From positions 2,720,001-2,784,000 of the forward strand of contig CAWELD010000003.1 in assembly GCA_963809895.1 (NCBI GenBank): a stretch of DNA of 64,000 nt, written 5' to 3'. Each line of letters begins with the position of its first letter. Positions within the stretch are counted from its first letter, which is position 1. Below the pieces are notes generated by a model that did no database searches, was not told the DNA's origin, and was given only the letters and a program-made list of their open reading frames with translations. Made by a program: the position numbers and the translations under genes. The DNA is from an uncultured Gemmatimonadales bacterium (GTDB lineage: Bacteria; Gemmatimonadota; Gemmatimonadetes; Longimicrobiales; Gaopeijiaceae). Positions 1 to 64,000 of this stretch are shown here, piece by piece.

Positions 1-1030
1 CCATCACCGCCGCCAATGCGAGACCCAGGGTGCCGCCCACCACGGTGAGCGCCACGTTCTCGCCCAGGAGCAACCGCACCGCCGAGCCTCGTCCGGCACC
101 CAGGGCGGCTCGCACGGCCAACTCGCGGTGCCGGCCCTCACCCCGGGCCAGCATGAGGTTGGCCACGTTGGCGCACGCGATCAGAAGGAGCACTCCGGCA
201 CCGGCCAGGAGCACCCACAGCCCGACCTGCACGTCGGCGAGGAAGCGGTCCGCCAGGGGCTCGACGACCGCTTCGGAGAAGGGCCGGCCCTCGAGGGCAT
301 CCACCTCGTCGGTGACCCGCTTCATGTCGCGCTGGGCCGCCGCGACAGTGGATCCGGGTGCAAGCCGGGCGAGGGCGCCGGTGCCGAAGGAATCGCCCCG
401 GGTGTCCCAGGGTAGCTGGTCGGCCAGCACACCCATGGGCACGTAGGCCTCGATGTCGGGCCGGGGGAATCCCACCCCCTCGGGCAGCACGCCGGCGATG
501 GCGTACGGGCGCCCGTCGAGGGTGAGGGTGCGGCCCAGCACCTCGGGATCGCCGCCGTAGGCTCGCTGCCAGAATCCGTATCCCAGCACCGCCACCGGCT
601 CGGCGCCGCGCTCGGTCTCTTCGCCGGTGAAGAGGCGGCCCAGCGCCGGCTCCATGCCCAGGGTGCCGAAGAAGTCCCCGATGACCAGGGCCCCGTCCAC
701 ACGCTCCGCGCCCTGCTCGGTGGGACGGACGAAGCCCCATCCCGCCAGGGCGCCCATGGACGAGAAGGCCCGGTTGCGCTGGCTCCAGTCGTGGTAGTTG
801 GGCACCGACATGGAGACGAGGAAGCCCGTCTGCGCATCGCGGACGCCGACGCTCACCAACCGATCGGCCTCCGGAAACGGCAGCGACTCCAGCAACACCG
901 CGTGCACCAGGGTGAACACCGCCACGGCGCCTCCGATGCCGAGTCCGAGGGTGGCGATGACCAGGACGGAAAAGCCGGGCCGGCGCAGGAGGCCGCGGAC
1001 GGTGTGTTTCACGTGCGATGCGAGGGGCAT
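1..1030 (-). CDS. ADOP/MacB-like duplicated ABC transporter permease (5' part; runs off window start)
   Basis: Manual translation from ATG 1030: MPLASHVKHTVRGLLRRPGFSVLVIATLGLGIGGAVAVFTLVHAVLLESLPFPEADRLV, the ADOP N-terminal signature; later REFAVRAALGAGRGS. Missing from the ORF track because no stop lies in the window. Confidence 0.9.
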   Translation of the reverse strand, partial: MPLASHVKHTVRGLLRRPGFSVLVIATLGLGIGGAVAVFTLVHAVLLESLPFPEADRLVSVGVRDAQTGFLVSMSVPNYHDWSQRNRAFSSMGALAGWGFVRPTEQGAERVDGALVIGDFFGTLGMEPALGRLFTGEETERGAEPVAVLGYGFWQRAYGGDPEVLGRTLTLDGRPYAIAGVLPEGVGFPRPDIEAYVPMGVLADQLPWDTRGDSFGTGALARLAPGSTVAAAQRDMKRVTDEVDALEGRPFSEAVVEPLADRFLADVQVGLWVLLAGAGVLLLIACANVANLMLARGEGRHRELAVRAALGAGRGSAVRLLLGENVALTVVGGTLGLALAAVM

Positions 1031-1100
1031 GGGGCACCTGTCGTGAGAGAGGGATCACCCTCAGTCAGATACCGTCATGTCCCCCGCGGTTGGGATCTCC

Positions 1101-4100
1101 TCAACCCGGACCGATCCAGTCGGGGGCGAATGCGCCCTCGCGGAACTGGCGGAGGTCGGTGCCGTCCGCATTCACGATCCACAGGCCGCTCCACCGCGAA
1201 CCATCGGGATAGAGCTTGGACGCCCCGAACAGGAGTTGTGTGCCGTCGGGGGACCAGGTGGCGCCGACGTTGCCCGTCCAGATGTCGTTCATTCCCAGAT
1301 CGGCGGACACCACGGCGAGCGTGCCTCCTGCAGCGTCTGCGACCACGACATCCGTGAAGCCGTCGCCTCGCCGATGGAGGTAGGCGATGCGGAGGCCATC
1401 GGGCGAGAAGCGCGGACTGAGGGCATCGGGGAAGGCGGCGGTCAGACGCACCACGCCGCTCCCGTCGAACAGGTAGAGGTAGGGGCGATTCTCGCCCCGG
1501 TAGCTGTGGCCCGCGAAGACCAACTTGGTCCGGTCGCTGGACCAGTCGGTGCCGGTGAATCCCCCGATGGAGTCGGCGGCCAGAGGATCGAACAGCAGGG
1601 TGCGGGCGCCGGTGTCGATGTCGATGGCGAAGGGGAGCATGGGCTCGACGTCTGGCGAGTACAGGCCGAGGGTCAACTGCGACGGCCCCGGACCCCACGA
1701 GGGGTGATCCAGAACCAGCCCACTACCCGACTTGTCCTCCACCACCAATTGGCACGCCCCCGTGTCGGTGTCCCAGACCGCGATCCCTGCTTTCGCGTTG
1801 CACGTATTGACGGAATATCCGGCGTAGTGGGTGCCGTCCGGTGACCAGCGCGCCGCCGGGGAGCGACCCGGCACTCGAACAGGGTTGGTGCCGTCCGGGT
1901 TCATGACCCAGAGCCAGCGGTCCGCGTCGTGGTACAGGATGCGTCCCGGCCCAGCCCCGCAGTCGACGACGAGAGCCTCCGTGGTCGGCGTGGTGACCGA
2001 TCGCGGATTCATGCCCTGGAGCAGGCACTCTTCGGGCACGTCCAGCAGCTCCAGGGTGTGCTGACCCGCGCCGACCCCCGGGAAGGTGGTGCTGCCGCCC
2101 TGGGCCTGGACGGTGCGGATGTCGTTGCCGTCCAGCACGACCCGGTAGGTGGCCTGGCCACCGTTGTCGCCCCGGGTGTCGATGGTGACGTCCAGATCAC
2201 CACCCTGGCACGACAGGCTGAAGCTGGCCGTGCCGGTGCCGCCATCGGGCACCGACACCGTCATGGGATTGGGCGCCGCCACGCTGCACTCCGCCGGCAC
2301 GCTGGTGAGCTCCACGGTGCGGTCGCCGGCGTCCACCGTCAGCGACTGGCTGGCGTTGGCGTCGATTGGGCCCATGTCCTGGCCGTCCACCGAGAAGCTC
2401 AGCGTCGCACCCACCGGGAAGGGGCCCGAGGTGTTGGTGGTCACCTCGAGCTGGCCGCCGATGCAGGTCACCGCGAAGGCCACCGTGGTGGTCGAGTCGG
2501 CCACGATGTCGGTCTGCACCGGGTTGTCGCCGTTCACGCTGCAGTTCGGCTCCAGCGCCGCCAGCGCCACGCTGACCGCTCCCGGCGCCAACGCCGAGAA
2601 GGTGACCGAGCCGGTGGGATCGATGGCCTTGGACCGACTCGCCACCGTCACCTGGTAGCCATCGGGGTCGCCGGGGTCGCCCTGGCTCGACGTGCTTACC
2701 TCCAACGTGCCCGCCGTGCCCGCGCCTCCGCTCCCCTGGCACTCCACCTGGAAGGTCAGGGTGCTGAGCATCCCCACCTGGATGGTGGCGGTCTGCGGGT
2801 TCGCGCCCTGCACCGAGCAGTTGTCGGCGATGCCCCTGACGCTCACCTTCCGGCTTCCCAGCCGCACGCTCCGGAACGGGCGGGTGGCGTTGGTGCCGAT
2901 CGTGCCCTGCGCTGCGCCGTCCAGCTCCAGCTCGTAGCCGTTCGGGTCCAGGTCGCCGCCCGTGGTCTGGACCACTACGTCCAGGTCCCCGATGGGACAC
3001 TTCCACTGCGCCCCCTGCAGCGTGGCCAGCGTCTTGGTCTTCGAGTAGTCGCCACCCTTGGGCGTGAGGAAGTCCGCCAGGGAGATCCCGATCTTGGCGT
3101 CCAGACCTGCCGACGAGTCGAAGCCGCAATCGGTGCTGGACGCCGTCAGGCTGGCCTTCGCCCACGGCCCCAGCCCCACCAGGGGGCCGGCGATCCCGTA
3201 GAACTTCAGGTTCAGGTCCGGGGTCAGGCTCACCTTCGCGTCGAGGGTGATGGACACCACCGCCGTGCTGTCGCTGATGCTCGGCTGCTTGGGCGTGAAC
3301 GAGCCGTTGGCGTCCAGGACGCCCTGCCATCCCTGCGTTTCGTCCCAGCGCGCGCCCACGCTCACCGAGTGCGAGGTCTCGATCCCCGCCTGGAGCTTCC
3401 CCTTCAGCGTCGCGTTGGCCTCGAACTTCCCCTTCACCTCCATCTCGGCGTAGACGATGATCGGGACCGCCCCTACCTGGACGTAGACGATCCGCCCCAC
3501 TTCGAAGAGCGTCGCCTCGCGGGTCAGCGATGTGGACAGCTTCGCACCCAACGACACCGCCAGGTCCGTCTTGACGGTCCCGGTGGCGATCCCGTGAAAC
3601 TCCTTCAGCTCGTCGTTCTCACCCCAGGTGCTGCCGAAGTCCAGCGAGGGTGAGAAGCTGAAGCGCCCGTTGGGGATCTTGAACTCGTCGATGATGCTCG
3701 GGCACTTGTTCGCGGGGTCCTTCTCCTTGAAGTACTTGCAGATGTCGAACCCGCTGAAGTCCACGCCCAGCCCGCTGAGCGTCACCCCGGCGGGCAGCGG
3801 CGTCGTCCACAGCGGACCGTAGGCGATACGGACATCGCCCGATGCAGGCTCCAGCCAGGGCGCCGGACCGGCCGGGGCCGGGGCGGCTCCACCGCCCAGG
3901 CCGAAGAGGTCCACCGTGAAGCTCAGGTTGCCGGTGTCGATGAGATCGTCCAGCGTCGCCGGCTCCGTCTCCAGGGTGAGCTCGGCCCCCGCCACCGATG
4001 CCGCCGTCACCGTGCGCAGGAAGCCCAGACCCTGGGCACCCACGATGACGTCGCCCACAGCGATGGCCGGCGGATCGCCGCTCCCCAGATACTGGAACCG

Positions 4101-4568
4101 GTAGATTCCCCGGTCCAGCTCCAGTCGGTCGCTCAGGAGAGCCAGCTCGGTGGAGTCCACCACCATGGCGTTGCTCTCCAGCCGGAACGCCGTCACCGTG
4201 CCCGAGGCGCTGCCCGAACGGCTCGCGACCGTCGCCGTGATGGTCGCGGCCCCGCCCCCCGTCCCCGTGACCAGACCGTCGGAGGAGACCGCGGCGACCG
4301 ACTCGTCGCTGGACGACCACGCCAACGTCTGGCCCGTCATGGCCTGGCCGTTCTGGTCCCGCACGCTCGCCGCGAGCTGCACCGTCTCGCCGTAATCCAG
4401 CGCGAAGCTCGACGGCGACACGGTCACCGTCGTCACCCGAGGTGTCGGGTCCGGGTCGGGATCCGGGTCCGGACCCGTGGGTGGGCCCGACCCGTCTCCC
4501 CCGCAGCCCGCCAACACCAATCCCGCCAGCAAGACCTTCCATCGACCGGTCCGCATGCCGCGCTCCAT
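1101..4568 (-). CDS. Large surface lipoprotein: Ig-like (Big_2) domain, repeated Cys-paired beta modules, C-terminal TolB/PD40-like propeller
   Basis: Lipobox LAGC, PD-rich linker, VTTVTVSP...WSSSDESVAAVSSDGLVTG (Big_2), DPxGY-type repeats, WSPDG/FSPDG repeats at the C-terminus. Confidence 0.85.
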   Translation of the reverse strand: MERGMRTGRWKVLLAGLVLAGCGGDGSGPPTGPDPDPDPDPTPRVTTVTVSPSSFALDYGETVQLAASVRDQNGQAMTGQTLAWSSSDESVAAVSSDGLVTGTGGGAATITATVASRSGSASGTVTAFRLESNAMVVDSTELALLSDRLELDRGIYRFQYLGSGDPPAIAVGDVIVGAQGLGFLRTVTAASVAGAELTLETEPATLDDLIDTGNLSFTVDLFGLGGGAAPAPAGPAPWLEPASGDVRIAYGPLWTTPLPAGVTLSGLGVDFSGFDICKYFKEKDPANKCPSIIDEFKIPNGRFSFSPSLDFGSTWGENDELKEFHGIATGTVKTDLAVSLGAKLSTSLTREATLFEVGRIVYVQVGAVPIIVYAEMEVKGKFEANATLKGKLQAGIETSHSVSVGARWDETQGWQGVLDANGSFTPKQPSISDSTAVVSITLDAKVSLTPDLNLKFYGIAGPLVGLGPWAKASLTASSTDCGFDSSAGLDAKIGISLADFLTPKGGDYSKTKTLATLQGAQWKCPIGDLDVVVQTTGGDLDPNGYELELDGAAQGTIGTNATRPFRSVRLGSRKVSVRGIADNCSVQGANPQTATIQVGMLSTLTFQVECQGSGGAGTAGTLEVSTSSQGDPGDPDGYQVTVASRSKAIDPTGSVTFSALAPGAVSVALAALEPNCSVNGDNPVQTDIVADSTTTVAFAVTCIGGQLEVTTNTSGPFPVGATLSFSVDGQDMGPIDANASQSLTVDAGDRTVELTSVPAECSVAAPNPMTVSVPDGGTGTASFSLSCQGGDLDVTIDTRGDNGGQATYRVVLDGNDIRTVQAQGGSTTFPGVGAGQHTLELLDVPEECLLQGMNPRSVTTPTTEALVVDCGAGPGRILYHDADRWLWVMNPDGTNPVRVPGRSPAARWSPDGTHYAGYSVNTCNAKAGIAVWDTDTGACQLVVEDKSGSGLVLDHPSWGPGPSQLTLGLYSPDVEPMLPFAIDIDTGARTLLFDPLAADSIGGFTGTDWSSDRTKLVFAGHSYRGENRPYLYLFDGSGVVRLTAAFPDALSPRFSPDGLRIAYLHRRGDGFTDVVVADAAGGTLAVVSADLGMNDIWTGNVGATWSPDGTQLLFGASKLYPDGSRWSGLWIVNADGTDLRQFREGAFAPDWIGPG

Positions 4569-4733
4569 CTCGTGAGATCTCCGTCCGCACGAGGGGATTA
4601 CGTCATACGAGGCGAGTGGGGATCATCGCTGCGGGCCGCCGGCCACGCGTCGGAAGACGGGGCCTACCTCGTCACCCAGATGTACTCGTTCTTGCGGCGC
4701 CAACCTTCCGTCCAATGTCCAGGCGGCGATCCC

Positions 4734-6159
4734 TCATCCCCACCAGGGCGAATCGGGAAGCACCACGGTCGGCCTCCGTCCGGCGCGTCGGCCGTCCAGG
4801 TGCAGGAGGAAGGTGCCGACACCGGCCGCCCCCTGCATGCGGCCGGTCTGCGCCGCCACCTCATCGGGCGACACCCGGTTCTCGGCCTGCACCCAGCGCC
4901 GGCCGCCGGCGTCCTCGGAGGACTGGTCCAGGAGCCAGCGGCCCACACGCTCGGCGTAGGCGCCGTGGCTGTCGTCGCCGGCGGCCTCTTCCAGCGCCAG
5001 GAAGAACTCGCCCACGCCGGCATCGCCGCAGCACTGGCTCACGTTGTTCCAGTAGCCCGGGGAGCGGCGCTCGGGCACGCCGTAGGCCTGGATCGCGGCG
5101 GCGCCCCGGGGAATCCACCCTCTCCACCGGGAATCCCCCGTCGCCCGCGCCAGCGCCTCGAAGAGCCGTGCCGTGCCGACGGGTCCGTGGCACCAGGACA
5201 GATAGTAGAGATCCTCGCCGCCCGGCTCGTGATGGAAGACCGCGCACCCGTCCTCGTCGCAGCGCCCCACGGCCTCGAGGTAGTGCGCGCCCCGCACCGC
5301 CGCCTCCAGTGGCTCGGCCTCGCCCGTGGCGGCGTGCAGCCGCGCCAGGAAGTAGGCCACACCGGCCGTGCCGTGCGAGAAGTTCGGATAGTTGCGGGGA
5401 TATCCGAGAGAGACCAGCCAGCGCAGCCCGCCCGGCGCCTCCTCGCCCAGACCCACCAGGCGACGTCCCGCACCCGCCGCCGCTTCGAGTGCGTCGGGAT
5501 GGTCCAGCGCGTCGTGGGCCCACAGGAGCGTCAGGCCGATGCCCGCGGCGCCCGAGATGATGTCCGACGACGCCTGATCGAGGCTGCCCGAGAGCCCACG
5601 CGAGGCCGCCCCGGTGCGGGCGGGCCGCCGCGACGACCCGGTCCGTGCAGCGCACGGCCCCTTCGCGGAAGCGCGCCTCGCCGCTGGCGCGATGCACCGC
5701 CTCCAGGCAGAAGGCGATTCCCGAGAGTCCGGTGTAGAGGCCCGCGTCCAGCGCCGGCGACGCATCGGTGCGCGCCAGCAGGTGGTCGGCTCCGGCCACG
5801 GCATCGGTCAGCGCCTCGGGACTCCCGGTAGCCGCGTGCACCTCCAGCAGGAAGAGCAGAACTCCTGGCGTCCCGTGATAGAGGCTCAGGTCCTCGTCCT
5901 CGCCGGCAGCGGGGACCACCGGCCAGGTCACGCCGGCGCTCGTTTCGCGCCGGTAGGCCCGGATCCAGCGATCCGCCGCCAGCGCGGCATCCAGAAACGG
6001 CCCCGCGGCGCGATGGCCATCGGCACCCACGCGTTCGAGTGCCGCCGCGCCGCCGGGCGCCAGCAGGAGCGCCGAGCCGGCGGCGGTCACGCGCAGGAAG
6101 TCACGGCGCGTGAGTCCCGGAGAACCCTCGATCAAGCACATGGGCGACCTCCCGATCAT
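4734..6159 (-). CDS. Tat-signal LanC-like (lanthionine synthetase C-like) protein; one frameshift near 5575-5600
   Basis: N-part in the frame of ORF 4861..6822 (TRRDFLRVTAAG, LYHGTPG, GLYTGLSGIA). C-part in ORF 4734..5804 (DIISGAAG, FSHGTAG, SWCHG, QCCGDAG, MQGAAG). ATG 6159 overlaps the stop of the M1 gene (ATGA). Confidence 0.85.
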
Positions 6160-7844
6160 GGAGCCGACCGGCTCTCCACGTAGAAGTTCGGGTCCACCTC
6201 GAAGTCGGACGGGTCGGAGAGTGACGTCTCGACGCGCTGCCACGCCTCGGTGGGGTGGATCCAATCGTACTCGCCCGGGGCCAGCGTGACCCGCACGGGC
6301 ATGGCGAACCCCGACACGACATCGGTCCACCGGTACTCCAGCGTGGACCCGTCGAAGCGGTATTCCAGCACCGGCACCATGGTGGTGCGCAGGTACTCGT
6401 CGAAGACCCCGCTCAGGTCCATGCCGGCGTGCTGGCTGATGTAGTCCTCGACCTGCGCGCTGGTGACGGTCTGGTGACGGAAGGTCGCGTTCAGCCCCCT
6501 GAGGATCCCCCGCCAGGCCTCGTCGTCGTCCACGAGCTGGCGGATGGTGTGCAGCATGTTGCCGCCCTTGTAGTACATGTCGCCGGAGCCTTCGTGGTTC
6601 ACCCCGTAGGTGCCGATGATGGGACGGTCGTTCCGGATCAGGGCCCGGGTGCCGATGACGTAGCGCGCGCCGGCCTCCTTGCTGCCCGTGAGACACTCGG
6701 TGTAGAGGTTCTCGGCGTAGTTGGCGAAGGACTCGTGGATCCACATGTCCGCTGCGTCCTTCATGCTGATGTTGTTGCCCCACCACTCGTGCGCGCTCTC
6801 GTGCACGATGATGAAGTCCCACTTCAGCCCCTCACCCGTCGACGACAGGTCCCGGCCGCGGTAGCCGTTCTGATAGCCGTTCCCGTACGCCACCGCGCTC
6901 TGATGCTCCATCCCCAGGTGCGGTGCCTCCAGGAGCTTGTAGCCGTCCGCGTACCAGGGGTACGGCCCGAACCAGTGCTCGAAGCAGGCGAGCATGGGCT
7001 TGACCTGGGCCCACTGCCGCTTGGCCGCGTCCAGATGGTAGGCCAGGGGCCAGAAGTCCAGCGTCAGGGTCCCGGCCTCGCCCTGGTATTCCTCGCTCCA
7101 GTGGGCGTAGGTGCCGGCGTTCACCGACACGCTGTAGTTGTTGATGGGCTCGGTGACGAACCACTCGTAGGTCGTGGTGCCGTCGCTGTTGGGCCGCGTG
7201 CTCCTGAGCCGCCCGTTGGAGACGTCCACCATGGGATCGGGCACCGTGATGGCGATGCGTTGACTGTCGGGCTCCTCCGAGCCGATGTCCTTGTCGGGCC
7301 ACCACACACTGGCCCCCAGGCCCTCGTTGGCGGTGGAGACCCAGGCGTTGCCCAGGCTGTCGGTCTGCCAGATGTAGCCGCCGTCCCAGGGCGGACGGAT
7401 CGCCACCACGGGCCGGCCGTGGTAGTGGACCGTCACGGTCTTCTCGGCCCCCACCGGCTGCGGCGCGGCCAGGGTGACGAAGAAGGCGTTGCCGTCACGC
7501 CGGTAGTCCAGGCGGGCCCCGTCCTGGACGATGCTGTCCACCTCCAGCGGCTCCTGCAGGTCGATCTGCATTTCCCGGGTGGGCCCGGTCACGCGGTAGG
7601 TGATCCCGTTCCAGCCGCGGATCGTGCTGTCCCCGGGCGACACGCGCACGTGGAGGTCGTAGAAGGTCACGTCCCACCAGGCCCGTCCGGGCCCGTTGGT
7701 ACCGCGGAGCGTGTCGGCATGGGTGAAGCCGCGCCCCTGCTGGGCGGCGAGGCCCGCCGGAGTCCCCAGGGCCGCGGCGCACGCCGCCGCCAGCCCCAAT
7801 GCGGCCAGGACCGTCCTCCTCCCCCTCGACCGGACCGGGCCCAC
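6156..7844 (-). CDS. Secreted M1 family zinc aminopeptidase
   Basis: Signal peptide, LGMEHQS (GAMEN-like), HESAHEWWGN...WIHESFANY (HExxH-x18-E), YYKG. Confidence 0.92.
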   Translation of the reverse strand: MGPVRSRGRRTVLAALGLAAACAAALGTPAGLAAQQGRGFTHADTLRGTNGPGRAWWDVTFYDLHVRVSPGDSTIRGWNGITYRVTGPTREMQIDLQEPLEVDSIVQDGARLDYRRDGNAFFVTLAAPQPVGAEKTVTVHYHGRPVVAIRPPWDGGYIWQTDSLGNAWVSTANEGLGASVWWPDKDIGSEEPDSQRIAITVPDPMVDVSNGRLRSTRPNSDGTTTYEWFVTEPINNYSVSVNAGTYAHWSEEYQGEAGTLTLDFWPLAYHLDAAKRQWAQVKPMLACFEHWFGPYPWYADGYKLLEAPHLGMEHQSAVAYGNGYQNGYRGRDLSSTGEGLKWDFIIVHESAHEWWGNNISMKDAADMWIHESFANYAENLYTECLTGSKEAGARYVIGTRALIRNDRPIIGTYGVNHEGSGDMYYKGGNMLHTIRQLVDDDEAWRGILRGLNATFRHQTVTSAQVEDYISQHAGMDLSGVFDEYLRTTMVPVLEYRFDGSTLEYRWTDVVSGFAMPVRVTLAPGEYDWIHPTEAWQRVETSLSDPSDFEVDPNFYVESRSAP

Positions 7845-7846
7845 GA

Positions 7847-9394
7847 TCAGTTCGCCGCCGTCACGGAGCCGCCCCCGTCCGACGTGCGCTGGATGAAGCC
7901 CGCGACCTCGGTCTTGAAGCGCGCCAGCGCCGGCTCGTAGAGGTACATCATGTGGCCCGCCTCGTACTCGACCCGCTCCACGTTGCCCCGGAGCTCGGGG
8001 GGAAGGCCCAGGTGGTCCATGGTGTAGTCGGCGGCGAAGTAGGGGGTGGCCAGGTCGTGGAGGCCGCTGTTGAGCATGACGTGCAACGTGGGATTCTGGC
8101 GCATGGCGCCAGCCAGATCGACCGCGACGTTGGTGTGACCCGGCCAGCCGCGCTGCTGACCGTGTTGCCAGTTCCAGGGATTCACGTTGCCGCTGATCCG
8201 GTAATCCCTCGTTCCCTCGTACCCCAGCTCGTCGCGCAGGTAGCGGTTCCAGGAGGACGCGTACGCCGAGCTCACCGACGCGCTCTGAGGGTCGAAGTCG
8301 GCCCGCTCGCCCACGCCGTCTTCGGTGAAGCCGGTGAAGCGAGCGTCGAGCCGGCCCAGCACGACCCCGGTTTCGCGCATGAGCTCCTTCTCGAACTGGC
8401 TGTTGTCCACCCGCAGGTCGGCGGCGTCCAGATAATCGACGCTGAGCCCCGTGTAGCGGTGGAGCTTCTGAAGCACCTCCTGCCGCGCCTGGCCCGTGAG
8501 CTTGTCGCCCTGGAGCAGGGCATCGGCGTATTCGGTCACGGCGAAGTGCTCCACCTCGTCCAGGAGCGGCTGCAGCTGGGCCGGCTGATCGGGGAGAGCG
8601 TGGTGATAGAACGCCACGGCCGTGTACGAGGGCAGGTACAGGAAGTACGGAATGTCGTTACCGGGGTTGAAGGTGATGGTCTGGAAGTCCAGCACCGCCG
8701 ACACCAGGATGATGCCGTTCAGGTCCACGTTGGAGCGGCCTTGCAGCACGGCTCCCAGCGCCGCGGAGCGGGTGGTTCCGTAGCTCTCTCCCAGCAGATA
8801 GCGTGGCGAGTTCCAGCGGTCGTTCTCGCTCAGGAAGCGGGTCACGAACTGGGCCAGCGACGAGGCGTCCTCGTCCACGCCCCAGAAGTCACGCCCCTCC
8901 GCGTCGCCCAGCGGACGGCTGAGCCCCGTGCCCACCGGATCGATCATCACCAGGTCGGTGACATCCAGGATGCTGTACTGGTTGTCCACCAGGTCGTAGG
9001 GCGGCGGCGGCACGTGCATGGTGTCGGGCGTGGCCACCCGCTTGGGACCCAACGCGCCCATGTGCAGCCACACCGACGAGGAGCCGGGCCCGCCGTTGTA
9101 GGCGAAGGTGAGCGGCCGGTGGTCCATGTCGGTCACCCCGCTCCGGGTGTACGCCGTGTAGTAGACCTCGGCGGTGGGCTTGCCGTCGTCGTCGCGCAGG
9201 ATGACGCTCCCCAGCGTGGCGTCGTATTCCACCGAGCGGCCGCCGATGCGGGCCGAGTGATGCGTGACGACATGCGTGGGCTGGACCTCGGCGGCCTCGC
9301 CGCGACCATCCGCCGTGGTCTGCTGGGCGAGGGCGGCGGGCGGTGCGACGAGGGCCGTCATCAGGAGCAAGCTTCCGGCAGGTGCGATTCTCAT
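7847..9394 (-). CDS. Secreted S10 family serine carboxypeptidase
   Basis: YNGGPGSSS, IDPVGTG, GESYG nucleophile motif, DLATP, YEAGHMMY; signal peptide from ATG 9394. Confidence 0.92.
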   Translation of the reverse strand: MRIAPAGSLLLMTALVAPPAALAQQTTADGRGEAAEVQPTHVVTHHSARIGGRSVEYDATLGSVILRDDDGKPTAEVYYTAYTRSGVTDMDHRPLTFAYNGGPGSSSVWLHMGALGPKRVATPDTMHVPPPPYDLVDNQYSILDVTDLVMIDPVGTGLSRPLGDAEGRDFWGVDEDASSLAQFVTRFLSENDRWNSPRYLLGESYGTTRSAALGAVLQGRSNVDLNGIILVSAVLDFQTITFNPGNDIPYFLYLPSYTAVAFYHHALPDQPAQLQPLLDEVEHFAVTEYADALLQGDKLTGQARQEVLQKLHRYTGLSVDYLDAADLRVDNSQFEKELMRETGVVLGRLDARFTGFTEDGVGERADFDPQSASVSSAYASSWNRYLRDELGYEGTRDYRISGNVNPWNWQHGQQRGWPGHTNVAVDLAGAMRQNPTLHVMLNSGLHDLATPYFAADYTMDHLGLPPELRGNVERVEYEAGHMMYLYEPALARFKTEVAGFIQRTSDGGGSVTAAN

Positions 9395-9549
9395 GGTTCC
9401 TCCGCAGGGGATCCCGACAGGAAGGTCCAACGTCGGCAGCCGTCGGGCGGGGCGCAACATCCCCCCGGCCACCGCCGCATGCATCCATTTGCGTCGGCCC
9501 GCGACGCGCGTCTAGCTTGGCTCGCTCCCGGAGCCCTCCCCCTCCCCCG

Positions 9550-10185
9550 ATGCTCATGACCGTCGTCGCCGTCTCCGCCCAACTGGGCCTCTTCGCCGTA
9601 TGGCTGTTGACCCTGAACCTTCTGCTGGGCCTGCTGCTCTCCATGCGCTACAACCCACTCAAGCAGTGGCCCCACCGCCGCATCAACTACTTCACGGTCC
9701 ACAACTGGACGGGCTACATCGCGCTGGCGCTGTGCGTGGGCCACGTGGCCATCCTCCCGCTGTCCGACACCGCGGGGTGGGTGTGGAGAGACGTGATCTG
9801 GCCCTCGCAAGCGCCCCAGCAGCCGACCTTCAACGTGCTGGGTGCGCTGGGTCTCTACCTCCTGACGGTCGTGGTGGCCACCTCCTACCTCAGGCGGCGC
9901 ATGGGTCGCAAGAGCTGGAAGGCGATACACTACGCGGCCTACGCGTCGGCCCTTCTCTTCTATCTGCACGGCATCGTGCTGGACCCGAAGCTCCAGGATC
10001 GGCCGCTGAACCTCATCGACCCGGAGAAGCTCAGCCAGGTGATCTGCGTCGTCCTGGTGGTGTGGGTGACCTGGCTCCGGGTCCGGCACGCGCTCCGTCG
10101 GCGGGCCATCGGCCGCGCCAAGGACCAGAAGCGCTGGGACGCGCCGGATCCCAACGATTGGCAAGACGACGCTCAACCCGCCTGA
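9550..10185 (+). CDS. Ferric reductase-like transmembrane (MsrQ-like heme b) protein
   Basis: Several TM helices with spaced His (VHNW, GHVA, WKAIHY, YLHG) and TSYLRRRMG motif. Confidence 0.75.
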   Translation: MLMTVVAVSAQLGLFAVWLLTLNLLLGLLLSMRYNPLKQWPHRRINYFTVHNWTGYIALALCVGHVAILPLSDTAGWVWRDVIWPSQAPQQPTFNVLGALGLYLLTVVVATSYLRRRMGRKSWKAIHYAAYASALLFYLHGIVLDPKLQDRPLNLIDPEKLSQVICVVLVVWVTWLRVRHALRRRAIGRAKDQKRWDAPDPNDWQDDAQPA

Positions 10186-10188
10186 CAC

Positions 10189-11523
10189 ATGCTGCCATCC
10201 ACCACGCTCGCGTCTGCCCTCGGCCTCGCCGCCCTCCTCGCCACGACCGCACCCGCGTCGTTGCGCGCGCAACAGGGCCTCTCCCGTGAAGAGCAGGCGG
10301 TGGTCGCCGCGGTCGACGCCCGGGCCGACGCGGCCATCACCCTGTTGACGCGCGTCGTGAACATCAACAGCGGAACCATGAACTTCGACGGGGTGCGCCG
10401 GGTCGGCGACTTCTTCCGCGCCCAGCTGGACAGCCTCGGCTTCGAGACCGAGTGGCTCGACGGTGCGGCCTTCGAACGGGCCGGCCACCTGGTGGCGCGC
10501 CACGTCGGCAACGGATCGGGGCCCCACCTGCTGCTCATCGGGCACCTCGACACGGTGTTCGAGCCCGACAGCCCCTTCCAGACCTTCGAGACGGGCCCGG
10601 ATTCCAGCGCCACCGGCCCCGGCGTCGTCGACATGAAGGGCGGCGACGTGGTCATCGTCGAGGCGCTGCGCGCCCTGGAGGCCGCAGATCTCCTGGACGC
10701 CCTGACCATCACCGTGGTCATGACCGGCGACGAGGAGCGGAGCGGCAGTCCGCTGAGCCTGGCGCGGGCGGCGCTTCTGGAAGCCGGCGAGGCCGCGGAC
10801 ATCGCATTGGCCTTCGAGAACGGCGACAGCAACCCGAAGACGGCGGTGGTGGCTCGCCGGGGATCCACCGGCTGGCGGCTCGACGTCACCGGCACACCGG
10901 CGCATTCCTCGCAGCTCTTCCAGCCCGAGGTGGGGTCCGGCGCCGTGTACGAGGCCGCCCGCGTCCTGTCGGGCTTCTACGAGGAGCTGGCGGGCGAGCC
11001 GTATCTGACCTTCAACCCAGGCGTCGTGCTGGGGGGGACGTCGGTGGACTACGACGCTTTCCAGAGCGGGGGATCGGCGTTCGGCAAGAGCAACGTGGTG
11101 GCGGAGCACGCCGTGGTGACCGGCGACCTGCGCACCCTGTCGCTGGAGCAACTGAGCACCGCGCGGGCCAAGATGGCCTTCGTCGCCCGCCAGAGCCTAC
11201 CCGGGACCTCGTCGGAGCTCACCTTCGACGACGGCTATCCGCCCATGGCGCCCACGGCCGGCAATCAACGCCTTCTGGCCATCTTCGATCAGGTGAGTCG
11301 CGACACGGGCTACGGCCCGGTGACGGCGGTGGATCCCAGGAACGCGGGCGCCGCCGACGTCTCCTTCGTGGCGGGCCTCGTGGACATGGCCATCGACGGT
11401 CTGGGCCCCGGCGGGGGAAACGACCACACGGTGGACGAGTGGATCGACCTTCCCACCCTGCGGGAACAGACGCGCCGAGCCGCGGTCCTCATCGCTAGAC
11501 TCGGTCGCGGGATCGTTCCGTAG
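10189..11523 (+). CDS. Secreted M20 family metallopeptidase (carboxypeptidase G2-like)
   Basis: IGHLDTVF, GPGVVDMKGG, GDEE, DGLG..G..DHT; signal peptide. Confidence 0.9.
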   Translation: MLPSTTLASALGLAALLATTAPASLRAQQGLSREEQAVVAAVDARADAAITLLTRVVNINSGTMNFDGVRRVGDFFRAQLDSLGFETEWLDGAAFERAGHLVARHVGNGSGPHLLLIGHLDTVFEPDSPFQTFETGPDSSATGPGVVDMKGGDVVIVEALRALEAADLLDALTITVVMTGDEERSGSPLSLARAALLEAGEAADIALAFENGDSNPKTAVVARRGSTGWRLDVTGTPAHSSQLFQPEVGSGAVYEAARVLSGFYEELAGEPYLTFNPGVVLGGTSVDYDAFQSGGSAFGKSNVVAEHAVVTGDLRTLSLEQLSTARAKMAFVARQSLPGTSSELTFDDGYPPMAPTAGNQRLLAIFDQVSRDTGYGPVTAVDPRNAGAADVSFVAGLVDMAIDGLGPGGGNDHTVDEWIDLPTLREQTRRAAVLIARLGRGIVP

Positions 11524-11557
11524 CAGGCCGCCTCAACCCTCTTCTCCAGGCGAAGAC

Positions 11558-12076
11558 ATGAACGCCACCCTCCTCATCGCGCTGCGCGTCATCCACATCT
11601 TCTTCGGTGTCTTCTGGGCCGGCACGATCTTCTTCATGATGGGCTTCCTGCAACCGGCGGTGAAGCGGATGGGTCCCGAGGGCGGGCAGGTGATGCAGGC
11701 GCTCGCCAAGCGCGGATACCTGACGGCCATGCCGGTGATCGCCCTCCTGACGGTGCTCGCGGGCATCGGCCTCATGTGGATGGTGTCCGGCGGGTTCTCG
11801 CCGGAGTGGATGGGCTCACCGACGGGAATCACCCTGAGCACCGGCGGGCTGGTCGCCGTGATCGCGCTCTTCGTGGGCGTATTCGTCATGCGGCCCACGG
11901 CGCTCAAGGCCGGCGCGGTGGGAGGGCGGCTCGCCCAGGCCACCGACCCGGCCGAGCAACAGGCGCTGGCCGGCGAGCTGGCGAGCCTGCAGAAGCGCAT
12001 GGCCACGGGGCTGCACGCCGTGACCATGCTCCTGACGGTCGCGGTGCTGGCCATGGCCGTGGGCCGTTATCTGTAG
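11558..12076 (+). CDS. Hypothetical 4-TM membrane protein
   Basis: 172-aa ORF with four hydrophobic segments and HIFFGVFWAG N-terminus; host-like codon usage. Confidence 0.75.
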   Translation: MNATLLIALRVIHIFFGVFWAGTIFFMMGFLQPAVKRMGPEGGQVMQALAKRGYLTAMPVIALLTVLAGIGLMWMVSGGFSPEWMGSPTGITLSTGGLVAVIALFVGVFVMRPTALKAGAVGGRLAQATDPAEQQALAGELASLQKRMATGLHAVTMLLTVAVLAMAVGRYL

Positions 12077-12095
12077 CATCTCTCCCGATACGGAA

Positions 12096-12128
12096 GAGGG
12101 CGGGGCGCCACCTCGGCACCCCGCCCTC
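12096..12128. terminator. Hairpin between convergent genes (probable bidirectional terminator)
   Basis: GAGGGCGGGGCGCC-ACCTC-GGCACCCCGCCCTC, 14-bp stem with one mismatch; no clear U-tract. Confidence 0.55.
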
Positions 12129-12151
12129 GTCCGACGTCGACGACCGGCGGT

Positions 12152-14840
12152 CTACAGCCCGCCGTCCTGCATGTCGGTGGTGATCCTCGCATCGGTATCG
12201 GGAGCCTGGAGGTAGACCTCCAGCCACGCCGTCCACCGCGCCCACAGGTCCAGGAGCGTCTCCTTCGTGGCCGGGCCGTGATCCTCGTAGGGATAGAGGT
12301 ACATGGCCGCGTCCTTGCCCAGGCCGTTGAGGGCGTGGAACATGCGGGGCGTGTGGTCCGGATCCGTGCCCACGTTCTGATCGCCCAGCCCGTGGTACAT
12401 GAGCAACGCACCCGTGAGCTCGTTGGCGTACAGGAAGGGTGACATGCGCAGGTACACGTCCCGGGCATCCCACAGGATGCGGCGCTCGTTCTGGAACGAG
12501 AGGGGCGTGAAGGTCCGGTTGTAGTTGCCGTCGCCGGCGATGCCCGCCTTGAAGAAGGGCGTGTGGACCATGGCGTTCGCCGTGCTGAAGGCGCCGTAGG
12601 AGTGCCCACCGATGCCGAGCCGCTGGCGGTCGATGAGGCCCCGCTCGTCCAGCTCGTCGATGACGGCGGCCAGGTTGTTGCGCAGGTCGTGCTCGTAGTT
12701 GTTGTTCATCTGGCCCGCCTTGCCCACGATGGGCGCGTCGGGCTCGACCACGGCGTAGCCCAGCCGCACGAGATACTCCATGCTGCGGGTGCCGAAGCTC
12801 GGGAACGAGTTCTTGTTGAAGGTGCGCGCGCCCTCGTCGTAGTCCTCCTGGCCCTCGTACTCACGAGGGTAGAACCAGAACATGGCCGGCAGACGCGTGC
12901 CCTCGCGGTAGTCCGGAGGCAGCGTCACGGTGACGCGGAAGCGGAAGCCGTCGGGCCGCTCCACCACGAACCGCTCCACGCGCGCTGCGGTGAGATCGGG
13001 CGTGTAGTCCACGTTCTGCGTGAGCTGCGTGCGGGTGCCCCCGTCCAGGCGGTAGGACTGCTCCACCTCGGTGGGACTCTCGTGGGTCAGGACGAACGAA
13101 CGGGCGTCGATGTCCAGGATCGCGGTGAGGCGCTCGTAGACGCCGTCGTTGTCGGCTTCGAAGATGCGCTCCTTGTCGCCGGTCTGGATGTTCACCTGAT
13201 CCAGGAAGGGCCTCGGACCCGTCGCCATGGGATCCTCGTCGTACGCGGTTCCGGCGAGGTAGACGCTCTGTCCGTCGGCCGAGAGCTGCACCGTGCTGGC
13301 CTCGCCTCCGCCTCCCCCGAAGAAGCGGAACCGGCCACCGCCCGGGACGCTCCCGTCGGTCATGACCAGGCTGCCCGGGTTCGCGTAGAAGTCGTCGGAG
13401 TCGTAGCGCGCCAGCGTGTGCCGGGTGTCCGGATCAGCCAGGGAGACGGCGTATTGATGCACGCGCGTGCCCTGCCGCTCGCTCAGGAACAGCATCTGCA
13501 TGTCCGGCGAGAAGTTGTGGCTGGTCATGCGGGTGTCGCTCTCGTAGACCACGTTCAGGCTGGTGCTGTCGAAGGGCGGCAGCCACTGCATGACGCGGTC
13601 CTTGCGGCGCGAACGGGCCTGGCCGCCCTCCTGTCCGGCGGCTCCCCGGTCTGCTGGAGCGTCCGCCCCAGCGCTGTCCGGGGCGGGCTCCTGCTGCAGG
13701 AACGTCAGACCCTGCCCGTCGGGACGCCACGCGAGCTGCCGGCGTCCGCTGTCGTTGCCGTTCCGGGCCGAGCCCTGATCGTCGTCCCGGATCCCGGTGT
13801 TCAACTCGGTGGTGTCCAGGACCGCCAACACGCTTCCCTGAGCATCCCAGATCTCCTCGACCCGCCCGAAGCTGCTCACGGGAACGAGATAGCTGAAGGG
13901 CTTGATCATGCGGGTCACCCGCACGTAGCGGCCGTCGGGAGAGAAGTCGAAATCCCGGACCATGGTGGGGGCGCCAACCTGGTGCACCCGGCGCCCGTCC
14001 AGCTCGACGTAGGCGAGCTGACCCGTGACGTCCCACTCCAGCAGCGCCTCGTCGTAGGGTGTGGCCATCAGGCTGGCGTAGGTACGCAGCATGTTGTCGC
14101 CGTCTTCGGTCATCTTGACCTGCGGCCCCGTGGGAGCCGACGGGCTTCGCCGGCATGGCCGGACGGTTCTCCGGCACGAGCACGACACCGATGGCCTTCC
14201 CGTCGGCGGTCCACTGGAAGCCGGTGGCCAGCGTGGCCAGGACCGGGCGCCGGGTGAGTTGGCGCGAACGTCCCGTCGCCGGGTCCGCCACGAAGATGTG
14301 CGTGGCGTCGTCGAAGTGGGCGTAGAAGGCGATCTGGGACCCGTCGGGCGACCACTCCGCGTCGGACACCCGAGCTCCGTCGGGGACCGACACGCGCACC
14401 TTGGACCCGTCGGCGGCGGAGATCACCTCGATCCCCACGTTGTTCCGGATCGTCAACGTGCGGCTCCGATTCGCCTTGAAGTCCACGAACAGCCCGCCCA
14501 GCTCGTGGAACGGCTTCGAGAAGACGTCCATGGTCACCGGTCCGTCACCCACCTCGTTGAGGAAGCGGGTCCGATCGGGACTCACGTCGCTGAGTGTGAC
14601 GTTCAGGTACCGGGGCGCCAGCACCGCCTCGGTGATGGCGGACGGTGGCTGCACGTACTGCTTGGCGGCCAGGATCTCGCGGGCGTCCCAGCCGTTGTCC
14701 TGCTGGGCCACGACGGGCTGCGCGAACGACGGCAGCACCGCGAGAAGAAGGAGCGTGACAGACCAGCGGGCTCGTGCGAGGCCGCGCCGCTCAGGGCGAA
14801 CGATCATACCCGCCTCCGGGTGGAAGTCGAGGAGGTCCAT
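12152..14840 (-). CDS. Secreted S9 (prolyl oligopeptidase family) peptidase; one frameshift near 14140
   Basis: N-part in ORF 13434..14840 (signal, WSPDG propeller). C-part in ORF 12152..14188 (GGHSYGAF, HGLGDQN, YPYEDHG). Start may be 14807. Confidence 0.88.
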
Positions 14841-15023
14841 AAGCGCGTCGGGGAGGGCACTCGAGGACGTTGCTTGGGCACGCCCTCAGACATTGCGGGA
14901 GACACCCGAAGGGGCAAGGGCGTTGGAGAAGGCGCGCCGAGCAGCGCCTGGCCTTGCCCCCGCCGCAGCCCTCGGACAGGTTCAGGATTCGCTGTCCCGT
15001 ACTCCCCGCAACGCGTTCCCATC

Positions 15024-15539
15024 GTGGCCGAAGATCTTCGAACCCGCGTCGAGCAGTGGCTGGAGGCCCTGGGCTGCACGCCCGTGGAGCAGGACGATCC
15101 CATGACCCGCTGGCATCTCGACTTCGAGTACCCCGTGGGCAGTGGGCACCGCATGCTCGTCGCCGGCCTGCGCGGTTCGGCCGAAGCCGTCATCGTCGCG
15201 TCGGTGGTCAGCATCTCGCCGGGCCACCTCGAAGGCTTCGAGAGCCTGATCCCGGAAGACAAGCGAGCTTTCCTGTTCGGCTTTCGGCGCACGCTCAACT
15301 TCCTCGAGCTCGAGTTCCAGCTCTCGGGCATGTCCGGCCCGCTCACCTGCCCCACCTCCTTCCAGGTGAGCGCCCGCCGCTTCGAGGACGGGTTGTCGTT
15401 GGACGAGTTCGCCCGCAGCGTGGGCGCCGTGTACAAGGCCGAGCTCGAGGGCATCTGGTACATCCAGGAGTGGCTGGGGGCCTTCCAGGGTCCGGTGGCG
15501 CACTTCGAGATGGACGCCGACGACCTGCCACAAGCGTGA
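15024..15539 (+). CDS. DUF2299-like protein
   Basis: 3' part of ORF 14091..15539 from GTG 15024. VEQWLEALG N-terminus and FEDGLSLDEFARSVGAVYKAELEGIWYIQE C-terminus resemble DUF2299 (recalled, not searched). Confidence 0.6.
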   Translation: MAEDLRTRVEQWLEALGCTPVEQDDPMTRWHLDFEYPVGSGHRMLVAGLRGSAEAVIVASVVSISPGHLEGFESLIPEDKRAFLFGFRRTLNFLELEFQLSGMSGPLTCPTSFQVSARRFEDGLSLDEFARSVGAVYKAELEGIWYIQEWLGAFQGPVAHFEMDADDLPQA

Positions 15540-15958
15540 CGCGGCCGGCCCACCGCCTGCTGACCGCGCTGGGCCTGCTCCCGGCGCTGTGGGTGCTCCC
15601 CGCCAGGGTCCGAGCGCCGTCGCCCCGGCCCAGCGGCACGGCCCCACCCGAGTACTTCTATCTCGAAGGGCAGTGCGAGGGCTGCACCCTCGACGCCGCC
15701 CACCCCACCGGCGCCTACTGGCTGGTGTCCGATTCCGTCTACGAGGGCGTCCCGGACCATTTCGACGCCTACGTGGAGTCCTACCGCAGAACACTCGAGC
15801 GCTGGTTCGTGGGCTCCGCCCCCGCGGCCCGCACCGTCGAGGTGCGCCGCGCCGCCACCGTGGCCGAGGCCGGCCGCGCACGCGCCGCCGAATGGGCACG
15901 CATGAGAGCGCGCGGCTACGAGGTGATCGAGGTGCCGTACCATCCCTCCGTGGAATAG
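15536..15958 (+). CDS. Hypothetical exported protein with CxxC
   Basis: GTGA overlap with upstream stop; hydrophobic N-terminus; CEGC motif. Confidence 0.6.
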   Translation: MTRPAHRLLTALGLLPALWVLPARVRAPSPRPSGTAPPEYFYLEGQCEGCTLDAAHPTGAYWLVSDSVYEGVPDHFDAYVESYRRTLERWFVGSAPAARTVEVRRAATVAEAGRARAAEWARMRARGYEVIEVPYHPSVE

Positions 15959-15962
15959 CCCC

Positions 15963-15993
15963 TTGACCCTCACGTAACGTGAGGCTTTATCCT
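15963..15993 (+). promoter_or_regulatory. MerR-type promoter/operator of the tipA-like gene
   Basis: -35 TTGACC (15963-68), 19-bp spacer, -10 TATCCT (15988-93); perfect dyad CCTCACGT-A-ACGTGAGG (15968-84). Confidence 0.9.
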
Positions 15994-16000
15994 CCCCGCC

Positions 16001-16771
16001 ATGAGCACGACGAGCTACACGGTGAGCGAAGTGGCCGGCATGGCGGGCGTCACGGTCCGCACCCTGCACCACTACGATCAGATCGGGCTCCTTGAGCCCT
16101 CGGATCGTACCGATGCCGGGTACCGTCTCTACCGGGACGAGGACCTGAGACGCCTCCACCAGATCCTCCTGTTCCGGGAGTTGGGGTTCGGACTGGAGGC
16201 CATCGCCCGACTCCTCGACGATCCGGCCTTCGACCGCCGGCGGGCGCTGGAAGCCCAGCGGGAGCTATTGGGCGAGCGCGTGCGCAAGACCGCCGCCGTG
16301 ATGCGAGCCGTGGACAACGCCCTGGACGCACTGAAGGAGGGACGAGAGATGGACGCGACAGAGCTCTTCGACGGGTTCGAGGACTTCGACGCCGCGGAGT
16401 ACCGGGAGGAGGCCCGGGAGCGCTGGGGAGACACGGAGGCGTTCAAGGAATCCTTCCGGCGCACGCGGAGCTACACCAAGGACGACTGGGCGCGCATCAA
16501 GGCCGAGAGCGAAGAGATCATGGCCGGGCTGGCCGAAGTCATGGAGGCCGGCGAGAAGCCCACTGGCGCGGCGGCCACGGAGTTGGCCGAGCAGCACCGC
16601 CGCCACATCAGTCGCTGGTTCTACCCGTGTTCCCATGCCATGCACGCGGGGCTCGCCGACATGTACACGGCCGACGGACGCTTCCAGGCGTATTTCGAGG
16701 AGCGGGCCGAGGGACTCGCGGCCTTCGCCGCCGAAGCCATCCGCAGCAACGCCGCTACGCACGACGCGTAA
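16001..16771 (+). CDS. tipA: MerR family regulator with TipAS antibiotic-recognition domain (TipA/Mta-like)
   Basis: YTVSEVAGMAGVTVRTLHHYDQIGLL HTH; EEARERWGDT, HRRHISRWFYPCS and LADMYTADGRF are TipAS motifs. Confidence 0.9.
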   Translation: MSTTSYTVSEVAGMAGVTVRTLHHYDQIGLLEPSDRTDAGYRLYRDEDLRRLHQILLFRELGFGLEAIARLLDDPAFDRRRALEAQRELLGERVRKTAAVMRAVDNALDALKEGREMDATELFDGFEDFDAAEYREEARERWGDTEAFKESFRRTRSYTKDDWARIKAESEEIMAGLAEVMEAGEKPTGAAATELAEQHRRHISRWFYPCSHAMHAGLADMYTADGRFQAYFEERAEGLAAFAAEAIRSNAATHDA

Positions 16772-16778
16772 GTCTTCA

Positions 16779-16816
16779 GGACGGAGCGGGCGGGCCACTC
16801 CCGCCCGCTCCCGTCC
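16779..16816 (+). terminator. Hairpin after tipA
   Basis: GGACGGAGCGGGCGGG-CCACT-CCCGCCCGCTCCCGTCC; no U-tract. Confidence 0.5.
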
Positions 16817-16868
16817 GGCACGCCGGCCTCGGTCGACGACGAGCCCATGGAGACGCGGGAGAGAGGCA

Positions 16869-17909
16869 GTGACGAGGAAGGCCGGAAGCCTCCGGCAGGG
16901 TACACAGGGTACATGGTCGGCGCGCGCGCTGATGATCGCGCTCGCCGTCTCGCTGACGCCGTGCGGGCTCCGGGGCCAGGGCCTTCGCTCCATCTCGCTG
17001 GCCTTCGACAACGACGGCTTCGACTTCTGGGTCCCCCCGGATCAGCGCACGGACTGGTTCTACACCCACGGCACGCATCTGGAGGCGGTCCTGGCGTGGC
17101 GCGCCCCGGGCATCCTGGGACAGGGTGGGGACCCGGCGTGTGGCACGGACTCGTCGGCGACGGCGTGCGTGGTCACACGCCTCCGGCTGGGTCAGGAGAT
17201 CTACACGCCCGAGCGCCTCTTCACGTACGGGCTTCCCGGGTACCTGGACGACGGCTACCGGCTGCCGCCCGACCGCCCCTACGCGGGATGGCTGTACGGT
17301 GAATTGGCCAGTGAACGGTTCACGTCGGGAGGCACGACCCGGATCGGCGTCCAGCTCGGCGTCACCGGTCCGCCGTCGCTGGCCCGGAGCGCGCACCTGG
17401 CCTTCCATCGCTGGCTCGACAAGGCGAAGCCCACGGGATGGGAGTACCAGATTCCCTTCGAGCCGGCCTTCGCGGTGTCCTACCGGAGCACCCGCCTGTG
17501 GCCCGCGCTCGATCCGGACCGGACCGTGTCGGCGGCCCTCGAGCCCCACTGGACCGCCACGGCGGGCACGGTCCGGACCGCCGCCGAAGTCGGCCTGTCC
17601 GCGCGGCTGGGGGTGGACGCCCCTCCCGGTCTGGCCTGGGCCGGACCCTCTCCGCGTCGGGCCTACCTGATGGTGGAGCTCGGCGTCGAGGGCGAGTGGG
17701 TGTTGCGGGACCTGTTCCTGGACGGCTCGACATGGCGCAAGAGCGTGTCCGTCGCCAAGGAACCCCTGCTGGGCCGGGCCCGGCTCCAGGTCAGCGCGGG
17801 TTGGAGCGACGTAGGCCTCGAGTTCGCCGTCACCCGCAGCACGCGCGAGTTCGAGGGCCAGGACAGGGCGCACACCTTCGGCACGCTCAGGGTGCGGGTG
17901 CGCCGCTGA
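16869..17909 (+). CDS. Lipid A deacylase LpxR family (DUF2219) outer-membrane protein
   Basis: FDND, DWFYTHG, LGQEIYTP, DRPYAGWLY, GVTGPPSLA, GWEYQI, FLDG, EFEGQ..HTFG motifs; start approximate. Confidence 0.85.
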   Translation: MTRKAGSLRQGTQGTWSARALMIALAVSLTPCGLRGQGLRSISLAFDNDGFDFWVPPDQRTDWFYTHGTHLEAVLAWRAPGILGQGGDPACGTDSSATACVVTRLRLGQEIYTPERLFTYGLPGYLDDGYRLPPDRPYAGWLYGELASERFTSGGTTRIGVQLGVTGPPSLARSAHLAFHRWLDKAKPTGWEYQIPFEPAFAVSYRSTRLWPALDPDRTVSAALEPHWTATAGTVRTAAEVGLSARLGVDAPPGLAWAGPSPRRAYLMVELGVEGEWVLRDLFLDGSTWRKSVSVAKEPLLGRARLQVSAGWSDVGLEFAVTRSTREFEGQDRAHTFGTLRVRVRR

Positions 17910-17934
17910 CGACATCCGTCACGGGGGGGCGCCG

Positions 17935-19224
17935 TCAGGCCGGAATCCCCCTCCGCGCCACCTCGTCCAGCATCTCCGCGACCCGGTCCAGCTCTGCGGG
18001 CGCATTGTAGATGTGGGTCGAGAGCCGCATCCAGCCGAAGTCGTATTCGCTGATCACCCGGGTGCGCACCTTCGCCGTGCGTGACAGGTGCGCCTGCAGC
18101 GCCAGGGAGTCCACGCCCTCGATGTGGAACGACAGCATGGCCGAGGACAGCGCCTCGTCGGCGGGAGTGACCAGCTCCAGCCCCGGGATCTGCTCCAGCG
18201 AGGCCCTGAGCCTCTGACGCAGCCAGCGCACCCGGGCCTCGATACGATCGGCGCCCAACGCCCTCTGGAACTCCACCGCCGCGAGCAGCCCGGCCAGGCG
18301 GGACTCGTCGAAGGTACCCATGTGGTTGAGGCGCTGCGCACCGATATCCAGGTCGTCCCAGCCGCCGGAGGCCAGGGTAGGCCACAGCTCGGTCCGCCAG
18401 CGCTCGGCGAGGTAGAGCATGCCCGTGCCCTGGGGCGCCAGCAGCCACTTGTGGGGGCTCGACGCGTAGAAGTCGCCGCCGATCCGATCGAGGTCCAGAT
18501 GGAGCATGCCCGGCGGATGCGCGCCGTCGATGGCGAAGACGATTCCACGCTCCGCGCACCGTCGGGCCAGCTCCGCCACCGGGAGGGTGGTCCCGTTGGT
18601 GAAGGTGACGTGTGAGGCCTCCACGACGGCCGTGGCGGGCGTGACCGCGCCCCACACCGCCTCCAGGAGCGCCTCGGACGAGGGCGCCGGCACCGGGAGC
18701 ACGGCACGCCGGAGCTCGGCGCCCCGCCGCTTGGTCACCACCTCCCACGCCGACTTGCCACCGATGTGCTCGTGGTCGGTGATGACCACCTCGGAGCCTT
18801 CGGGCAGGTCCAGCCCGTTGGCCACGAAGCTCATGGCCTCCGTCGTGTTGCGCGGAAAGACGAAGCCTTCCGGGTCTCCGCCCAACAACGCCGCCATGGC
18901 GCCCTCGAGGTCGTCCCAGTCCACGCCCGGCGGATAGGTCATGGCGACGCGGCGCGCGTGCTCTGCCACGGCGTCGACCACGACCCGGGGCGGCGGGCCC
19001 AGGGTGCCGTTGTTCAGATAGATGCGGTCGTCGGGAATCAGGAACTGCGAGCGCACGATGCGCCAGAAGTCCTCGTCGTCCGCGGCCCCACCGGGCTCGA
19101 GGCGGAGCGCCAGGGCTTCCACGGCCCGGGGCCACGCCAGGGCCGAGAGCCCCAGCACGGACAGGAAGCGACGGCGGCCAAGGCGGGCATGGCCTCTGGA
19201 CGGGGAGTTGGAGGACGCGGACAT
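17935..19224 (-). CDS. Tat-signal class V PLP-dependent enzyme (isopenicillin N epimerase/cysteine desulfurase-like)
   Basis: RRRFLS Tat motif; YLNNGTLGP, RNTTEA, DHEH, DGAH, SSPHKWLLAPQGTG (PLP Lys). Confidence 0.88.
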   Translation of the reverse strand: MSASSNSPSRGHARLGRRRFLSVLGLSALAWPRAVEALALRLEPGGAADDEDFWRIVRSQFLIPDDRIYLNNGTLGPPPRVVVDAVAEHARRVAMTYPPGVDWDDLEGAMAALLGGDPEGFVFPRNTTEAMSFVANGLDLPEGSEVVITDHEHIGGKSAWEVVTKRRGAELRRAVLPVPAPSSEALLEAVWGAVTPATAVVEASHVTFTNGTTLPVAELARRCAERGIVFAIDGAHPPGMLHLDLDRIGGDFYASSPHKWLLAPQGTGMLYLAERWRTELWPTLASGGWDDLDIGAQRLNHMGTFDESRLAGLLAAVEFQRALGADRIEARVRWLRQRLRASLEQIPGLELVTPADEALSSAMLSFHIEGVDSLALQAHLSRTAKVRTRVISEYDFGWMRLSTHIYNAPAELDRVAEMLDEVARRGIPA

Positions 19225-19327
19225 GGCTTCGCGAAATGGTTGATCGGACACGATACGGACGGCAGCAATCACCGTATCGGTACGCCATTCCGACGTCTCA
19301 CGCCACGCCGCGCCCTCCGGACTCCGA

Positions 19328-19351
19328 ACGGGAGGCCGTGGGGTCGCCCGT
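19328..19351 (-). terminator. Hairpin after the 19351..21039 gene
   Basis: Minus strand ACGGGCGACC-CCAC-GGCCTCCCGT immediately after the stop. Confidence 0.4.
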
Positions 19352-21039
19352 CAATCGTGCACCTGGATGGCACCGGCCGCGATGGGCTCGGGCGCCTCCG
19401 TGTCGAAGACCACGGCACCGTCGGACAGGGTCTCGATGCGCATGCGGAAGGTGTCCCGTCCGCCGGCCCCGTCGCCGTCGCCGGCCCACAGCGTGAAGCG
19501 GTAGCCCGGCTCACCGTTCACGGTGCCCAGGCCCGCGAGCACCCCGGCGTCCGCATCCACGACCATCCAGGACAGCTCGGTGCTCTCGAAGGTCAGGCCC
19601 CGGGCGCGCGCCACCAGCTCGGCGCTGCCCTTGGGGGCGTTCGCGTTCTTCTTGTAGCGGGCCTCGAAACCGAAGCGCATGCGCGCCGCGGGCCCGCCGG
19701 CGTCGCTCTCGATCCATCCGTGGCCCGTCATGAAACCGGCGGCGGGGTCGAAGGCCGCAAGCGGCACACACGCGGGCTCTCCGGTGTTCCCGCCGCCGTC
19801 GGTGCTGCGGACGCAGAGCTGGTAGGTTCCGGGTGCGGACGGCGTGATCGTGGCCTCCACGGCCTCGGATACGGCGTCGAAGGCGCCGTCCGCGGCGGTC
19901 GCGTCCATCCAGGCGCCGTCGTCGAGTACGAAGTCGGGCCCCGCCACGAGCTGCACCTCGGCTCCCGCGATGGCCGAGCCGCCGGTGCCCGCGTCGTCGG
20001 CGATGGCCGACACGTCCACGCTGGTTCCCACCTGAACGGCTTCCGGCGACACCGTCACGTCTCGCGTGAGGGGACCCTCGTCGTCACCCCCCACCTCGAT
20101 GCGGACGACGGGCGTGATCCCGTCCCAGCATCCGTCTCGCCGGAACACGCCCACGCCACCGGTGCCACCGTCGCAGTACCAGTTGCCGAGGGCGGTATTC
20201 CAGAACGTGTAGTCGCTCTCGGCGTCCGAGCCGACGCTGGGCGGAGGTGAAGTCCCGTAGTTGGCGACACCCACGTTGAGCGCGTTGTACGGGCCCGGCA
20301 CCCCCACGGGTGAGGCGCCGTAGGTCTCCGTGTCGAAGGCGATGCCGAAGATCACCTCGTCGGGCAACTGCACGGCGGAGCCCGAGAAGTCGAAGGTGAG
20401 GGTGAGGGCCAACCCGCTCACGCAGGCGCCCAGCACCGGGTCGTACCACTGGCCGCCGAAGGGATAGTCGAAGGCCGGTGGATAACAGGCGGAGTCCCAA
20501 CTCGGCCGGAAGGGAATCGCGAAGGTCTCCGTGCGCGTGGCGAGCAGCGCCCCCACCGCGGGGGCCGATCCGCTGCGGTCCACGGCGTACAGGTTCACGG
20601 TGACCGGATGCGAAAAGGTGGCGCCCGCCGTGGTCACGCAGGCCTCGTCCGGAGCGCGGGTGTCGTCGTTCTCGCACGCCCACGAGGACATGCCCACGGT
20701 GACCGAGCGCAGCGTGCCGCCTGCGGTGAGGAGCACGTCGTCTCCCCACTCGGCGGTGCCGGTCGCCTGGAATCCCACGCTCGGATAGGAGCCCGGGAGC
20801 GGATCGGGGACCGCGTCGTACACCACGCTTCCGGACGAAGCCACCACCGACGCCCGCAGGAGCCGGGGGCCCGCCGACACCGGGCCTTGCGCGGGCCGGG
20901 CCGAGACCGGCGACAGGAGGTCTCCACGCGACGGCGTGGCGACCCTCACGTCCGACGCCCCGTCAGGGACCGTCGGGTTCACACCCTCGTGACAGCCCAC
21001 GAGGAGAATCGTAGCGAGAAGGGCACCGACCAGCCGCAT
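19351..21039 (-). CDS. Hypothetical lipoprotein with Cys-rich N-domain and C-terminal Ig/PKD-associated beta domain
   Basis: MRLVGALLATILLVGC lipobox; paired Cys; C-terminal GFMTGHGWI...FGFEARYKK...DTFRMRI. The longer ORF 5' extension overlaps the divergent gene. Confidence 0.8.
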   Translation of the reverse strand: MRLVGALLATILLVGCHEGVNPTVPDGASDVRVATPSRGDLLSPVSARPAQGPVSAGPRLLRASVVASSGSVVYDAVPDPLPGSYPSVGFQATGTAEWGDDVLLTAGGTLRSVTVGMSSWACENDDTRAPDEACVTTAGATFSHPVTVNLYAVDRSGSAPAVGALLATRTETFAIPFRPSWDSACYPPAFDYPFGGQWYDPVLGACVSGLALTLTFDFSGSAVQLPDEVIFGIAFDTETYGASPVGVPGPYNALNVGVANYGTSPPPSVGSDAESDYTFWNTALGNWYCDGGTGGVGVFRRDGCWDGITPVVRIEVGGDDEGPLTRDVTVSPEAVQVGTSVDVSAIADDAGTGGSAIAGAEVQLVAGPDFVLDDGAWMDATAADGAFDAVSEAVEATITPSAPGTYQLCVRSTDGGGNTGEPACVPLAAFDPAAGFMTGHGWIESDAGGPAARMRFGFEARYKKNANAPKGSAELVARARGLTFESTELSWMVVDADAGVLAGLGTVNGEPGYRFTLWAGDGDGAGGRDTFRMRIETLSDGAVVFDTEAPEPIAAGAIQVHD

Positions 21040-21298
21040 GGTAGGCCTCCGGAAGAATGAGCGTCTCCACAGCGAGGCACGGGACCAGCAAGATCTCCGC
21101 CGTCTCCGGGCGACGCGCGGCGGACCGCGGCACGCCGCCACGTGCAACAATCGGCGTTGCAGCGCGGCAACGTGGCGCCCTCGCCAGAAAGCGGCACCGG
21201 CGTGCCTCGTCCGGCAAAGGATGCCGAACGACGACCCTGGGCGAGAAACGGATGTTCCGAGCTTGACGCCACCCCACACGGGGGCGGAGCTTGCCCGG

Positions 21299-22468
21299 AT
21301 GCGTATCGATCCAGGAGACATCGAGCTGTGCGTGGCGGACGACGGCCCGGCGGGCCCGGCGGGCGAGGCTCCGGTCTCCACCCCCATCGTCCAGACCTCG
21401 CTTTTCGCCTTCCCCGACTTCCAGTCGCTCATGGACGGGTTGGCTTCAGAGGACACCACCCACGTCTACTCCCGGGGCCAGAACCCCACGGTGGAGGCCC
21501 TGGAATCGAAGCTCGCCCGCCTGGAGCGGGGGGAGTCCTGCAAGGCCTTCGCGTCGGGCATGGCCGCCATCAGCGCCGTCTTCATGGGCCTGCTGGAGGC
21601 CGGTGATCACATCGTCTTCGCGAACCACATCTACGGGCCCACGCTCCAGCTCGCGCGCCACCTGCGCCGTTTCGGCATCGAGCACGACGTGTGCCGCACC
21701 CTGGACCTGGACGAGGTCGCCCGGACCTGCCGGCCCCAGACGAAGCTCATCTGGGTCGAGAGCCCCGGCACCATGCTCTTCGGGGTGCTGGACCTGGAGG
21801 CGCTGGTGGCGCTGGCCCGCGGTCGTGGCATCACCACCGGCATCGACAACACCTGGGCCACGCCGCTCCTGCAGAAGCCGCTGGAGCTGGGCATGGACAT
21901 CTCCATGCACACGGCCACCAAGTACCTGGGTGGGCACAGCGACCTGGTGGCGGGCGCGGTGGTCACCGATCGCGAGCGCATGCGTCAGATCTTCTACAGG
22001 GCCTTCCTGCTGGGCGGAGGCGTCCTGGCGCCCTTCGACGCATGGCTCCTGCTGCGGGGGATGCGCACCCTCCCCGCGCGCCTGCGGCAGCACGAAGCCG
22101 ACGGCCTGGCCGTGGCGTCCTTCCTCCGCGAACACCCGGCGGTGCGCCGCGTGCACCACCCGGCCTTCGCCCATGACCGCGAGGTGGTGGAGCGCCACCT
22201 CTCTGGCTACACGGGGGTGTTCAGCCTCGAGCTGGAGCGGGACGACTTCGAGAGCGTGCGGCGCTTCATCGACGGGCTCGGCGTCTTCCGCATCGGCGTG
22301 AGCTGGGGCGGCGTGGAGAGCCTGGTCATCTCCCCGGCCCGCCCGGACAACGGCGCACGCCTCGACGCCGTGGGAATCCCCCGGGGACTGGTGCGTCTCT
22401 CGGTGGGGCTGGAGGGGGCCGACACGCTGATCGCGGATCTGGACTCTGCACTGGCCGGGATGTCGTGA
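21299..22468 (+). CDS. Cys/Met metabolism PLP-dependent enzyme (cystathionine gamma-synthase/lyase or methionine gamma-lyase family)
   Basis: [56 protein letters not shown]. Confidence 0.92.
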
Positions 22469-23910
22469 CCGAGCCCCGGCGCACCCTCACCGTGGGAGAG
22501 GCGCTCCTCCCCATCCTCACCATGGTGGCCCTGTTCGTGGCCGGGGTCCTGTTCCTGGAGCCGTCCGGCGAGCTGCTGGTGGCGGTGCTGCTGTGCTCGG
22601 CGGCGGTGGCAGGCTGGATCGCGGCCCGGCACGGCGCCGGGTGGGACGCCATCCAGCGTGCCACCGGCGACAAGCTGGGCGAAGTGCTCCCGGCCATCCT
22701 CATCCTGCTGGTCATCGGCATGCTCATCGCCAGCTGGATCCTGTCGGGAACGATCCCCTACATGGTCTACTGGGGCGTACGGCTGGTGAGCCCCCGCTAC
22801 CTGGTGCTGACCGCTTTCCTGGCCACCGCCACCATGTCGCTCTTCACCGGCACGTCGTGGGGATCGGCGGGCACCATCGGCGTGGCGCTCATGGGTACGG
22901 CGGCGGCCCTGGGCGCGCCCGTGGCCGCCACCGCCGGGGCCGTGGTGTCCGGCGCCTACTTCGGCGACAAGATGTCGCCCCTGTCCGACTCGACGAACAT
23001 CGCCGCCATCGGCGCCGATGCGGAGCTGTACGCCCACATCCGCCACATGCTCTACACCGCCGTGCCCTCCTTCACGGTGTGCCTGGTGGTGTACACGCTG
23101 GAGGCACGCCTGACCGCCGGCGGCACCGGAGCGGGCACCGGGGGCGCGCGCGCCCTGCTGGGAGACATCGACAGCGTCTACCGGCTGAGCTGGATCGTGC
23201 TCATTCCACCGGCCATCGTGGTGTGGAGCATCGTGCGCCGGGTGCCGGCGGCGCTGGCCATCGCGCTCTCGTCGGTGGTGGCCATGATCATCGGCGTGGC
23301 GCTGCAGGGCTTCGGCGTCCAGGAGGCGGTAGTGGCCGCGGTGGGCGGCTTCCAGGCCGACATGGTGGCGGCGACCGGCGCCGATCCCTCGGCCCTGGGC
23401 CCCGACTTCCTGACGCTGGTGGAGCGGGGAGGGCTCTACGGAATGGCCCCGACGCTCATCGTGGTGATCTCGGCCTTCCTGCTGGCCGGAGCCATGGACG
23501 CCTCGGGATCGCTGGACCTCCTCATCGCCCGCCTCCTGGAGAGGGTGCGCTCCGTCTTCGGACTCATCGCCGCCACCATGACCGCCGGCGCCACCATGAT
23601 CGCCCTGACCAGCCACGGGGGCGTGACCTCGCTGGTTGTGGGCGGGCTGTTCCGTGGCGCGTACCGGGAGCGGGGGCTGGCCGCGGTGAACCTGTCCCGC
23701 TCCCTCGAGGACTCGGTCACCATCACGGAGCCCCTCATGCCCTGGACCGTCTCCGCGGTCTTCATGGCGACCACCCTGGGCGTGCCCACCATCCGCTACG
23801 CGCCCTGGGCGGTGTTCTGCTACGGCGGGCCGTTCTTCTCACTCCTCCTCGCCGCCCTGTACCGGCGGACCGGCTTCGGACTTCGCCGGCTGGAGCCGAC
23901 GGATGGGTAG
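22465..23910 (+). CDS. NhaC family transporter (probably amino-acid/methionine-related)
   Basis: GTSWGSAGTIG, SGAYFGDKMSPLSD, LSRSLED, LMPW; GTGA overlap with upstream gene. Confidence 0.9.
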   Translation: MTEPRRTLTVGEALLPILTMVALFVAGVLFLEPSGELLVAVLLCSAAVAGWIAARHGAGWDAIQRATGDKLGEVLPAILILLVIGMLIASWILSGTIPYMVYWGVRLVSPRYLVLTAFLATATMSLFTGTSWGSAGTIGVALMGTAAALGAPVAATAGAVVSGAYFGDKMSPLSDSTNIAAIGADAELYAHIRHMLYTAVPSFTVCLVVYTLEARLTAGGTGAGTGGARALLGDIDSVYRLSWIVLIPPAIVVWSIVRRVPAALAIALSSVVAMIIGVALQGFGVQEAVVAAVGGFQADMVAATGADPSALGPDFLTLVERGGLYGMAPTLIVVISAFLLAGAMDASGSLDLLIARLLERVRSVFGLIAATMTAGATMIALTSHGGVTSLVVGGLFRGAYRERGLAAVNLSRSLEDSVTITEPLMPWTVSAVFMATTLGVPTIRYAPWAVFCYGGPFFSLLLAALYRRTGFGLRRLEPTDG

Positions 23911-23976
23911 CCTGTCCGGCGGGTCTTGCGGCATACTCAGGGGCGTTCGCTCCCCTTCCCTCTTCCATGCCCGCCC

Positions 23977-24447
23977 GTGACGCCCAAGCGCTCCCCATCC
24001 GCACGCTCCAGCAAGCTCGTCCTCGTGGGATGGCGCGAATGGGTGGCGCTGCCCGACCTGGGGATCCCCCGGATCAAGGCGAAGATCGACACGGGGGCCC
24101 GATCCTCGTCGCTCCACGCCTACGACATCCGGCGCTTTCGCAGGAAAGGGCGCTCCATGGTGCGCTTCCGGGTGCATCCGATCCAGAAGAACACCCGGAC
24201 CACGGTAGAGGCCGAGGCGGAGCTCTTCGACCAGCGCAAGGTCCGCAGCTCGTCGGGTCAGGAGTCGCTACGCTGGGTGATCGTCACCGAGCTGGACGTC
24301 GGCGGACGGCGCCATCCCATCGAGATCACGCTGACCCGACGTGACGCCATGGGCTTCCGCATGCTGCTGGGCCGCCAGGCGCTTCGTCGGCGCTTCATGG
24401 TGGATCCGGGAGCCTCCTTCCTCGCCTCCTCCCCTCCCTCCCCATGA
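23977..24447 (+). CDS. RimK-associated retropepsin-like protease (RimB-like, annotated as ATP-dependent Zn protease)
   Basis: [30 protein letters not shown]...MGFRMLLGR; start approximate. Confidence 0.88.
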
Positions 24448-25406
24448 GAATCGGCATCCTCTCGCGCCGGGAATCGCTCTACTCCACCGGCAGACTCCGC
24501 GACGCAGCAGTCGAGCGCGGACACGAGGTTCGCATCGTCAACCCGCTGCGCTGCTACATGAACATCTCGGCCAAGCAGCCGAGGGTCATGTACCGGGGCG
24601 CGGAGCTGCACTTCGACGCCATCATCCCGCGCATCGGCGCCTCCATCACCTTCTACGGCATGGCTGTGGCCCGGCAGTTCGAGATGATGGGTGTCTTCTC
24701 CGTCGCCGAATCCCAGGCCATCGCCCGCTCCCGGGACAAGCTGCGTTCGCTGCAGCTCTTGTCGCGCGAGGGCATCGGCCTGCCGGTCACGGGATTCGCC
24801 CGCTCGCCCCGCGACGTCGCCGGGATCATCGGGCTGGTGGGCGGTGCGCCGCTGATCATCAAGCTCCTGGAAGGGACCCAGGGCAAGGGCGTGGTGCTCG
24901 CGGAGACCGGCAAGGCGGCCGAGTCGGTCATCGGCGCCTTCCAGCAGCTCGACGCCAACATCCTGGTCCAGGAGTACATCAAGGAGGCCAGCGGCTCCGA
25001 CCTGCGGGCGTTGGTCGTGGGCGGGCGCGTGGTGGCGTCCATGGAGCGGCATGCGGCTCCGGGGGAGTTCCGCTCCAACCTCCACCTCGGGGGGAGCGCC
25101 GACCCGGTCAAGCTGACCCCCAAGGAGCGCAACACCGCCATCCGCGCCGCCCGCATCCTGGGGCTCACCGTAGCCGGAGTGGACATGCTGCGCTCGAAGC
25201 GCGGGCCCGTGGTCATGGAGGTGAACTCGTCTCCCGGGCTGGAGGGCATCGAGACCGCCACCGGCGTGGACGTAGCCGGTGAGATCATCGAGTACATCGA
25301 AAGCCACGCAGCCCTGGGAGACGAGCACGAGCACGCGGCCCCCGACGGCCGCAAACGCCGCCCTCGGAGGCGCGGCGCGGCGAAGAGCGATGACGCCGAA
25401 GAGTGA
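24444..25406 (+). CDS. rimK: RimK family alpha-L-glutamate ligase
   Basis: [63 protein letters not shown]. Confidence 0.95.
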
Positions 25407-26388
25407 CCTCGCCCCGGCGGCGCTCACCGTGGGCGACACCACGGTGGACCCGGGCACCAGGACCCGGATCGACCTGCCGGTGGCCCGCCTCACCACGGGC
25501 GCGTGGCTCCATCTTCCCGTCGAGGTGATCCACGGCGCACGGCCGGGCCCCACCATCTGGATGAGCGGTGCCGTCCACGGCGACGAGTTGGACGGCGTCG
25601 AGATCATCCGTCGCGTGCTCGAGAACGTGCGCACCCACGCCCTGGCCGGAACCGTGCTGGCCGTGCCCGTCGTCAACGTGTTCGGCGTCGTGGCCGAGAC
25701 CCGCTACCTGCCGGACCGCCGCGACCTGAACCGGTCGTTTCCCGGCTCGCAGCGCGGATCCATGGCTGCCCGCCTCGCGCATCTGTTCATGAAGGAGGTC
25801 GTGGCCCGCTGCTCGGTGGGATTGGATTTCCACTGTGGCTCCGACGATCGGGACAACCTCCCGCAGGTCCGCTGCGACCTCACCGACGACCAGACGCGCG
25901 CCCTCGCCCTGGCCTTCGGAGCTCCGGTGAGCATCCACGGCCGGCCCCCCGACGGAGCGTTGCGCAAGGCCGCGTCCAAGGCCGGGGCTCGGGTGATCCT
26001 CTACGAAGGCGGCGAGGCGCGCCGATTCACCGAGTCGGCCATCAGCACGGGGGTCGCCGGAACGCTGAGGGTGCTGCAGGCGCTGGGTATGCTGCCCGCC
26101 TCCGATGCCGACGACGCTCCCGCGACGGTGGAGGTGTACCGGACCCACTGGGTGCGCGCGGGCCGGAGCGGCATCCTGCGCCTGGACGTGGGGCTGGGCG
26201 AGGAGGTGGCCCGGGGACGCCGGCTCGGCGTCATCGCCGACACCTTCGGCGACGAAGGGCGACCCGTGCGGGCCCGCACCGCCGGTATCGTGGTGGGTCG
26301 GCGCATCAATCCCCTCGTCTATCAGGGTGAAGCCGTGGTGCACGTTGCGGAGCCCTCGGGGCAAGCGCCCGAAGGCGAGGCGCCGTGA
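25390..26388 (+). CDS. Succinylglutamate desuccinylase/aspartoacylase (AstE/AspA, M14-like) protein
   Basis: [28 protein letters not shown]-terminal lipoyl-like domain. Confidence 0.92.
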
Positions 26389-27725
26389 GCACGACCGGGT
26401 CTCCCATCGCCGCAGGCGCGCCCGCGCGGGGACTCACGCGCCAGCTGGGCATCAAGGACGGCCTCGCGGTGACGGTCGGCATCGTCATCGGCGTGGGAAT
26501 CCTGCGCACGCCGGGGCTCATCGCCGGGTACCTGCCCGGCCCATGGCTCATCCTGGGGGTGTGGGTGCTGGGCGGCGTGGTGGCGGCACTCAGCACCCTG
26601 GTGCTCGCCGAGATGGCGGCGGCCCTCCCCAGGGCCGGCGGCAAGTACGTGTACGCCCGGGAGGCCTGGGGTCCCACCATGGGGTTCGTGGCCGGCTGGT
26701 CCGAGCTCCTGGTCACCCGGGGATTCTCCGGCGCCGCCAAGGCCGTCGTCATCGCGGAATACCTCGTCCTCCTCCTGGACCGGGGCTCGGTGCGCCTCCT
26801 CGCCGCGGCGGTGGTCCTGGGGTTCGCGGCGCTGCACCTGGGCGGGCTCAAGGTGGGAACGCGCTTCCAGAACGTGACCACCGCCATCAAGATCCTGGTG
26901 ATCCTGGCGGTGGCGGCCGCCGGGCTGGCCGGCGGGGGCACGGCGAGCTTCAGCGGGGTGGAGGCAGCCGTGGCGGGACCGACGCTGCTGGGCTTCGCCC
27001 TCGCCTATCAGTCGGTGTCCTTCGCGTATTACGGCTGGGAAGACGCCGCCAAGATGTCCGAAGAGATTCGCGATCCGGAGCGGGTGCTACCCCGGGTGCT
27101 GGTCGGGGGAGCGCTGGTGGTGGCGCTGCTGTACCTGCTCATGAACGTGTCCTTCCTGGCGGCGTTGACGCCGGCGCAGATGGCCGGCTCGGCGCTGGTG
27201 GCCCAGGACGCCACCGCCGCGGTGTTCGGCGACTCGGCGGGGACCGTGGTGTTGGTGGCGAGCCTCCTCATTCTCATCAGCAGCGCCAACGTCAACTTCC
27301 TGGGACTGCCCCGGGTGGCCTTCGGGCTGGCCCGGGACCGGCTGGCGCCCCGGGCGTTCACCCGGGTCAGCCGACGCGGTACCCCCGCGCCGGCCCTCTA
27401 CTTCATCACCGCCGTCATCCTGGCGCTGGCGCTCAGCGGATCCATCGAGTTCCTGATCCGCTTCATGATGATGGTGGCGATCTCGGTGGACACCATGGTG
27501 CTGCTCGGGTACTTCAGGCTGCGTCGACGCCACCCCGAGCTGGCCCGGCCGTTCCGCGTGCCGCTGCACCCGTGGTTGCCGGCCCTCACGGTGCTCCTGT
27601 ACGTGCTCATCCTGGCCATCCTGGTGGGTACCCAGCCCGAGTTGGCGGTGGGCGGCGGGCTGATGCTCGCGGGCCTCGTGGTCGCGGGATGGCTCGTGGC
27701 GCGGCGCGCGGGAGCCACAGTGTGA
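26385..27725 (+). CDS. APC family amino acid permease
   Basis: VIGVGILRTPG, AEMAAALPRAGGKYVY, FAYYGWE, EEIRDP, RPFRVP. Confidence 0.92.
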   Translation: MSTTGSPIAAGAPARGLTRQLGIKDGLAVTVGIVIGVGILRTPGLIAGYLPGPWLILGVWVLGGVVAALSTLVLAEMAAALPRAGGKYVYAREAWGPTMGFVAGWSELLVTRGFSGAAKAVVIAEYLVLLLDRGSVRLLAAAVVLGFAALHLGGLKVGTRFQNVTTAIKILVILAVAAAGLAGGGTASFSGVEAAVAGPTLLGFALAYQSVSFAYYGWEDAAKMSEEIRDPERVLPRVLVGGALVVALLYLLMNVSFLAALTPAQMAGSALVAQDATAAVFGDSAGTVVLVASLLILISSANVNFLGLPRVAFGLARDRLAPRAFTRVSRRGTPAPALYFITAVILALALSGSIEFLIRFMMMVAISVDTMVLLGYFRLRRRHPELARPFRVPLHPWLPALTVLLYVLILAILVGTQPELAVGGGLMLAGLVVAGWLVARRAGATV

Positions 27726-28267
27726 CGGCTTCGCTCGAGCACGCCCTCCGGGCGCTGGAGACGCTGGAGATCACCCATGTGGTCGGCATCCCGGACAACA
27801 CGTCGGGCCCACTCTTCCATGCGCTCGCCAGCGCCACCGGGCCGGGGCCCCGTCTCGTCACCGTGAGCCGTGAGGGCGAGGGCATCGCCCTGGCCTCGGG
27901 CCTGTGGCTGGGAGGCGCCCGGCCTCTGGTGGTGCTGCAGAGCACGGGCCTCATGGAATCGGGCGACGCGCTGCGGGGCACCGCCGTGCGCATGGGCGCG
28001 CCCCTGCCGCTGCTGGTCACGGGCCGGGGGTACGCCAAGCTGGCACGGGCCGGGCTCGAGACCGACGAAGCGCTCACACCGGAGCTCCTCACCCGTCCGG
28101 ACGTGGATTCTGCGGCGCTGCTGGCGGAGCGCACGCTCGATGCCTGGGGGATTCCGTATCGGCGGGTCGCGGGCAGCGAAGCCGGTGAAGGGCTGCTCGA
28201 GGTCACCCGCCAGGCGCGGGCCGAGAGCCGGCCCGTGGCTCTCCTGGTCACCAGCGGCCTGGACTGA
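27722..28267 (+). CDS. ThDP-dependent decarboxylase alpha (PYR) subunit, ComD/phosphonopyruvate decarboxylase-like
   Basis: VVGIPD, VSREGEGIALASGLWLGG, LQSTGL; GTGA overlap with permease stop. Confidence 0.8.
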   Translation: MTASLEHALRALETLEITHVVGIPDNTSGPLFHALASATGPGPRLVTVSREGEGIALASGLWLGGARPLVVLQSTGLMESGDALRGTAVRMGAPLPLLVTGRGYAKLARAGLETDEALTPELLTRPDVDSAALLAERTLDAWGIPYRRVAGSEAGEGLLEVTRQARAESRPVALLVTSGLD

Positions 28268-28269
28268 TC

Positions 28270-28863
28270 GTGCTCACCACCGACCAGCTTCTCGGGCCTC
28301 TGGCCCGCCTGCGCACCGACGAGGTGGTGGTCACCACCATGAGCGTGACGCGGCCCTGGGGGCTGCTCTCGGACCACGACCTGGACTTCGCGTCGGCCGA
28401 TTCGGCCATGGGCCACGCGGCGGACCTGGCCCTCGGGGTCGCCCTGGCGCGGCCGGACCGCCGCGTGATCTGCCTCAACGGGGACGGCAGCATGCTCATG
28501 ACGCTGGGCACGCTGGCCACCGCGGCGGGCGAGGACGCCGACAACTTCGTCCTGTTCGTGGTGGACAACGGCAGCTTCGAGATCACCGGGCACCAGGCGG
28601 TGGCCGGACGGGGACGCGTGGACTACGCGGCCATGGCCCGGGCCGCGGGATTCGCGCGGGTCTATCGCTTCGACGACGCGGAGGCCTATCAGGCCACGCT
28701 GCCCGAGATCCTCCGCGGTGCCGGCCCCACCCTGGTGCACGTGGAGGTGGCGCCCGGTAGCCAGGGCCCCATCAGCCGCAGCGCCGCCGAGCCTTCCCGT
28801 TACCTTCAGTCGTCCCTGGCCCGGTGGTCTCGAACCTTCCGGTCCGCGCTGGACGTGCGTTGA
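28270..28863 (+). CDS. ThDP-dependent decarboxylase beta (PP) subunit, ComE-like
   Basis: SAMGHA..LALGVALARPDRRVICLNGDGSMLM...DNG ThDP-binding motif. Confidence 0.85.
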   Translation: MLTTDQLLGPLARLRTDEVVVTTMSVTRPWGLLSDHDLDFASADSAMGHAADLALGVALARPDRRVICLNGDGSMLMTLGTLATAAGEDADNFVLFVVDNGSFEITGHQAVAGRGRVDYAAMARAAGFARVYRFDDAEAYQATLPEILRGAGPTLVHVEVAPGSQGPISRSAAEPSRYLQSSLARWSRTFRSALDVR

Positions 28864-28904
28864 TACCGCTCGATCCGCTGACAAGCCTCCAAAGGAGCCC
28901 TTTC

Positions 28905-30044
28905 GTGCACTACGTGGTACTGGGAGGCGGGCGCGTGGGCGCCGCCATCGCGCGTGACCTGGCCGCCGAGCCCGACGCCCGCGTGACGGTGGCCGACGTG
29001 GATCCGGCGGTGGTGGACGCCCTGGGAGCGGTGCCGGGAATCGCGGGCGTGCAAGCCGACCTGTCGCGCCCGGACGTCGTGCGCGACACGGCCGCCTCGG
29101 GCGATGTGGTGGTGGGCGCGGTGCCGGGCTGGATGGGGCTGGCCACGGCACGTGCGGTGCTGGCGGCAGGCCGACCCCTCGTGGACATCTCCTTCTTTCC
29201 GGAAGACGCCCGGGAGCTGGACGCGCCGGCCCGCTCCGCCGGCGTGCCCGCGCTGGTGGACTGTGGCGTGGCGCCCGGGCTCTCGAACCTGGTCGTGGGC
29301 CACCTGGAAGCGACCCTGGACGAGGTGCACCGATTCCGCTGCATGGTGGGCGGCCTCCCGGTGGAGCGGCACTGGCCCTGGGAGTACAAGGCGCCGTTCT
29401 CGCCGGCCGACGTCATCGAAGAGTACACCCGCCCGGCCCGCTTGCGGCGCGAGGGCCGCGAGATCGTCCTCCCGGCACTCTCCGAGGTGGAGCGCGTGGA
29501 CGTGCCGGGAGTGGGCACGCTGGAGGCCTTCAACACCGACGGCCTGCGTACGCTGCTCCACACCTCGTCCATTCCGGAGCTGTCGGAGAAGACGCTCCGC
29601 TACCCCGGACACGCCGAACGAATGGCGGCGCTCAGGGATGCCGGCTTCTTCGACACCGAGCCCCTGAGGGTGGGGGGCGCGGAGGTCCGCCCCCGGGACG
29701 TCACGGAACGCCTCCTCTTCGAGGCCTGGCACCTCGACCAGGGCGAGGACGAGCTCACCGTCATGCTCATGGAGGCGGAGGGCGTCCGGGACGGCCGCCG
29801 GGAGCGGCACGTCTTCCAGCTCCTGGACCGCTACGATCCCGACACCGACACCAGCTCCATGGCCCGCACCACCGGCTACACCTGCACCGGAATGGCGCGT
29901 CTGGTCGCCAGCGGAGCGTGGAGCCGGCCCGGCATGGCCCCGCCGGAAATCGTCGGCCGTGACGCCGACTGCTTCAACGCCGTGCGGGCCCACCTCGCCG
30001 AACGGGGCATCGTCCTCGAGCACGCGGTGGAAGCGCTGGGCTGA
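28905..30044 (+). CDS. Saccharopine dehydrogenase / lysine 6-dehydrogenase family protein
   Basis: RBS AAAGGAG then GTG; LGGGRVG, DCGVAPGLSN, VGGLP, LEAFNTDGL, KTLRYPGH, SMARTTG. Confidence 0.9.
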   Translation: MHYVVLGGGRVGAAIARDLAAEPDARVTVADVDPAVVDALGAVPGIAGVQADLSRPDVVRDTAASGDVVVGAVPGWMGLATARAVLAAGRPLVDISFFPEDARELDAPARSAGVPALVDCGVAPGLSNLVVGHLEATLDEVHRFRCMVGGLPVERHWPWEYKAPFSPADVIEEYTRPARLRREGREIVLPALSEVERVDVPGVGTLEAFNTDGLRTLLHTSSIPELSEKTLRYPGHAERMAALRDAGFFDTEPLRVGGAEVRPRDVTERLLFEAWHLDQGEDELTVMLMEAEGVRDGRRERHVFQLLDRYDPDTDTSSMARTTGYTCTGMARLVASGAWSRPGMAPPEIVGRDADCFNAVRAHLAERGIVLEHAVEALG

Positions 30045-30212
30045 TCCACGTCTACGTAGTCGCTTCGCGCTTCTACGCATCCGTACGTACACGGCGGAGG
30101 GCCTCGATCCCTCAACCTTGATCCGTACGGGTGAACCGCGGGCCGTCACGGCCCTGTCCCGACCTCCGCGCGAAGGCCGGAGGCGCGGCACCCGCCGAAT
30201 CAGGAGAGAATC

Positions 30213-31010
30213 ATGTCGCGCACGAGCACGCTCACACTGCTCACCACCCTCGCCGTCGGCCTGGGCGTCGCCCTGCCCGTCGGGGCTCAGGTGCGGGCCC
30301 CGGTCCTGGGCGAGGGGGCCCGTGTCACGCTGGATCTCGCGAAACCCTACCTCGAAGGGAGCGACAAGCTCGGCTTCACCACCTCCGTGCTCACGGCCAA
30401 CGTGACCGTGCCTGTCCAGGGCCGGGTCTGGCTCTTCGGATCGCTCGGCCTGGCCCACGCGACGCTTCCGGACTACCCCTCCAGTCAGACCACCTCCAAT
30501 CCCCGGATCGGGTTGCTCATGGGAGACGCGGACGGCACGCGGGGCGAGCTCTCGGTGACGCTCCCCCTGTCCCACGAGTTCGGCGAGGACGACTACGCGA
30601 CGTTTGTGGCGCTGTTCGCCGACCTGGAGCACGTGGAGAACTACACGCCGGACCTCACCACGCTCAACGCACTCGTGCTTCCGGTTCGTACGCTGGACTC
30701 CGGTGCCCGCATCGGCGCGCGCATCGGCGCATCGCTGGGCCTCAGCGAAGGCAACACCGACGTCCTCGCCCGCTACGCCGGATTCGGCAGCACGCGAGCC
30801 GGCGACGCCGAGCTCGAAGTGGAGCTGTCCGGAATTGCCACGGTATCCAGCGGCGAGGGCAGCCTCAGCGATCGCACGCTGCATCACGTCACGCTCGCCG
30901 CCGGGCTGCCGGACACCAGGACCAGGCCGAAGCTCTACCTCCGGCTCCCCCTGGACCACGACGCCAGCGACGTGCTGTCGGCGGTGGTGGGGCTGCGCGT
31001 GAGCTTCTGA
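30213..31010 (+). CDS. Hypothetical exported protein, probable outer-membrane beta-barrel
   Basis: RBS AGGAG, signal peptide, alternating beta-strand pattern, terminal GLRVSF. Confidence 0.7.
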   Translation: MSRTSTLTLLTTLAVGLGVALPVGAQVRAPVLGEGARVTLDLAKPYLEGSDKLGFTTSVLTANVTVPVQGRVWLFGSLGLAHATLPDYPSSQTTSNPRIGLLMGDADGTRGELSVTLPLSHEFGEDDYATFVALFADLEHVENYTPDLTTLNALVLPVRTLDSGARIGARIGASLGLSEGNTDVLARYAGFGSTRAGDAELEVELSGIATVSSGEGSLSDRTLHHVTLAAGLPDTRTRPKLYLRLPLDHDASDVLSAVVGLRVSF

Positions 31011-31013
31011 CCC

Positions 31014-31057
31014 TTGCGTAATTTGAACTCGTGTTCAAGTATTGAATCCAGATTCAA
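31014..31057 (+). promoter_or_regulatory. Promoter region with two tandem palindromic operators TTGAAY-N4-RTTCAA
   Basis: TTGAAC-TCGT-GTTCAA (31023-38) and TTGAAT-CCAG-ATTCAA (31042-57); TTGCGT at 31014 may be the -35; AT-rich island directly before tetR. Confidence 0.75.
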
Positions 31058-31077
31058 ACACACGCGAGGGCTACACG

Positions 31078-31692
31078 GTGTCCTCATCGTCAGCGGTCAC
31101 CTCCGAGGTCTCATCCCACGTCCGCTCCAAGCGGGAGCGGCGGCGCGCGGAGATTCTCCACGCCGCACTGGAGGCGGTGCGCGAGAACGGCTACCACGCC
31201 ACGACACTGGACGACATCGCCGCGCGCCTCGAGATCCAGAAGACCGCCCTCTACCACTACTTTCCCGACAAGGACTCCATCCTCTTCGCCTGCCACCAGG
31301 AGTCGCTGGCGGAACTGGACCGACTCATCGAGACGTCGGCGGAGCACACCGCTCCGGAAGAACGCCTGGCATTCCTGATCCGTGAGCACGTCCGGATCAT
31401 GACGGATACCCTCGAGGGCTCGCCGCTGGCCTTCGAGGTCCCCTCCCTCCCTCCCGAGCGGCGCAAGCAGATCATCGCGGGCCGAGATCGTTACGAGCAC
31501 CTCCTTCGAACGCTCATCGCGGAAGGCACGCGATCGGGTGTCTTTCGTGAGGTCGACCCCAAGGTCGTGGTGTTCGCCATGCTCGGCTCCATCAACTGGA
31601 TCGCGCGGTGGTACCGGCCCGGCGGGCGCATGCGCGCTGCCGAGCTGGGGAGCCAGTTCGCGGATTACCTTCTGCGGGGGCTGACACGCTGA
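31078..31692 (+). CDS. TetR/AcrR family regulator (KstR2-like C-terminal domain)
   Basis: ILHAALEAVRENGYHATTLDDIAARLEIQKTALYHYFPDKDSIL; LGSINWIARWYRPGG; start approximate. Confidence 0.92.
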   Translation: MSSSSAVTSEVSSHVRSKRERRRAEILHAALEAVRENGYHATTLDDIAARLEIQKTALYHYFPDKDSILFACHQESLAELDRLIETSAEHTAPEERLAFLIREHVRIMTDTLEGSPLAFEVPSLPPERRKQIIAGRDRYEHLLRTLIAEGTRSGVFREVDPKVVVFAMLGSINWIARWYRPGGRMRAAELGSQFADYLLRGLTR

Positions 31693-31764
31693 ATCGCACC
31701 GGCTGACACGCCGGCCCCGCACCGCGCAGGCACCACCCGCGCCGCCATCTCGGAGGGAGATGGG

Positions 31765-32814
31765 ATGCGCGCATTGCAGTTGGTTGGACCGGAGGCCCCG
31801 CTGGAGCTTCGGGATGTCCCGGAGCCCGTGGCCGAGGACGGAGACGTGGTCGTGCAGGTGGCCGGGTGTGGTGTCTGTCACACCGACATCGGCTTCTGGC
31901 AGGACGGGGTGCCCACGCGCCACGCCCTCCCCCTCACCCTGGGCCACGAGATCAGCGGCACCGTCGTGGAGGCGGACCACGGACACGAGGGACTGCTCGG
32001 GTGCGAGGTCATCGTCCCGGCAGTGATTCCCTGCGGTCGTTGCGACCTCTGCCGGAGCGGGCGAGGCAACGTGTGCCGGTCGCAGAAGATGCCGGGCAAC
32101 GACATGGACGGGGGATTCGCGGACCGGGTCCGGGTGCCGGGGTCCAGCCTGTGTCTGGTGGACGACCGCGGCGGCTACGACCTGGCCGAGCTGTCGGTGG
32201 TGGCCGATGCCGTCACCACACCCTACCAGGCGGTGGTCCGGAGCGGGCTGCAGGCAGGAGACCTGGCCATCGTCGTGGGCGCCGGCGGGGTCGGCACCTA
32301 CTGCGTGCAGATCGCCGCGGCGTTCGGGGCGCATGTCATCGCGCTGGACGTGGACTCCCATCGCCTCCTGGCGCTGGAAGGTCACGGCATGCGCATGGGC
32401 CTCGATCCCTCGGAGATGGATCCCCGGGAGCTCAAGAAGACCGTGGGCGCCGCGGCCCGCGAGTGGGGTGCGCCGTCCCATTCCTGGAAGATCTTCGAGT
32501 GCTCGGGCAACGTCCGTGGACAGGAGACGGCCTTCGGCCTGCTCACCCACGCCGCCGTCCTGATGGTGGTGGGATTCACCCTGGACCGCGGCACCTTCCG
32601 TCTCAGCAACCTCATGGCCTTCGATGCCACGGCGCAGGGCTCCTGGGGTTGCCTCCCCGAGCTGTATCCCGCGGCGCTGGAGCTCATCACCAACGGCCGC
32701 ATCACCCTCCGTCCCTTCGTCGAGATCCATCCGCTGGAGCAGGGAGATCAGGTGCTCCAGCAGGTGGCCGCACACGCGATCCGGCGACGGGCCATCCTCG
32801 TGCCCGAGGCATGA
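31765..32814 (+). CDS. had: 6-hydroxycyclohex-1-ene-1-carbonyl-CoA dehydrogenase
   Basis: Zn-ADH motifs GVCHTD, LGHEISG, CGRCDLC...C; family-typical QKMPGND, ADAVTTPYQA, WKIFECSG, LSNLMAF; context. Confidence 0.92.
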   Translation: MRALQLVGPEAPLELRDVPEPVAEDGDVVVQVAGCGVCHTDIGFWQDGVPTRHALPLTLGHEISGTVVEADHGHEGLLGCEVIVPAVIPCGRCDLCRSGRGNVCRSQKMPGNDMDGGFADRVRVPGSSLCLVDDRGGYDLAELSVVADAVTTPYQAVVRSGLQAGDLAIVVGAGGVGTYCVQIAAAFGAHVIALDVDSHRLLALEGHGMRMGLDPSEMDPRELKKTVGAAAREWGAPSHSWKIFECSGNVRGQETAFGLLTHAAVLMVVGFTLDRGTFRLSNLMAFDATAQGSWGCLPELYPAALELITNGRITLRPFVEIHPLEQGDQVLQQVAAHAIRRRAILVPEA

Positions 32815-32840
32815 CCCATCGCTCAGGAGGACTACGAACC

Positions 32841-33959
32841 ATGCTGAAGAGCCACACCCTGGTCCCGGACAGGGACTTCTCGGAGATCCGCTACGAGCTG
32901 CGACCGGCCCGTGATCCCTCGGGCAATGCCGTGGACGGCCTGTTCAACGCCTGGATCGTCCTGGACAACGCGGAGCAGTTGAACAGCTACACCACCGACG
33001 CCGTGAAGGAGATCATCCTGGCCTTCCGCCAGGCCAGCATGGATCGGCGGGTGGTGGCGTGCGTCTTCACCGCCACCGGGGACCGTGCCTTCTGCACGGG
33101 CGGCAATACCAGGGAGTACGCCGAGTACTACGCCGGCAATCCCCAGGAATACAAGCAGTACATGCGGCTCTTCAACGACATGATCGACGCCATCCTGCGC
33201 TGCGACAAGCCGGTCGTCAATCGGGTAAACGGCATGCGCATCGGGGGCGGCCAGGAGATCGGCATGGCCTGCGACTTCAGCATCGCGGCCGACACGGCAC
33301 GCTTCGGCCAGGCGGGTCCGAAGCACGGCTCGGCGCCCGACGGCGGTTCCACCGACTTCCTGCCGCTCTACGTGGGCTTCGCCCGCGCCATGGAAAGCGG
33401 GGTGCTGTGCGAGACCTGGAGCGCACACAAGGCCATGCACTACGGCCTGTTGAACCAGATCGTGCCGGCGCTGAAGCTGGACGGCCGCTGGATCCCGAAT
33501 CCCATGGTGGTGACGGACCGCATGCTGGACGAGATGGGCAACCTCGTCTACGGCGACTTCAAGACCGGCGCCGACCGCGCCACCGCCAAGGAGACCCTCG
33601 CCCGGGCCGAGTCCGACCTGAGCCTCCTGGACGAGGCCGTGGAGGCACTGTGCACGAAGCTCCTGCTGCTGATGCCGGACTGCACCTCGAAGACCGTGAA
33701 CAGCCTGCGCAAGCACAAGCAGTGGCTGTGGGACGTGAACAGCGTCACCAACCGGGAGTGGCTGGCGCTCAACATGATGACCGAGGCTCGGGCCGGCTTC
33801 CGGGCGTTCAACGAGGGGCCCAAGGGAGATCGCGAGGTGGACTTCATCAAGCTGCGCCAGCTGCTGGCCCAGGGGCATCCGTGGAACGACGAGCTGCTGC
33901 GCGCCATCTCCCCTCAATACCGCGAGCGCGCCGAAGACGGCGTGCCCGCCGGCGTGTGA
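32841..33959 (+). CDS. oah: 6-oxocyclohex-1-ene-1-carbonyl-CoA hydrolase (ring opening)
   Basis: RBS AGGAGG; NSYTTDAVK, FCTGGNTREYAEYYAGNPQEYKQYMRLFNDM, GMRIGGGQEIGMACD, WLALNMMTEA. Confidence 0.95.
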   Translation: MLKSHTLVPDRDFSEIRYELRPARDPSGNAVDGLFNAWIVLDNAEQLNSYTTDAVKEIILAFRQASMDRRVVACVFTATGDRAFCTGGNTREYAEYYAGNPQEYKQYMRLFNDMIDAILRCDKPVVNRVNGMRIGGGQEIGMACDFSIAADTARFGQAGPKHGSAPDGGSTDFLPLYVGFARAMESGVLCETWSAHKAMHYGLLNQIVPALKLDGRWIPNPMVVTDRMLDEMGNLVYGDFKTGADRATAKETLARAESDLSLLDEAVEALCTKLLLLMPDCTSKTVNSLRKHKQWLWDVNSVTNREWLALNMMTEARAGFRAFNEGPKGDREVDFIKLRQLLAQGHPWNDELLRAISPQYRERAEDGVPAGV

Positions 33960-33990
33960 CGGCGCGCCGGAACCGCAAGGAGTCGCGACC

Positions 33991-34743
33991 GTGGATCTGG
34001 GACTCGACGGAAAGGTTGCACTGGTCACCGGCGCTCGCCGGGGCATCGGGGCCGCCGTGGCCCGGACCCTCGCCCGGGAGGGGTGTGACGTTGCCGTGCT
34101 GGACCGCGAGACCGGCCCGGAGACCGAGAGCGTGCTCAACCACATCACCGGCCTCGGCCGCCAGGGGCTGGCGCTGGCGGCAGACGTGCGGGACCTGGAC
34201 GCGGCGGACGAAGCCGTCGCCCGGGTGGTGGAGGAGCTCGGGAGCCTGGACGTGCTGGTGTGCAGCGCCGGCGTCGCCCGGGACCGGACCTCGTGGCGCA
34301 TGAGTGAGGAGGAGTGGGACGAGGTGATCGACGTGAATCTGAAGGGGACGTTCGCCTACGCCCGTGCGGCCGGTCGCCTCATGCGCACCCGCGGGCGCGG
34401 GGGACGCATCGTCACCATCACCTCCATCAACGGACTGAGAGGCAAGTTCGGTCAGGCGAACTACGCCGCCTCCAAGGCAGGCGTGGTGGGCCTGACCAAG
34501 ACCCTGGCCCGGGAGCTGGGGCCGGCCGGCGTCACGGTGAACGCCGTGGCGCCGGGGCTCGTGCGCACCGAAATGACCCGGGGCCTCGACCCGGCCTTCG
34601 TCACGGCAGCCATGCAGGAGACCGTGCTCGGCCGGGTGGCGGACCCCGAAGACGTGGCGGAGGTCGTGGCCTTCCTCGCCTCGGACGGCGCCCGCCACGT
34701 CACGGGCCAGATCGTGCGCGTGGACGGGGGACAGTACATCTGA
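33991..34743 (+). CDS. SDR oxidoreductase (FabG/3-hydroxyacyl-CoA dehydrogenase-like)
   Basis: TGARRGIG, NYAASKAG (YxxxK), NAVAPG, VDGG. Confidence 0.9.
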   Translation: MDLGLDGKVALVTGARRGIGAAVARTLAREGCDVAVLDRETGPETESVLNHITGLGRQGLALAADVRDLDAADEAVARVVEELGSLDVLVCSAGVARDRTSWRMSEEEWDEVIDVNLKGTFAYARAAGRLMRTRGRGGRIVTITSINGLRGKFGQANYAASKAGVVGLTKTLARELGPAGVTVNAVAPGLVRTEMTRGLDPAFVTAAMQETVLGRVADPEDVAEVVAFLASDGARHVTGQIVRVDGGQYI

Positions 34744-34778
34744 TGTGCCCGCCTGTGGAGGCGGGAGGAGAGCCAACC

Positions 34779-35537
34779 ATGTCTGTGCAGGTGTCGATGG
34801 ACGGCGCCGTGGCGCGCCTGACCCTCCACGACCCTCCCCTGAACATCCTGACCCGTAAGACCCTGGTCCGCATCCGGGACCACGTGGGCCGCCTGGCCCG
34901 GGAGTCCGGTGTCCGCGCGCTCATCGTAGGGGCCGACGGCGAGAACTTCTCCGCCGGCGCCTCGGTCCAGGAGCACCTTCCCCCGGACCACGAGACGCTC
35001 ATCCCCGAGTTCACCGCCACGATCCAGGCCGTGCGCGACTTCCCGCTGCCCGTTGTGGCCGCGGTGCGCGGGCGTTGTCTGGGGGGAGGCTTCGAGCTGA
35101 TCCTGGCCGCCGACATGGTGGTGGCCGGCGAGGCGGCCGTCTTCGGCGTGCCGGAGATCCGTCTGGGCGTCTTCCCCCCCGCGGCGTGCGCCCTGCTTCC
35201 CGGCCGCATCCCCGCGGGGATGGCCGCCGAGCTGCTCTTCACCGGAGGGACCGTGGACGCGGCCAGCGCGGTCCGGGCCGGCCTGGTCCACCAGGTCGTC
35301 CCCACGGACCGGGTGGACGCCACCGCCATCGAGCTCGCGCGCCGCGTGGCCCGGAACAGCGGGGCGGCGCTCCGGGCCGCCAAGGCGGCGCTACGCGCGG
35401 CTGAAGGTGGCAGCATCGACGCCGCGCTCGGGCAGGCGGAAGCCATCTACCTCACCGACCTCATGAACACGCACGACGCCCTCGAAGGCCTCCACGCCTT
35501 CGTGGAAAAGCGCCGGCCCCAATGGAGCGACCGATGA
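34779..35537 (+). CDS. dch: Cyclohexa-1,5-diene-1-carbonyl-CoA hydratase (crotonase family)
   Basis: PPLNIL, FSAGASVQEH, VRGRCLGGGFEL, PEIRLGVFPP, YLTDLMNTHDALEGL; position next to bcrC. Confidence 0.85.
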   Translation: MSVQVSMDGAVARLTLHDPPLNILTRKTLVRIRDHVGRLARESGVRALIVGADGENFSAGASVQEHLPPDHETLIPEFTATIQAVRDFPLPVVAAVRGRCLGGGFELILAADMVVAGEAAVFGVPEIRLGVFPPAACALLPGRIPAGMAAELLFTGGTVDAASAVRAGLVHQVVPTDRVDATAIELARRVARNSGAALRAAKAALRAAEGGSIDAALGQAEAIYLTDLMNTHDALEGLHAFVEKRRPQWSDR

Positions 35538-36703
35538 CCGTGACCGAGCTGTTCCCCTCGTGGCGAGGCCACTCCCTGGACGGTCTGCTGGCCGCCTGCC
35601 GCGAGCTCCTGGAGGACACGGATTTTCCCACGGTGCGTCGCTGGCGAGACGACGGCGGCAAGGTCGTGGGTCACTTCCAGGTCTACTTCCCGGAAGAGAT
35701 CGTACATGCCGCCGGCCTGCTCCCCTTCAGGGTGCGCGGCGCGCCGGTGGAGCCGCTGCAGTCCGACTCCCGCTTCGGCTCGTACCTCTGTTCCATCATC
35801 AAGACCTCGCTGGAGCTGGCCCTGAGCAACCGGGTGCGCCTCGATCTGTTCGTGACGCATCCCATCTGCGACGCGGCCCGCAACCTGGCCGGAGTCTGGG
35901 GCCGCAACGCCGACTACCGCTGCGAGATCCTCTATCTGCCACAGCACGCCACGTCGGTCCACGCCCCCGACTATCTGAAGGGCGAGTACGCGCGGCTTCT
36001 GGCCGAGGTCGAGGAGCTCGCCGGCCACCGGGTCGGCGACGAGAGCCTGCGAGCGTCCATCGAGGTCTACAACGAGAACCGGGCCCTCCTCCGCGAGCTC
36101 TACGTCATCAAGCGCGAGACCCCGTGGCTGATCGCGGCGGACGAGGCCTACGTGCTCACGGCCATCGGGGGGCTCCTGCTCCGGGAGGAGCACAACGAGA
36201 TCCTGCGGACCGTGCTGCCCATGGTGCGCGAGCGCCAGACGCGCAAGCTGGACCGCATCCGCGTGGTCATGGAGGGCGGGTTCTGCGAGCAGCCGCCGCT
36301 GGATCTGATCCGCGCCGTCGCCCGCTCCTGCTACGTGGTGGACGACGACCTGCTCATCGGTCTGCGCTGGATCCTCGACGACGTGCCCACCGACGGGGAC
36401 CCCCTGCTCGCTCTGGCCCGGGCCTACCTGGACCAGAGCAGCTACAGCCCGGTGCAGCACGACGATCGCAAGCCGAAGGAGGAGATGCTCATGGCGCGGA
36501 TCCGCGAGGCCCGCGCCGATGCGGCCATCGTCACCGCCGCCAAGATGTGCGAGCCGGGGCTGGAGGAGCAGGTCACGTACACGCGCCGTCTGGACAAGGC
36601 GAACGTGCCCTACTTCGTCAGCGAGTTCGAAGAGAACATGACCAGCTTCGACCACCTGGAGATCCAGCTCGAGACGTTCGTCGAGAACCTGATGTTCGAT
36701 TAG
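35534..36703 (+). CDS. bcrC: Class I benzoyl-CoA reductase subunit C
   Basis: PEEIVHAAG, SYLCS, PICD..RNL, SIEVYNENR, FCEQPPL, CYVVDDD, KMCEP; collinear with Thauera BcrC as recalled. Confidence 0.9.
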   Translation: MTVTELFPSWRGHSLDGLLAACRELLEDTDFPTVRRWRDDGGKVVGHFQVYFPEEIVHAAGLLPFRVRGAPVEPLQSDSRFGSYLCSIIKTSLELALSNRVRLDLFVTHPICDAARNLAGVWGRNADYRCEILYLPQHATSVHAPDYLKGEYARLLAEVEELAGHRVGDESLRASIEVYNENRALLRELYVIKRETPWLIAADEAYVLTAIGGLLLREEHNEILRTVLPMVRERQTRKLDRIRVVMEGGFCEQPPLDLIRAVARSCYVVDDDLLIGLRWILDDVPTDGDPLLALARAYLDQSSYSPVQHDDRKPKEEMLMARIREARADAAIVTAAKMCEPGLEEQVTYTRRLDKANVPYFVSEFEENMTSFDHLEIQLETFVENLMFD

Positions 36704-36725
36704 CGACCTGCCTGAGGAGACGACC

Positions 36726-38036
36726 ATGGTGGATCGAGGAGCCACCGCGAGCCCGGTGGGCCGCGGCAACAAGGAAGGTGCCCGCCTCTTCAGCGACTGG
36801 TTCGCGGATCTGACGCGGGCCGCCGAAGAAGGGCGGGGAGCCGCCTACGTGTTCGTCATGGGGAGCCTGGCGGAGCTGCTGCGTTGCTTCGACCTCCCCG
36901 TGGTCTTCCCGGAGATCAACTCTCTGCAGACCGCCGTGCGGCACGTGGCCCACGAGTATCTGAACGAGGCCGAGGACTACGGCTACTCGCCGGACATCTG
37001 CGGCTACGTGAAGGCCGACGTGGCAACGCAGCTCCGGGGAGGCACGCTCCCCATGGGCCGCGTTCCGAAGCCCGCGCTCGCCGTCTACACCAACGCGTGC
37101 AACACCTACATCAAGTGGGCCGAGATCTGGGAGCGCATGTACGAGGTGCCCACCATCACCATCGACGTGCCGGGCACCCGCGCGGCCGGCGACGCCATGG
37201 GCGCCGCCGATCCCGCCTGGGACAACGACCTGCGCTACGTGCTGGGACAGCTCCGCGAGCTGATCCCGGTGCTGGAGGAGCGCAGCGGCGTGGCCTTCGA
37301 CATCGACCGCCTGCGCGAGACGCTGGGGCACGCCAACACCATGAGCCGCGGGTGGAAGCGCGTGCTGGAGCTGAACCAGTCACGCCCGGCCCTCTTCAAC
37401 GCCCTCACCGACGGCACCATCTATCTGGGAGTCTCCAACTGTCTCAGGGGGACGCCCGAGGGCGCGGCCTACTTCGACGACCTCGTCGAGGAGATGGAGT
37501 ACAAGCGAGCCCACGGCATCGGCACGCTCACCGAAGAGGAGCACCGGCTGACGTTCGTCGGGGTGCCCTGCTATCCGATCTTCCGGCGCTTCGGCGAGCT
37601 CTTCAGCGAGTGGGGCGGCACCTTCGTCACCTCCACCTACCTGCAGTTCGCGTCCGGAGGCGCCAACGACGGCTTCCAGTACGACCTGGAGCGACCGCTG
37701 GAGTCCCTGGCGGAAGGACTGCTGCGCGGGGTGCGCTCGGCCATGGACAGCATGTTCTTCCAGACCGACGCCCTGCTGAAGATGGTGGACGACTTCGACG
37801 TGGACGGCATCGTCTATCATCCCATCAAGAGCTGCCGCACGGTGTCCACGGGCCTGGCGGACAACCGCCGGGCCGTCATGGAGCGCCGCGACGTCCCGAG
37901 CCTCTTCATCGAGTCGGACATGATGGATCGGCGCGTGGTGTCCGAAGCCCAGCTCAAGAACCGCATCGACGCCTTCTTCGAGGGCCTGGCCGCACGCAAG
38001 CAGCAAGCGGCCGCGTCGGGCGGCCCTCTCGCATAA
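36726..38036 (+). CDS. bcrB: Class I benzoyl-CoA reductase subunit B
   Basis: [51 protein letters not shown]. Confidence 0.9.
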
Positions 38037-38046
38037 GGAGACCCTC

Positions 38047-38865
38047 ATGGCATACGCAGCGGGCGTGGACGTGGGATCCACGCAGACCAAGGCGGTGATC
38101 GTCGACGAGGCCGGGACCATCGTGGCCCGGGCGCTGGTCGAGACCGGCGCCAACGTGATCCGGGCGGCGGAGAACGCCTTCAGCACGGCGCTGGAGTCCG
38201 GCAACCTCACCGAAGAGGAGGTGGAGTTCGTGGTGGGTACCGGCTACGGCCGCTACAAGGTGACCTTCGGCAACACGCAGGTCACCGAGATCAGCTGCCA
38301 CGGCCGGGGCGCGGTGCACATGTTCCCCGGTACCCGGACGGTGGTGGACATGGGGGGGCAGGACACCAAGGCCATCAGCGTCTCGGAGCGGGGCGAGATC
38401 CTGGACTTCTGCATGAACGACAAGTGCGCCGCGGGCACCGGCCGCTTCCTGGGGGCGGCGTCCAGCGCGTTGAGCATCCCCCTGGACGACCTGGGACCCA
38501 CGGCGCTCCGTGGCGAGAAGCCGGTGAAGATCAGCACCACCTGCACGGTGTTCGCCGAGTCCGAGGTCCTGTCCTGGCTGGGCAAGGGCAAGAAGATCGA
38601 GGACATCCTCCTGGGCGTGCACAAGTCCATCGCCGCCCGCTCGGCCGGGCTGCTCCGCCGCGTGGGTGTCCAGGAGGCCGTCACCTTCACCGGCGGGGTC
38701 GCCCGCAACACGGCCATGGTGGCGTCGCTGGAGGAGCGCCTGGGCCTGACGCTCAACGTCAGCGAGGACTCCCACTACATGGGTGCGCTGGGCGCGGCGC
38801 TGTTCGCGCTGGATCACGTGCTGGGGGCCCGGTCTCCCGCGCGGACAACCACGGAGGCGGAATGA
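38047..38865 (+). CDS. bcrA: Benzoyl-CoA reductase ATP-binding subunit, BcrA-like (compact, 272 aa)
   Basis: [52 protein letters not shown]. Confidence 0.85.
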
Positions 38866-39689
38866 GCACGTACACGGCGGGCATCGACGTGGGCTCGACC
38901 TACACCAAGGCGGTCCTGGCGGACGAAAACAGCGCCATCGTGGGCATGGCGATCCGGCCCACCGGCTTCCGCCTGGCCGAGGTGGCCTCGGAGACGCTGG
39001 GTTCCGCGCTGGCCGAAGCGGGCCTCGTGCGTTCGGACATCGCCTACACCGTCACCACCGGCTTCGGACGGCACCAGACGGACATCGCCGACGTGGAGGT
39101 CACGGACCTCACCGCCGCGGCCCGGGGAGCCGCGGCGCTCTTCCCGAACACCCGGACCATCCTGGACGTGGGTGGCCAGACCATGAAAGCCACTCGCCTG
39201 GGCGAGGGCGCCAAGGTCCGCTCGTTCCGGCTCAACGACAAGTGCGCCGCCGGCACCGGCGCCTTCCTGGAGAAGACCGCCCGCTACATGGGCTTCAGCA
39301 CCGAAGAGATCGGGCCGTTGGTGGCGACCTCGAAAGACGTGGTGCCCATCTCCGGCGTGTGCGCGGTCTTCGCCGAGTCCGAGGTCATCAACCACCTCTC
39401 CCAGGGCGCCGCGCCGGCCGACATCATGCACGGCGCCATCGTCTCGCTGGTCGGGCGCTCGATGCAGCTCATGAAGCGCGTGCGCATGGAGCCCGAATTC
39501 ACGCTCATCGGCGGCATCCTTCGCTTCCGCACCATGGCGGACGTGATCCGCCGGGAGCTGGATGCCGAGGTCAACGTGCCGGACGGCGATCTGGTGCAGT
39601 TCACCGCGGCACTGGGTGCGGCGCTGCTCGGACAGCGTCGACTGGCGCGCCTGGGCGGCCGGGACGCCCTGGGCGCCGTCGAAGCGTAG
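38862..39689 (+). CDS. bcrD: Benzoyl-CoA reductase ATP-binding subunit, BcrD-like
   Basis: ATGA overlap; [39 protein letters not shown]. Confidence 0.85.
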
Positions 39690-39708
39690 CCCCCGACACG
39701 ACACGCCC

Positions 39709-39993
39709 ATGGACGACGACGCACGAGACCGGCTGGCCCATCTCGCCGAGCTGGAGGCCTGGAAGGCCCGCATGGCGGGTAGCATCCAGTCCGATCCCGC
39801 ACGTCTGGCCGCAGGCTGGGAGCGCCGCTTCGTGACCGAGGGCACCCGGGCGGACGAAGCCGCGGCGCTCTACCGCGAGCTGGGCTTCGAGGTAGCGGTC
39901 GACGAGGTGCGCCCCGGCGACCTGGCGGACGAATGCGAGAGCTGCCAACTCGTCGCCATGCTCAAATTCCGGGTGCTGTACACGCGGCGGTAG
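39709..39993 (+). CDS. Small hypothetical protein with CxxC (94 aa), last gene of the bcr operon
   Basis: GWERRF...LYRELGFEV...ECESC...LYTRR; 19 bp after bcrD. Confidence 0.8.
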   Translation: MDDDARDRLAHLAELEAWKARMAGSIQSDPARLAAGWERRFVTEGTRADEAAALYRELGFEVAVDEVRPGDLADECESCQLVAMLKFRVLYTRR

Positions 39994-40014
39994 AACGGTG
40001 TCGAAGGGCGGCGG

Positions 40015-40509
40015 CTACCCCTCGCCACTCCGCTGGCCGAACTGCCGGTCCAGCATGAGAAGCGCGGCGTCGTTGTCGCCGGCGCGGGTGAGAAGGTCCA
40101 CGGCGCGCTGCGCGCTCTCCTCTTCCTCCACCTGCTCGGTCACGAACCAGTCCAGCGCCCGCATGGTGGCGAGATCGCTGTGCTGCTGGGCCAGAGCGTA
40201 CAGGCGATGGATGGACGCGGTAACCGCCTGCTCGTGCTCCAGCGCCTTCTCGAAGGCATCCCGCGGACGGCCGAAATCCGACGGCGGCTTGCCCACGGCC
40301 TGCAGCAGGACCCGCCCCCCACGTTGATTCACGTAGTCGAAGAGGCGCATGGCGTGGGCCAACTCTTCGCTGGCCTGGAGCCGCATCCACTGGGCGAATC
40401 CTTCGTAATTGTCGGCCTCGAACTGGGCCGCCATGCTCAGGTAGACGTAGCCGGACGACAACTCCATCCGGATCTGGTCGTTCAGGGCGTCGAGCACCGC
40501 TTCGTTCAT
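40015..40509 (-). CDS. ftnA: Non-heme ferritin
   Basis: LNDQIRMELSSGYVYLSMA, QASEELAHA, EHEQAVTASI, LDWFVTEQVEEE ferroxidase residues. Confidence 0.93.
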   Translation of the reverse strand: MNEAVLDALNDQIRMELSSGYVYLSMAAQFEADNYEGFAQWMRLQASEELAHAMRLFDYVNQRGGRVLLQAVGKPPSDFGRPRDAFEKALEHEQAVTASIHRLYALAQQHSDLATMRALDWFVTEQVEEEESAQRAVDLLTRAGDNDAALLMLDRQFGQRSGEG

Positions 40510-40640
40510 GATCGCTCCCGGGTTGTCGATGGCCCGAAATGAGGGAGGGGGGCCGAGTCGATGACCCGTACCCCCCTGCCCTGTCCCGGTGCCGACGCTC
40601 ACGCGTGCGCGCCCGCCGGTCCCACCCTCGGCCGCGTCGG

Positions 40641-41912
40641 TTACGGCTCCAGCCGCAGTTCCTCGAACTCCGGCCACGAAACGCGGTGCGCCGAGCCGTC
40701 GGACCACACGAAGATGCCGCGGTTCCCGCTGGTGACGTCGTTGGAGCCCGTCAGGTCGAAGGACCGGCCGTCACGAAGCTCCACGGTAACCCCGGCGCCG
40801 CGGCGAATGATGCGAGCGATGTTGCCGAACTCCACCGCGAAGTCGGCGCCGCCGGCATCGCCGTCCAGGAGCTCCCAGGTGAAGCTCTCGTCGGCGTCCC
40901 AGACCACCGGCCCCTGGTATTCGCGGCCGTCCACGGTGGTCACGGTTCCCCGGATGGGCCCTTCGTCACCGAAGCGGCCGTAGGGGATCTCCTCGGGAGG
41001 CTCCGAGAAGCTCACGGAGGCGAACTCCCGCCAGTCCACCAGCACCTGGCCCAGGGCGGGGTCCGAGACCGCGATCCCGTTGTTGCTGTCGTCCACGTCG
41101 TTGGTGCCCCGGAGGATCATCTCCCGCCCGTTGCGGAGCAGGACCCGGGCGGCACTGGACGAATAACGCTCGATGGACTGGATATCGCCGAAGGTGACGT
41201 CACGGTCCACGCCGTTCTCCTCACCGTCGAGGATGTCGGAATTGTAGATCTCGTCCACGTCCCAGGTCACGTATCCGGTGAACTCCATGCCGGACCGGGT
41301 GGTGAGCGTGCCCCAGAGCCTGGCGTTGGGAGGCCTGGTGCCGGATGGCGGCGCCTTGAACTCCACCGATGCCAGGCTGTGCCAACGCACCTCGCCAGAA
41401 CGTCCGTCCTCGCCGTCCACGCGGATCCCGCGTACCGCCGAGCCCAGGTCCGTGGACTGGCCCCGCAGCTCCACCTCCTCACCGTTGCGCAGCGTGATGC
41501 GCGCCCGCTCCGAGCCCAGGGGCTCGATGCGCAGGACGTGCCCGAAGCGGATGCCCGAGCTCGACCCCGACCCGGAGCCTTCCACCTTGGTGGCATCCAG
41601 GATGTCGGCCCAGCTCCCTTCGTTCTTGTCCCAACGAATGAAGCCCGTGAGCCGGTCACCGTCGACGGTGACCACCTCGCCGTAGAGGCGATTGATTCCC
41701 GATCCGGGCACGACCTTCACCGACGGCGTCACCTTCACCCTCACCGGCGCCACCCGGATCATGGGCGCCACCCTCACCTCCCGCACCACGCGCGGCGGCT
41801 TCGATCTCAGATAGGCGAACCCCGCGCCCGCCGTCAGTAGCACCGCCACCATCGCCGAGCCTGAGATGATGGCCAGGCTTCTGGCGTCTTCCCGCACCTG
41901 TCGGTTCCACAT
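40641..41912 (-). CDS. Membrane-anchored protein with three internal repeats
   Basis: One TM segment, then three copies of xxGxxxTxxGxxxxGxxxWDxxE...FG...LRxG. Confidence 0.8.
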   Translation of the reverse strand: MWNRQVREDARSLAIISGSAMVAVLLTAGAGFAYLRSKPPRVVREVRVAPMIRVAPVRVKVTPSVKVVPGSGINRLYGEVVTVDGDRLTGFIRWDKNEGSWADILDATKVEGSGSGSSSGIRFGHVLRIEPLGSERARITLRNGEEVELRGQSTDLGSAVRGIRVDGEDGRSGEVRWHSLASVEFKAPPSGTRPPNARLWGTLTTRSGMEFTGYVTWDVDEIYNSDILDGEENGVDRDVTFGDIQSIERYSSSAARVLLRNGREMILRGTNDVDDSNNGIAVSDPALGQVLVDWREFASVSFSEPPEEIPYGRFGDEGPIRGTVTTVDGREYQGPVVWDADESFTWELLDGDAGGADFAVEFGNIARIIRRGAGVTVELRDGRSFDLTGSNDVTSGNRGIFVWSDGSAHRVSWPEFEELRLEP

Positions 41913-42138
41913 GATCCCCCCTCCCGGTCGCCCCGGTCCACGACACGACATGCCCTCGCCCCATGGGGGCCGAGGGTCGACACCGTCCTTTATGGGTTCG
42001 ATGCCACACCCAGCGCAAGCGTTGCGACGGCGTCGTGAGCGAGACGTCGCCGCGGACGCCGCCACGGTGCTTCAGGCACCCGCCCTTTCCATTAGATTCC
42101 GCGCTCCGCGGCTCGACATTACACCTGGACCGTTCTCC

Positions 42139-43821
42139 ATGGCCGAACAGAAGTTCATCTACCACATGCATCGCCTGTCGAAGATCGTCCCGCCCCGGCG
42201 GGAGATCCTCAAGGGCATCAACCTGTCCTTCTTTCCCGGCGCCAAGATCGGCGTCGTGGGCCCCAACGGGGCGGGCAAGAGCTCGCTGCTGCGCATCATG
42301 GCCGGTGTCGACACGGACTTCCAGGGTGAGGCGTGGGCCATGAAGGGCACCCGCATCGGCTACCTGCCGCAGGAGCCGGAGCTGGATGCGAGCCTGGACG
42401 TGAAGGGCAACGTGGAGCTGGCGGTGAAGGACGTGCGCGACCTCCTGCGCCGCTTCGAAGAGGTGAATCTGGCCTTCGGCGACGTCGCCGACGACGAGGA
42501 CATGAACGCGCTCCTCGACGAGCAGGCGAAGCTCCAGGACCGCATCGACGCAGCCGGCGCCTGGGACCTGGACCGGAAGCTCGACATCGCCATGGACGCG
42601 CTCCGCCTGCCACCCGGCGACACCGACGTCACCACGCTGTCGGGCGGTGAACGGCGGCGCGTGGCCCTGTGCCGCGTGCTCCTGGAGGAGCCGGACATGC
42701 TCCTCCTGGACGAGCCCACCAATCATCTGGACGCCGAATCGGTGCAGTGGCTGGAGCGCCACCTGTCCGACTTCGAGGGGACCATCGTGGCCATCACCCA
42801 CGACCGCTACTTCCTGGACAACGTGGCCCAGTGGATCCTGGAGCTCGACCGGGGCCAGGGGATTCCGTGGCAGGGCAACTACAGCTCCTGGCTCGAGCAG
42901 AAGCGCGAACGGCTCCGGCAGGAGGAGAAGCAGGAGTCCGCGCGCCAGAAGACGCTGGAGCGGGAGCTGGAGTGGGCGCGCATGGCGCCGCGGGCGCGGC
43001 AGTCCAAGGGCAGGGCGCGCCTGAACGCCTACGAAGAGCTCCTGGCCGCCGACGAGCGCGAGCAGGTGCGCACGGCGGAGATCCTCATCCCCAAGGGACC
43101 GCGCCTGGGCAACGTGGTCATCCGTGCCGACGAGGTGCGCAAGGGCTTCGGGGATCGACTCCTGGTCGAAGACCTCTCCTTCGACGTCCCCGCGGGCGCC
43201 ATCGTGGGGATCATCGGCGCCAACGGAGCCGGCAAGACCACGCTCTTCCGTCTCATCACCGGTCAGGAGCAGCCCGACGGCGGCACGCTGGAGGTCGGCG
43301 ACACGGTGCAGCTCGCGTACGTGGATCAGAGCCGCGCCGCTCTGGACGGGGACAAGAGCGTCTTCGAAGAGGTCACGGGCGGCGCCGACGTTCTCACCTT
43401 CGGACGCGCCGAGATCAACGCCCGCGCCTATCTTTCCTGGTTCAACTTCCGCGGTGCGGATCAGCAGAAGAAGGTGGGCGTGCTGTCGGGCGGTGAGCGC
43501 AACCGCCTGCACCTGGCCAAGCTTCTCAAGGAAGGCGGCAACGTCCTGCTCCTGGACGAGCCCACCAACGATCTGGACGTGGACACCCTGCGGGCGCTGG
43601 AGGACGCGCTGCTGCGCTTCGCCGGATGCGTGCTGGTGGTGAGCCACGACCGCTGGTTCCTGGACCGGATCGCCACCCACATCCTCGCCTTCGAGGGAGA
43701 CAGCCGGGTCGCCTGGTTCCCGGGCAACTTCCAGGAGTACGAGGACGACAAGAAGCGCCGGCTGGGCGAAGGCGCGGACCAGCCGCACCGGATCCAATAC
43801 AAGCGACTCGTGAGGGGTTGA
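42139..43821 (+). CDS. ettA: Energy-dependent translational throttle protein EttA (ABC-F)
   Basis: LSFFPGAKIGVVGPNGAGKS, two ABC domains, RQSKGRARL linker, QPHRIQYKRL C-terminus. Confidence 0.96.
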   Translation: MAEQKFIYHMHRLSKIVPPRREILKGINLSFFPGAKIGVVGPNGAGKSSLLRIMAGVDTDFQGEAWAMKGTRIGYLPQEPELDASLDVKGNVELAVKDVRDLLRRFEEVNLAFGDVADDEDMNALLDEQAKLQDRIDAAGAWDLDRKLDIAMDALRLPPGDTDVTTLSGGERRRVALCRVLLEEPDMLLLDEPTNHLDAESVQWLERHLSDFEGTIVAITHDRYFLDNVAQWILELDRGQGIPWQGNYSSWLEQKRERLRQEEKQESARQKTLERELEWARMAPRARQSKGRARLNAYEELLAADEREQVRTAEILIPKGPRLGNVVIRADEVRKGFGDRLLVEDLSFDVPAGAIVGIIGANGAGKTTLFRLITGQEQPDGGTLEVGDTVQLAYVDQSRAALDGDKSVFEEVTGGADVLTFGRAEINARAYLSWFNFRGADQQKKVGVLSGGERNRLHLAKLLKEGGNVLLLDEPTNDLDVDTLRALEDALLRFAGCVLVVSHDRWFLDRIATHILAFEGDSRVAWFPGNFQEYEDDKKRRLGEGADQPHRIQYKRLVRG

Positions 43822-43825
43822 GGTC

Positions 43826-46405
43826 ATGCGGCGAACGACGTGGGTGTGGATGGGAGTGGTGACAGCGCTGTGGGCGAGGCCGCTGGTGGCTCAGACACCG
43901 GACCGCTCGTCGGAGACCCGCCCGGTGGCCCAGGCGGTGCCGACCTCGGCGCCGGTGCACCTGGACGGACTCCTGGACGAGGCCGCCTGGGACGATGCGC
44001 CGGTGGTGGACCACTTCACGCAGGTGGATCCCTACGAGGGCCAGCCGGTCTCCGAGCGCACCGAGGTCCGCATCCTCTACGACACGGAGGCACTCTACAT
44101 CGGCGTGCGTGCATGGGATTCGGGTGAGGTCCGCTCACGGCTGGGCCGGCGGGACATGGCCCTGCTGGATTCGGACTGGTTCGGCGTCGTCATCGACTCC
44201 TATCACGACCACCGCACAGCCTTCTCCTTCGACGTCAATCCCGCCGGCGTGCGGCGGGACGCGGTCAAGTCCGTCACCGGCTCCGGCGGCGAAGCGGACG
44301 ACCTCTCCTGGGATCCGGTCTGGGACGTGGCCACCTCCCGGGACGACCGGGGCTGGAGCGCCGAGTACCGGATCCCCTTCAGCCAGCTCCGCTTCAGCGA
44401 CGGGGCGGCCCAACTCTGGGGCATCCAGCTCGAACGCGTCATCGGCCGCAAGCGGGAGTACGCGGTGAGCTCCTTCACCCCCAAGAGTGAGCCCGGCGGC
44501 ATTCCCACCTACGGCCATCTGGAGGGCATCCGCGACATCGAGCCGGGCCAGCGTCTGGAGCTCCTGCCGTACGTGCTCACGCGGGGCGAGTTCGTCGATC
44601 CGGGACTGAACCCGTTCCGCACGAATCGGGAGGGATCGGTGGCCGGAGGCCTCGACCTGCGCTTCCGGGTGACCTCGGACCTGACGCTCAACGCCTCCAT
44701 CAATCCCGACTTCGGGCAGGTGGAGGTCGACCCCGCGGTGGTGAACCTCACCGTCTACGAGACGCGCTTCGACGAGAAGCGTCCCTTCTTCATCGAGGGG
44801 AGCGAGATCTTCGACTTCGGGCGCAACACCAGCGGGGGGCAGCTCTTCTACTCACGGCGGATCGGGCGCGCGCCGCAGCTCCAGCCTCCCACGCCCTTCG
44901 CCGACGTGCCCGACGTCACCAACATCCTGGGCGCCGCCAAGTTCTCCGGAAAGACGGCGTCGGGGTGGTCGCTGGGCGTCATCGAGGCCGTGACGGCCCG
45001 GGAGGAAGCGCGTTACCGCACGTCGGACGGCGAGGTGGACCGGGCGGTGGTGGAGCCGCTGGCCAACTACCTGGTGGCCCGCGTCCGCCGCGACATGCGC
45101 CAGGGCCGCTCGTCCATCGGCGCCATGGTCACGGCCGCCAGCCGCGAGCTGGACACGCCCGCGGTGGAGAGCGCCCTTCGCTCCGGCGCCTACGCCGGCG
45201 GAGTCGACTTCCGACACGAATCGGCGGACCGGGGATGGGTGGTACGCGGCTCGGCGGCGTTGAGCCACATCCGGGGCCAGCCCGACGCGCTGGTGCGGGT
45301 GCAGCGCGCCGGCAACCACTTCTTCCAGCGACCCGACGCGGAGCACCTGGCCGTGGACTCCAGCGCCACATCGCTGACGGGCTACTCGGTGGGGGCGGCG
45401 GTCGAGCGGCAGGGTGGCGAGCACGTGCGCGGCGAGCTCGCCGTGGCCGCCACCTCTCCCGAGTTCGAGGTGAACGACCTGGGCTTCCAGACGCGCACCG
45501 ACCGCCGCGACGTCCAGGGCTCCCTCACCTGGCTGCAGAACCAGCCCGGCGACTTCTTCCGGAACTACGCGCTCACCCTGCGTGGCCGCTACGAGCACAA
45601 CTACGACTGGCAACGGATCATGGCCGTGTGGTCAGTGAGCGGGAACTTCCGCCACCTGGACTTCTGGGGTGGACACTTCCTCCTGCAGCGTCAACTCCGC
45701 TCGCTGGACGATCGCTCCACCCGGGGCGGCCCCCTCATGGAGCGGCCCGCGAACTGGACCGGCTACCTGGCCCTGGGGTCCGACGGTCGCAAGCCGGTCA
45801 CGGTGGGGGGGAGCCTCTACCTGCAGAGGGACGACTACGACGGGTGGACGACCACGCTGGGGCTGAACCTGGGGGTGAAGGCCTCGGACCGCTGGAACCT
45901 CAGCGTGGGTCCCAGCCTGTCCCGGTCGCACACAGACGCCCAGTACGTGGGCACGGTGCAGGACGCTGCCGCCACCGACACCTACGGCGCACACTACCTG
46001 TTCGCGCCGCTCCGCCAGACGACGCTCTCGCTGGAGACCCGCCTCAACGTCACCTTCACGCCCGAGTTGTCGCTGGAAATGTACGCGCAGCCCTTCCTGT
46101 CTTCGGGCGACTACGGTGAGGTGGCCGAGCTGGCCGCACCCCGCAGGTACGACTTCGTCCCCTACCAGGGCACCGCCCCGGACCGGGACTTCAACTATCG
46201 GTCGCTGCGCGGGAACGCGGTGTTGCGCTGGGAATGGCGTTCCGGCTCGACCCTCTACCTCGCCTGGCAACAGACCCGGTCCGACTACCGCACCGGCGAG
46301 CCGGGCCTGGGCGAATTCGACTTCGCCCGCGATCGACAGGCGCTCTTCGACACGCGGCCCGACGACGTCTTCCTGCTCAAGGTGAACTACTGGTTCACGC
46401 CGTAG
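43826..46405 (+). CDS. CBM9-like/DUF5916 outer-membrane protein
   Basis: Signal peptide, LDGLLDEAAW, INPDFGQVEVD, EKRPFFIEG, FYSRRIGR, NAVLRWEWRSGSTLYLAW, KVNYW. Confidence 0.9.
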   Translation: MRRTTWVWMGVVTALWARPLVAQTPDRSSETRPVAQAVPTSAPVHLDGLLDEAAWDDAPVVDHFTQVDPYEGQPVSERTEVRILYDTEALYIGVRAWDSGEVRSRLGRRDMALLDSDWFGVVIDSYHDHRTAFSFDVNPAGVRRDAVKSVTGSGGEADDLSWDPVWDVATSRDDRGWSAEYRIPFSQLRFSDGAAQLWGIQLERVIGRKREYAVSSFTPKSEPGGIPTYGHLEGIRDIEPGQRLELLPYVLTRGEFVDPGLNPFRTNREGSVAGGLDLRFRVTSDLTLNASINPDFGQVEVDPAVVNLTVYETRFDEKRPFFIEGSEIFDFGRNTSGGQLFYSRRIGRAPQLQPPTPFADVPDVTNILGAAKFSGKTASGWSLGVIEAVTAREEARYRTSDGEVDRAVVEPLANYLVARVRRDMRQGRSSIGAMVTAASRELDTPAVESALRSGAYAGGVDFRHESADRGWVVRGSAALSHIRGQPDALVRVQRAGNHFFQRPDAEHLAVDSSATSLTGYSVGAAVERQGGEHVRGELAVAATSPEFEVNDLGFQTRTDRRDVQGSLTWLQNQPGDFFRNYALTLRGRYEHNYDWQRIMAVWSVSGNFRHLDFWGGHFLLQRQLRSLDDRSTRGGPLMERPANWTGYLALGSDGRKPVTVGGSLYLQRDDYDGWTTTLGLNLGVKASDRWNLSVGPSLSRSHTDAQYVGTVQDAAATDTYGAHYLFAPLRQTTLSLETRLNVTFTPELSLEMYAQPFLSSGDYGEVAELAAPRRYDFVPYQGTAPDRDFNYRSLRGNAVLRWEWRSGSTLYLAWQQTRSDYRTGEPGLGEFDFARDRQALFDTRPDDVFLLKVNYWFTP

Positions 46406-46755
46406 CAGGTCGCTGAAGAAGGGGAGTACCCCGCGCGCATGGCGCTTTCGCGCGTTCAGGCAAGGAACGACGACGAGTCGTAGCACGCGCTACGGCGGTG
46501 CCGCAAGGAGGAGAGACGATGGATCGGTCAACAAGCGCGCAGCGCTTGTCGCGGAACCGCCATGCGCCCATCCGTATGTGGCCTATGAACTTGGACGGCA
46601 GTGGGTTGGGGCGGCACGGCCCCTCCTCCGTCGTTGAAGCTCCTCGACGTAGCTATGGCTATGCCTTCGTCGCTTCGCCTAGGTTGAGGGGCCGTGGCGC
46701 TCCGGTAACAATGCGGAGCATTGTCGCGGGGTGCTCCCCTTCTTCAGCGACCTGC
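46405..46755. mobile_element. MITE-like non-autonomous element (351 bp), 31-bp TIRs, TA target duplication
   Basis: Left GCAGGTCGCTGAAGAAGGGGAGTACCCCGCG (46405-35) matches the reverse complement of 46725-55 at 30/31; TA at 46403-04 and 46756-57; no transposase. Confidence 0.8.
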
Positions 46756-46789
46756 TAGCAGCCCACCGGGCGGTCGTCGTCCAATGAAA

Positions 46790-46822
46790 CGGGGGCCGCC
46801 GGCGCTCGGCCGGCGACCCCCG
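46790..46822 (-). terminator. Intrinsic terminator of the 46842..47222 gene
   Basis: CGGGGGCCGCCGGC-GCTCG-GCCGGCGACCCCCG stem, followed on the minus strand by TTTCATT. Confidence 0.6.
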
Positions 46823-46841
46823 AAGGCGAGCCTGCTGGACG

Positions 46842-47222
46842 TCAGCCTTTCAGGCTCAGCTGGTCCTGGTCGATGTACCATTCCACCCGCTCGCCCCGGT
46901 GGAGGGTGAAGAGGCGGGAATCGATCTCGTCGCTGCCCTCCAGGGTGTCGGGAATCCTGGCCACCAGCCTGTACTGATGGACGCCCTCGGGAAGCTGGAA
47001 GGCGAAATCGTGTACCCCGTCGGGGCGCACGCGGCCCAGGGGAACGAAGTCACCGTCCACCGTCTCCAGCGACACGGCCGCGAAGGCGTCCTGATAGTCG
47101 TTTTCGACCCTGAACAGGGCCTGGTCCGGCTGCAGGCGGGCGCCGCCGGTGCTGGCGCAACCGGCCAGCATCAGTGCGAGGAACGGGAGTCCAATCATCG
47201 GGAAGGTCTTCATCGTACGCAT
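46842..47222 (-). CDS. Small lipoprotein
   Basis: LAGC lipobox; FRVEND, LGRVRP, YRLVAR, VEW pattern. Confidence 0.8.
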   Translation of the reverse strand: MRTMKTFPMIGLPFLALMLAGCASTGGARLQPDQALFRVENDYQDAFAAVSLETVDGDFVPLGRVRPDGVHDFAFQLPEGVHQYRLVARIPDTLEGSDEIDSRLFTLHRGERVEWYIDQDQLSLKG

Positions 47223-47313
47223 GGTTCTATCCCCCTCGGGGGGTTGTACGGATAACGCACTGACTTCCCCTGTCCTACTGTTCCAATCCGTCCAACGGTC
47301 CACGGGCCGGACC

Positions 47314-49992
47314 TCACTCGGCCCGCATGGTGATCATGGGATCGATGCGCGTGCTGCGTCGGGCCGGAATCCAGGTGGCCAGGATCGCGGTGCCCAGCAG
47401 CACCGCCACCACCACGACAAAGGTGGTGGGGTCGGTGGAGCTAACGCCGAAGAGGAGGCCCTGCATGAGCCGCACGAGAACCAGACCTCCGGCCACCCCC
47501 ACCACCAGCCCCACCGCCACGGTGCGGAGCGCACCGGCCATGACCAGGCGCTGCACGGTCGCCGGCGCGGCCCCCAGCGACAGGCGAATACCCATCTCCC
47601 GGGTCCGGCGCGCCACGGCGTACGAGACGACGCCGTAGATGCCGACACCGGCCAGGATCAACGCCACGCCCGCGAAGATGCCGAGCACCATCAGGATGAA
47701 GCGACGCTGCGCCAGCGAGTCGCTCACCTGCGCGCTCAGGTACCGCACCTCGATGGCCAGGTTGGGATCGGCGCTACGAAGTGCCTGGCGGAGGAGCGGA
47801 GCCACGGCCGCCGGATCGCCGGTGGCCGATTCCGCCACCACCGACGCCTGGTACTGCAGGCGGAAAGGCCGCTGGCCGTAGGCGAAGTAGACCGTGGGCT
47901 CGGGTCCTCGGGTCAGGTCACGATAGCGCACGTCGCCCACCACACCCACGACGGTGGCGAAGCGCGGCGGATCGGCGTCCCAGAAGTTGTCCATCCCACC
48001 ACCGGTGACCGTGTGGCCGATGGGATCCTCGCCGGGCCAGAACTCGTCGGCGAAGGCCTGGTTGACGATGGCGACGTCCGGAGCGCCCTCCCGGTCCCGG
48101 TCATCGAACATGCGGCCGCGGACCAACGGAATGTCCAGCGCCTCGAAGGTGCCCGGGCTGGTGGTGACGTAGATGCCGTCGGCGAACTTCTCGGGATCCC
48201 CGTCCAACTCCAGCCGTCCCGACGCCGCGTATCCCTGCACGGGGAGCGAGCTGCTCACCCCCACCGCCGAGACACCGGGCAGCGCCGAAGCGCGCGCCAG
48301 GAAGTCGTCGAAGAAGCCCCGGATGTCCTCGAGGTCGGGATAGCGGGTGGCGCTGAGATTGGCCGCCGTCACCACCACGTCGCTCTCGTCGAACCCCCGC
48401 TCCTGCGAGGTGAGCTGGACGAAGCTCCGGATGAGCAGGCCCGAGCCCACGAGCAGGATCAGCGCCAGGGCCACCTCGGTTCCCACCAGGACGCTCCACA
48501 CGCGGCCCTTGCCCCCAGCGCTTCCCCGGCCCTCGGTGCGCAGCACCTCCGCCTGATCGCCGTCGGTGAGACGCAGCGCGGGAAACAGCCCGAACAGGAG
48601 AGCCGTGGCCACGGCGATCAGCCCCGTGAAGCCCAGCACCACACCGTCCACGCCGACCTGATCGAGACGGGGCAGCGATCCCACGCCCAGCCGACGGATC
48701 ACGCCGAGTCCGAGCCAGGCGACCCCCAGTCCAGCCAGGGCCCCGAGCACGGCCAGGACCACGCTCTCGGTGAGGAGCTGACGGACCAGCCGACCTCGCG
48801 GAGCGCCCAGCGACGAGCGCACGGCGAGCTCCCGCGAACGAATCGTGCCACGGGCCAGGAGCGTGCTGGCCAGGTTCGTGCACGCCACCAGGAGCACGAA
48901 GGCGGCGGCCCCCAGCAGGATCAGCAGGGGCGTGCGCGCATCGCCCACCACCCGGTCCTGAAGGCTCGCCATGTTCACGCCCGTGGCCAGGTAGTCGGGA
49001 TCGTCGTCGGGCGAGGTGGCGACGATGCGCAAGGTGAGGGCGTCCAGCTCCTCATCGGCCTGCTCCAGCGTGACCCCGTCCCGCAGCCGCCCCACCACCC
49101 ACCAGTTGTGCGCGGTGCGGCTCTCGCCGTGCGGGAAGAGCTCCAGCGGCGCCCACACCTCGTTGCCGGCCGGATAGGCGCCGTCGTCGGGAATCACCCC
49201 GACGACCTCGGCCCGCACACCCCCGGCCTCGATGACCGTGCCTACCGCGTCCAGCCCGCCCAGGACGTCCTCGGCGAAGCTGCGAGCCACCACCACGGCA
49301 GGCTGAGCTCCCTGTACGTGGTCGTTCTCGTTGGTGAGCCGGCCCGCGAGCGGGCGCACCGGAAAGACGGTCCAGAAGTCGCGGGTCACGTTGGTGAATC
49401 CTGCGCGGACCGGTTCGGCTCCACCCACCACCGTGGTCGTGCCCGTGCCCACGGCCGCCAACCCCACGAAGCTCGTGCTCTGTTCGTGCCAGTCGCGATA
49501 GTTGGGCCACGCCACGGCCATGGTGCCGCCACGGTTGTTGCGTTCGGCCACCCACACGATCCGTCCGGGATCGCTGTACGAAAGCGGGCGCAGGAGCACG
49601 CCGTTCACCACGCTGAAGATCGCCGTGTTCGCGCCGACACCCAGCGCCAGCGTGACCAGGGCCACCAGGGTGAACCCTGGGCTCCGCACCAGATTCCGCA
49701 GCGCGTATCTCAGATCCTGCATCATCCCCTCCACTCGATGGGCCCGCCGGAGCCCCCGGTCCCGTGACCGGGTGATGGTCTCGCACTCCTTCCGGACCAC
49801 GTTCACGTCACCAAAGCGTCGGCGGGCCTCTTCCAGGGCCGCCGCCGGTTCCCATCCCTCCGCCACGAGATCGTCCACCAGCAGCTCCAGGTGGGCCTGG
49901 ACCTCGCGCTCCACGTCCTCTTCCAGCGGTAGCTCGCCCACGTTGGGACGCCCTCCGTGCAGCGAGCGACGGCCGGGTCGGCCCCCGTTCAT
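47314..49992 (-). CDS. ADOP family duplicated ABC permease with permease-prefix domain
   Basis: DVEREVQAHLE...ARRRFG prefix, QDLRYALRNLVRSPGF, LVACTNLASTLL, RTREMGIRLSLGA, IDPMITMRAE. Confidence 0.95.
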   Translation of the reverse strand: MNGGRPGRRSLHGGRPNVGELPLEEDVEREVQAHLELLVDDLVAEGWEPAAALEEARRRFGDVNVVRKECETITRSRDRGLRRAHRVEGMMQDLRYALRNLVRSPGFTLVALVTLALGVGANTAIFSVVNGVLLRPLSYSDPGRIVWVAERNNRGGTMAVAWPNYRDWHEQSTSFVGLAAVGTGTTTVVGGAEPVRAGFTNVTRDFWTVFPVRPLAGRLTNENDHVQGAQPAVVVARSFAEDVLGGLDAVGTVIEAGGVRAEVVGVIPDDGAYPAGNEVWAPLELFPHGESRTAHNWWVVGRLRDGVTLEQADEELDALTLRIVATSPDDDPDYLATGVNMASLQDRVVGDARTPLLILLGAAAFVLLVACTNLASTLLARGTIRSRELAVRSSLGAPRGRLVRQLLTESVVLAVLGALAGLGVAWLGLGVIRRLGVGSLPRLDQVGVDGVVLGFTGLIAVATALLFGLFPALRLTDGDQAEVLRTEGRGSAGGKGRVWSVLVGTEVALALILLVGSGLLIRSFVQLTSQERGFDESDVVVTAANLSATRYPDLEDIRGFFDDFLARASALPGVSAVGVSSSLPVQGYAASGRLELDGDPEKFADGIYVTTSPGTFEALDIPLVRGRMFDDRDREGAPDVAIVNQAFADEFWPGEDPIGHTVTGGGMDNFWDADPPRFATVVGVVGDVRYRDLTRGPEPTVYFAYGQRPFRLQYQASVVAESATGDPAAVAPLLRQALRSADPNLAIEVRYLSAQVSDSLAQRRFILMVLGIFAGVALILAGVGIYGVVSYAVARRTREMGIRLSLGAAPATVQRLVMAGALRTVAVGLVVGVAGGLVLVRLMQGLLFGVSSTDPTTFVVVVAVLLGTAILATWIPARRSTRIDPMITMRAE

Positions 49993-50330
49993 CCCAGGGG
50001 ACCCTCGGCGAACAGGACCCGCGACATGGCGTCCACATAGCGCGACCAGCTCTTCACCTCCGCCTCCAGCGTCCCCTCACCGGCAGCCGTGAGCTCGTAG
50101 AACTTGGCGTCGCGGCCGGTCTCGGTGACGCCCCAGTCCGCGGCCACGAGCCCCCGCTTCTCCAAGCGCCGCAGCGCCGGATAGAGCGCCCCCTCCTCCA
50201 CCTGGAGCGCCTCGTCCGTGGCCGCCCGGATGGCCTTGGACACGCCGTACCCGTGCAGAGGCCCCCAGCTCAGGGTCTTGAGGATGAGCACGTCCAACGT
50301 CCCCCTCAGAAGCTCCAGCGATCCGCTCAT
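49989..50330 (-). CDS. PadR family regulator (acidobacterial type)
   Basis: LLRGTLDVLILKTL..GPLHGY, EEGALYPALRRLE, KFYELT; ATGA overlap with permease. Confidence 0.95.
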   Translation of the reverse strand: MSGSLELLRGTLDVLILKTLSWGPLHGYGVSKAIRAATDEALQVEEGALYPALRRLEKRGLVAADWGVTETGRDAKFYELTAAGEGTLEAEVKSWSRYVDAMSRVLFAEGPLG

Positions 50331-50359
50331 GTCTCGCCCAGGTTGAAAGATCCTATGCA

Positions 50360-50379
50360 TAAGACTCCCAGGGGTCTTA
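50360..50379. promoter_or_regulatory. Palindromic putative PadR operator
   Basis: TAAGACTCC-CA-GGGGTCTTA, 30 bp upstream of the padR start. Confidence 0.55.
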
Positions 50380-50480
50380 CGGAGGTTGGAACGAGGCGGT
50401 TTCAAACTTCCGAGCCGGGCGCGTCATCCAAGTGCACGACGGACCCCCTGCGACGACGGGACCCGAACGAGGACGACGCG

Positions 50481-51554
50481 ATGACGAGGACGACGTTGGA
50501 GAGGATGGTGACGGGCCTGCTGGGCATGGCTCTGCTCGCGGGCGCACCCCACGGCACCGTGGGCGCGCAGGCCTCGCCACCCAGGCTGGACGGCTCGTGG
50601 ACGGCGCGTTGGAAGCCGGACACCGAGCGTCCCTGGATCCAGCTGCGGGAGAGCGACACCCACCGGAGCACCATGAGCCTGCCGCAGCGGGATGTGGACC
50701 AGTTGGTCGCCAGCGCCGATCCCGACGGCAACGTGCACCTGGATCTGAGTCGGGACGCCGGGCGGCTGGCGTTGGACGGCACACTCTGGAACGGACGTGG
50801 CGAGGGGAGCTACACCTTCCAGGCCAACGCGGCGTATGCCCAGGCCATGGCCGATGCGGGCGTGCCGGTGCCGGACGCCGACGCTTATCTGGCCGCGGCC
50901 CTCCACGACGTGAGGCCGGGGTCGGTGGCGCAGCTTCGGGCTGAAGGCTTCAGCGGCCTCGACTTCGACGACGTGCTGGCGGCATCGATCTTCCAGGTGG
51001 ACAGCACCTGGGTGGACGAGTTGCGGGCGCTGGGGCTCGACGGTGACCTGGACCAGTTCATCGCCTTCCGCATCCACGGCGTCACCCCGGACTTCGTGCG
51101 CGACGCGCGCTCCTGGGGGTTGGGTGAGTTGGGCGCCGACGAGCTGATATCGTTCCGGATTCACGGCGTCACGCGGGACTTCGTTCAGGAGGCCCGTGCC
51201 CTGGGCGGCCAGAGCCTGGACGCCGACGACGTCGTCTCGTTCCGGATCCACGGCGTCACCGGCGAGTTCGCACGCGCGGTGGCCGGATGGGGATTCGGCA
51301 CGCCCGACGCCGACGAGCTGATCGCGCTCAAGATCCACCGGGTGACCCCGGAGTTCATCGACAGCATGCGCGAGGCCGGCGTACCCCCGGAGGACCTGGA
51401 GCAGGCCGTGGCCTTCCGGATCCACGGCGTCACGCCGGAGCTGGTGGACGAGCTACACGAGGCCGGGTTCGAAGGGCTCACCGGCGACGACCTGATCAAG
51501 GTGCGCATCCACGGGCTGGACCGCCTGCTCAAGAAGCGCAGCGGAGGCGGCTGA
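50481..51554 (+). CDS. Exported protein with ~35-aa helical RIHGVT repeats
   Basis: Signal peptide, LSRDAGRLALDG beta domain, repeated (F)RIHGVTxxF motif. Confidence 0.85.
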   Translation: MTRTTLERMVTGLLGMALLAGAPHGTVGAQASPPRLDGSWTARWKPDTERPWIQLRESDTHRSTMSLPQRDVDQLVASADPDGNVHLDLSRDAGRLALDGTLWNGRGEGSYTFQANAAYAQAMADAGVPVPDADAYLAAALHDVRPGSVAQLRAEGFSGLDFDDVLAASIFQVDSTWVDELRALGLDGDLDQFIAFRIHGVTPDFVRDARSWGLGELGADELISFRIHGVTRDFVQEARALGGQSLDADDVVSFRIHGVTGEFARAVAGWGFGTPDADELIALKIHRVTPEFIDSMREAGVPPEDLEQAVAFRIHGVTPELVDELHEAGFEGLTGDDLIKVRIHGLDRLLKKRSGGG

Positions 51555-51585
51555 GCCCGCCCGGGGGCGGGAGCCGCCGGCGGGG

Positions 51586-54258
51586 CTATTCGCTGCGCAG
51601 CACCGTCACCGGGTCCACCCGCGCCGCGCGCCAGGCAGGCACCGCCGCCGCCACGACCGCGACGACCAGGAGCACCAGCGATCCCACGACGAAGGTCGCG
51701 GGATCCGAAACTCCGACGCCGTACAGAAGCGATCGGAGGGCCGGCGCGCCCACGCCCGCGAGGACGGCGCCCGACAGCACCCCGATGATGGCCAGGGTGA
51801 GCGAGTGTCCCACCACCAGACGCCCGATGCGACCCGCCTCGGCACCCAGAGCCAAGCGCACGCCCATCTCCCGCAGACGCGCGGTCACCGAGTAGGAAAT
51901 GACGCCGTAGAGCCCCACCACCGCCAGGAAGAGGGTCACGCCGGCGAAGAGCGTCAGCAACAGGGCGAGGAAGCGGTCGGGATCGAGGGCCGTCGACACC
52001 CGCTCCGCCATGGATTGGACCTGCTGGGCGGCGAGGGACGGGTCCATGTCGGCCAGGACCCGCCGGACCTCCGGCACCACGGCCAGCGGGTCCCGGCCGT
52101 CGGCCACCTTCAGCGTGAAGAAGGTGGAGCGGGTCGGCACCTGCTGGAACGGGAGGTAGACCGCGTCGCGGCGGTCCTCGCGCAAGCCGAAGTGGCGGAT
52201 ATCGCCGACCACGCCGACGATCTCCCACCAGTCGGGCTCGGCCGGATCGCCGAAGTTGAGGCGCTGGCCGATGGGGTTCTCGTCCGGGAAGTGCTGCTGC
52301 GCAAGCGTCTCGTTGACCACCAGGACCCGGGGCGTCGCTGACACGTCGGAGCGCTCGACGAAGCGCCCGCTCACGAGGCGAAGCGACATGGCGTCCAGAT
52401 AGCCGGGCGTCACCTGACGCACCCAGGCGGCGTCTTCGCGGCCCGGCTGGGGCAGCGGACGGCCCTCGATGTTGAAGGAGGCGTCGCCATCGAAACCGGC
52501 CAGCGGCAGCGCGGCCACCGTGCCGACCGACTGCACGCCGGGAAGGGCCTGCAGGCGCGGTTCCGCCTCGGCCATGAAGTTCCGCAGCGCATCGCCGTCC
52601 TCGTAGCGCGACACCGGCAGGTTCAGGAAGAAGGTCAGCACGCCCCGGGGCTGGTAGCCCAGATCCACGGTGCGCAGGTTCTGGAAGCTGCGCACCAGCA
52701 GCCCCGCGCCCACCAGCACGACCAGAGCCACCGCCACCTGGGCCGCCACCAGGGCATTGCGGACCCGCATCCCCTTGCGTCCCCCGTGCCGGTCACGGCC
52801 TCCCTCACGGAGCGTGGACTGCAGATCGGACCGGGCCGCCCGGAGAGCCGGCGCGAGCCCGAACGCGATGCCGGCCAGGACCGTCAGCAGCGCCGAGAAC
52901 AGAAGAACCGGAGCGTCCACGGTCACGCTTTCGATCCGGGGCGTGCCCTGGGGCGCCAGTGCCACCAGTCCACGGGTCCCCAAGACGCCCAGGGCGATGC
53001 CCAGGGCCCCTCCGGCCCCGGCGAGGATGAGACTCTCCACCAGGAGCTGGCCGACGATGCGCCGGCGGCCCGCGCCCACGGCGGCCCGGATGGAGAGCTC
53101 ACCCGTGCGGGACGACGCCCGGGACAGCAAGAGGTTGGCGACGTTCACGCACGCCACCAGCAGGAGGAGGCCCACGGCCCCCATGACGACCCACAGTCCC
53201 TTGCTGGCGCTCTGCACGAGATCGTCCTGAAGCGAGCGCAGGGTGAAGCCCATGTCGGTGTTGGACTCGGGGTATTGCTCCTCGAGCCGTCGGCCGAGAT
53301 CCGAAGCCTGGGCACGGGCCAGATCCAGCCCGGCATCGGGCGCGAGGCGTAGAATGCCGTGGAAGCTGAAGCCGCCACGGCGTCCGGCCTGTTGCGCCGG
53401 ATCCACCTGAAAGAGCGTCCACACCTGTGCATCGGGCACGAAGGGCGGCACGAAGTCCGGCGGCATGACCCCGATGACCTCGTAGGGCACGTCGTTCAGC
53501 AGGATGCTGGAGCCCACGGCCCCGGGATCCGCGCCCAGGGCGTCGCGCCAGAAGCCGTCGCTCACCATGGCCACGTTCGGCCCGCCCGGCGTGTCCTCCT
53601 CGGCCGTGAATCCCCTGCCCAGCGCGGGCTTCACCTTCAAGACCTGCGAGAACATGCCGTGGCTGACGCCAGCGGCCTGGATCGCCCGGGGCTCGCCCCT
53701 GCCGGTGAGCGTCGGGTTGAATCCCCCCCACGCCGCACCGGCCTCCACCGCCGGCACCTGGTCGCGCACGTCGGCAAAATTGGCCCAGGACAGCCACTCG
53801 TCCGAAGGGCCGCCTCTACGGCTGACGTCGCTCCACAGCGCGACGAGCTTCTCGGGCTGCGGATACGGCAGGGGTCGCAGAAGGATGTGGTCCACCACCG
53901 AGAAGATGGCCGTGTTGGCCCCGATCCCCAGGGCGATGGTCAACGCCACCACGCACGCGAACACCGGCGCACGGACCACCTGCCGCCACGCATATCGGGT
54001 ATCGAGCCACGCTGCGTCCAACCATTCCCGCATCCGCCCGTTCATCCGTCTCCTCCTGGTTTCGCGCTGCATGCGGGCACGAACCCGCTCCACGTCTCCG
54101 AACCGCCGTTCCGCCTCGCGCCGGGCCTCTTCGAGGGAGAGGCCCTTCGCGACCAGCGCCTGAACCTTGCGCTCGAGATGGAACCGGATCTCGTCGTCCA
54201 CCTCGGCATCCCCGTCCCGACCCGGGTCGGAGGGCAATCCACGGCCTGGCCCGCTCAT
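51586..54258 (-). CDS. ADOP family duplicated ABC permease with permease-prefix domain
   Basis: EVDDEIRFHLE...AERRFGD, DTRYAWRQ, LVACVNVANLLL, REMGVRLALGA, VDPVTVLRSE; ATG 54258 overlaps the padR stop. Confidence 0.95.
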   Translation of the reverse strand: MSGPGRGLPSDPGRDGDAEVDDEIRFHLERKVQALVAKGLSLEEARREAERRFGDVERVRARMQRETRRRRMNGRMREWLDAAWLDTRYAWRQVVRAPVFACVVALTIALGIGANTAIFSVVDHILLRPLPYPQPEKLVALWSDVSRRGGPSDEWLSWANFADVRDQVPAVEAGAAWGGFNPTLTGRGEPRAIQAAGVSHGMFSQVLKVKPALGRGFTAEEDTPGGPNVAMVSDGFWRDALGADPGAVGSSILLNDVPYEVIGVMPPDFVPPFVPDAQVWTLFQVDPAQQAGRRGGFSFHGILRLAPDAGLDLARAQASDLGRRLEEQYPESNTDMGFTLRSLQDDLVQSASKGLWVVMGAVGLLLLVACVNVANLLLSRASSRTGELSIRAAVGAGRRRIVGQLLVESLILAGAGGALGIALGVLGTRGLVALAPQGTPRIESVTVDAPVLLFSALLTVLAGIAFGLAPALRAARSDLQSTLREGGRDRHGGRKGMRVRNALVAAQVAVALVVLVGAGLLVRSFQNLRTVDLGYQPRGVLTFFLNLPVSRYEDGDALRNFMAEAEPRLQALPGVQSVGTVAALPLAGFDGDASFNIEGRPLPQPGREDAAWVRQVTPGYLDAMSLRLVSGRFVERSDVSATPRVLVVNETLAQQHFPDENPIGQRLNFGDPAEPDWWEIVGVVGDIRHFGLREDRRDAVYLPFQQVPTRSTFFTLKVADGRDPLAVVPEVRRVLADMDPSLAAQQVQSMAERVSTALDPDRFLALLLTLFAGVTLFLAVVGLYGVISYSVTARLREMGVRLALGAEAGRIGRLVVGHSLTLAIIGVLSGAVLAGVGAPALRSLLYGVGVSDPATFVVGSLVLLVVAVVAAAVPAWRAARVDPVTVLRSE

Positions 54259-54596
54259 GCCGACCCCGTGCCGGAGTCGAGGGCCAGCCCGATGGCCCGG
54301 GCGTATCGAGACCAGTCCTCGGTCTCGTTCTCCAGGCGCTCGAGGCCCGAAGCGGTGAGCCGGTAGAACTTGGCCCGGCGGTTGTTGTCCGACACGCCCC
54401 ATTGCGAGGCTATGAGACGCTTGCGCTCCAGGCGATGAAGGGCTGGATAGAGCGTGCCCTCCTCCATGAGGAGCGTGCCCTCGGTGACGGTCTCGATCCA
54501 CTCGGCCACGGCGTAGCCGTGTTTCGGATCTCCCTCGAGAGCCTTCAGGATCAACAGATCCACGGTTCCCTTCAGGAGATTCAGGCTGTCGGTCAC
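54255..54596 (-). CDS. PadR family regulator (acidobacterial type)
   Basis: LLKGTVDLLILKAL, HGY, EEGTLYPALHRLE, WGVSDNNRRAKFYRLT. Confidence 0.95.
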   Translation of the reverse strand: MTDSLNLLKGTVDLLILKALEGDPKHGYAVAEWIETVTEGTLLMEEGTLYPALHRLERKRLIASQWGVSDNNRRAKFYRLTASGLERLENETEDWSRYARAIGLALDSGTGSA

Positions 54597-54634
54597 GATT
54601 CGGCTCTCCGCACAGGCAGTCCTCGCTTCCCCAC

Positions 54635-54689
54635 TCCCCTAGCGATACGAGGGTAGACTCTAGCGGGTTTCCCCTAGGAATACAAGGGA
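54635..54689. promoter_or_regulatory. Two imperfect palindromes TCCCCTAG-N5-CRAGGG (putative PadR operators)
   Basis: TCCCCTAGCGATACGAGGGT (54635-54) and TCCCCTAGGAATACAAGGGA (54670-89), 35 bp apart. Confidence 0.65.
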
Positions 54690-54745
54690 GGTATCCGAGC
54701 GCCGCCTCCCGCCTTCGGGGCTAGCCACCGGACTGGGACGAGCGC

Positions 54746-54805
54746 TTGACTTCCGCCAAGTCTGTAGCTATGTAGATGCCCGATAGCTATGTAGACACCT
54801 ATACA
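54746..54805 (+). promoter_or_regulatory. Promoter with direct repeat TAGCTATGTAGA upstream of the third padR
   Basis: TTGACT (54746-51), 17 bp, TATGTA; exact 12-bp repeat at 54765-76 and 54784-95. Confidence 0.6.
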
Positions 54806-54816
54806 CCGAACCACTC

Positions 54817-55139
54817 ATGACGCCTGCCGCTGCCGACACCCCCGGCTACACCGCCACGCTCGTCCTGCAGGCGCTCAGCCTGGGCCATCGCTACGGGTTC
54901 GAGATCATGCGGATCACGGATCTTCCCAGCGGCACGGTCTATCCGATCTTGCGCCGGCTCGAAGGACAGGGTCTGGCCCGCTCGGCCTGGGAGGACGAAG
55001 ACGAGGCGCACAGCGACCGACGACCGGCCCGACGCTATTACCAGCTGACGCCCGAGGGAGGGGCGCACTGGAGGCGGCGAGACAGCGCGTCATGGACCAG
55101 GGCCGCCTGTTCGCGTCCGACGCCGGAGGGGCGGGCTGA
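54817..55139 (+). CDS. PadR family regulator; frameshift near 55060-55066
   Basis: YGFEIM..TDLPSGTVYPILRRLE...PARRYYQLTPEG; a plausible C-terminal helix ALEAARQRVMDQGRLF..GAG* continues in another frame. Confidence 0.85.
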
Positions 55140-55144
55140 CCCGA

Positions 55145-57832
55145 ATGGACGCCACTGCCGCCATACCTGATGCCTGTTTCTCCGGCTGGCCGCCTACCTG
55201 GCCCCACGGCGCCACCGGTCGCGGTGGCAGCGGGAATGGGCGGCCGAGCTGGCCAACGCCGTCACCGAAGAGGGCGGCACGGTGGGCAGGAGAGCGTCGC
55301 TCCTGTTGGGCGCCATGCGCGACGCACGATCGATGCATCATCTGGACGGGCCACCGGCCCCTGGAGAGAGGAGGATGACGACGATGGGACGCACGCTGCT
55401 CCAGTCCGCGCGAAGTCTCTGGCGGGCACCGGGCTTCACGGTCATCGCGAGTCTCACGTTGGCACTGGGCATCGGCGCCAGTGCCGCCATGTTCACCGTC
55501 GTGGACCACGTCCTGCTCCGTCCCCTGCCCTATCCCGACGCCGAGCGCGTGGTCGAGCTCACCCATCCGGTCCCCGGAATGCCTGCACAGGGCCGATGGA
55601 AGCTCTCCGTGGCCGGATACTTCCATTTCGCGCAACGGGCCAGGAGCTTCGAAGAGATCGGCGCCTACTACGGGTCGGGCTTCACCCTGACCGGCGGGGA
55701 CGCAGGCCGAGCGCATGTCGGGCGCCCTGGTCACGGCTTAGCTCTTCGACGTCCTTGGCGCCAAGGCCGAGCGCGGGCGCCTCTCCTGACAGCCAATGAC
55801 GACGCACCCGGTACGCCGGCGGCAGCGGTGTTGGGCCACGCACTCTGGGAGCGCCGCTTCGGAGGTGACCCCGGCGTGGTGGGATCCGACCCTCGAGGTC
55901 GACGGGCAGGAGGTGGCGGTGGTGGGCGTCGCGCCGCCGGGGCTGGCCATCGGTGAGCTGCCCGTGGACCTGTGGATGGACTGGCAACTCGATCCCTCTG
56001 CTCGGGCGGTCAACTCGCACTACGTGGCGACCCTGGGCCGACTGGCCCCCGGCGTCAGCGTGGACGCCGCGCGGGACGAGATGGTCCGGCTCACCCGGGA
56101 GCTCCCGGAGCGGTTTCCGAATGCCTATTCGGAGAAGTTCATGAAGGACTTCGGCTTCACGGCCGACGTGCGTCGGCTGGGGGACGTCATCCTGGGAGAC
56201 TCCCGGCGCCCGCTCTGGTTGCTCCTGGGCGCGGTGGGCGTGCTCCTCCTCCTGGCCTGCGCCAATGTGGCGAACCTCTACCTGGTGCGCACCGAGAGTC
56301 GCGCCCGCGAGGTGGCGGTGCGCCGGGCCATGGGTGCGTCACGTCGCGAGCTCGCGCGTCATTTCATGGTGGAGAGTCTGCTGACCACGGCGGCCGCAGG
56401 CGCTGCGGGGCTGGCATTGGCCTATGGCGCCATCCGGGCCCTCCGCGCGCTGGCACCCGACTCGCTTCCCCGGACACAGTCGGTGGTCGTGGACGGCCGC
56501 ACGCTGCTCTTCACCCTGGGTGTGGCGCTGGTCGCGGGGCTGGTGCTGGGGCTCTTTCCTCTGATCCGTCACGGCCGGACGGCCCCGGCCGCGGCCCTGG
56601 GCGACGGCGCACGAGGTAGCTCCGGTCGCGAAGGCAACGCGCTGCGCGGGACGTTGGTGGCCGGCCAGATGGCCCTCGCGGTCGTCCTCCTCTCAGCTGC
56701 GGGCCTCATGGTGCGCAGCGCACTGGAGCTCCGAGCCGTGGATCCGGGCTTCCGGCCGGACGGCGCGGTAGCGGTGGACCTGGTGGTGCCGGCGTGGAAC
56801 TACCCCGGACAGGACGAGGTGTACGCCTTCGACCGCGATCTCCTGACCCGCCTGCGCGAGATGCCCGGGGTCGAAGCCGCGGGCCTCACCAGCGGCCTGC
56901 CCATGACCGGAGCGGTGAATTGCTACGCAGTGGCGGTGGAGGGGGGATTGCCCACCGAGGGAGAGCCCCCGTCCTGCCCACCAACCCACTTCGTCACCGA
57001 CGGCTACTTCGAGGCCATGGGAATCGAGGTCCAGGAGGGACGGACGTACGACGCTCGCGACGACGCCCTCAGGACCGGGGCGGCGGTGCTGGGACGCAAG
57101 CTCGCCGACGCCTACTGGCCCGACGGCGCCATGGGGCGCGGCATTCGCATCTACGGTGCGGAGCCTCCGTTCCACCACGTGGTGGGAATCGTGGACGACG
57201 TTCGGGAACAGGGGCTCACGCAGCCGGCACCAGGGGTCGCCTACTTCCCCCTCCGGGCCATCCAGGGCGAGTCCCAGTGGGGCCCCGTCCGCTACCAGAC
57301 ACTGGTGGTTCGGGCACCTACCCGCGGTGCAGCGGGCCTCATGGAGGATGTCCGCGGCGCGATCCACACCCTGGATGCCGACGTGCCGGTGACCGGCGCC
57401 CGCCCTCTCGGTCGGGTCGTGGCCCGCTCCATGGCTCGCACGACCTTCACCATGGTTCTCATGGCCCTGTCGGCCGGGCTGGCGCTCACATTGGGCGCGG
57501 TGGGTCTCTACGGCGTGGTGACCTACACCGTGAGCCGGCGACGCAACGAGATCGGGATCCGCATGGCGCTGGGTGCCCGCGCCGGCGGTGTGGCGACGAT
57601 GGTCCTGCGGGAGTCCCTGGGAATCACCGTCGCCGGCGCCGCGGTGGGTGTCCTGGGCGCGCTCCTCACGGGGCAGCTCCTGCGGGCGCTCCTCTTCGGC
57701 GTCGCGCCGGTGGACCCGCTCACCCTGTCGGCGGTGGTGGGGCTGCTCGTGGGGGTGGCCGCCCTGGCCTCGTTCCTGCCGGCACGCCGGGCCGCCCGCG
57801 TCGATCCCGCCGCATCGCTCAGGACGGAGTAG
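55145..57832 (+). pseudogene. ADOP family ABC permease with several frameshifts in the 5' region (pseudogene or assembly errors)
   Basis: Coding pieces in different frames: RWQREWAAEL, SLWRAPGFTVIASLTLALGIGA, AERMSGALVTA*LFDVLG, then an intact C-terminal part to VDPAASLRTE. Breaks near 55175, 55700, 55740, 55785 and 55890. Confidence 0.8.
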
Positions 57833-58874
57833 CCGGGGGCGAGCCACTCTCGCGAGCCGCGAGCCGGCGGAGCACCGCATCCATGGCGTCCTGCCGCTCG
57901 CGCTCGCCACGGAGGACGGCGGGCCATTCCGCGTCCAGGGCGTCCCAGAGTCCCTCCCAGCCCCGGAAGCCCGTGAGGCCCTCCGCCACCGCGTACGGAT
58001 CGTAGCTGGAGTCGCCGGACTCTTTCGCGACCCCGCGCGTGAAATACCCCGCGGTATAGAAGATCAGGGCGTGGTAGAGGTTGGGGTTGGCCGCGATTCC
58101 GGCCCGCTGGGCAGAAGCGGCGATGGCCTCGCGTGAGGCCCCCTGTAACGAGCGCGTGTGGGACGACTCGTGGAACACGAGCTCCATGGCCCGGAGTCCC
58201 TGGTTGCCGGGATCGGTGGACCAGACGACGGTGTGGATGGGCCCGTTGGAGGTGTAGCCACCGGCCCAGTTGGCGTAGGCCGACGCATCCACCCTCACCC
58301 GTCCGTCCGACCAGGTGCCCCCGTAGCTGCGCTCCGCCAGGCGCACCCACGCCTCTTCGTGGGCGCGGACCAGGGGCGCCGCCCCGGAGATCCAGCGCCG
58401 ATTGGCGGCGTCGTGGTCGGGCCACCAGTGCTGGAGGTAGACGGGCATGGCGGTGGCCAGCGCCTCGGCGACACCCGGGATGTCATCGGGAGGACGTGCC
58501 GAGGGGTCGCCATCGAGCCGTGTCAGGCCGGTCTTGAGCTCCAGCATGGCATCGTCGAAATGGTCCCGGGGCGCGACGTGCTCGCGGTAGAAGCTCAACG
58601 CCGCCAGCCAGGCCTCCCGATCGGCCGGGTCCAGGTCGCGCAGATCGGCTCGCTCGGGCACGTCCACCGCCTGACGCCCCCGTCCGAGCCCCTGATCGGC
58701 GCGCGACCACTGATAGAGAAAGTGGTGGAGGTTGATCCACGGGTCGCTGTGGAAGGCGAAGCGCGCGGTCTCCGCCACCAGAGAGCCCCCGGCCCTGGGC
58801 GAGTCACTCCCCGACCAGCCACCCCCAAGCACCACAGTCAGTGCCAGCATTCCCTGCATCGCACCCATCCACAT
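57819..58874 (-). CDS. Hypothetical exported protein with HExxH motif
   Basis: Hydrophobic N-terminus, WINLHHFLY, ELVFHESSH, downstream HALIF. Confidence 0.75.
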   Translation of the reverse strand: MWMGAMQGMLALTVVLGGGWSGSDSPRAGGSLVAETARFAFHSDPWINLHHFLYQWSRADQGLGRGRQAVDVPERADLRDLDPADREAWLAALSFYREHVAPRDHFDDAMLELKTGLTRLDGDPSARPPDDIPGVAEALATAMPVYLQHWWPDHDAANRRWISGAAPLVRAHEEAWVRLAERSYGGTWSDGRVRVDASAYANWAGGYTSNGPIHTVVWSTDPGNQGLRAMELVFHESSHTRSLQGASREAIAASAQRAGIAANPNLYHALIFYTAGYFTRGVAKESGDSSYDPYAVAEGLTGFRGWEGLWDALDAEWPAVLRGERERQDAMDAVLRRLAARESGSPPATPS

Positions 58875-58928
58875 CTGCGGGCCTCCTTCAGCGTTCGTGG
58901 CCGATCCGACATCACGCTCCCAACGCTA

Positions 58929-59741
58929 TCACGCCCCACCCGCGCGCGTATTGAAGGAATCGGCGAGCCGCCGGGCCAGGAAGCGCCGCGGGGTCTCGCC
59001 CAGGAGGCCGCGGCACTCGCGGATGAGGTGGGCCTGATCGGCATAGCCCGTGCCCAGGGCCACCTCCACGCCGTTCCCGGGGGGCGCGCCCCGCAGAGCC
59101 TGCAGCGTGGTCAGCAGCCTGCGGATGCGCTGCACGGTCTTGGGAGCCAACCCGATGTCCGCCCGGGCCACCGCGCGGAGCGTGCGGGGCGACACGCCCA
59201 ACCGGCGGCACACCTCTCCCACCCTGGACCCCGGTGCCTCGGCGAGGGCCGCCATCAGCCCCCGCACCCGCCAGTCCGGTGCCGTGCCGGCGAGCCGCCG
59301 CTCCAGGAAGTCCATGAGCACGCTTCCCACCCGCACGGGATCCCCCTCGTCCTCCAGGCGGCGTGCGAGGGCGCGGCCCGAAGCTCCCAGCAGCTCCTCC
59401 AGACGGGCACCCCGGTCCGTGAGCTCGGCGGCGGGCAGCCGCACGAGCAACGGAAGGGCACCGGGGGTCAGGCGGACGCCGACGGTGAAGGCACGACTCG
59501 CCTGATCCACGTCCACGAAGCGGGAACGGGCACCCACCGCCACCAATCGGGTGCGTCCGTCGCGCATGCGATGGAGAATGACGTGAGGGTGGGCGTCGGC
59601 TACCACCCGCCAGCGCCGGCCGGCCCCTCCCCCCTGTCCACGCAGGACCCAGGCCTCCTGGACCGTCTCCGCCAGCGACGTCGGCACGGCGAGGCGTCGG
59701 AGGCGGTCCGCCGCGCGCCCTCCCTGATCGAGCGTGATCAC
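58929..59741 (-). CDS. AraC family regulator (DUF6597-type N-domain)
   Basis: GTGA overlap with ROK stop; VGVRLTPG, LGVSPRTL, GYADQAHLIRECR..GETP. Confidence 0.88.
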   Translation of the reverse strand: MITLDQGGRAADRLRRLAVPTSLAETVQEAWVLRGQGGGAGRRWRVVADAHPHVILHRMRDGRTRLVAVGARSRFVDVDQASRAFTVGVRLTPGALPLLVRLPAAELTDRGARLEELLGASGRALARRLEDEGDPVRVGSVLMDFLERRLAGTAPDWRVRGLMAALAEAPGSRVGEVCRRLGVSPRTLRAVARADIGLAPKTVQRIRRLLTTLQALRGAPPGNGVEVALGTGYADQAHLIRECRGLLGETPRRFLARRLADSFNTRAGGA

Positions 59742-60646
59742 CCCTGGCCCCCGCGGGGCCACAGCCAGGCGGCGCCCCGCACGCCCGATGCGTCGCCGTG
59801 GCGGTGGCGGACCACCCGCACCGCGACCTCGTCGGAGAAGACGTACGGAGGAAGCGCCTCCTGAACGCGCTCGGGCAGCCCCGCCAGGTTGGAGACACCC
59901 CCTCCCAGCACCACCACGTCCGGATCCAGGATGTTGACCACCACGCCGAGGGCCCGGGCCAGACGGTCGACGTAACGATCCAGCGTGGCTCCTGCGCCCG
60001 GGTCGCCCACCGATGCCGCCTCGGCGATCTCGGGAGCGCTCAGGGTCCGGCCCGTGGCGCGCTCGTGATCGGCGGCCATCCCGGGGCCCGAGAGAAAGGT
60101 CTCTACACACCCGCTCCTGCCGCAGTAGCAGGGCAGGCCCGGACGCTCGTCGTCGGTGGGCGCGGGCAGGGGGTTGTGTCCCCACTCTCCCGCGATCCTG
60201 CTCGCGCCTTCCAGACAGTGGCCGTCCAGGACGATCCCGCCACCCACGCCGGTGCCCAGGATCACCCCGAAGACGCAGCCCGCACCGGCGGCCGCGCCGT
60301 CGGTGGCCTCCGACAGGGCGAAGCAGTTCGCATCGTTCGTGACCCGGACCGGCCGTTGCAGGGCGGCGGCCAGATCCTCATCGAAGGGCCGTCCGATCAT
60401 CCAGGTGGAGTTGGCGTTCTTCACCAGCCCGGTCCGCGGCGACAGGGCCCCGGGGATGCCCACACCCACCGGGCCCCGCTGGCCGGTCCGGTCCTCCAGC
60501 TCGGCCACGAGCCCGGCGATGGCCTCCAGCGTCGCCGGATAGTCGCCGCGGGGCGTGGGGATCCGCAGGCGAACCGCCTCCGCACCCGACTCCGCGAGGG
60601 CGATCCCCTCGATCTTCGTCCCACCCAGATCGATCCCGATGCGCAT
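59738..60646 (-). CDS. mak: ROK family sugar kinase (fructokinase Mak-like)
   Basis: IGIDLGGTK, NDANCFALSE, GTGVGGG, AGEWGH, CYCGRSGC, LGGGVS, HGDASGVRGAAWLW. Confidence 0.9.
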   Translation of the reverse strand: MRIGIDLGGTKIEGIALAESGAEAVRLRIPTPRGDYPATLEAIAGLVAELEDRTGQRGPVGVGIPGALSPRTGLVKNANSTWMIGRPFDEDLAAALQRPVRVTNDANCFALSEATDGAAAGAGCVFGVILGTGVGGGIVLDGHCLEGASRIAGEWGHNPLPAPTDDERPGLPCYCGRSGCVETFLSGPGMAADHERATGRTLSAPEIAEAASVGDPGAGATLDRYVDRLARALGVVVNILDPDVVVLGGGVSNLAGLPERVQEALPPYVFSDEVAVRVVRHRHGDASGVRGAAWLWPRGGQG

Positions 60647-60773
60647 GTCCACTCCCCGTGCAGCCCGCAAGCGGCCGGGGTCCGCCACACCGCGTGACGG
60701 ACCCCGGTGAAGACCCACGATCCGGCCGACCCCCCGCCGAAGGCAAGCGGCGCCGGAAGGCGCGGGCGTTCCC

Positions 60774-60896
60774 TCAGCGCTTCTCCTCGCCGGAATCCGG
60801 CTTCGAACGGCCGGCCTTCCAGATGAAGAAGATGGACACCAGCACGAGCACGTAGATGAAATCCGACGCGGGGTCGTGAGGGATCTTGCTGAACAT
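60774..60896 (-). CDS. Small single-pass membrane protein (40 aa), below the ORF-track cutoff
   Basis: GGAGG RBS then MFSKIPHDPASDFIYVLVLVSIFFIWKAGRSKPDSGEEKR*; GC-rich third positions. Confidence 0.6.
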   Translation of the reverse strand: MFSKIPHDPASDFIYVLVLVSIFFIWKAGRSKPDSGEEKR

Positions 60897-60995
60897 GTCG
60901 GCCTCCAAGGGCCTCGGGGATGACGACGGTCGCGCCGTGGTGGCACGAGCCAGTGGAGTGCGCGCCGCGCGGTCGGTGCCGGCGGCAGCGGAACG

Positions 60996-61364
60996 TCAAC
61001 CCCGCCCCGGAGGCGCGGTGGAGCGGTGAGGCAGGAAGAGACCGGCCGAGAGCCCGGACAGCCTCGGCGGCGGCAGCGACGAGCGACGTGGACGGTACGC
61101 CCCCGCGCCCGTGTGGCGAGGCGCCCGGAGGGCCGCGGCCGAGAGGTCCCCGTCGTCCGGGACCGGGCCCCGCTCGCGCAGGCCCGTGGCCTCGAGCGCC
61201 TCTCCGGCGCCGGCCATGAGCCCAGGCTCCGACGCCGGCCGACGCACGGCGTGGACCTCGCCTCCCGTCGCGTGTTCGATCCCCCCCGTCGCGGGCCGGG
61301 CCGGGCCTGGCGCCCGCGGGGCCAGACCGAGCGCGAGCCCGAGCGCGAGCAGGACCAGCCGCAC
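60996..61364 (-). CDS. Possible leader-like exported protein ending ...LPHRSTAPPGRG
   Basis: GTG 61364 then VRLVLLALGLALGLAP signal-like segment and a low-complexity body; weak support. Confidence 0.35.
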   Translation of the reverse strand: MRLVLLALGLALGLAPRAPGPARPATGGIEHATGGEVHAVRRPASEPGLMAGAGEALEATGLRERGPVPDDGDLSAAALRAPRHTGAGAYRPRRSSLPPPRLSGLSAGLFLPHRSTAPPGRG

Positions 61365-61606
61365 CGGACCCCACCTGGTGGAGGTCGGGCCGACGCAGGC
61401 AGTCGAGGTGGTCTGTGGGATTGCCGTCAAGTGTCGGGTGGTGTCGGGGTCCAGGAAGGCGCCGCGTGGGCGGAGCCCCCACGAACCATGCGGTCGTCGG
61501 GAGCGTTCGGGCAATGGAGTCGGGAACCCGGCACCGTGGCGCCGGTACCCGCAGGAGAGCGCTCGTCCCTCCCCCATCCGCCCGTTCGCACCCCGGCAGA
61601 CTCGCC

Positions 61607-62416
61607 ATGTACTACCGACGGAACCCCACCCGGTTTCACCTCTCCCTCACGCTCGCGGCCGTCGCGGCAGCTGGCCTGGTCCCTTCGGCCCTGCGCGCGC
61701 AGGAGGCCGTGCCGACCCGACTGCTCGTGCGCGCCGTGGCCAACGACGCCAAGGTGATCGGCTCCGGCGTGGGTGGCGCACGCATCACCGTACTGGAGGC
61801 CGGCACGGGTGAGGTCCTGGCCGAGGGCGTCCAGGAAGGGTCCACCGGTGATACCGGGCGCATCATGGGCGCCCGGGCTCGGGGCGACACGGTGTTCGAC
61901 GTGGAGGGCACGGCGGGGTGGGAGACCACGCTCTCCCTCACCGGCCCGACGCCCGTGGAGATCGTGGCCGAAGGACCGCTCGGCACGCCGCACGCGACAC
62001 AGCGCGCCACCACGACCCTCCTGCTGCTGCCTGGAGAGGACGTGGTCGGCGAGGGTCTGGTGCTGGTCCTCCACGGCTTCACGGTGGAGATCCTCGGGCC
62101 CGACGACGGCGCCGAGCTCCGGCAAGGCCAGCCGCTGACGATCCGAGCGCGCATCACCATGCTGTGCGGATGCCCCACGGAGCCCGGGGGCAGGTGGGAC
62201 TCGGACCGCTACACGATTCGCGCCGAGCTCGTCCGGGGCGGCGCGCCCGTGGCGGCCGGGACACTCGCGTACGCCGGCGAGACCAGCACCTACGAGGGCA
62301 CGCTCTCCGTGCCCACGAGCCTGGACCCCGGCGAGTACACGCTCCGGGTCACCGCCGCCGATCCCGCACGGGCCAATCTGGGGATGGCCGAGACGGTCAT
62401 GCGGGCGGGGCGTTGA
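61607..62416 (+). CDS. Exported hypothetical protein with MLCGCP motif
   Basis: Signal peptide, VRAVANDAKVIGSGVGG, GSTGDT, MLCGCPTEPGGRWD. Confidence 0.8.
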   Translation: MYYRRNPTRFHLSLTLAAVAAAGLVPSALRAQEAVPTRLLVRAVANDAKVIGSGVGGARITVLEAGTGEVLAEGVQEGSTGDTGRIMGARARGDTVFDVEGTAGWETTLSLTGPTPVEIVAEGPLGTPHATQRATTTLLLLPGEDVVGEGLVLVLHGFTVEILGPDDGAELRQGQPLTIRARITMLCGCPTEPGGRWDSDRYTIRAELVRGGAPVAAGTLAYAGETSTYEGTLSVPTSLDPGEYTLRVTAADPARANLGMAETVMRAGR

Positions 62417-63165
62417 GGGCTGGGGTCCCGGAGGGGGAGGCGATCTCGGTCGCCATTCCGGGACCTCTGGTCCGCGCCCGCTTCGTCGCCCGACCGAACC
62501 GCTTCGTCCTGCGCGTCACCCTGGACGACGACAAGGGCGGGCCCGCAGGGGAGCCGGTAGAAGCCCACATGGCCGATCCCGGTCGCCTCGAGGAGCTCCT
62601 GCTGCCGGGTGCTCACCTGCTCCTGCGACCGGCCCGCAAGGCCGCCCGCCGCACCCGCTGGAGCGCCGTGCTGGTGGAGGCGCCGCAGGGCGGATGGGTC
62701 TCTCTCGACACGACGCTGCCCAACCGGCTCGTGGCCCGCGCGCTGGAAGCCGGAGCGCTCGACGAGCTCGCGGGCTGGCAGCTCGTCCGGCGGGAGTGGA
62801 CCCACGGTCGCTCGCGTTTCGACTTCCTGCTGGCGCACGAGACCGGTGACAGGATGGCGCTCGAGGTGAAGAGCGTGACCCTGGTCGAGGACGGCGTGGC
62901 CCGCTTTCCCGACGCGGTCACCGCCCGGGGCGCGCGGCACGTGAGCGAGCTCACGGACCTCGCCGGCCGGCCCGGTTGGCAGGCCACCGTCCTGTTCGTA
63001 CTCCAGCGAGACGACGCCCGGCGGATCCACGCAGCGCCGGACATCGACCCCGTGTTCGCACAGGCCCTGGAGGATGCGCGCGCGGCCGGCGTCCGCATCC
63101 TGGGGCGGCGCTGCCGGGTGGCACCCGCGGGTGTGACGCTGGGAGCGCCGGTCCCGGCGGGATAA
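62413..63165 (+). CDS. sfsA: DNA/RNA nuclease SfsA
   Basis: RPNRF, AHMADPGRLEELL, SRFDFLL, EVKSVTL, FPDAVTARGARH, IDPVF; TTG start inferred from TTGA overlap. Confidence 0.92.
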   Translation: MRAGVPEGEAISVAIPGPLVRARFVARPNRFVLRVTLDDDKGGPAGEPVEAHMADPGRLEELLLPGAHLLLRPARKAARRTRWSAVLVEAPQGGWVSLDTTLPNRLVARALEAGALDELAGWQLVRREWTHGRSRFDFLLAHETGDRMALEVKSVTLVEDGVARFPDAVTARGARHVSELTDLAGRPGWQATVLFVLQRDDARRIHAAPDIDPVFAQALEDARAAGVRILGRRCRVAPAGVTLGAPVPAG

Positions 63166-63180
63166 CGCCGTCCGCTCGGA

Positions 63181-63930
63181 TCAGGCCCCGCCGCCCAGTG
63201 CCTCCAGGCGGCGCTGGGCACCGCGGTTCTGGGGATCCAGCTCCAGCGTCTTTCGGTAGGCTGCCAGCGCCCCCTCGGTGTCGCCCGCGGCCTCCCGGAG
63301 CTGACCCGTGGCGAACCAGGCCTGGGGCGAGTCGGGATAGAACTCCAGCGCCAGATCCATGACGGCCATGGCCTCGGGCACATGGTCGCCACGGGCCAAC
63401 GACGTCCCGGTCTCCAGCAGCGGGCGAACGCCGAAGTCGTAGGCACGACCACCGAAGTAGCGCTCGCGGAGCTCCTTGTAGCGTGCCTGGGCGGCATCGG
63501 CACCGTCCTCCAGCGCCGTGCGCTCCAACACGGACTCGATGGGCTCGGGCCGCGACACCCCCCCGTGGCAGGTGGAACAGGTCACGGCCACGTTGGGCTC
63601 ACGCCGCTCGGGGAGCGCGCTCAGGTACTCGCCGTTGATGGCCTGCACCATCTTGAGCATCTGGCGAGCCTTCCGCTTGAGGGCCTTGTCGTCGGAGGCG
63701 AAATCGTAGGTGGAGAACGGCTGTCCCTCCTCGCCTACGTGGCAGTTGCTGCACCGGTAGCCGGTGGCGAAGGAGAATCCCCTCATGACCGCCGTGAGCT
63801 CGTTGCGGGCGATGTCTTTCGGAAGCACCTGCAGGTTCTCGAAGGTGTCCGGAATCTGGGCCTTGACCGGCGCCGCCAGCACCAGGGCAGCGGCCAGGGC
63901 GGTCACGCCGCCATTCACCGTGGTACGCAC
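63181..63930 (-). CDS. Di-heme c-type cytochrome (reaction-centre cytochrome c-like) fused to a TPR domain
   Basis: AGGAG RBS then GTG 63930; signal peptide, NLQVL, CSNCH, DFASD, KARQM, CSTCHGG, C-terminal TPR. Confidence 0.88.
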   Translation of the reverse strand: MRTTVNGGVTALAAALVLAAPVKAQIPDTFENLQVLPKDIARNELTAVMRGFSFATGYRCSNCHVGEEGQPFSTYDFASDDKALKRKARQMLKMVQAINGEYLSALPERREPNVAVTCSTCHGGVSRPEPIESVLERTALEDGADAAQARYKELRERYFGGRAYDFGVRPLLETGTSLARGDHVPEAMAVMDLALEFYPDSPQAWFATGQLREAAGDTEGALAAYRKTLELDPQNRGAQRRLEALGGGA

Positions 63931-64000
63931 GTCGTTCGCTCCTGAGGAGAGGGTAGAGGGCCGAGCGGACTGGGGCAGGAATGACAATCTGAGGGGGGCC

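Follow-up and report, generated by a model that had tools for sequence, protein, structure and literature searches.

To our knowledge, the characterised LanC-type enzymes are all cytoplasmic and all form C-S bonds. Zhang et al. 2012 are said to have mentioned bacterial LanC-like proteins outside lanthipeptide clusters. In the literature searched, which consisted of main texts, with few subscription papers, and whose supplements may include members, neither an exported nor an orphan LanC family was described for bacteria. Class I LanC (NisC 2g0d, MadC 8byk) and the protein described here are both stand-alone, with seven helical hairpins and seven GxxG motifs, and the eukaryotic LanCL1 and LanCL2 (8czk, 6wq1) and plant GCR2 (3t33) are likewise stand-alone and not tied to a dehydratase. 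LanCL chemistry is reversible in vitro (PMC9993889). Our locus lies in a window of 64,000 nucleotides (the whole stretch of DNA that was analysed) that contains no LanB, LanM or LanKC/L domain and no convincing LanA, in line with a sequence-only reading, and none of these was found in the 95%-complete genome either. A scan of the first 15 kb for LanA-like ORFs returned 11 short Cys/Ser/Thr-rich frames, which were rejected as lying inside other genes or having poor coding scores. The window also holds MacB/FtsX permeases and an ABC ATPase, none of them linked to the LanC-like gene as far as tested.

Three genes on the minus strand

The S10, M1 and LanC-like genes stand in tandem on the minus strand, in the order first proposed, and each was matched by its domain profile. 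The first encodes an S10 serine carboxypeptidase-like protein (7847..9394, minus strand, 515 aa; Peptidase_S10, E 6.6e-12) with the motifs GESYG, NSGLHD and GHMMY and, by inspection, a Sec-type signal; three more paralogues lie elsewhere in the genome. After the 2 bp reported previously comes the M1 aminopeptidase gene (6156..7844, minus strand, 562 aa; Peptidase_M1, E 2.4e-14), whose product has a signal peptide and the motifs GMEH and HEXXH-18-E. The third gene (4734..6141, minus strand; about 468 aa from the ATG at 6141) belongs to a stand-alone LanC-like family with predicted export; one frameshift splits it in the assembly, so that the LANC_like profile matches each of two frames (E 1.4e-8 and 1.1e-20). 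Export signals had been proposed for all three proteins, and their N-termini, judged by inspection, are indeed signal-peptide-like. An expression screen of one RNA run found 5% of words present.

The LanC-like gene had been thought to start at 6159, in an ATGA overlap with the M1 gene. This start is probably unused, and the gap between the two genes is 14 bp when counted from the ATG at 6141. The base at 6147 is absent from two near-identical contigs (two studies, one each), so that the ATG at 6159 falls out of frame; near-identical contigs from two studies also span the M1-LanC junction. A GGAGG ribosome-binding site (6148..6152, minus strand) stands 6 nt 5' of the ATG at 6141, and the N-terminus read from there, M-C-..-TRR, is shared with many homologues. 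The near-identical contigs, the Shine-Dalgarno position and the homologue N-termini thus argue against the ATGA-coupled start, and the true start is probably the ATG at 6141. The frameshift, at about 5593, consists of one extra base that is missing from one contig of a relative of approximately 93% identity, and among 70 other genes probed in the assembly, 5 also have frame breaks; it is therefore probably an assembly error, and on the same two grounds a pseudogene is unlikely. None of the near-identical contigs listed covers base 5593.

Fold, active site and predicted export of the LanC-like protein

The read-through protein scored 110.8 bits against PF05147 (LANC_like; curated cut-off 23.2 bits), and an intact homologue, P0007, with which the protein shares 62% identity along 97% of its own length, scored 109.8 bits. 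The predicted model of P0007 (pLDDT 91.6, 14 core helices) is an alpha,alpha-toroid of seven hairpins, and structure comparison gave Z scores of 28-38 for the top eight chains, all LanC-type, versus at most 23.7 for glycosidases. By profile and model, the protein is a LanC-fold member of the PF05147 superfamily that keeps the putative zinc ligands and the catalytic His. Many family members have weak Pfam matches to GH127, GH76 and GH88, those to PF07944 (GH127) being short, weak stretches with no GH127 chain among the structural matches listed; glycosidase or epimerase membership is unsupported, and the structural scores set the protein clearly apart from the glycosidases and epimerases compared. 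By prediction it is small and soluble, and many of its homologues are intact.

The motifs TRRDFL, FSHG, WCHG and CCG are all present, as previously noted. In the DIISG motif (5550..5564, minus strand), the Asp aligns with that of NisC DVIEG (alignment to 2g02) and, as D191, is invariant in 56 aligned sequences; we take it, with numbering from the alignment, to be the equivalent of Asp141 of the NisC Asp-His dyad. FSHG (5370..5381, minus strand; 272/274 family sequences) would supply the catalytic acid/base His, equivalent to LanCL1 His219 and NisC His212. WCHG (5184..5195, minus strand), found in all but one of the 274 sequences, had been read as a zinc-ligand motif; this holds for its Cys, the first ligand, but not for its His, which matches LanCL1 His277, a residue that contacts the enolate oxygen (PMC9934072). 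The second and third ligands would come from CCG (5025..5033, minus strand; CC in 268/274), where a Cys replaces the His of CHG. An AE[NH]R ... QTGxMQG segment (4830..4886, minus strand) is family-specific, with AE[NH]R in 264 and QTG..QG in 271 of 274 sequences; its residues E418, R420, Q429, T430 and Q434 are invariant in the alignment, H301 being a further family-specific invariant, and the segment likely lines the pocket for a thiol-bearing partner. A beta-hairpin Cys pair was considered as a sign of a periplasmic disulfide and dropped: across all sequences 75 had both Cys, 1 the first, 76 the second and 84 neither, and per independent context these counts were 5, 0, 24 and 21 (p 0.066).

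A predicted Tat signal peptide occupies 6040..6141 (minus strand), with TRRDFL at 6094-6111 followed by a hydrophobic stretch and AAA. The protein thus has the features of a Tat substrate (twin-arginine motif, hydrophobic region, and TatC in the host genome), and the TAT_signal profile matched P0007 at E 6.6e-4, under the curated cut-off. Tat export, as originally proposed, is upheld by motif for this protein, and the twin-arginine motif is conserved in the Gemmatimonadota branch, but it does not extend to the family as a hallmark, because a large subclade is Sec-type. Simple heuristics found a twin arginine with a hydrophobic stretch in 175 and a signal-like N-terminus in 225 of 274 family sequences; among the context representatives scored, 48 of 52 had an export signal, and a signal peptide was absent, by heuristic, in 43 of 138 distant representatives. 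The predicted export signal sets the family apart from cytoplasmic class I LanC.

Family distribution and gene neighbourhoods

The family forms a well-supported clade in Gemmatimonadota, Acidobacteriota, Planctomycetota and others, separate from the LanL/LanM cyclase domains (SH-aLRT 99). It is mostly single-copy and patchy: within the phylum, 12 of 151 genomes carry it. The view of the LanC-like protein as stand-alone, without a lanthipeptide dehydratase, holds in most carrier genomes: the LanB N-domain was missing in 45 of 50 and found in 5, 41 of the 50 had neither LanB nor another LanC-domain gene, and LanB, LanM and LanKC probes had no match in 162 related loci. Of 13 longer forms, the 10 scanned with Pfam showed no kinase or DUF4135 domain. 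Among 35 genomes, 2 had the GshB N-domain (GSH-S_N) and 33 did not, with three control genomes positive, and the family is therefore not of the glutathione type represented by LanCL. Together, these data support a real enzyme family, predicted to be exported, stand-alone and LanC-fold, with predicted intact catalytic machinery, and independent of a dehydratase and of glutathione synthesis in most carriers.

One role for such an enzyme would be that of a biosynthetic cyclase acting after export, which would cross-link a secreted peptide or an envelope protein through thioethers, with an unlinked, unrecognised enzyme supplying the dehydro residue. The complete cyclase active site, the class IV synthetase CuvL as nearest structure and a CCG site like that of the substrate-tolerant ProcM agree with this role. 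We consider it quite improbable, however, given that dehydratase probes had no match in the 162 loci or the genome, that LanB occurs in so few carriers, and that no conserved small-peptide neighbour was found across 67 contexts (ORFs <70 aa being uncalled in related loci).

The arrangement of the three genes is local and is not a conserved system. The sequence-only reading had proposed a three-gene peptidase system, and among 162 related loci none had an M1 or S10 gene in the same direction. An M1 gene was present at 1 of these loci and an S10 gene at 12, which form one synteny block, always on the opposite strand, so that homologues are linked to neither peptidase, an outcome that the sequence-only reading had itself named as refuting. 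M1 orthologues occur in 23 of 60 relatives, and no S10 or LanC-like gene lay within about 1.5 kb of them at 24 loci. A dedicated, conserved S10-M1-LanC module would suit the short gaps of 2 bp and 14 bp, the shared strand, the predicted export of all three products, the junction bridged by contigs from two studies and the lack of intervening terminator-like sites, a scan for promoters and terminators having given no hit above chance. Such a module is nonetheless highly improbable, since its links recur in this orientation at neither set of loci and, in the same-genus genome G012, the LanC-like gene lies on another contig than the M1 genes.

We did observe a looser, weak to moderate link to other exported peptidases. 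Co-directional adjacent peptidases occurred in 11 of 73 cases versus 10 of 188 at a distance of 2-6 genes (p 0.012), and in 10 of 65 contexts, whereas adjacent peptidases overall (13/114) were not significantly more frequent than those 4-6 genes away (16/177; p 0.32). Exported peptidases adjoining family members included the M19, S12 and M55 families; M19 was adjacent in 3 of 114 (0.10 expected) and S12 in 6 of 114 (0.62 expected), both families having been chosen post hoc, and the adjacent M19 genes belonged to differing subfamilies. The largest context, of 26 loci, is a PrkA/DUF444/SpoVR block without a peptide theme, and no resistance or thiol-export neighbour was consistent across the family contexts. 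In single proteins the LanC-like domain is fused to an esterase, pectate lyase or fucosidase-like domain, all of secreted catabolic types, and all but one of these fusion clusters have one member. Two further fusions, M20-LanC (P0126) and amidohydrolase-LanC (P0130), were set aside as read-through artefacts, because in each the middle looks out of frame and a twin-arginine signal lies inside the protein.

These neighbours and fusions might indicate that the LanC scaffold was recruited to other extracellular chemistry, such as elimination or thiol transfer on small molecules or glycans, or peptide epimerisation. M19, M55 and S12 peptidases often act on D-amino-acid peptides, and their recurrence, the family-specific invariants H301, E418, R420, Q429, T430 and Q434, and the weak glycosidase-type Pfam matches would all fit. 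We regard this as distinctly unlikely, however, in that all known LanC catalytic residues are retained, the structural scores are far from those of glycosidases and epimerases, and the fusions are nearly all solitary.

A possible C-S lyase and its known relatives

A predicted exported family of this size, with neither a dehydratase nor glutathione as partner, would have a role other than that of the characterised LanC enzymes. The explanation that we favour, at somewhat less than an even chance, is that of a periplasmic Zn-thiolate C-S lyase that acts by a retro-Michael reaction on scavenged thioether peptides. Zinc binding, localisation, direction and substrate are all inferred here. An exported zinc enzyme, periplasmic or extracellular, would apply reversible thia-Michael chemistry to outside substrates in the elimination direction: the Cys3-Zn site would bind the thioether sulfur, the Asp-assisted His of FSHG would take the alpha proton, the enolate would be stabilised by the WCHG His, and the bridge would open to leave a dehydro residue and a thiol in free form. 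The equilibrium could be pulled by periplasmic thiol oxidation and by hydrolysis of dehydro-peptides by many exported peptidases, and the enzyme would serve to scavenge peptides and sulfur in general, for example from lanthionine rings and cysteine-electrophile adducts, rather than belong to a dedicated S10-M1 module. The lyase is favoured by the LanC fold, the nearly invariant catalytic motifs, the frequent export signals, the rarity of dehydratases and of GshB in carrier genomes, and the fusions to catabolic domains. Thermodynamics favours the addition of thiols to dehydroalanine, which counts against the lyase direction. LanC and LanCL carry out the retro reaction in vitro (PMC9993889), and the retro and forward reactions need the same His (PMC9993889; PMC9934072); a thiol trap was required to drive removal (PMC9993889). 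The peptidase excess, supported under one control (p 0.012) and not the other (p 0.32), counts both for and against the lyase. Relatives without signal peptides also speak against it, as does the PrkA/DUF444/SpoVR block as the largest context, and the carbohydrate-active fusions fit other chemistry equally well.

Alternatively, the enzyme might add cysteine, sulfide or another small thiol onto Dha/Dhb of antibiotics or damaged envelope proteins, in detoxification or repair resembling that by LanCL with glutathione. Addition is the favoured, physiological direction of all characterised LanC and LanCL enzymes (PMC9934072). The WCHG His is like that of eukaryotic LanCL and ProcM, unlike class I LanC, and the single-copy, patchy spread suits an accessory defence gene. 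Free thiols are scarce in the oxidising periplasm, however, and this, the absence of glutathione synthetase in most genomes, the replacement of LanCL1 His274 by Ser/Gly and of Glu374 by Gln (the latter equivalence inferred from repeat position), and the lack of a consistent resistance or thiol-export neighbour make addition rather unlikely.

Returning to the lyase, we tentatively suggest, with more doubt than confidence, that this may be the first catabolic exported LanC branch, a periplasmic thioether lyase with which abundant soil, sediment and sponge bacteria would open lanthionine rings and other thioether links of cysteine and so eat or disarm lanthipeptides or cross-linked proteins, within a wider dehydratase-independent clade that includes cytoplasmic members from cultured Streptomyces. 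If ring-opening were true, it would explain natural recycling of protease-resistant lanthipeptides and lanthionine cross-links, suggest one way in which environmental bacteria could inactivate lantibiotics, and provide a leader-independent biocatalyst by which thioether peptides could be opened or closed. For genome mining, the genes of this family, which are annotated 'lantibiotic modifying enzyme', are likely miscounted as lanthipeptide clusters.

Among known proteins, stand-alone ones from Streptomyces, Mesobacillus and Nonomuraea that are annotated as 'lanthionine synthetase LanC family protein' (for example WP_326844315.1, WP_330358817.1 and WP_121614317.1) are 32-36% identical, have the CCG site and belong to the same wider clade (FastTree support 99), with no lanB among the annotated neighbours in three annotated records. 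They differ in having no signal peptide, the FSHG His is missing from those of Mesobacillus and Nonomuraea, and the annotation of all is automatic only. The top structural match to the P0007 model was CuvL (class IV LanL, PDB 8car; Z 38.1, rmsd 3.3 A, 358 residues, 24% identity), and the best NCBIfam scores of P0007 were to LanL (138.9 bits) and LanM (123.7 bits); with LanKC (86.8 bits), all were far below the cut-offs of 650, 304 and 575, respectively. Zinc ligands and catalytic His are shared with the LanM (LicM2 6st5, CylM 5dzt) and LanL cyclase domains, and the CCG site with ProcM-type LanM, this site being described in ProcM-like enzymes (PMC12328550). Unlike LanL and LanM, the LanC-like protein has an export signal and no lyase, kinase or dehydratase domain, nor a precursor. 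The Asp and His of the dyad align with those of NisC and MadC (Z 35-36), but identity to class I LanC is 13-14%, there is no LanB/LanA/LanT cluster, export is predicted, and WCHG and CCG stand in place of WCYG and CHG. Equivalents of LanCL1 His219, Cys276, His277 and Cys322 are present, whereas the third zinc ligand is Cys, not His, and several glutathione-contact positions differ; the family, whose hosts are mostly without GshB, is predicted to be exported, while LanCL is cytosolic.

The three-gene arrangement in the window

Three genes share the minus strand: an S10 carboxypeptidase-like gene (7847–9394) and an M1 aminopeptidase gene (6156–7844), both with their catalytic motifs kept and separated by 2 bp, and a LanC-like gene (PF05147) that ends at 4734. 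This much of the sequence-only reading, which took the trio for a catabolic or detoxifying operon, was borne out. Its ATGA-overlap start for the LanC-like gene was abandoned: when public assemblies of 4 of the 18 listed runs were compared with the window, as contigs throughout, one base was missing at 6147 in each of two near-identical contigs (3 and 1 differences, from two studies), which puts the overlapping ATG 6159 out of frame and leaves ATG 6141 as the most likely start. A GGAGG site precedes this codon, and translation from it gives an M-C-x(n)-RR N-terminus, as in many homologues. Both contigs span the M1–LanC junction, so this species does carry the genes in this arrangement.

The LanC-like gene occupies two frames that break near 5593, with a PF05147 match in each half, and the read-through protein shares 62% identity, across 97% of its length, with an intact homologue (P0007, 466 aa). 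In a 588-nt contig from a relative, with 43 differences, the absence of one base at 5593 restores the frame, and 5 of 70 other genes of the same assembly, probed with homologues, have frame breaks; an assembly error is thus the probable cause of the frameshift. The check that had been proposed for this break was answered in part, by the relative's contig, as the near-identical contigs listed do not reach 5593.

A co-directional gene that lies 165 bp past the end of the LanC-like gene (1101–4568, minus strand) encodes a lipoprotein of 1155 aa, which carries an Ig-like domain and repeated beta domains and has a PD40 propeller at its C-terminus; none of the 162 related loci matched it. Divergent from the S10 gene, at 9556–11523 on the plus strand, are genes for a ferric-reductase-like membrane protein and for an exported M20 peptidase, and an exported S9 peptidase gene (12152–14840, minus strand) is split over two frames, probably by another assembly frameshift; counting it, at least four exported peptidases occur within 10 kb. 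The plus strand also carries consecutive genes for an ATP-dependent zinc protease-like protein, RimK and AstE/AspA (23926–26385), with an amino-acid permease next. Two HGD-D subunits and a BadF/BadG ATPase on the same strand (35522–38862), of the 2-hydroxyacyl-CoA dehydratase or benzoyl-CoA reductase type, point to anaerobic metabolism of amino acids or aromatic compounds.

Gene neighborhoods of related loci

The trio is a local arrangement. The window's M1 had a match in 1 of 162 related loci (up to 21 kb), on the opposite strand, and its S10 in 12. These 12 belong to a single synteny block of Longimicrobiales, with the S10 match on the opposite strand and 4–8 kb away. M1 orthologues were present in 23 of 60 relatives, at 24 loci, and none of them had an S10 or LanC-like gene beside it in flanks of up to 1.5 kb. 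A dedicated S10–M1–LanC module, as the tight spacing in the window might imply, is thus highly improbable, and the conserved linkage anticipated by the sequence-only reading was not found.

A broader association with peptidases was assessed in 67 contexts, representing the 160 loci with a called gene (two without were dropped), using Pfam-scanned clusters that cover 1284 of 1573 called genes. Peptidases occupied 13 of 114 adjacent positions, compared to 20 of 351 at two to six genes (p 0.036) and 16 of 177 at four to six genes (p 0.32); for co-directional neighbors the comparison was 11 of 73 with 10 of 188 (p 0.012), and 10 of 65 contexts had a co-directional adjacent peptidase. Given genome-wide rates (156 M19 matches in 35 genomes, 121 S12 matches in 5), M19 was adjacent three times against 0.10 expected and S12 six times against 0.62, both families having been picked after the maps were seen. 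The M19 neighbors are 22–45% identical between contexts, suggesting that they may have been recruited separately. Action on dehydro- or D-amino-acid peptides is common among M19, M55 and S12 enzymes. One context (L106, genome G101) derives from an unpublished genome, and accounts for the M16 adjacency, four distal counts, one tree row and one carrier genome.

A peptide theme is missing from the largest context: in its 26 loci (L044, L129, L131, L136 and related Blastocatellia), the LanC-like gene follows prkA–DUF444–spoVR and an S1/P1-nuclease-like gene and precedes an FAD monooxygenase and an MFS transporter. In two contexts and L231, the gene immediately after the LanC-like gene encodes a group II PLP-dependent decarboxylase, and the two often overlap by 4 bp (L066, L071, L076, L081, L083, L084, L086, L089, L091, L101, L105, L173, L231). 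At L049 (11322–14342), the LanC-like gene, an M19 dipeptidase and both L-serine dehydratase subunits run in one direction, a layout compatible with amino-acid catabolism.

Distribution, export and lanthipeptide partners

A word-index search, with 8000 candidates scored, returned 2632 proteins at E 1e-10 or better. Relatives are encoded in at least 568 genome stretches (568 of 599 among the matches listed) and at least 552 metagenome stretches (552 of 599 among the matches listed); the closest homologues among the matches listed are labelled Gemmatimonadota, which makes this the probable phylum of the host. Members of the family of predicted-exported, stand-alone proteins occur in Gemmatimonadota, Acidobacteriota, Planctomycetota, Aminicenantes and a few others. 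Their distribution is patchy: in the host phylum, 12 of 151 genomes carry a member. In a quick maximum-likelihood tree with long reference branches, 42 family rows stood apart from class I LanC, LanM and LanL/LanKC domains (SH-aLRT 99).

A simple heuristic assigned a twin-arginine signal to 175 of 274 family sequences and a Sec-like signal to 50, with 8 lacking a signal, 8 truncated and 33 unscorable; per independent context the counts were 27 twin-arginine, 21 Sec-like, 2 none and 2 truncated. The Sec-type rows form one subclade. The Tat signal originally proposed is thus common, but the conserved trait is predicted export, by Tat or Sec, rather than the Tat route itself. Among more distant representatives, 43 of 138 had no signal by the same heuristic, which mis-called some. 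Signal-less stand-alone relatives of the same wider clade occur in cultured Streptomyces, Mesobacillus and Nonomuraea (L238–L241); all motifs are kept in the Streptomyces relatives, and the catalytic His is lost in the Mesobacillus and Nonomuraea copies. No lanB was found among annotated neighbors in Streptomyces and Mesobacillus, the Nonomuraea record being unannotated there.

The host genome (5.3 Mb, 11 contigs, 95% complete) encodes TatC, and its sole LanC domain is that of the window. The absence of a lanthipeptide dehydratase noted in the window appears to hold at genome scale: profile searches matched no LanB or LanM N-domain in the host (the controls of these searches gave no match either, but the LanB model did match in other genomes), and LanB, LanM and LanKC probes gave no tblastn match. 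Among 50 searched carrier genomes of the 80 behind the loci, which are incomplete and of unstated completeness, 5 had a LanB N-domain, 42 had exactly one LanC-domain match, one more had two family copies, and 41 had neither LanB nor another LanC-domain gene. A glutathione synthetase N-domain was present in 2 of 35 genomes and not found in the host. These counts set the predicted enzyme apart from class I cyclases and from LanCL proteins of the glutathione type.

Fold, active site and proposed chemistry

The P0007 model (pLDDT 91.6) has 14 core helices, and the eight structures that match it best are LanC-type without exception (CuvL Z 38.1, GCR2 36.4, MadC 36.1, NisC 35.2, lowest 28.4), in agreement with Foldseek; the best glycosidase reached Z 23.7. 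The catalytic His and zinc-ligand motifs first seen in the window proved near-invariant among the 274 family sequences (at least 380 aa, not dereplicated), of which 272 have SHG, 273 have WCHG and 268 have the CC pair. Further invariant residues are specific to the family (H301, E418, R420, Q429, T430, Q434). The Asp of DIISG aligns with that of NisC DVIEG, which we take to be the dyad residue. By alignment to LanCL2 and NisC, and the numbering of the LanCL1 paper (PMC9934072), the SHG His corresponds to catalytic His219, the Cys and His of WCHG to zinc ligand Cys276 and to His277, and the CC pair to Cys322 and a Cys replacing His323. A CCG site is also described for ProcM-like enzymes (PMC12328550).

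In the same genus, a catalytically degenerate copy (G015, L027:8379–9848) has lost SHG and WCHG but retains CCG together with a twin-arginine signal and a lipobox-like Cys, and a motif-less copy lies directly upstream of an intact one at L171:8539–9888; such copies are possible binding proteins. A separate group of 950–1125 aa (P0134–P0138) has a LanC-like domain outside the family clade, some with YfiO/TPR lipoprotein domains. Thirteen longer forms were seen, with clean-looking fusions to a secreted esterase, pectate lyase, a fucosidase-like domain, an HZS_alpha protein and TPR proteins; the 10 scanned with Pfam contained no kinase domain.

Since all LanC catalytic residues are kept, thia-Michael chemistry is the default. 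The family's own invariant residues may leave room for some other chemistry; however, with every LanC catalytic residue in place, we consider this doubtful. The lack of a dehydratase to supply substrate, the lack of glutathione and the export signal together suggest that the substrate most likely comes from outside the cell. Biosynthesis after export would also suit an exported cyclase fold, but no dehydratase was matched in the host genome, making it improbable. Equilibrium favors addition unless the product is removed. Thiol addition, for detoxification or repair, would accord with that equilibrium; a glutathione synthetase N-domain was missing from 33 of 35 genomes, however, and we regard addition as a lesser possibility. 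The reverse reaction is catalyzed in vitro by LanC and LanCL through the same His (PMC9993889 and PMC9934072). Our tentative preference, in which we infer both direction and substrate, is that the enzyme may be a periplasmic C–S lyase for scavenged thioether peptides. Its reaction would be drawn forward by thiol oxidation, and also by the many exported peptidases of the host bacteria.

The proteins' current names ('lantibiotic modifying enzyme', 'LanC family protein') are automatic, and the literature searched, the coverage of which was incomplete, yielded no account of a bacterial LanC family that is exported or lacks partners. The system first claimed is not conserved; the family itself is a real and large group of predicted-exported enzymes that is directly testable. 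PMC2843593 proposes stand-alone thiol-alkylating ancestors of LanL, and no more.
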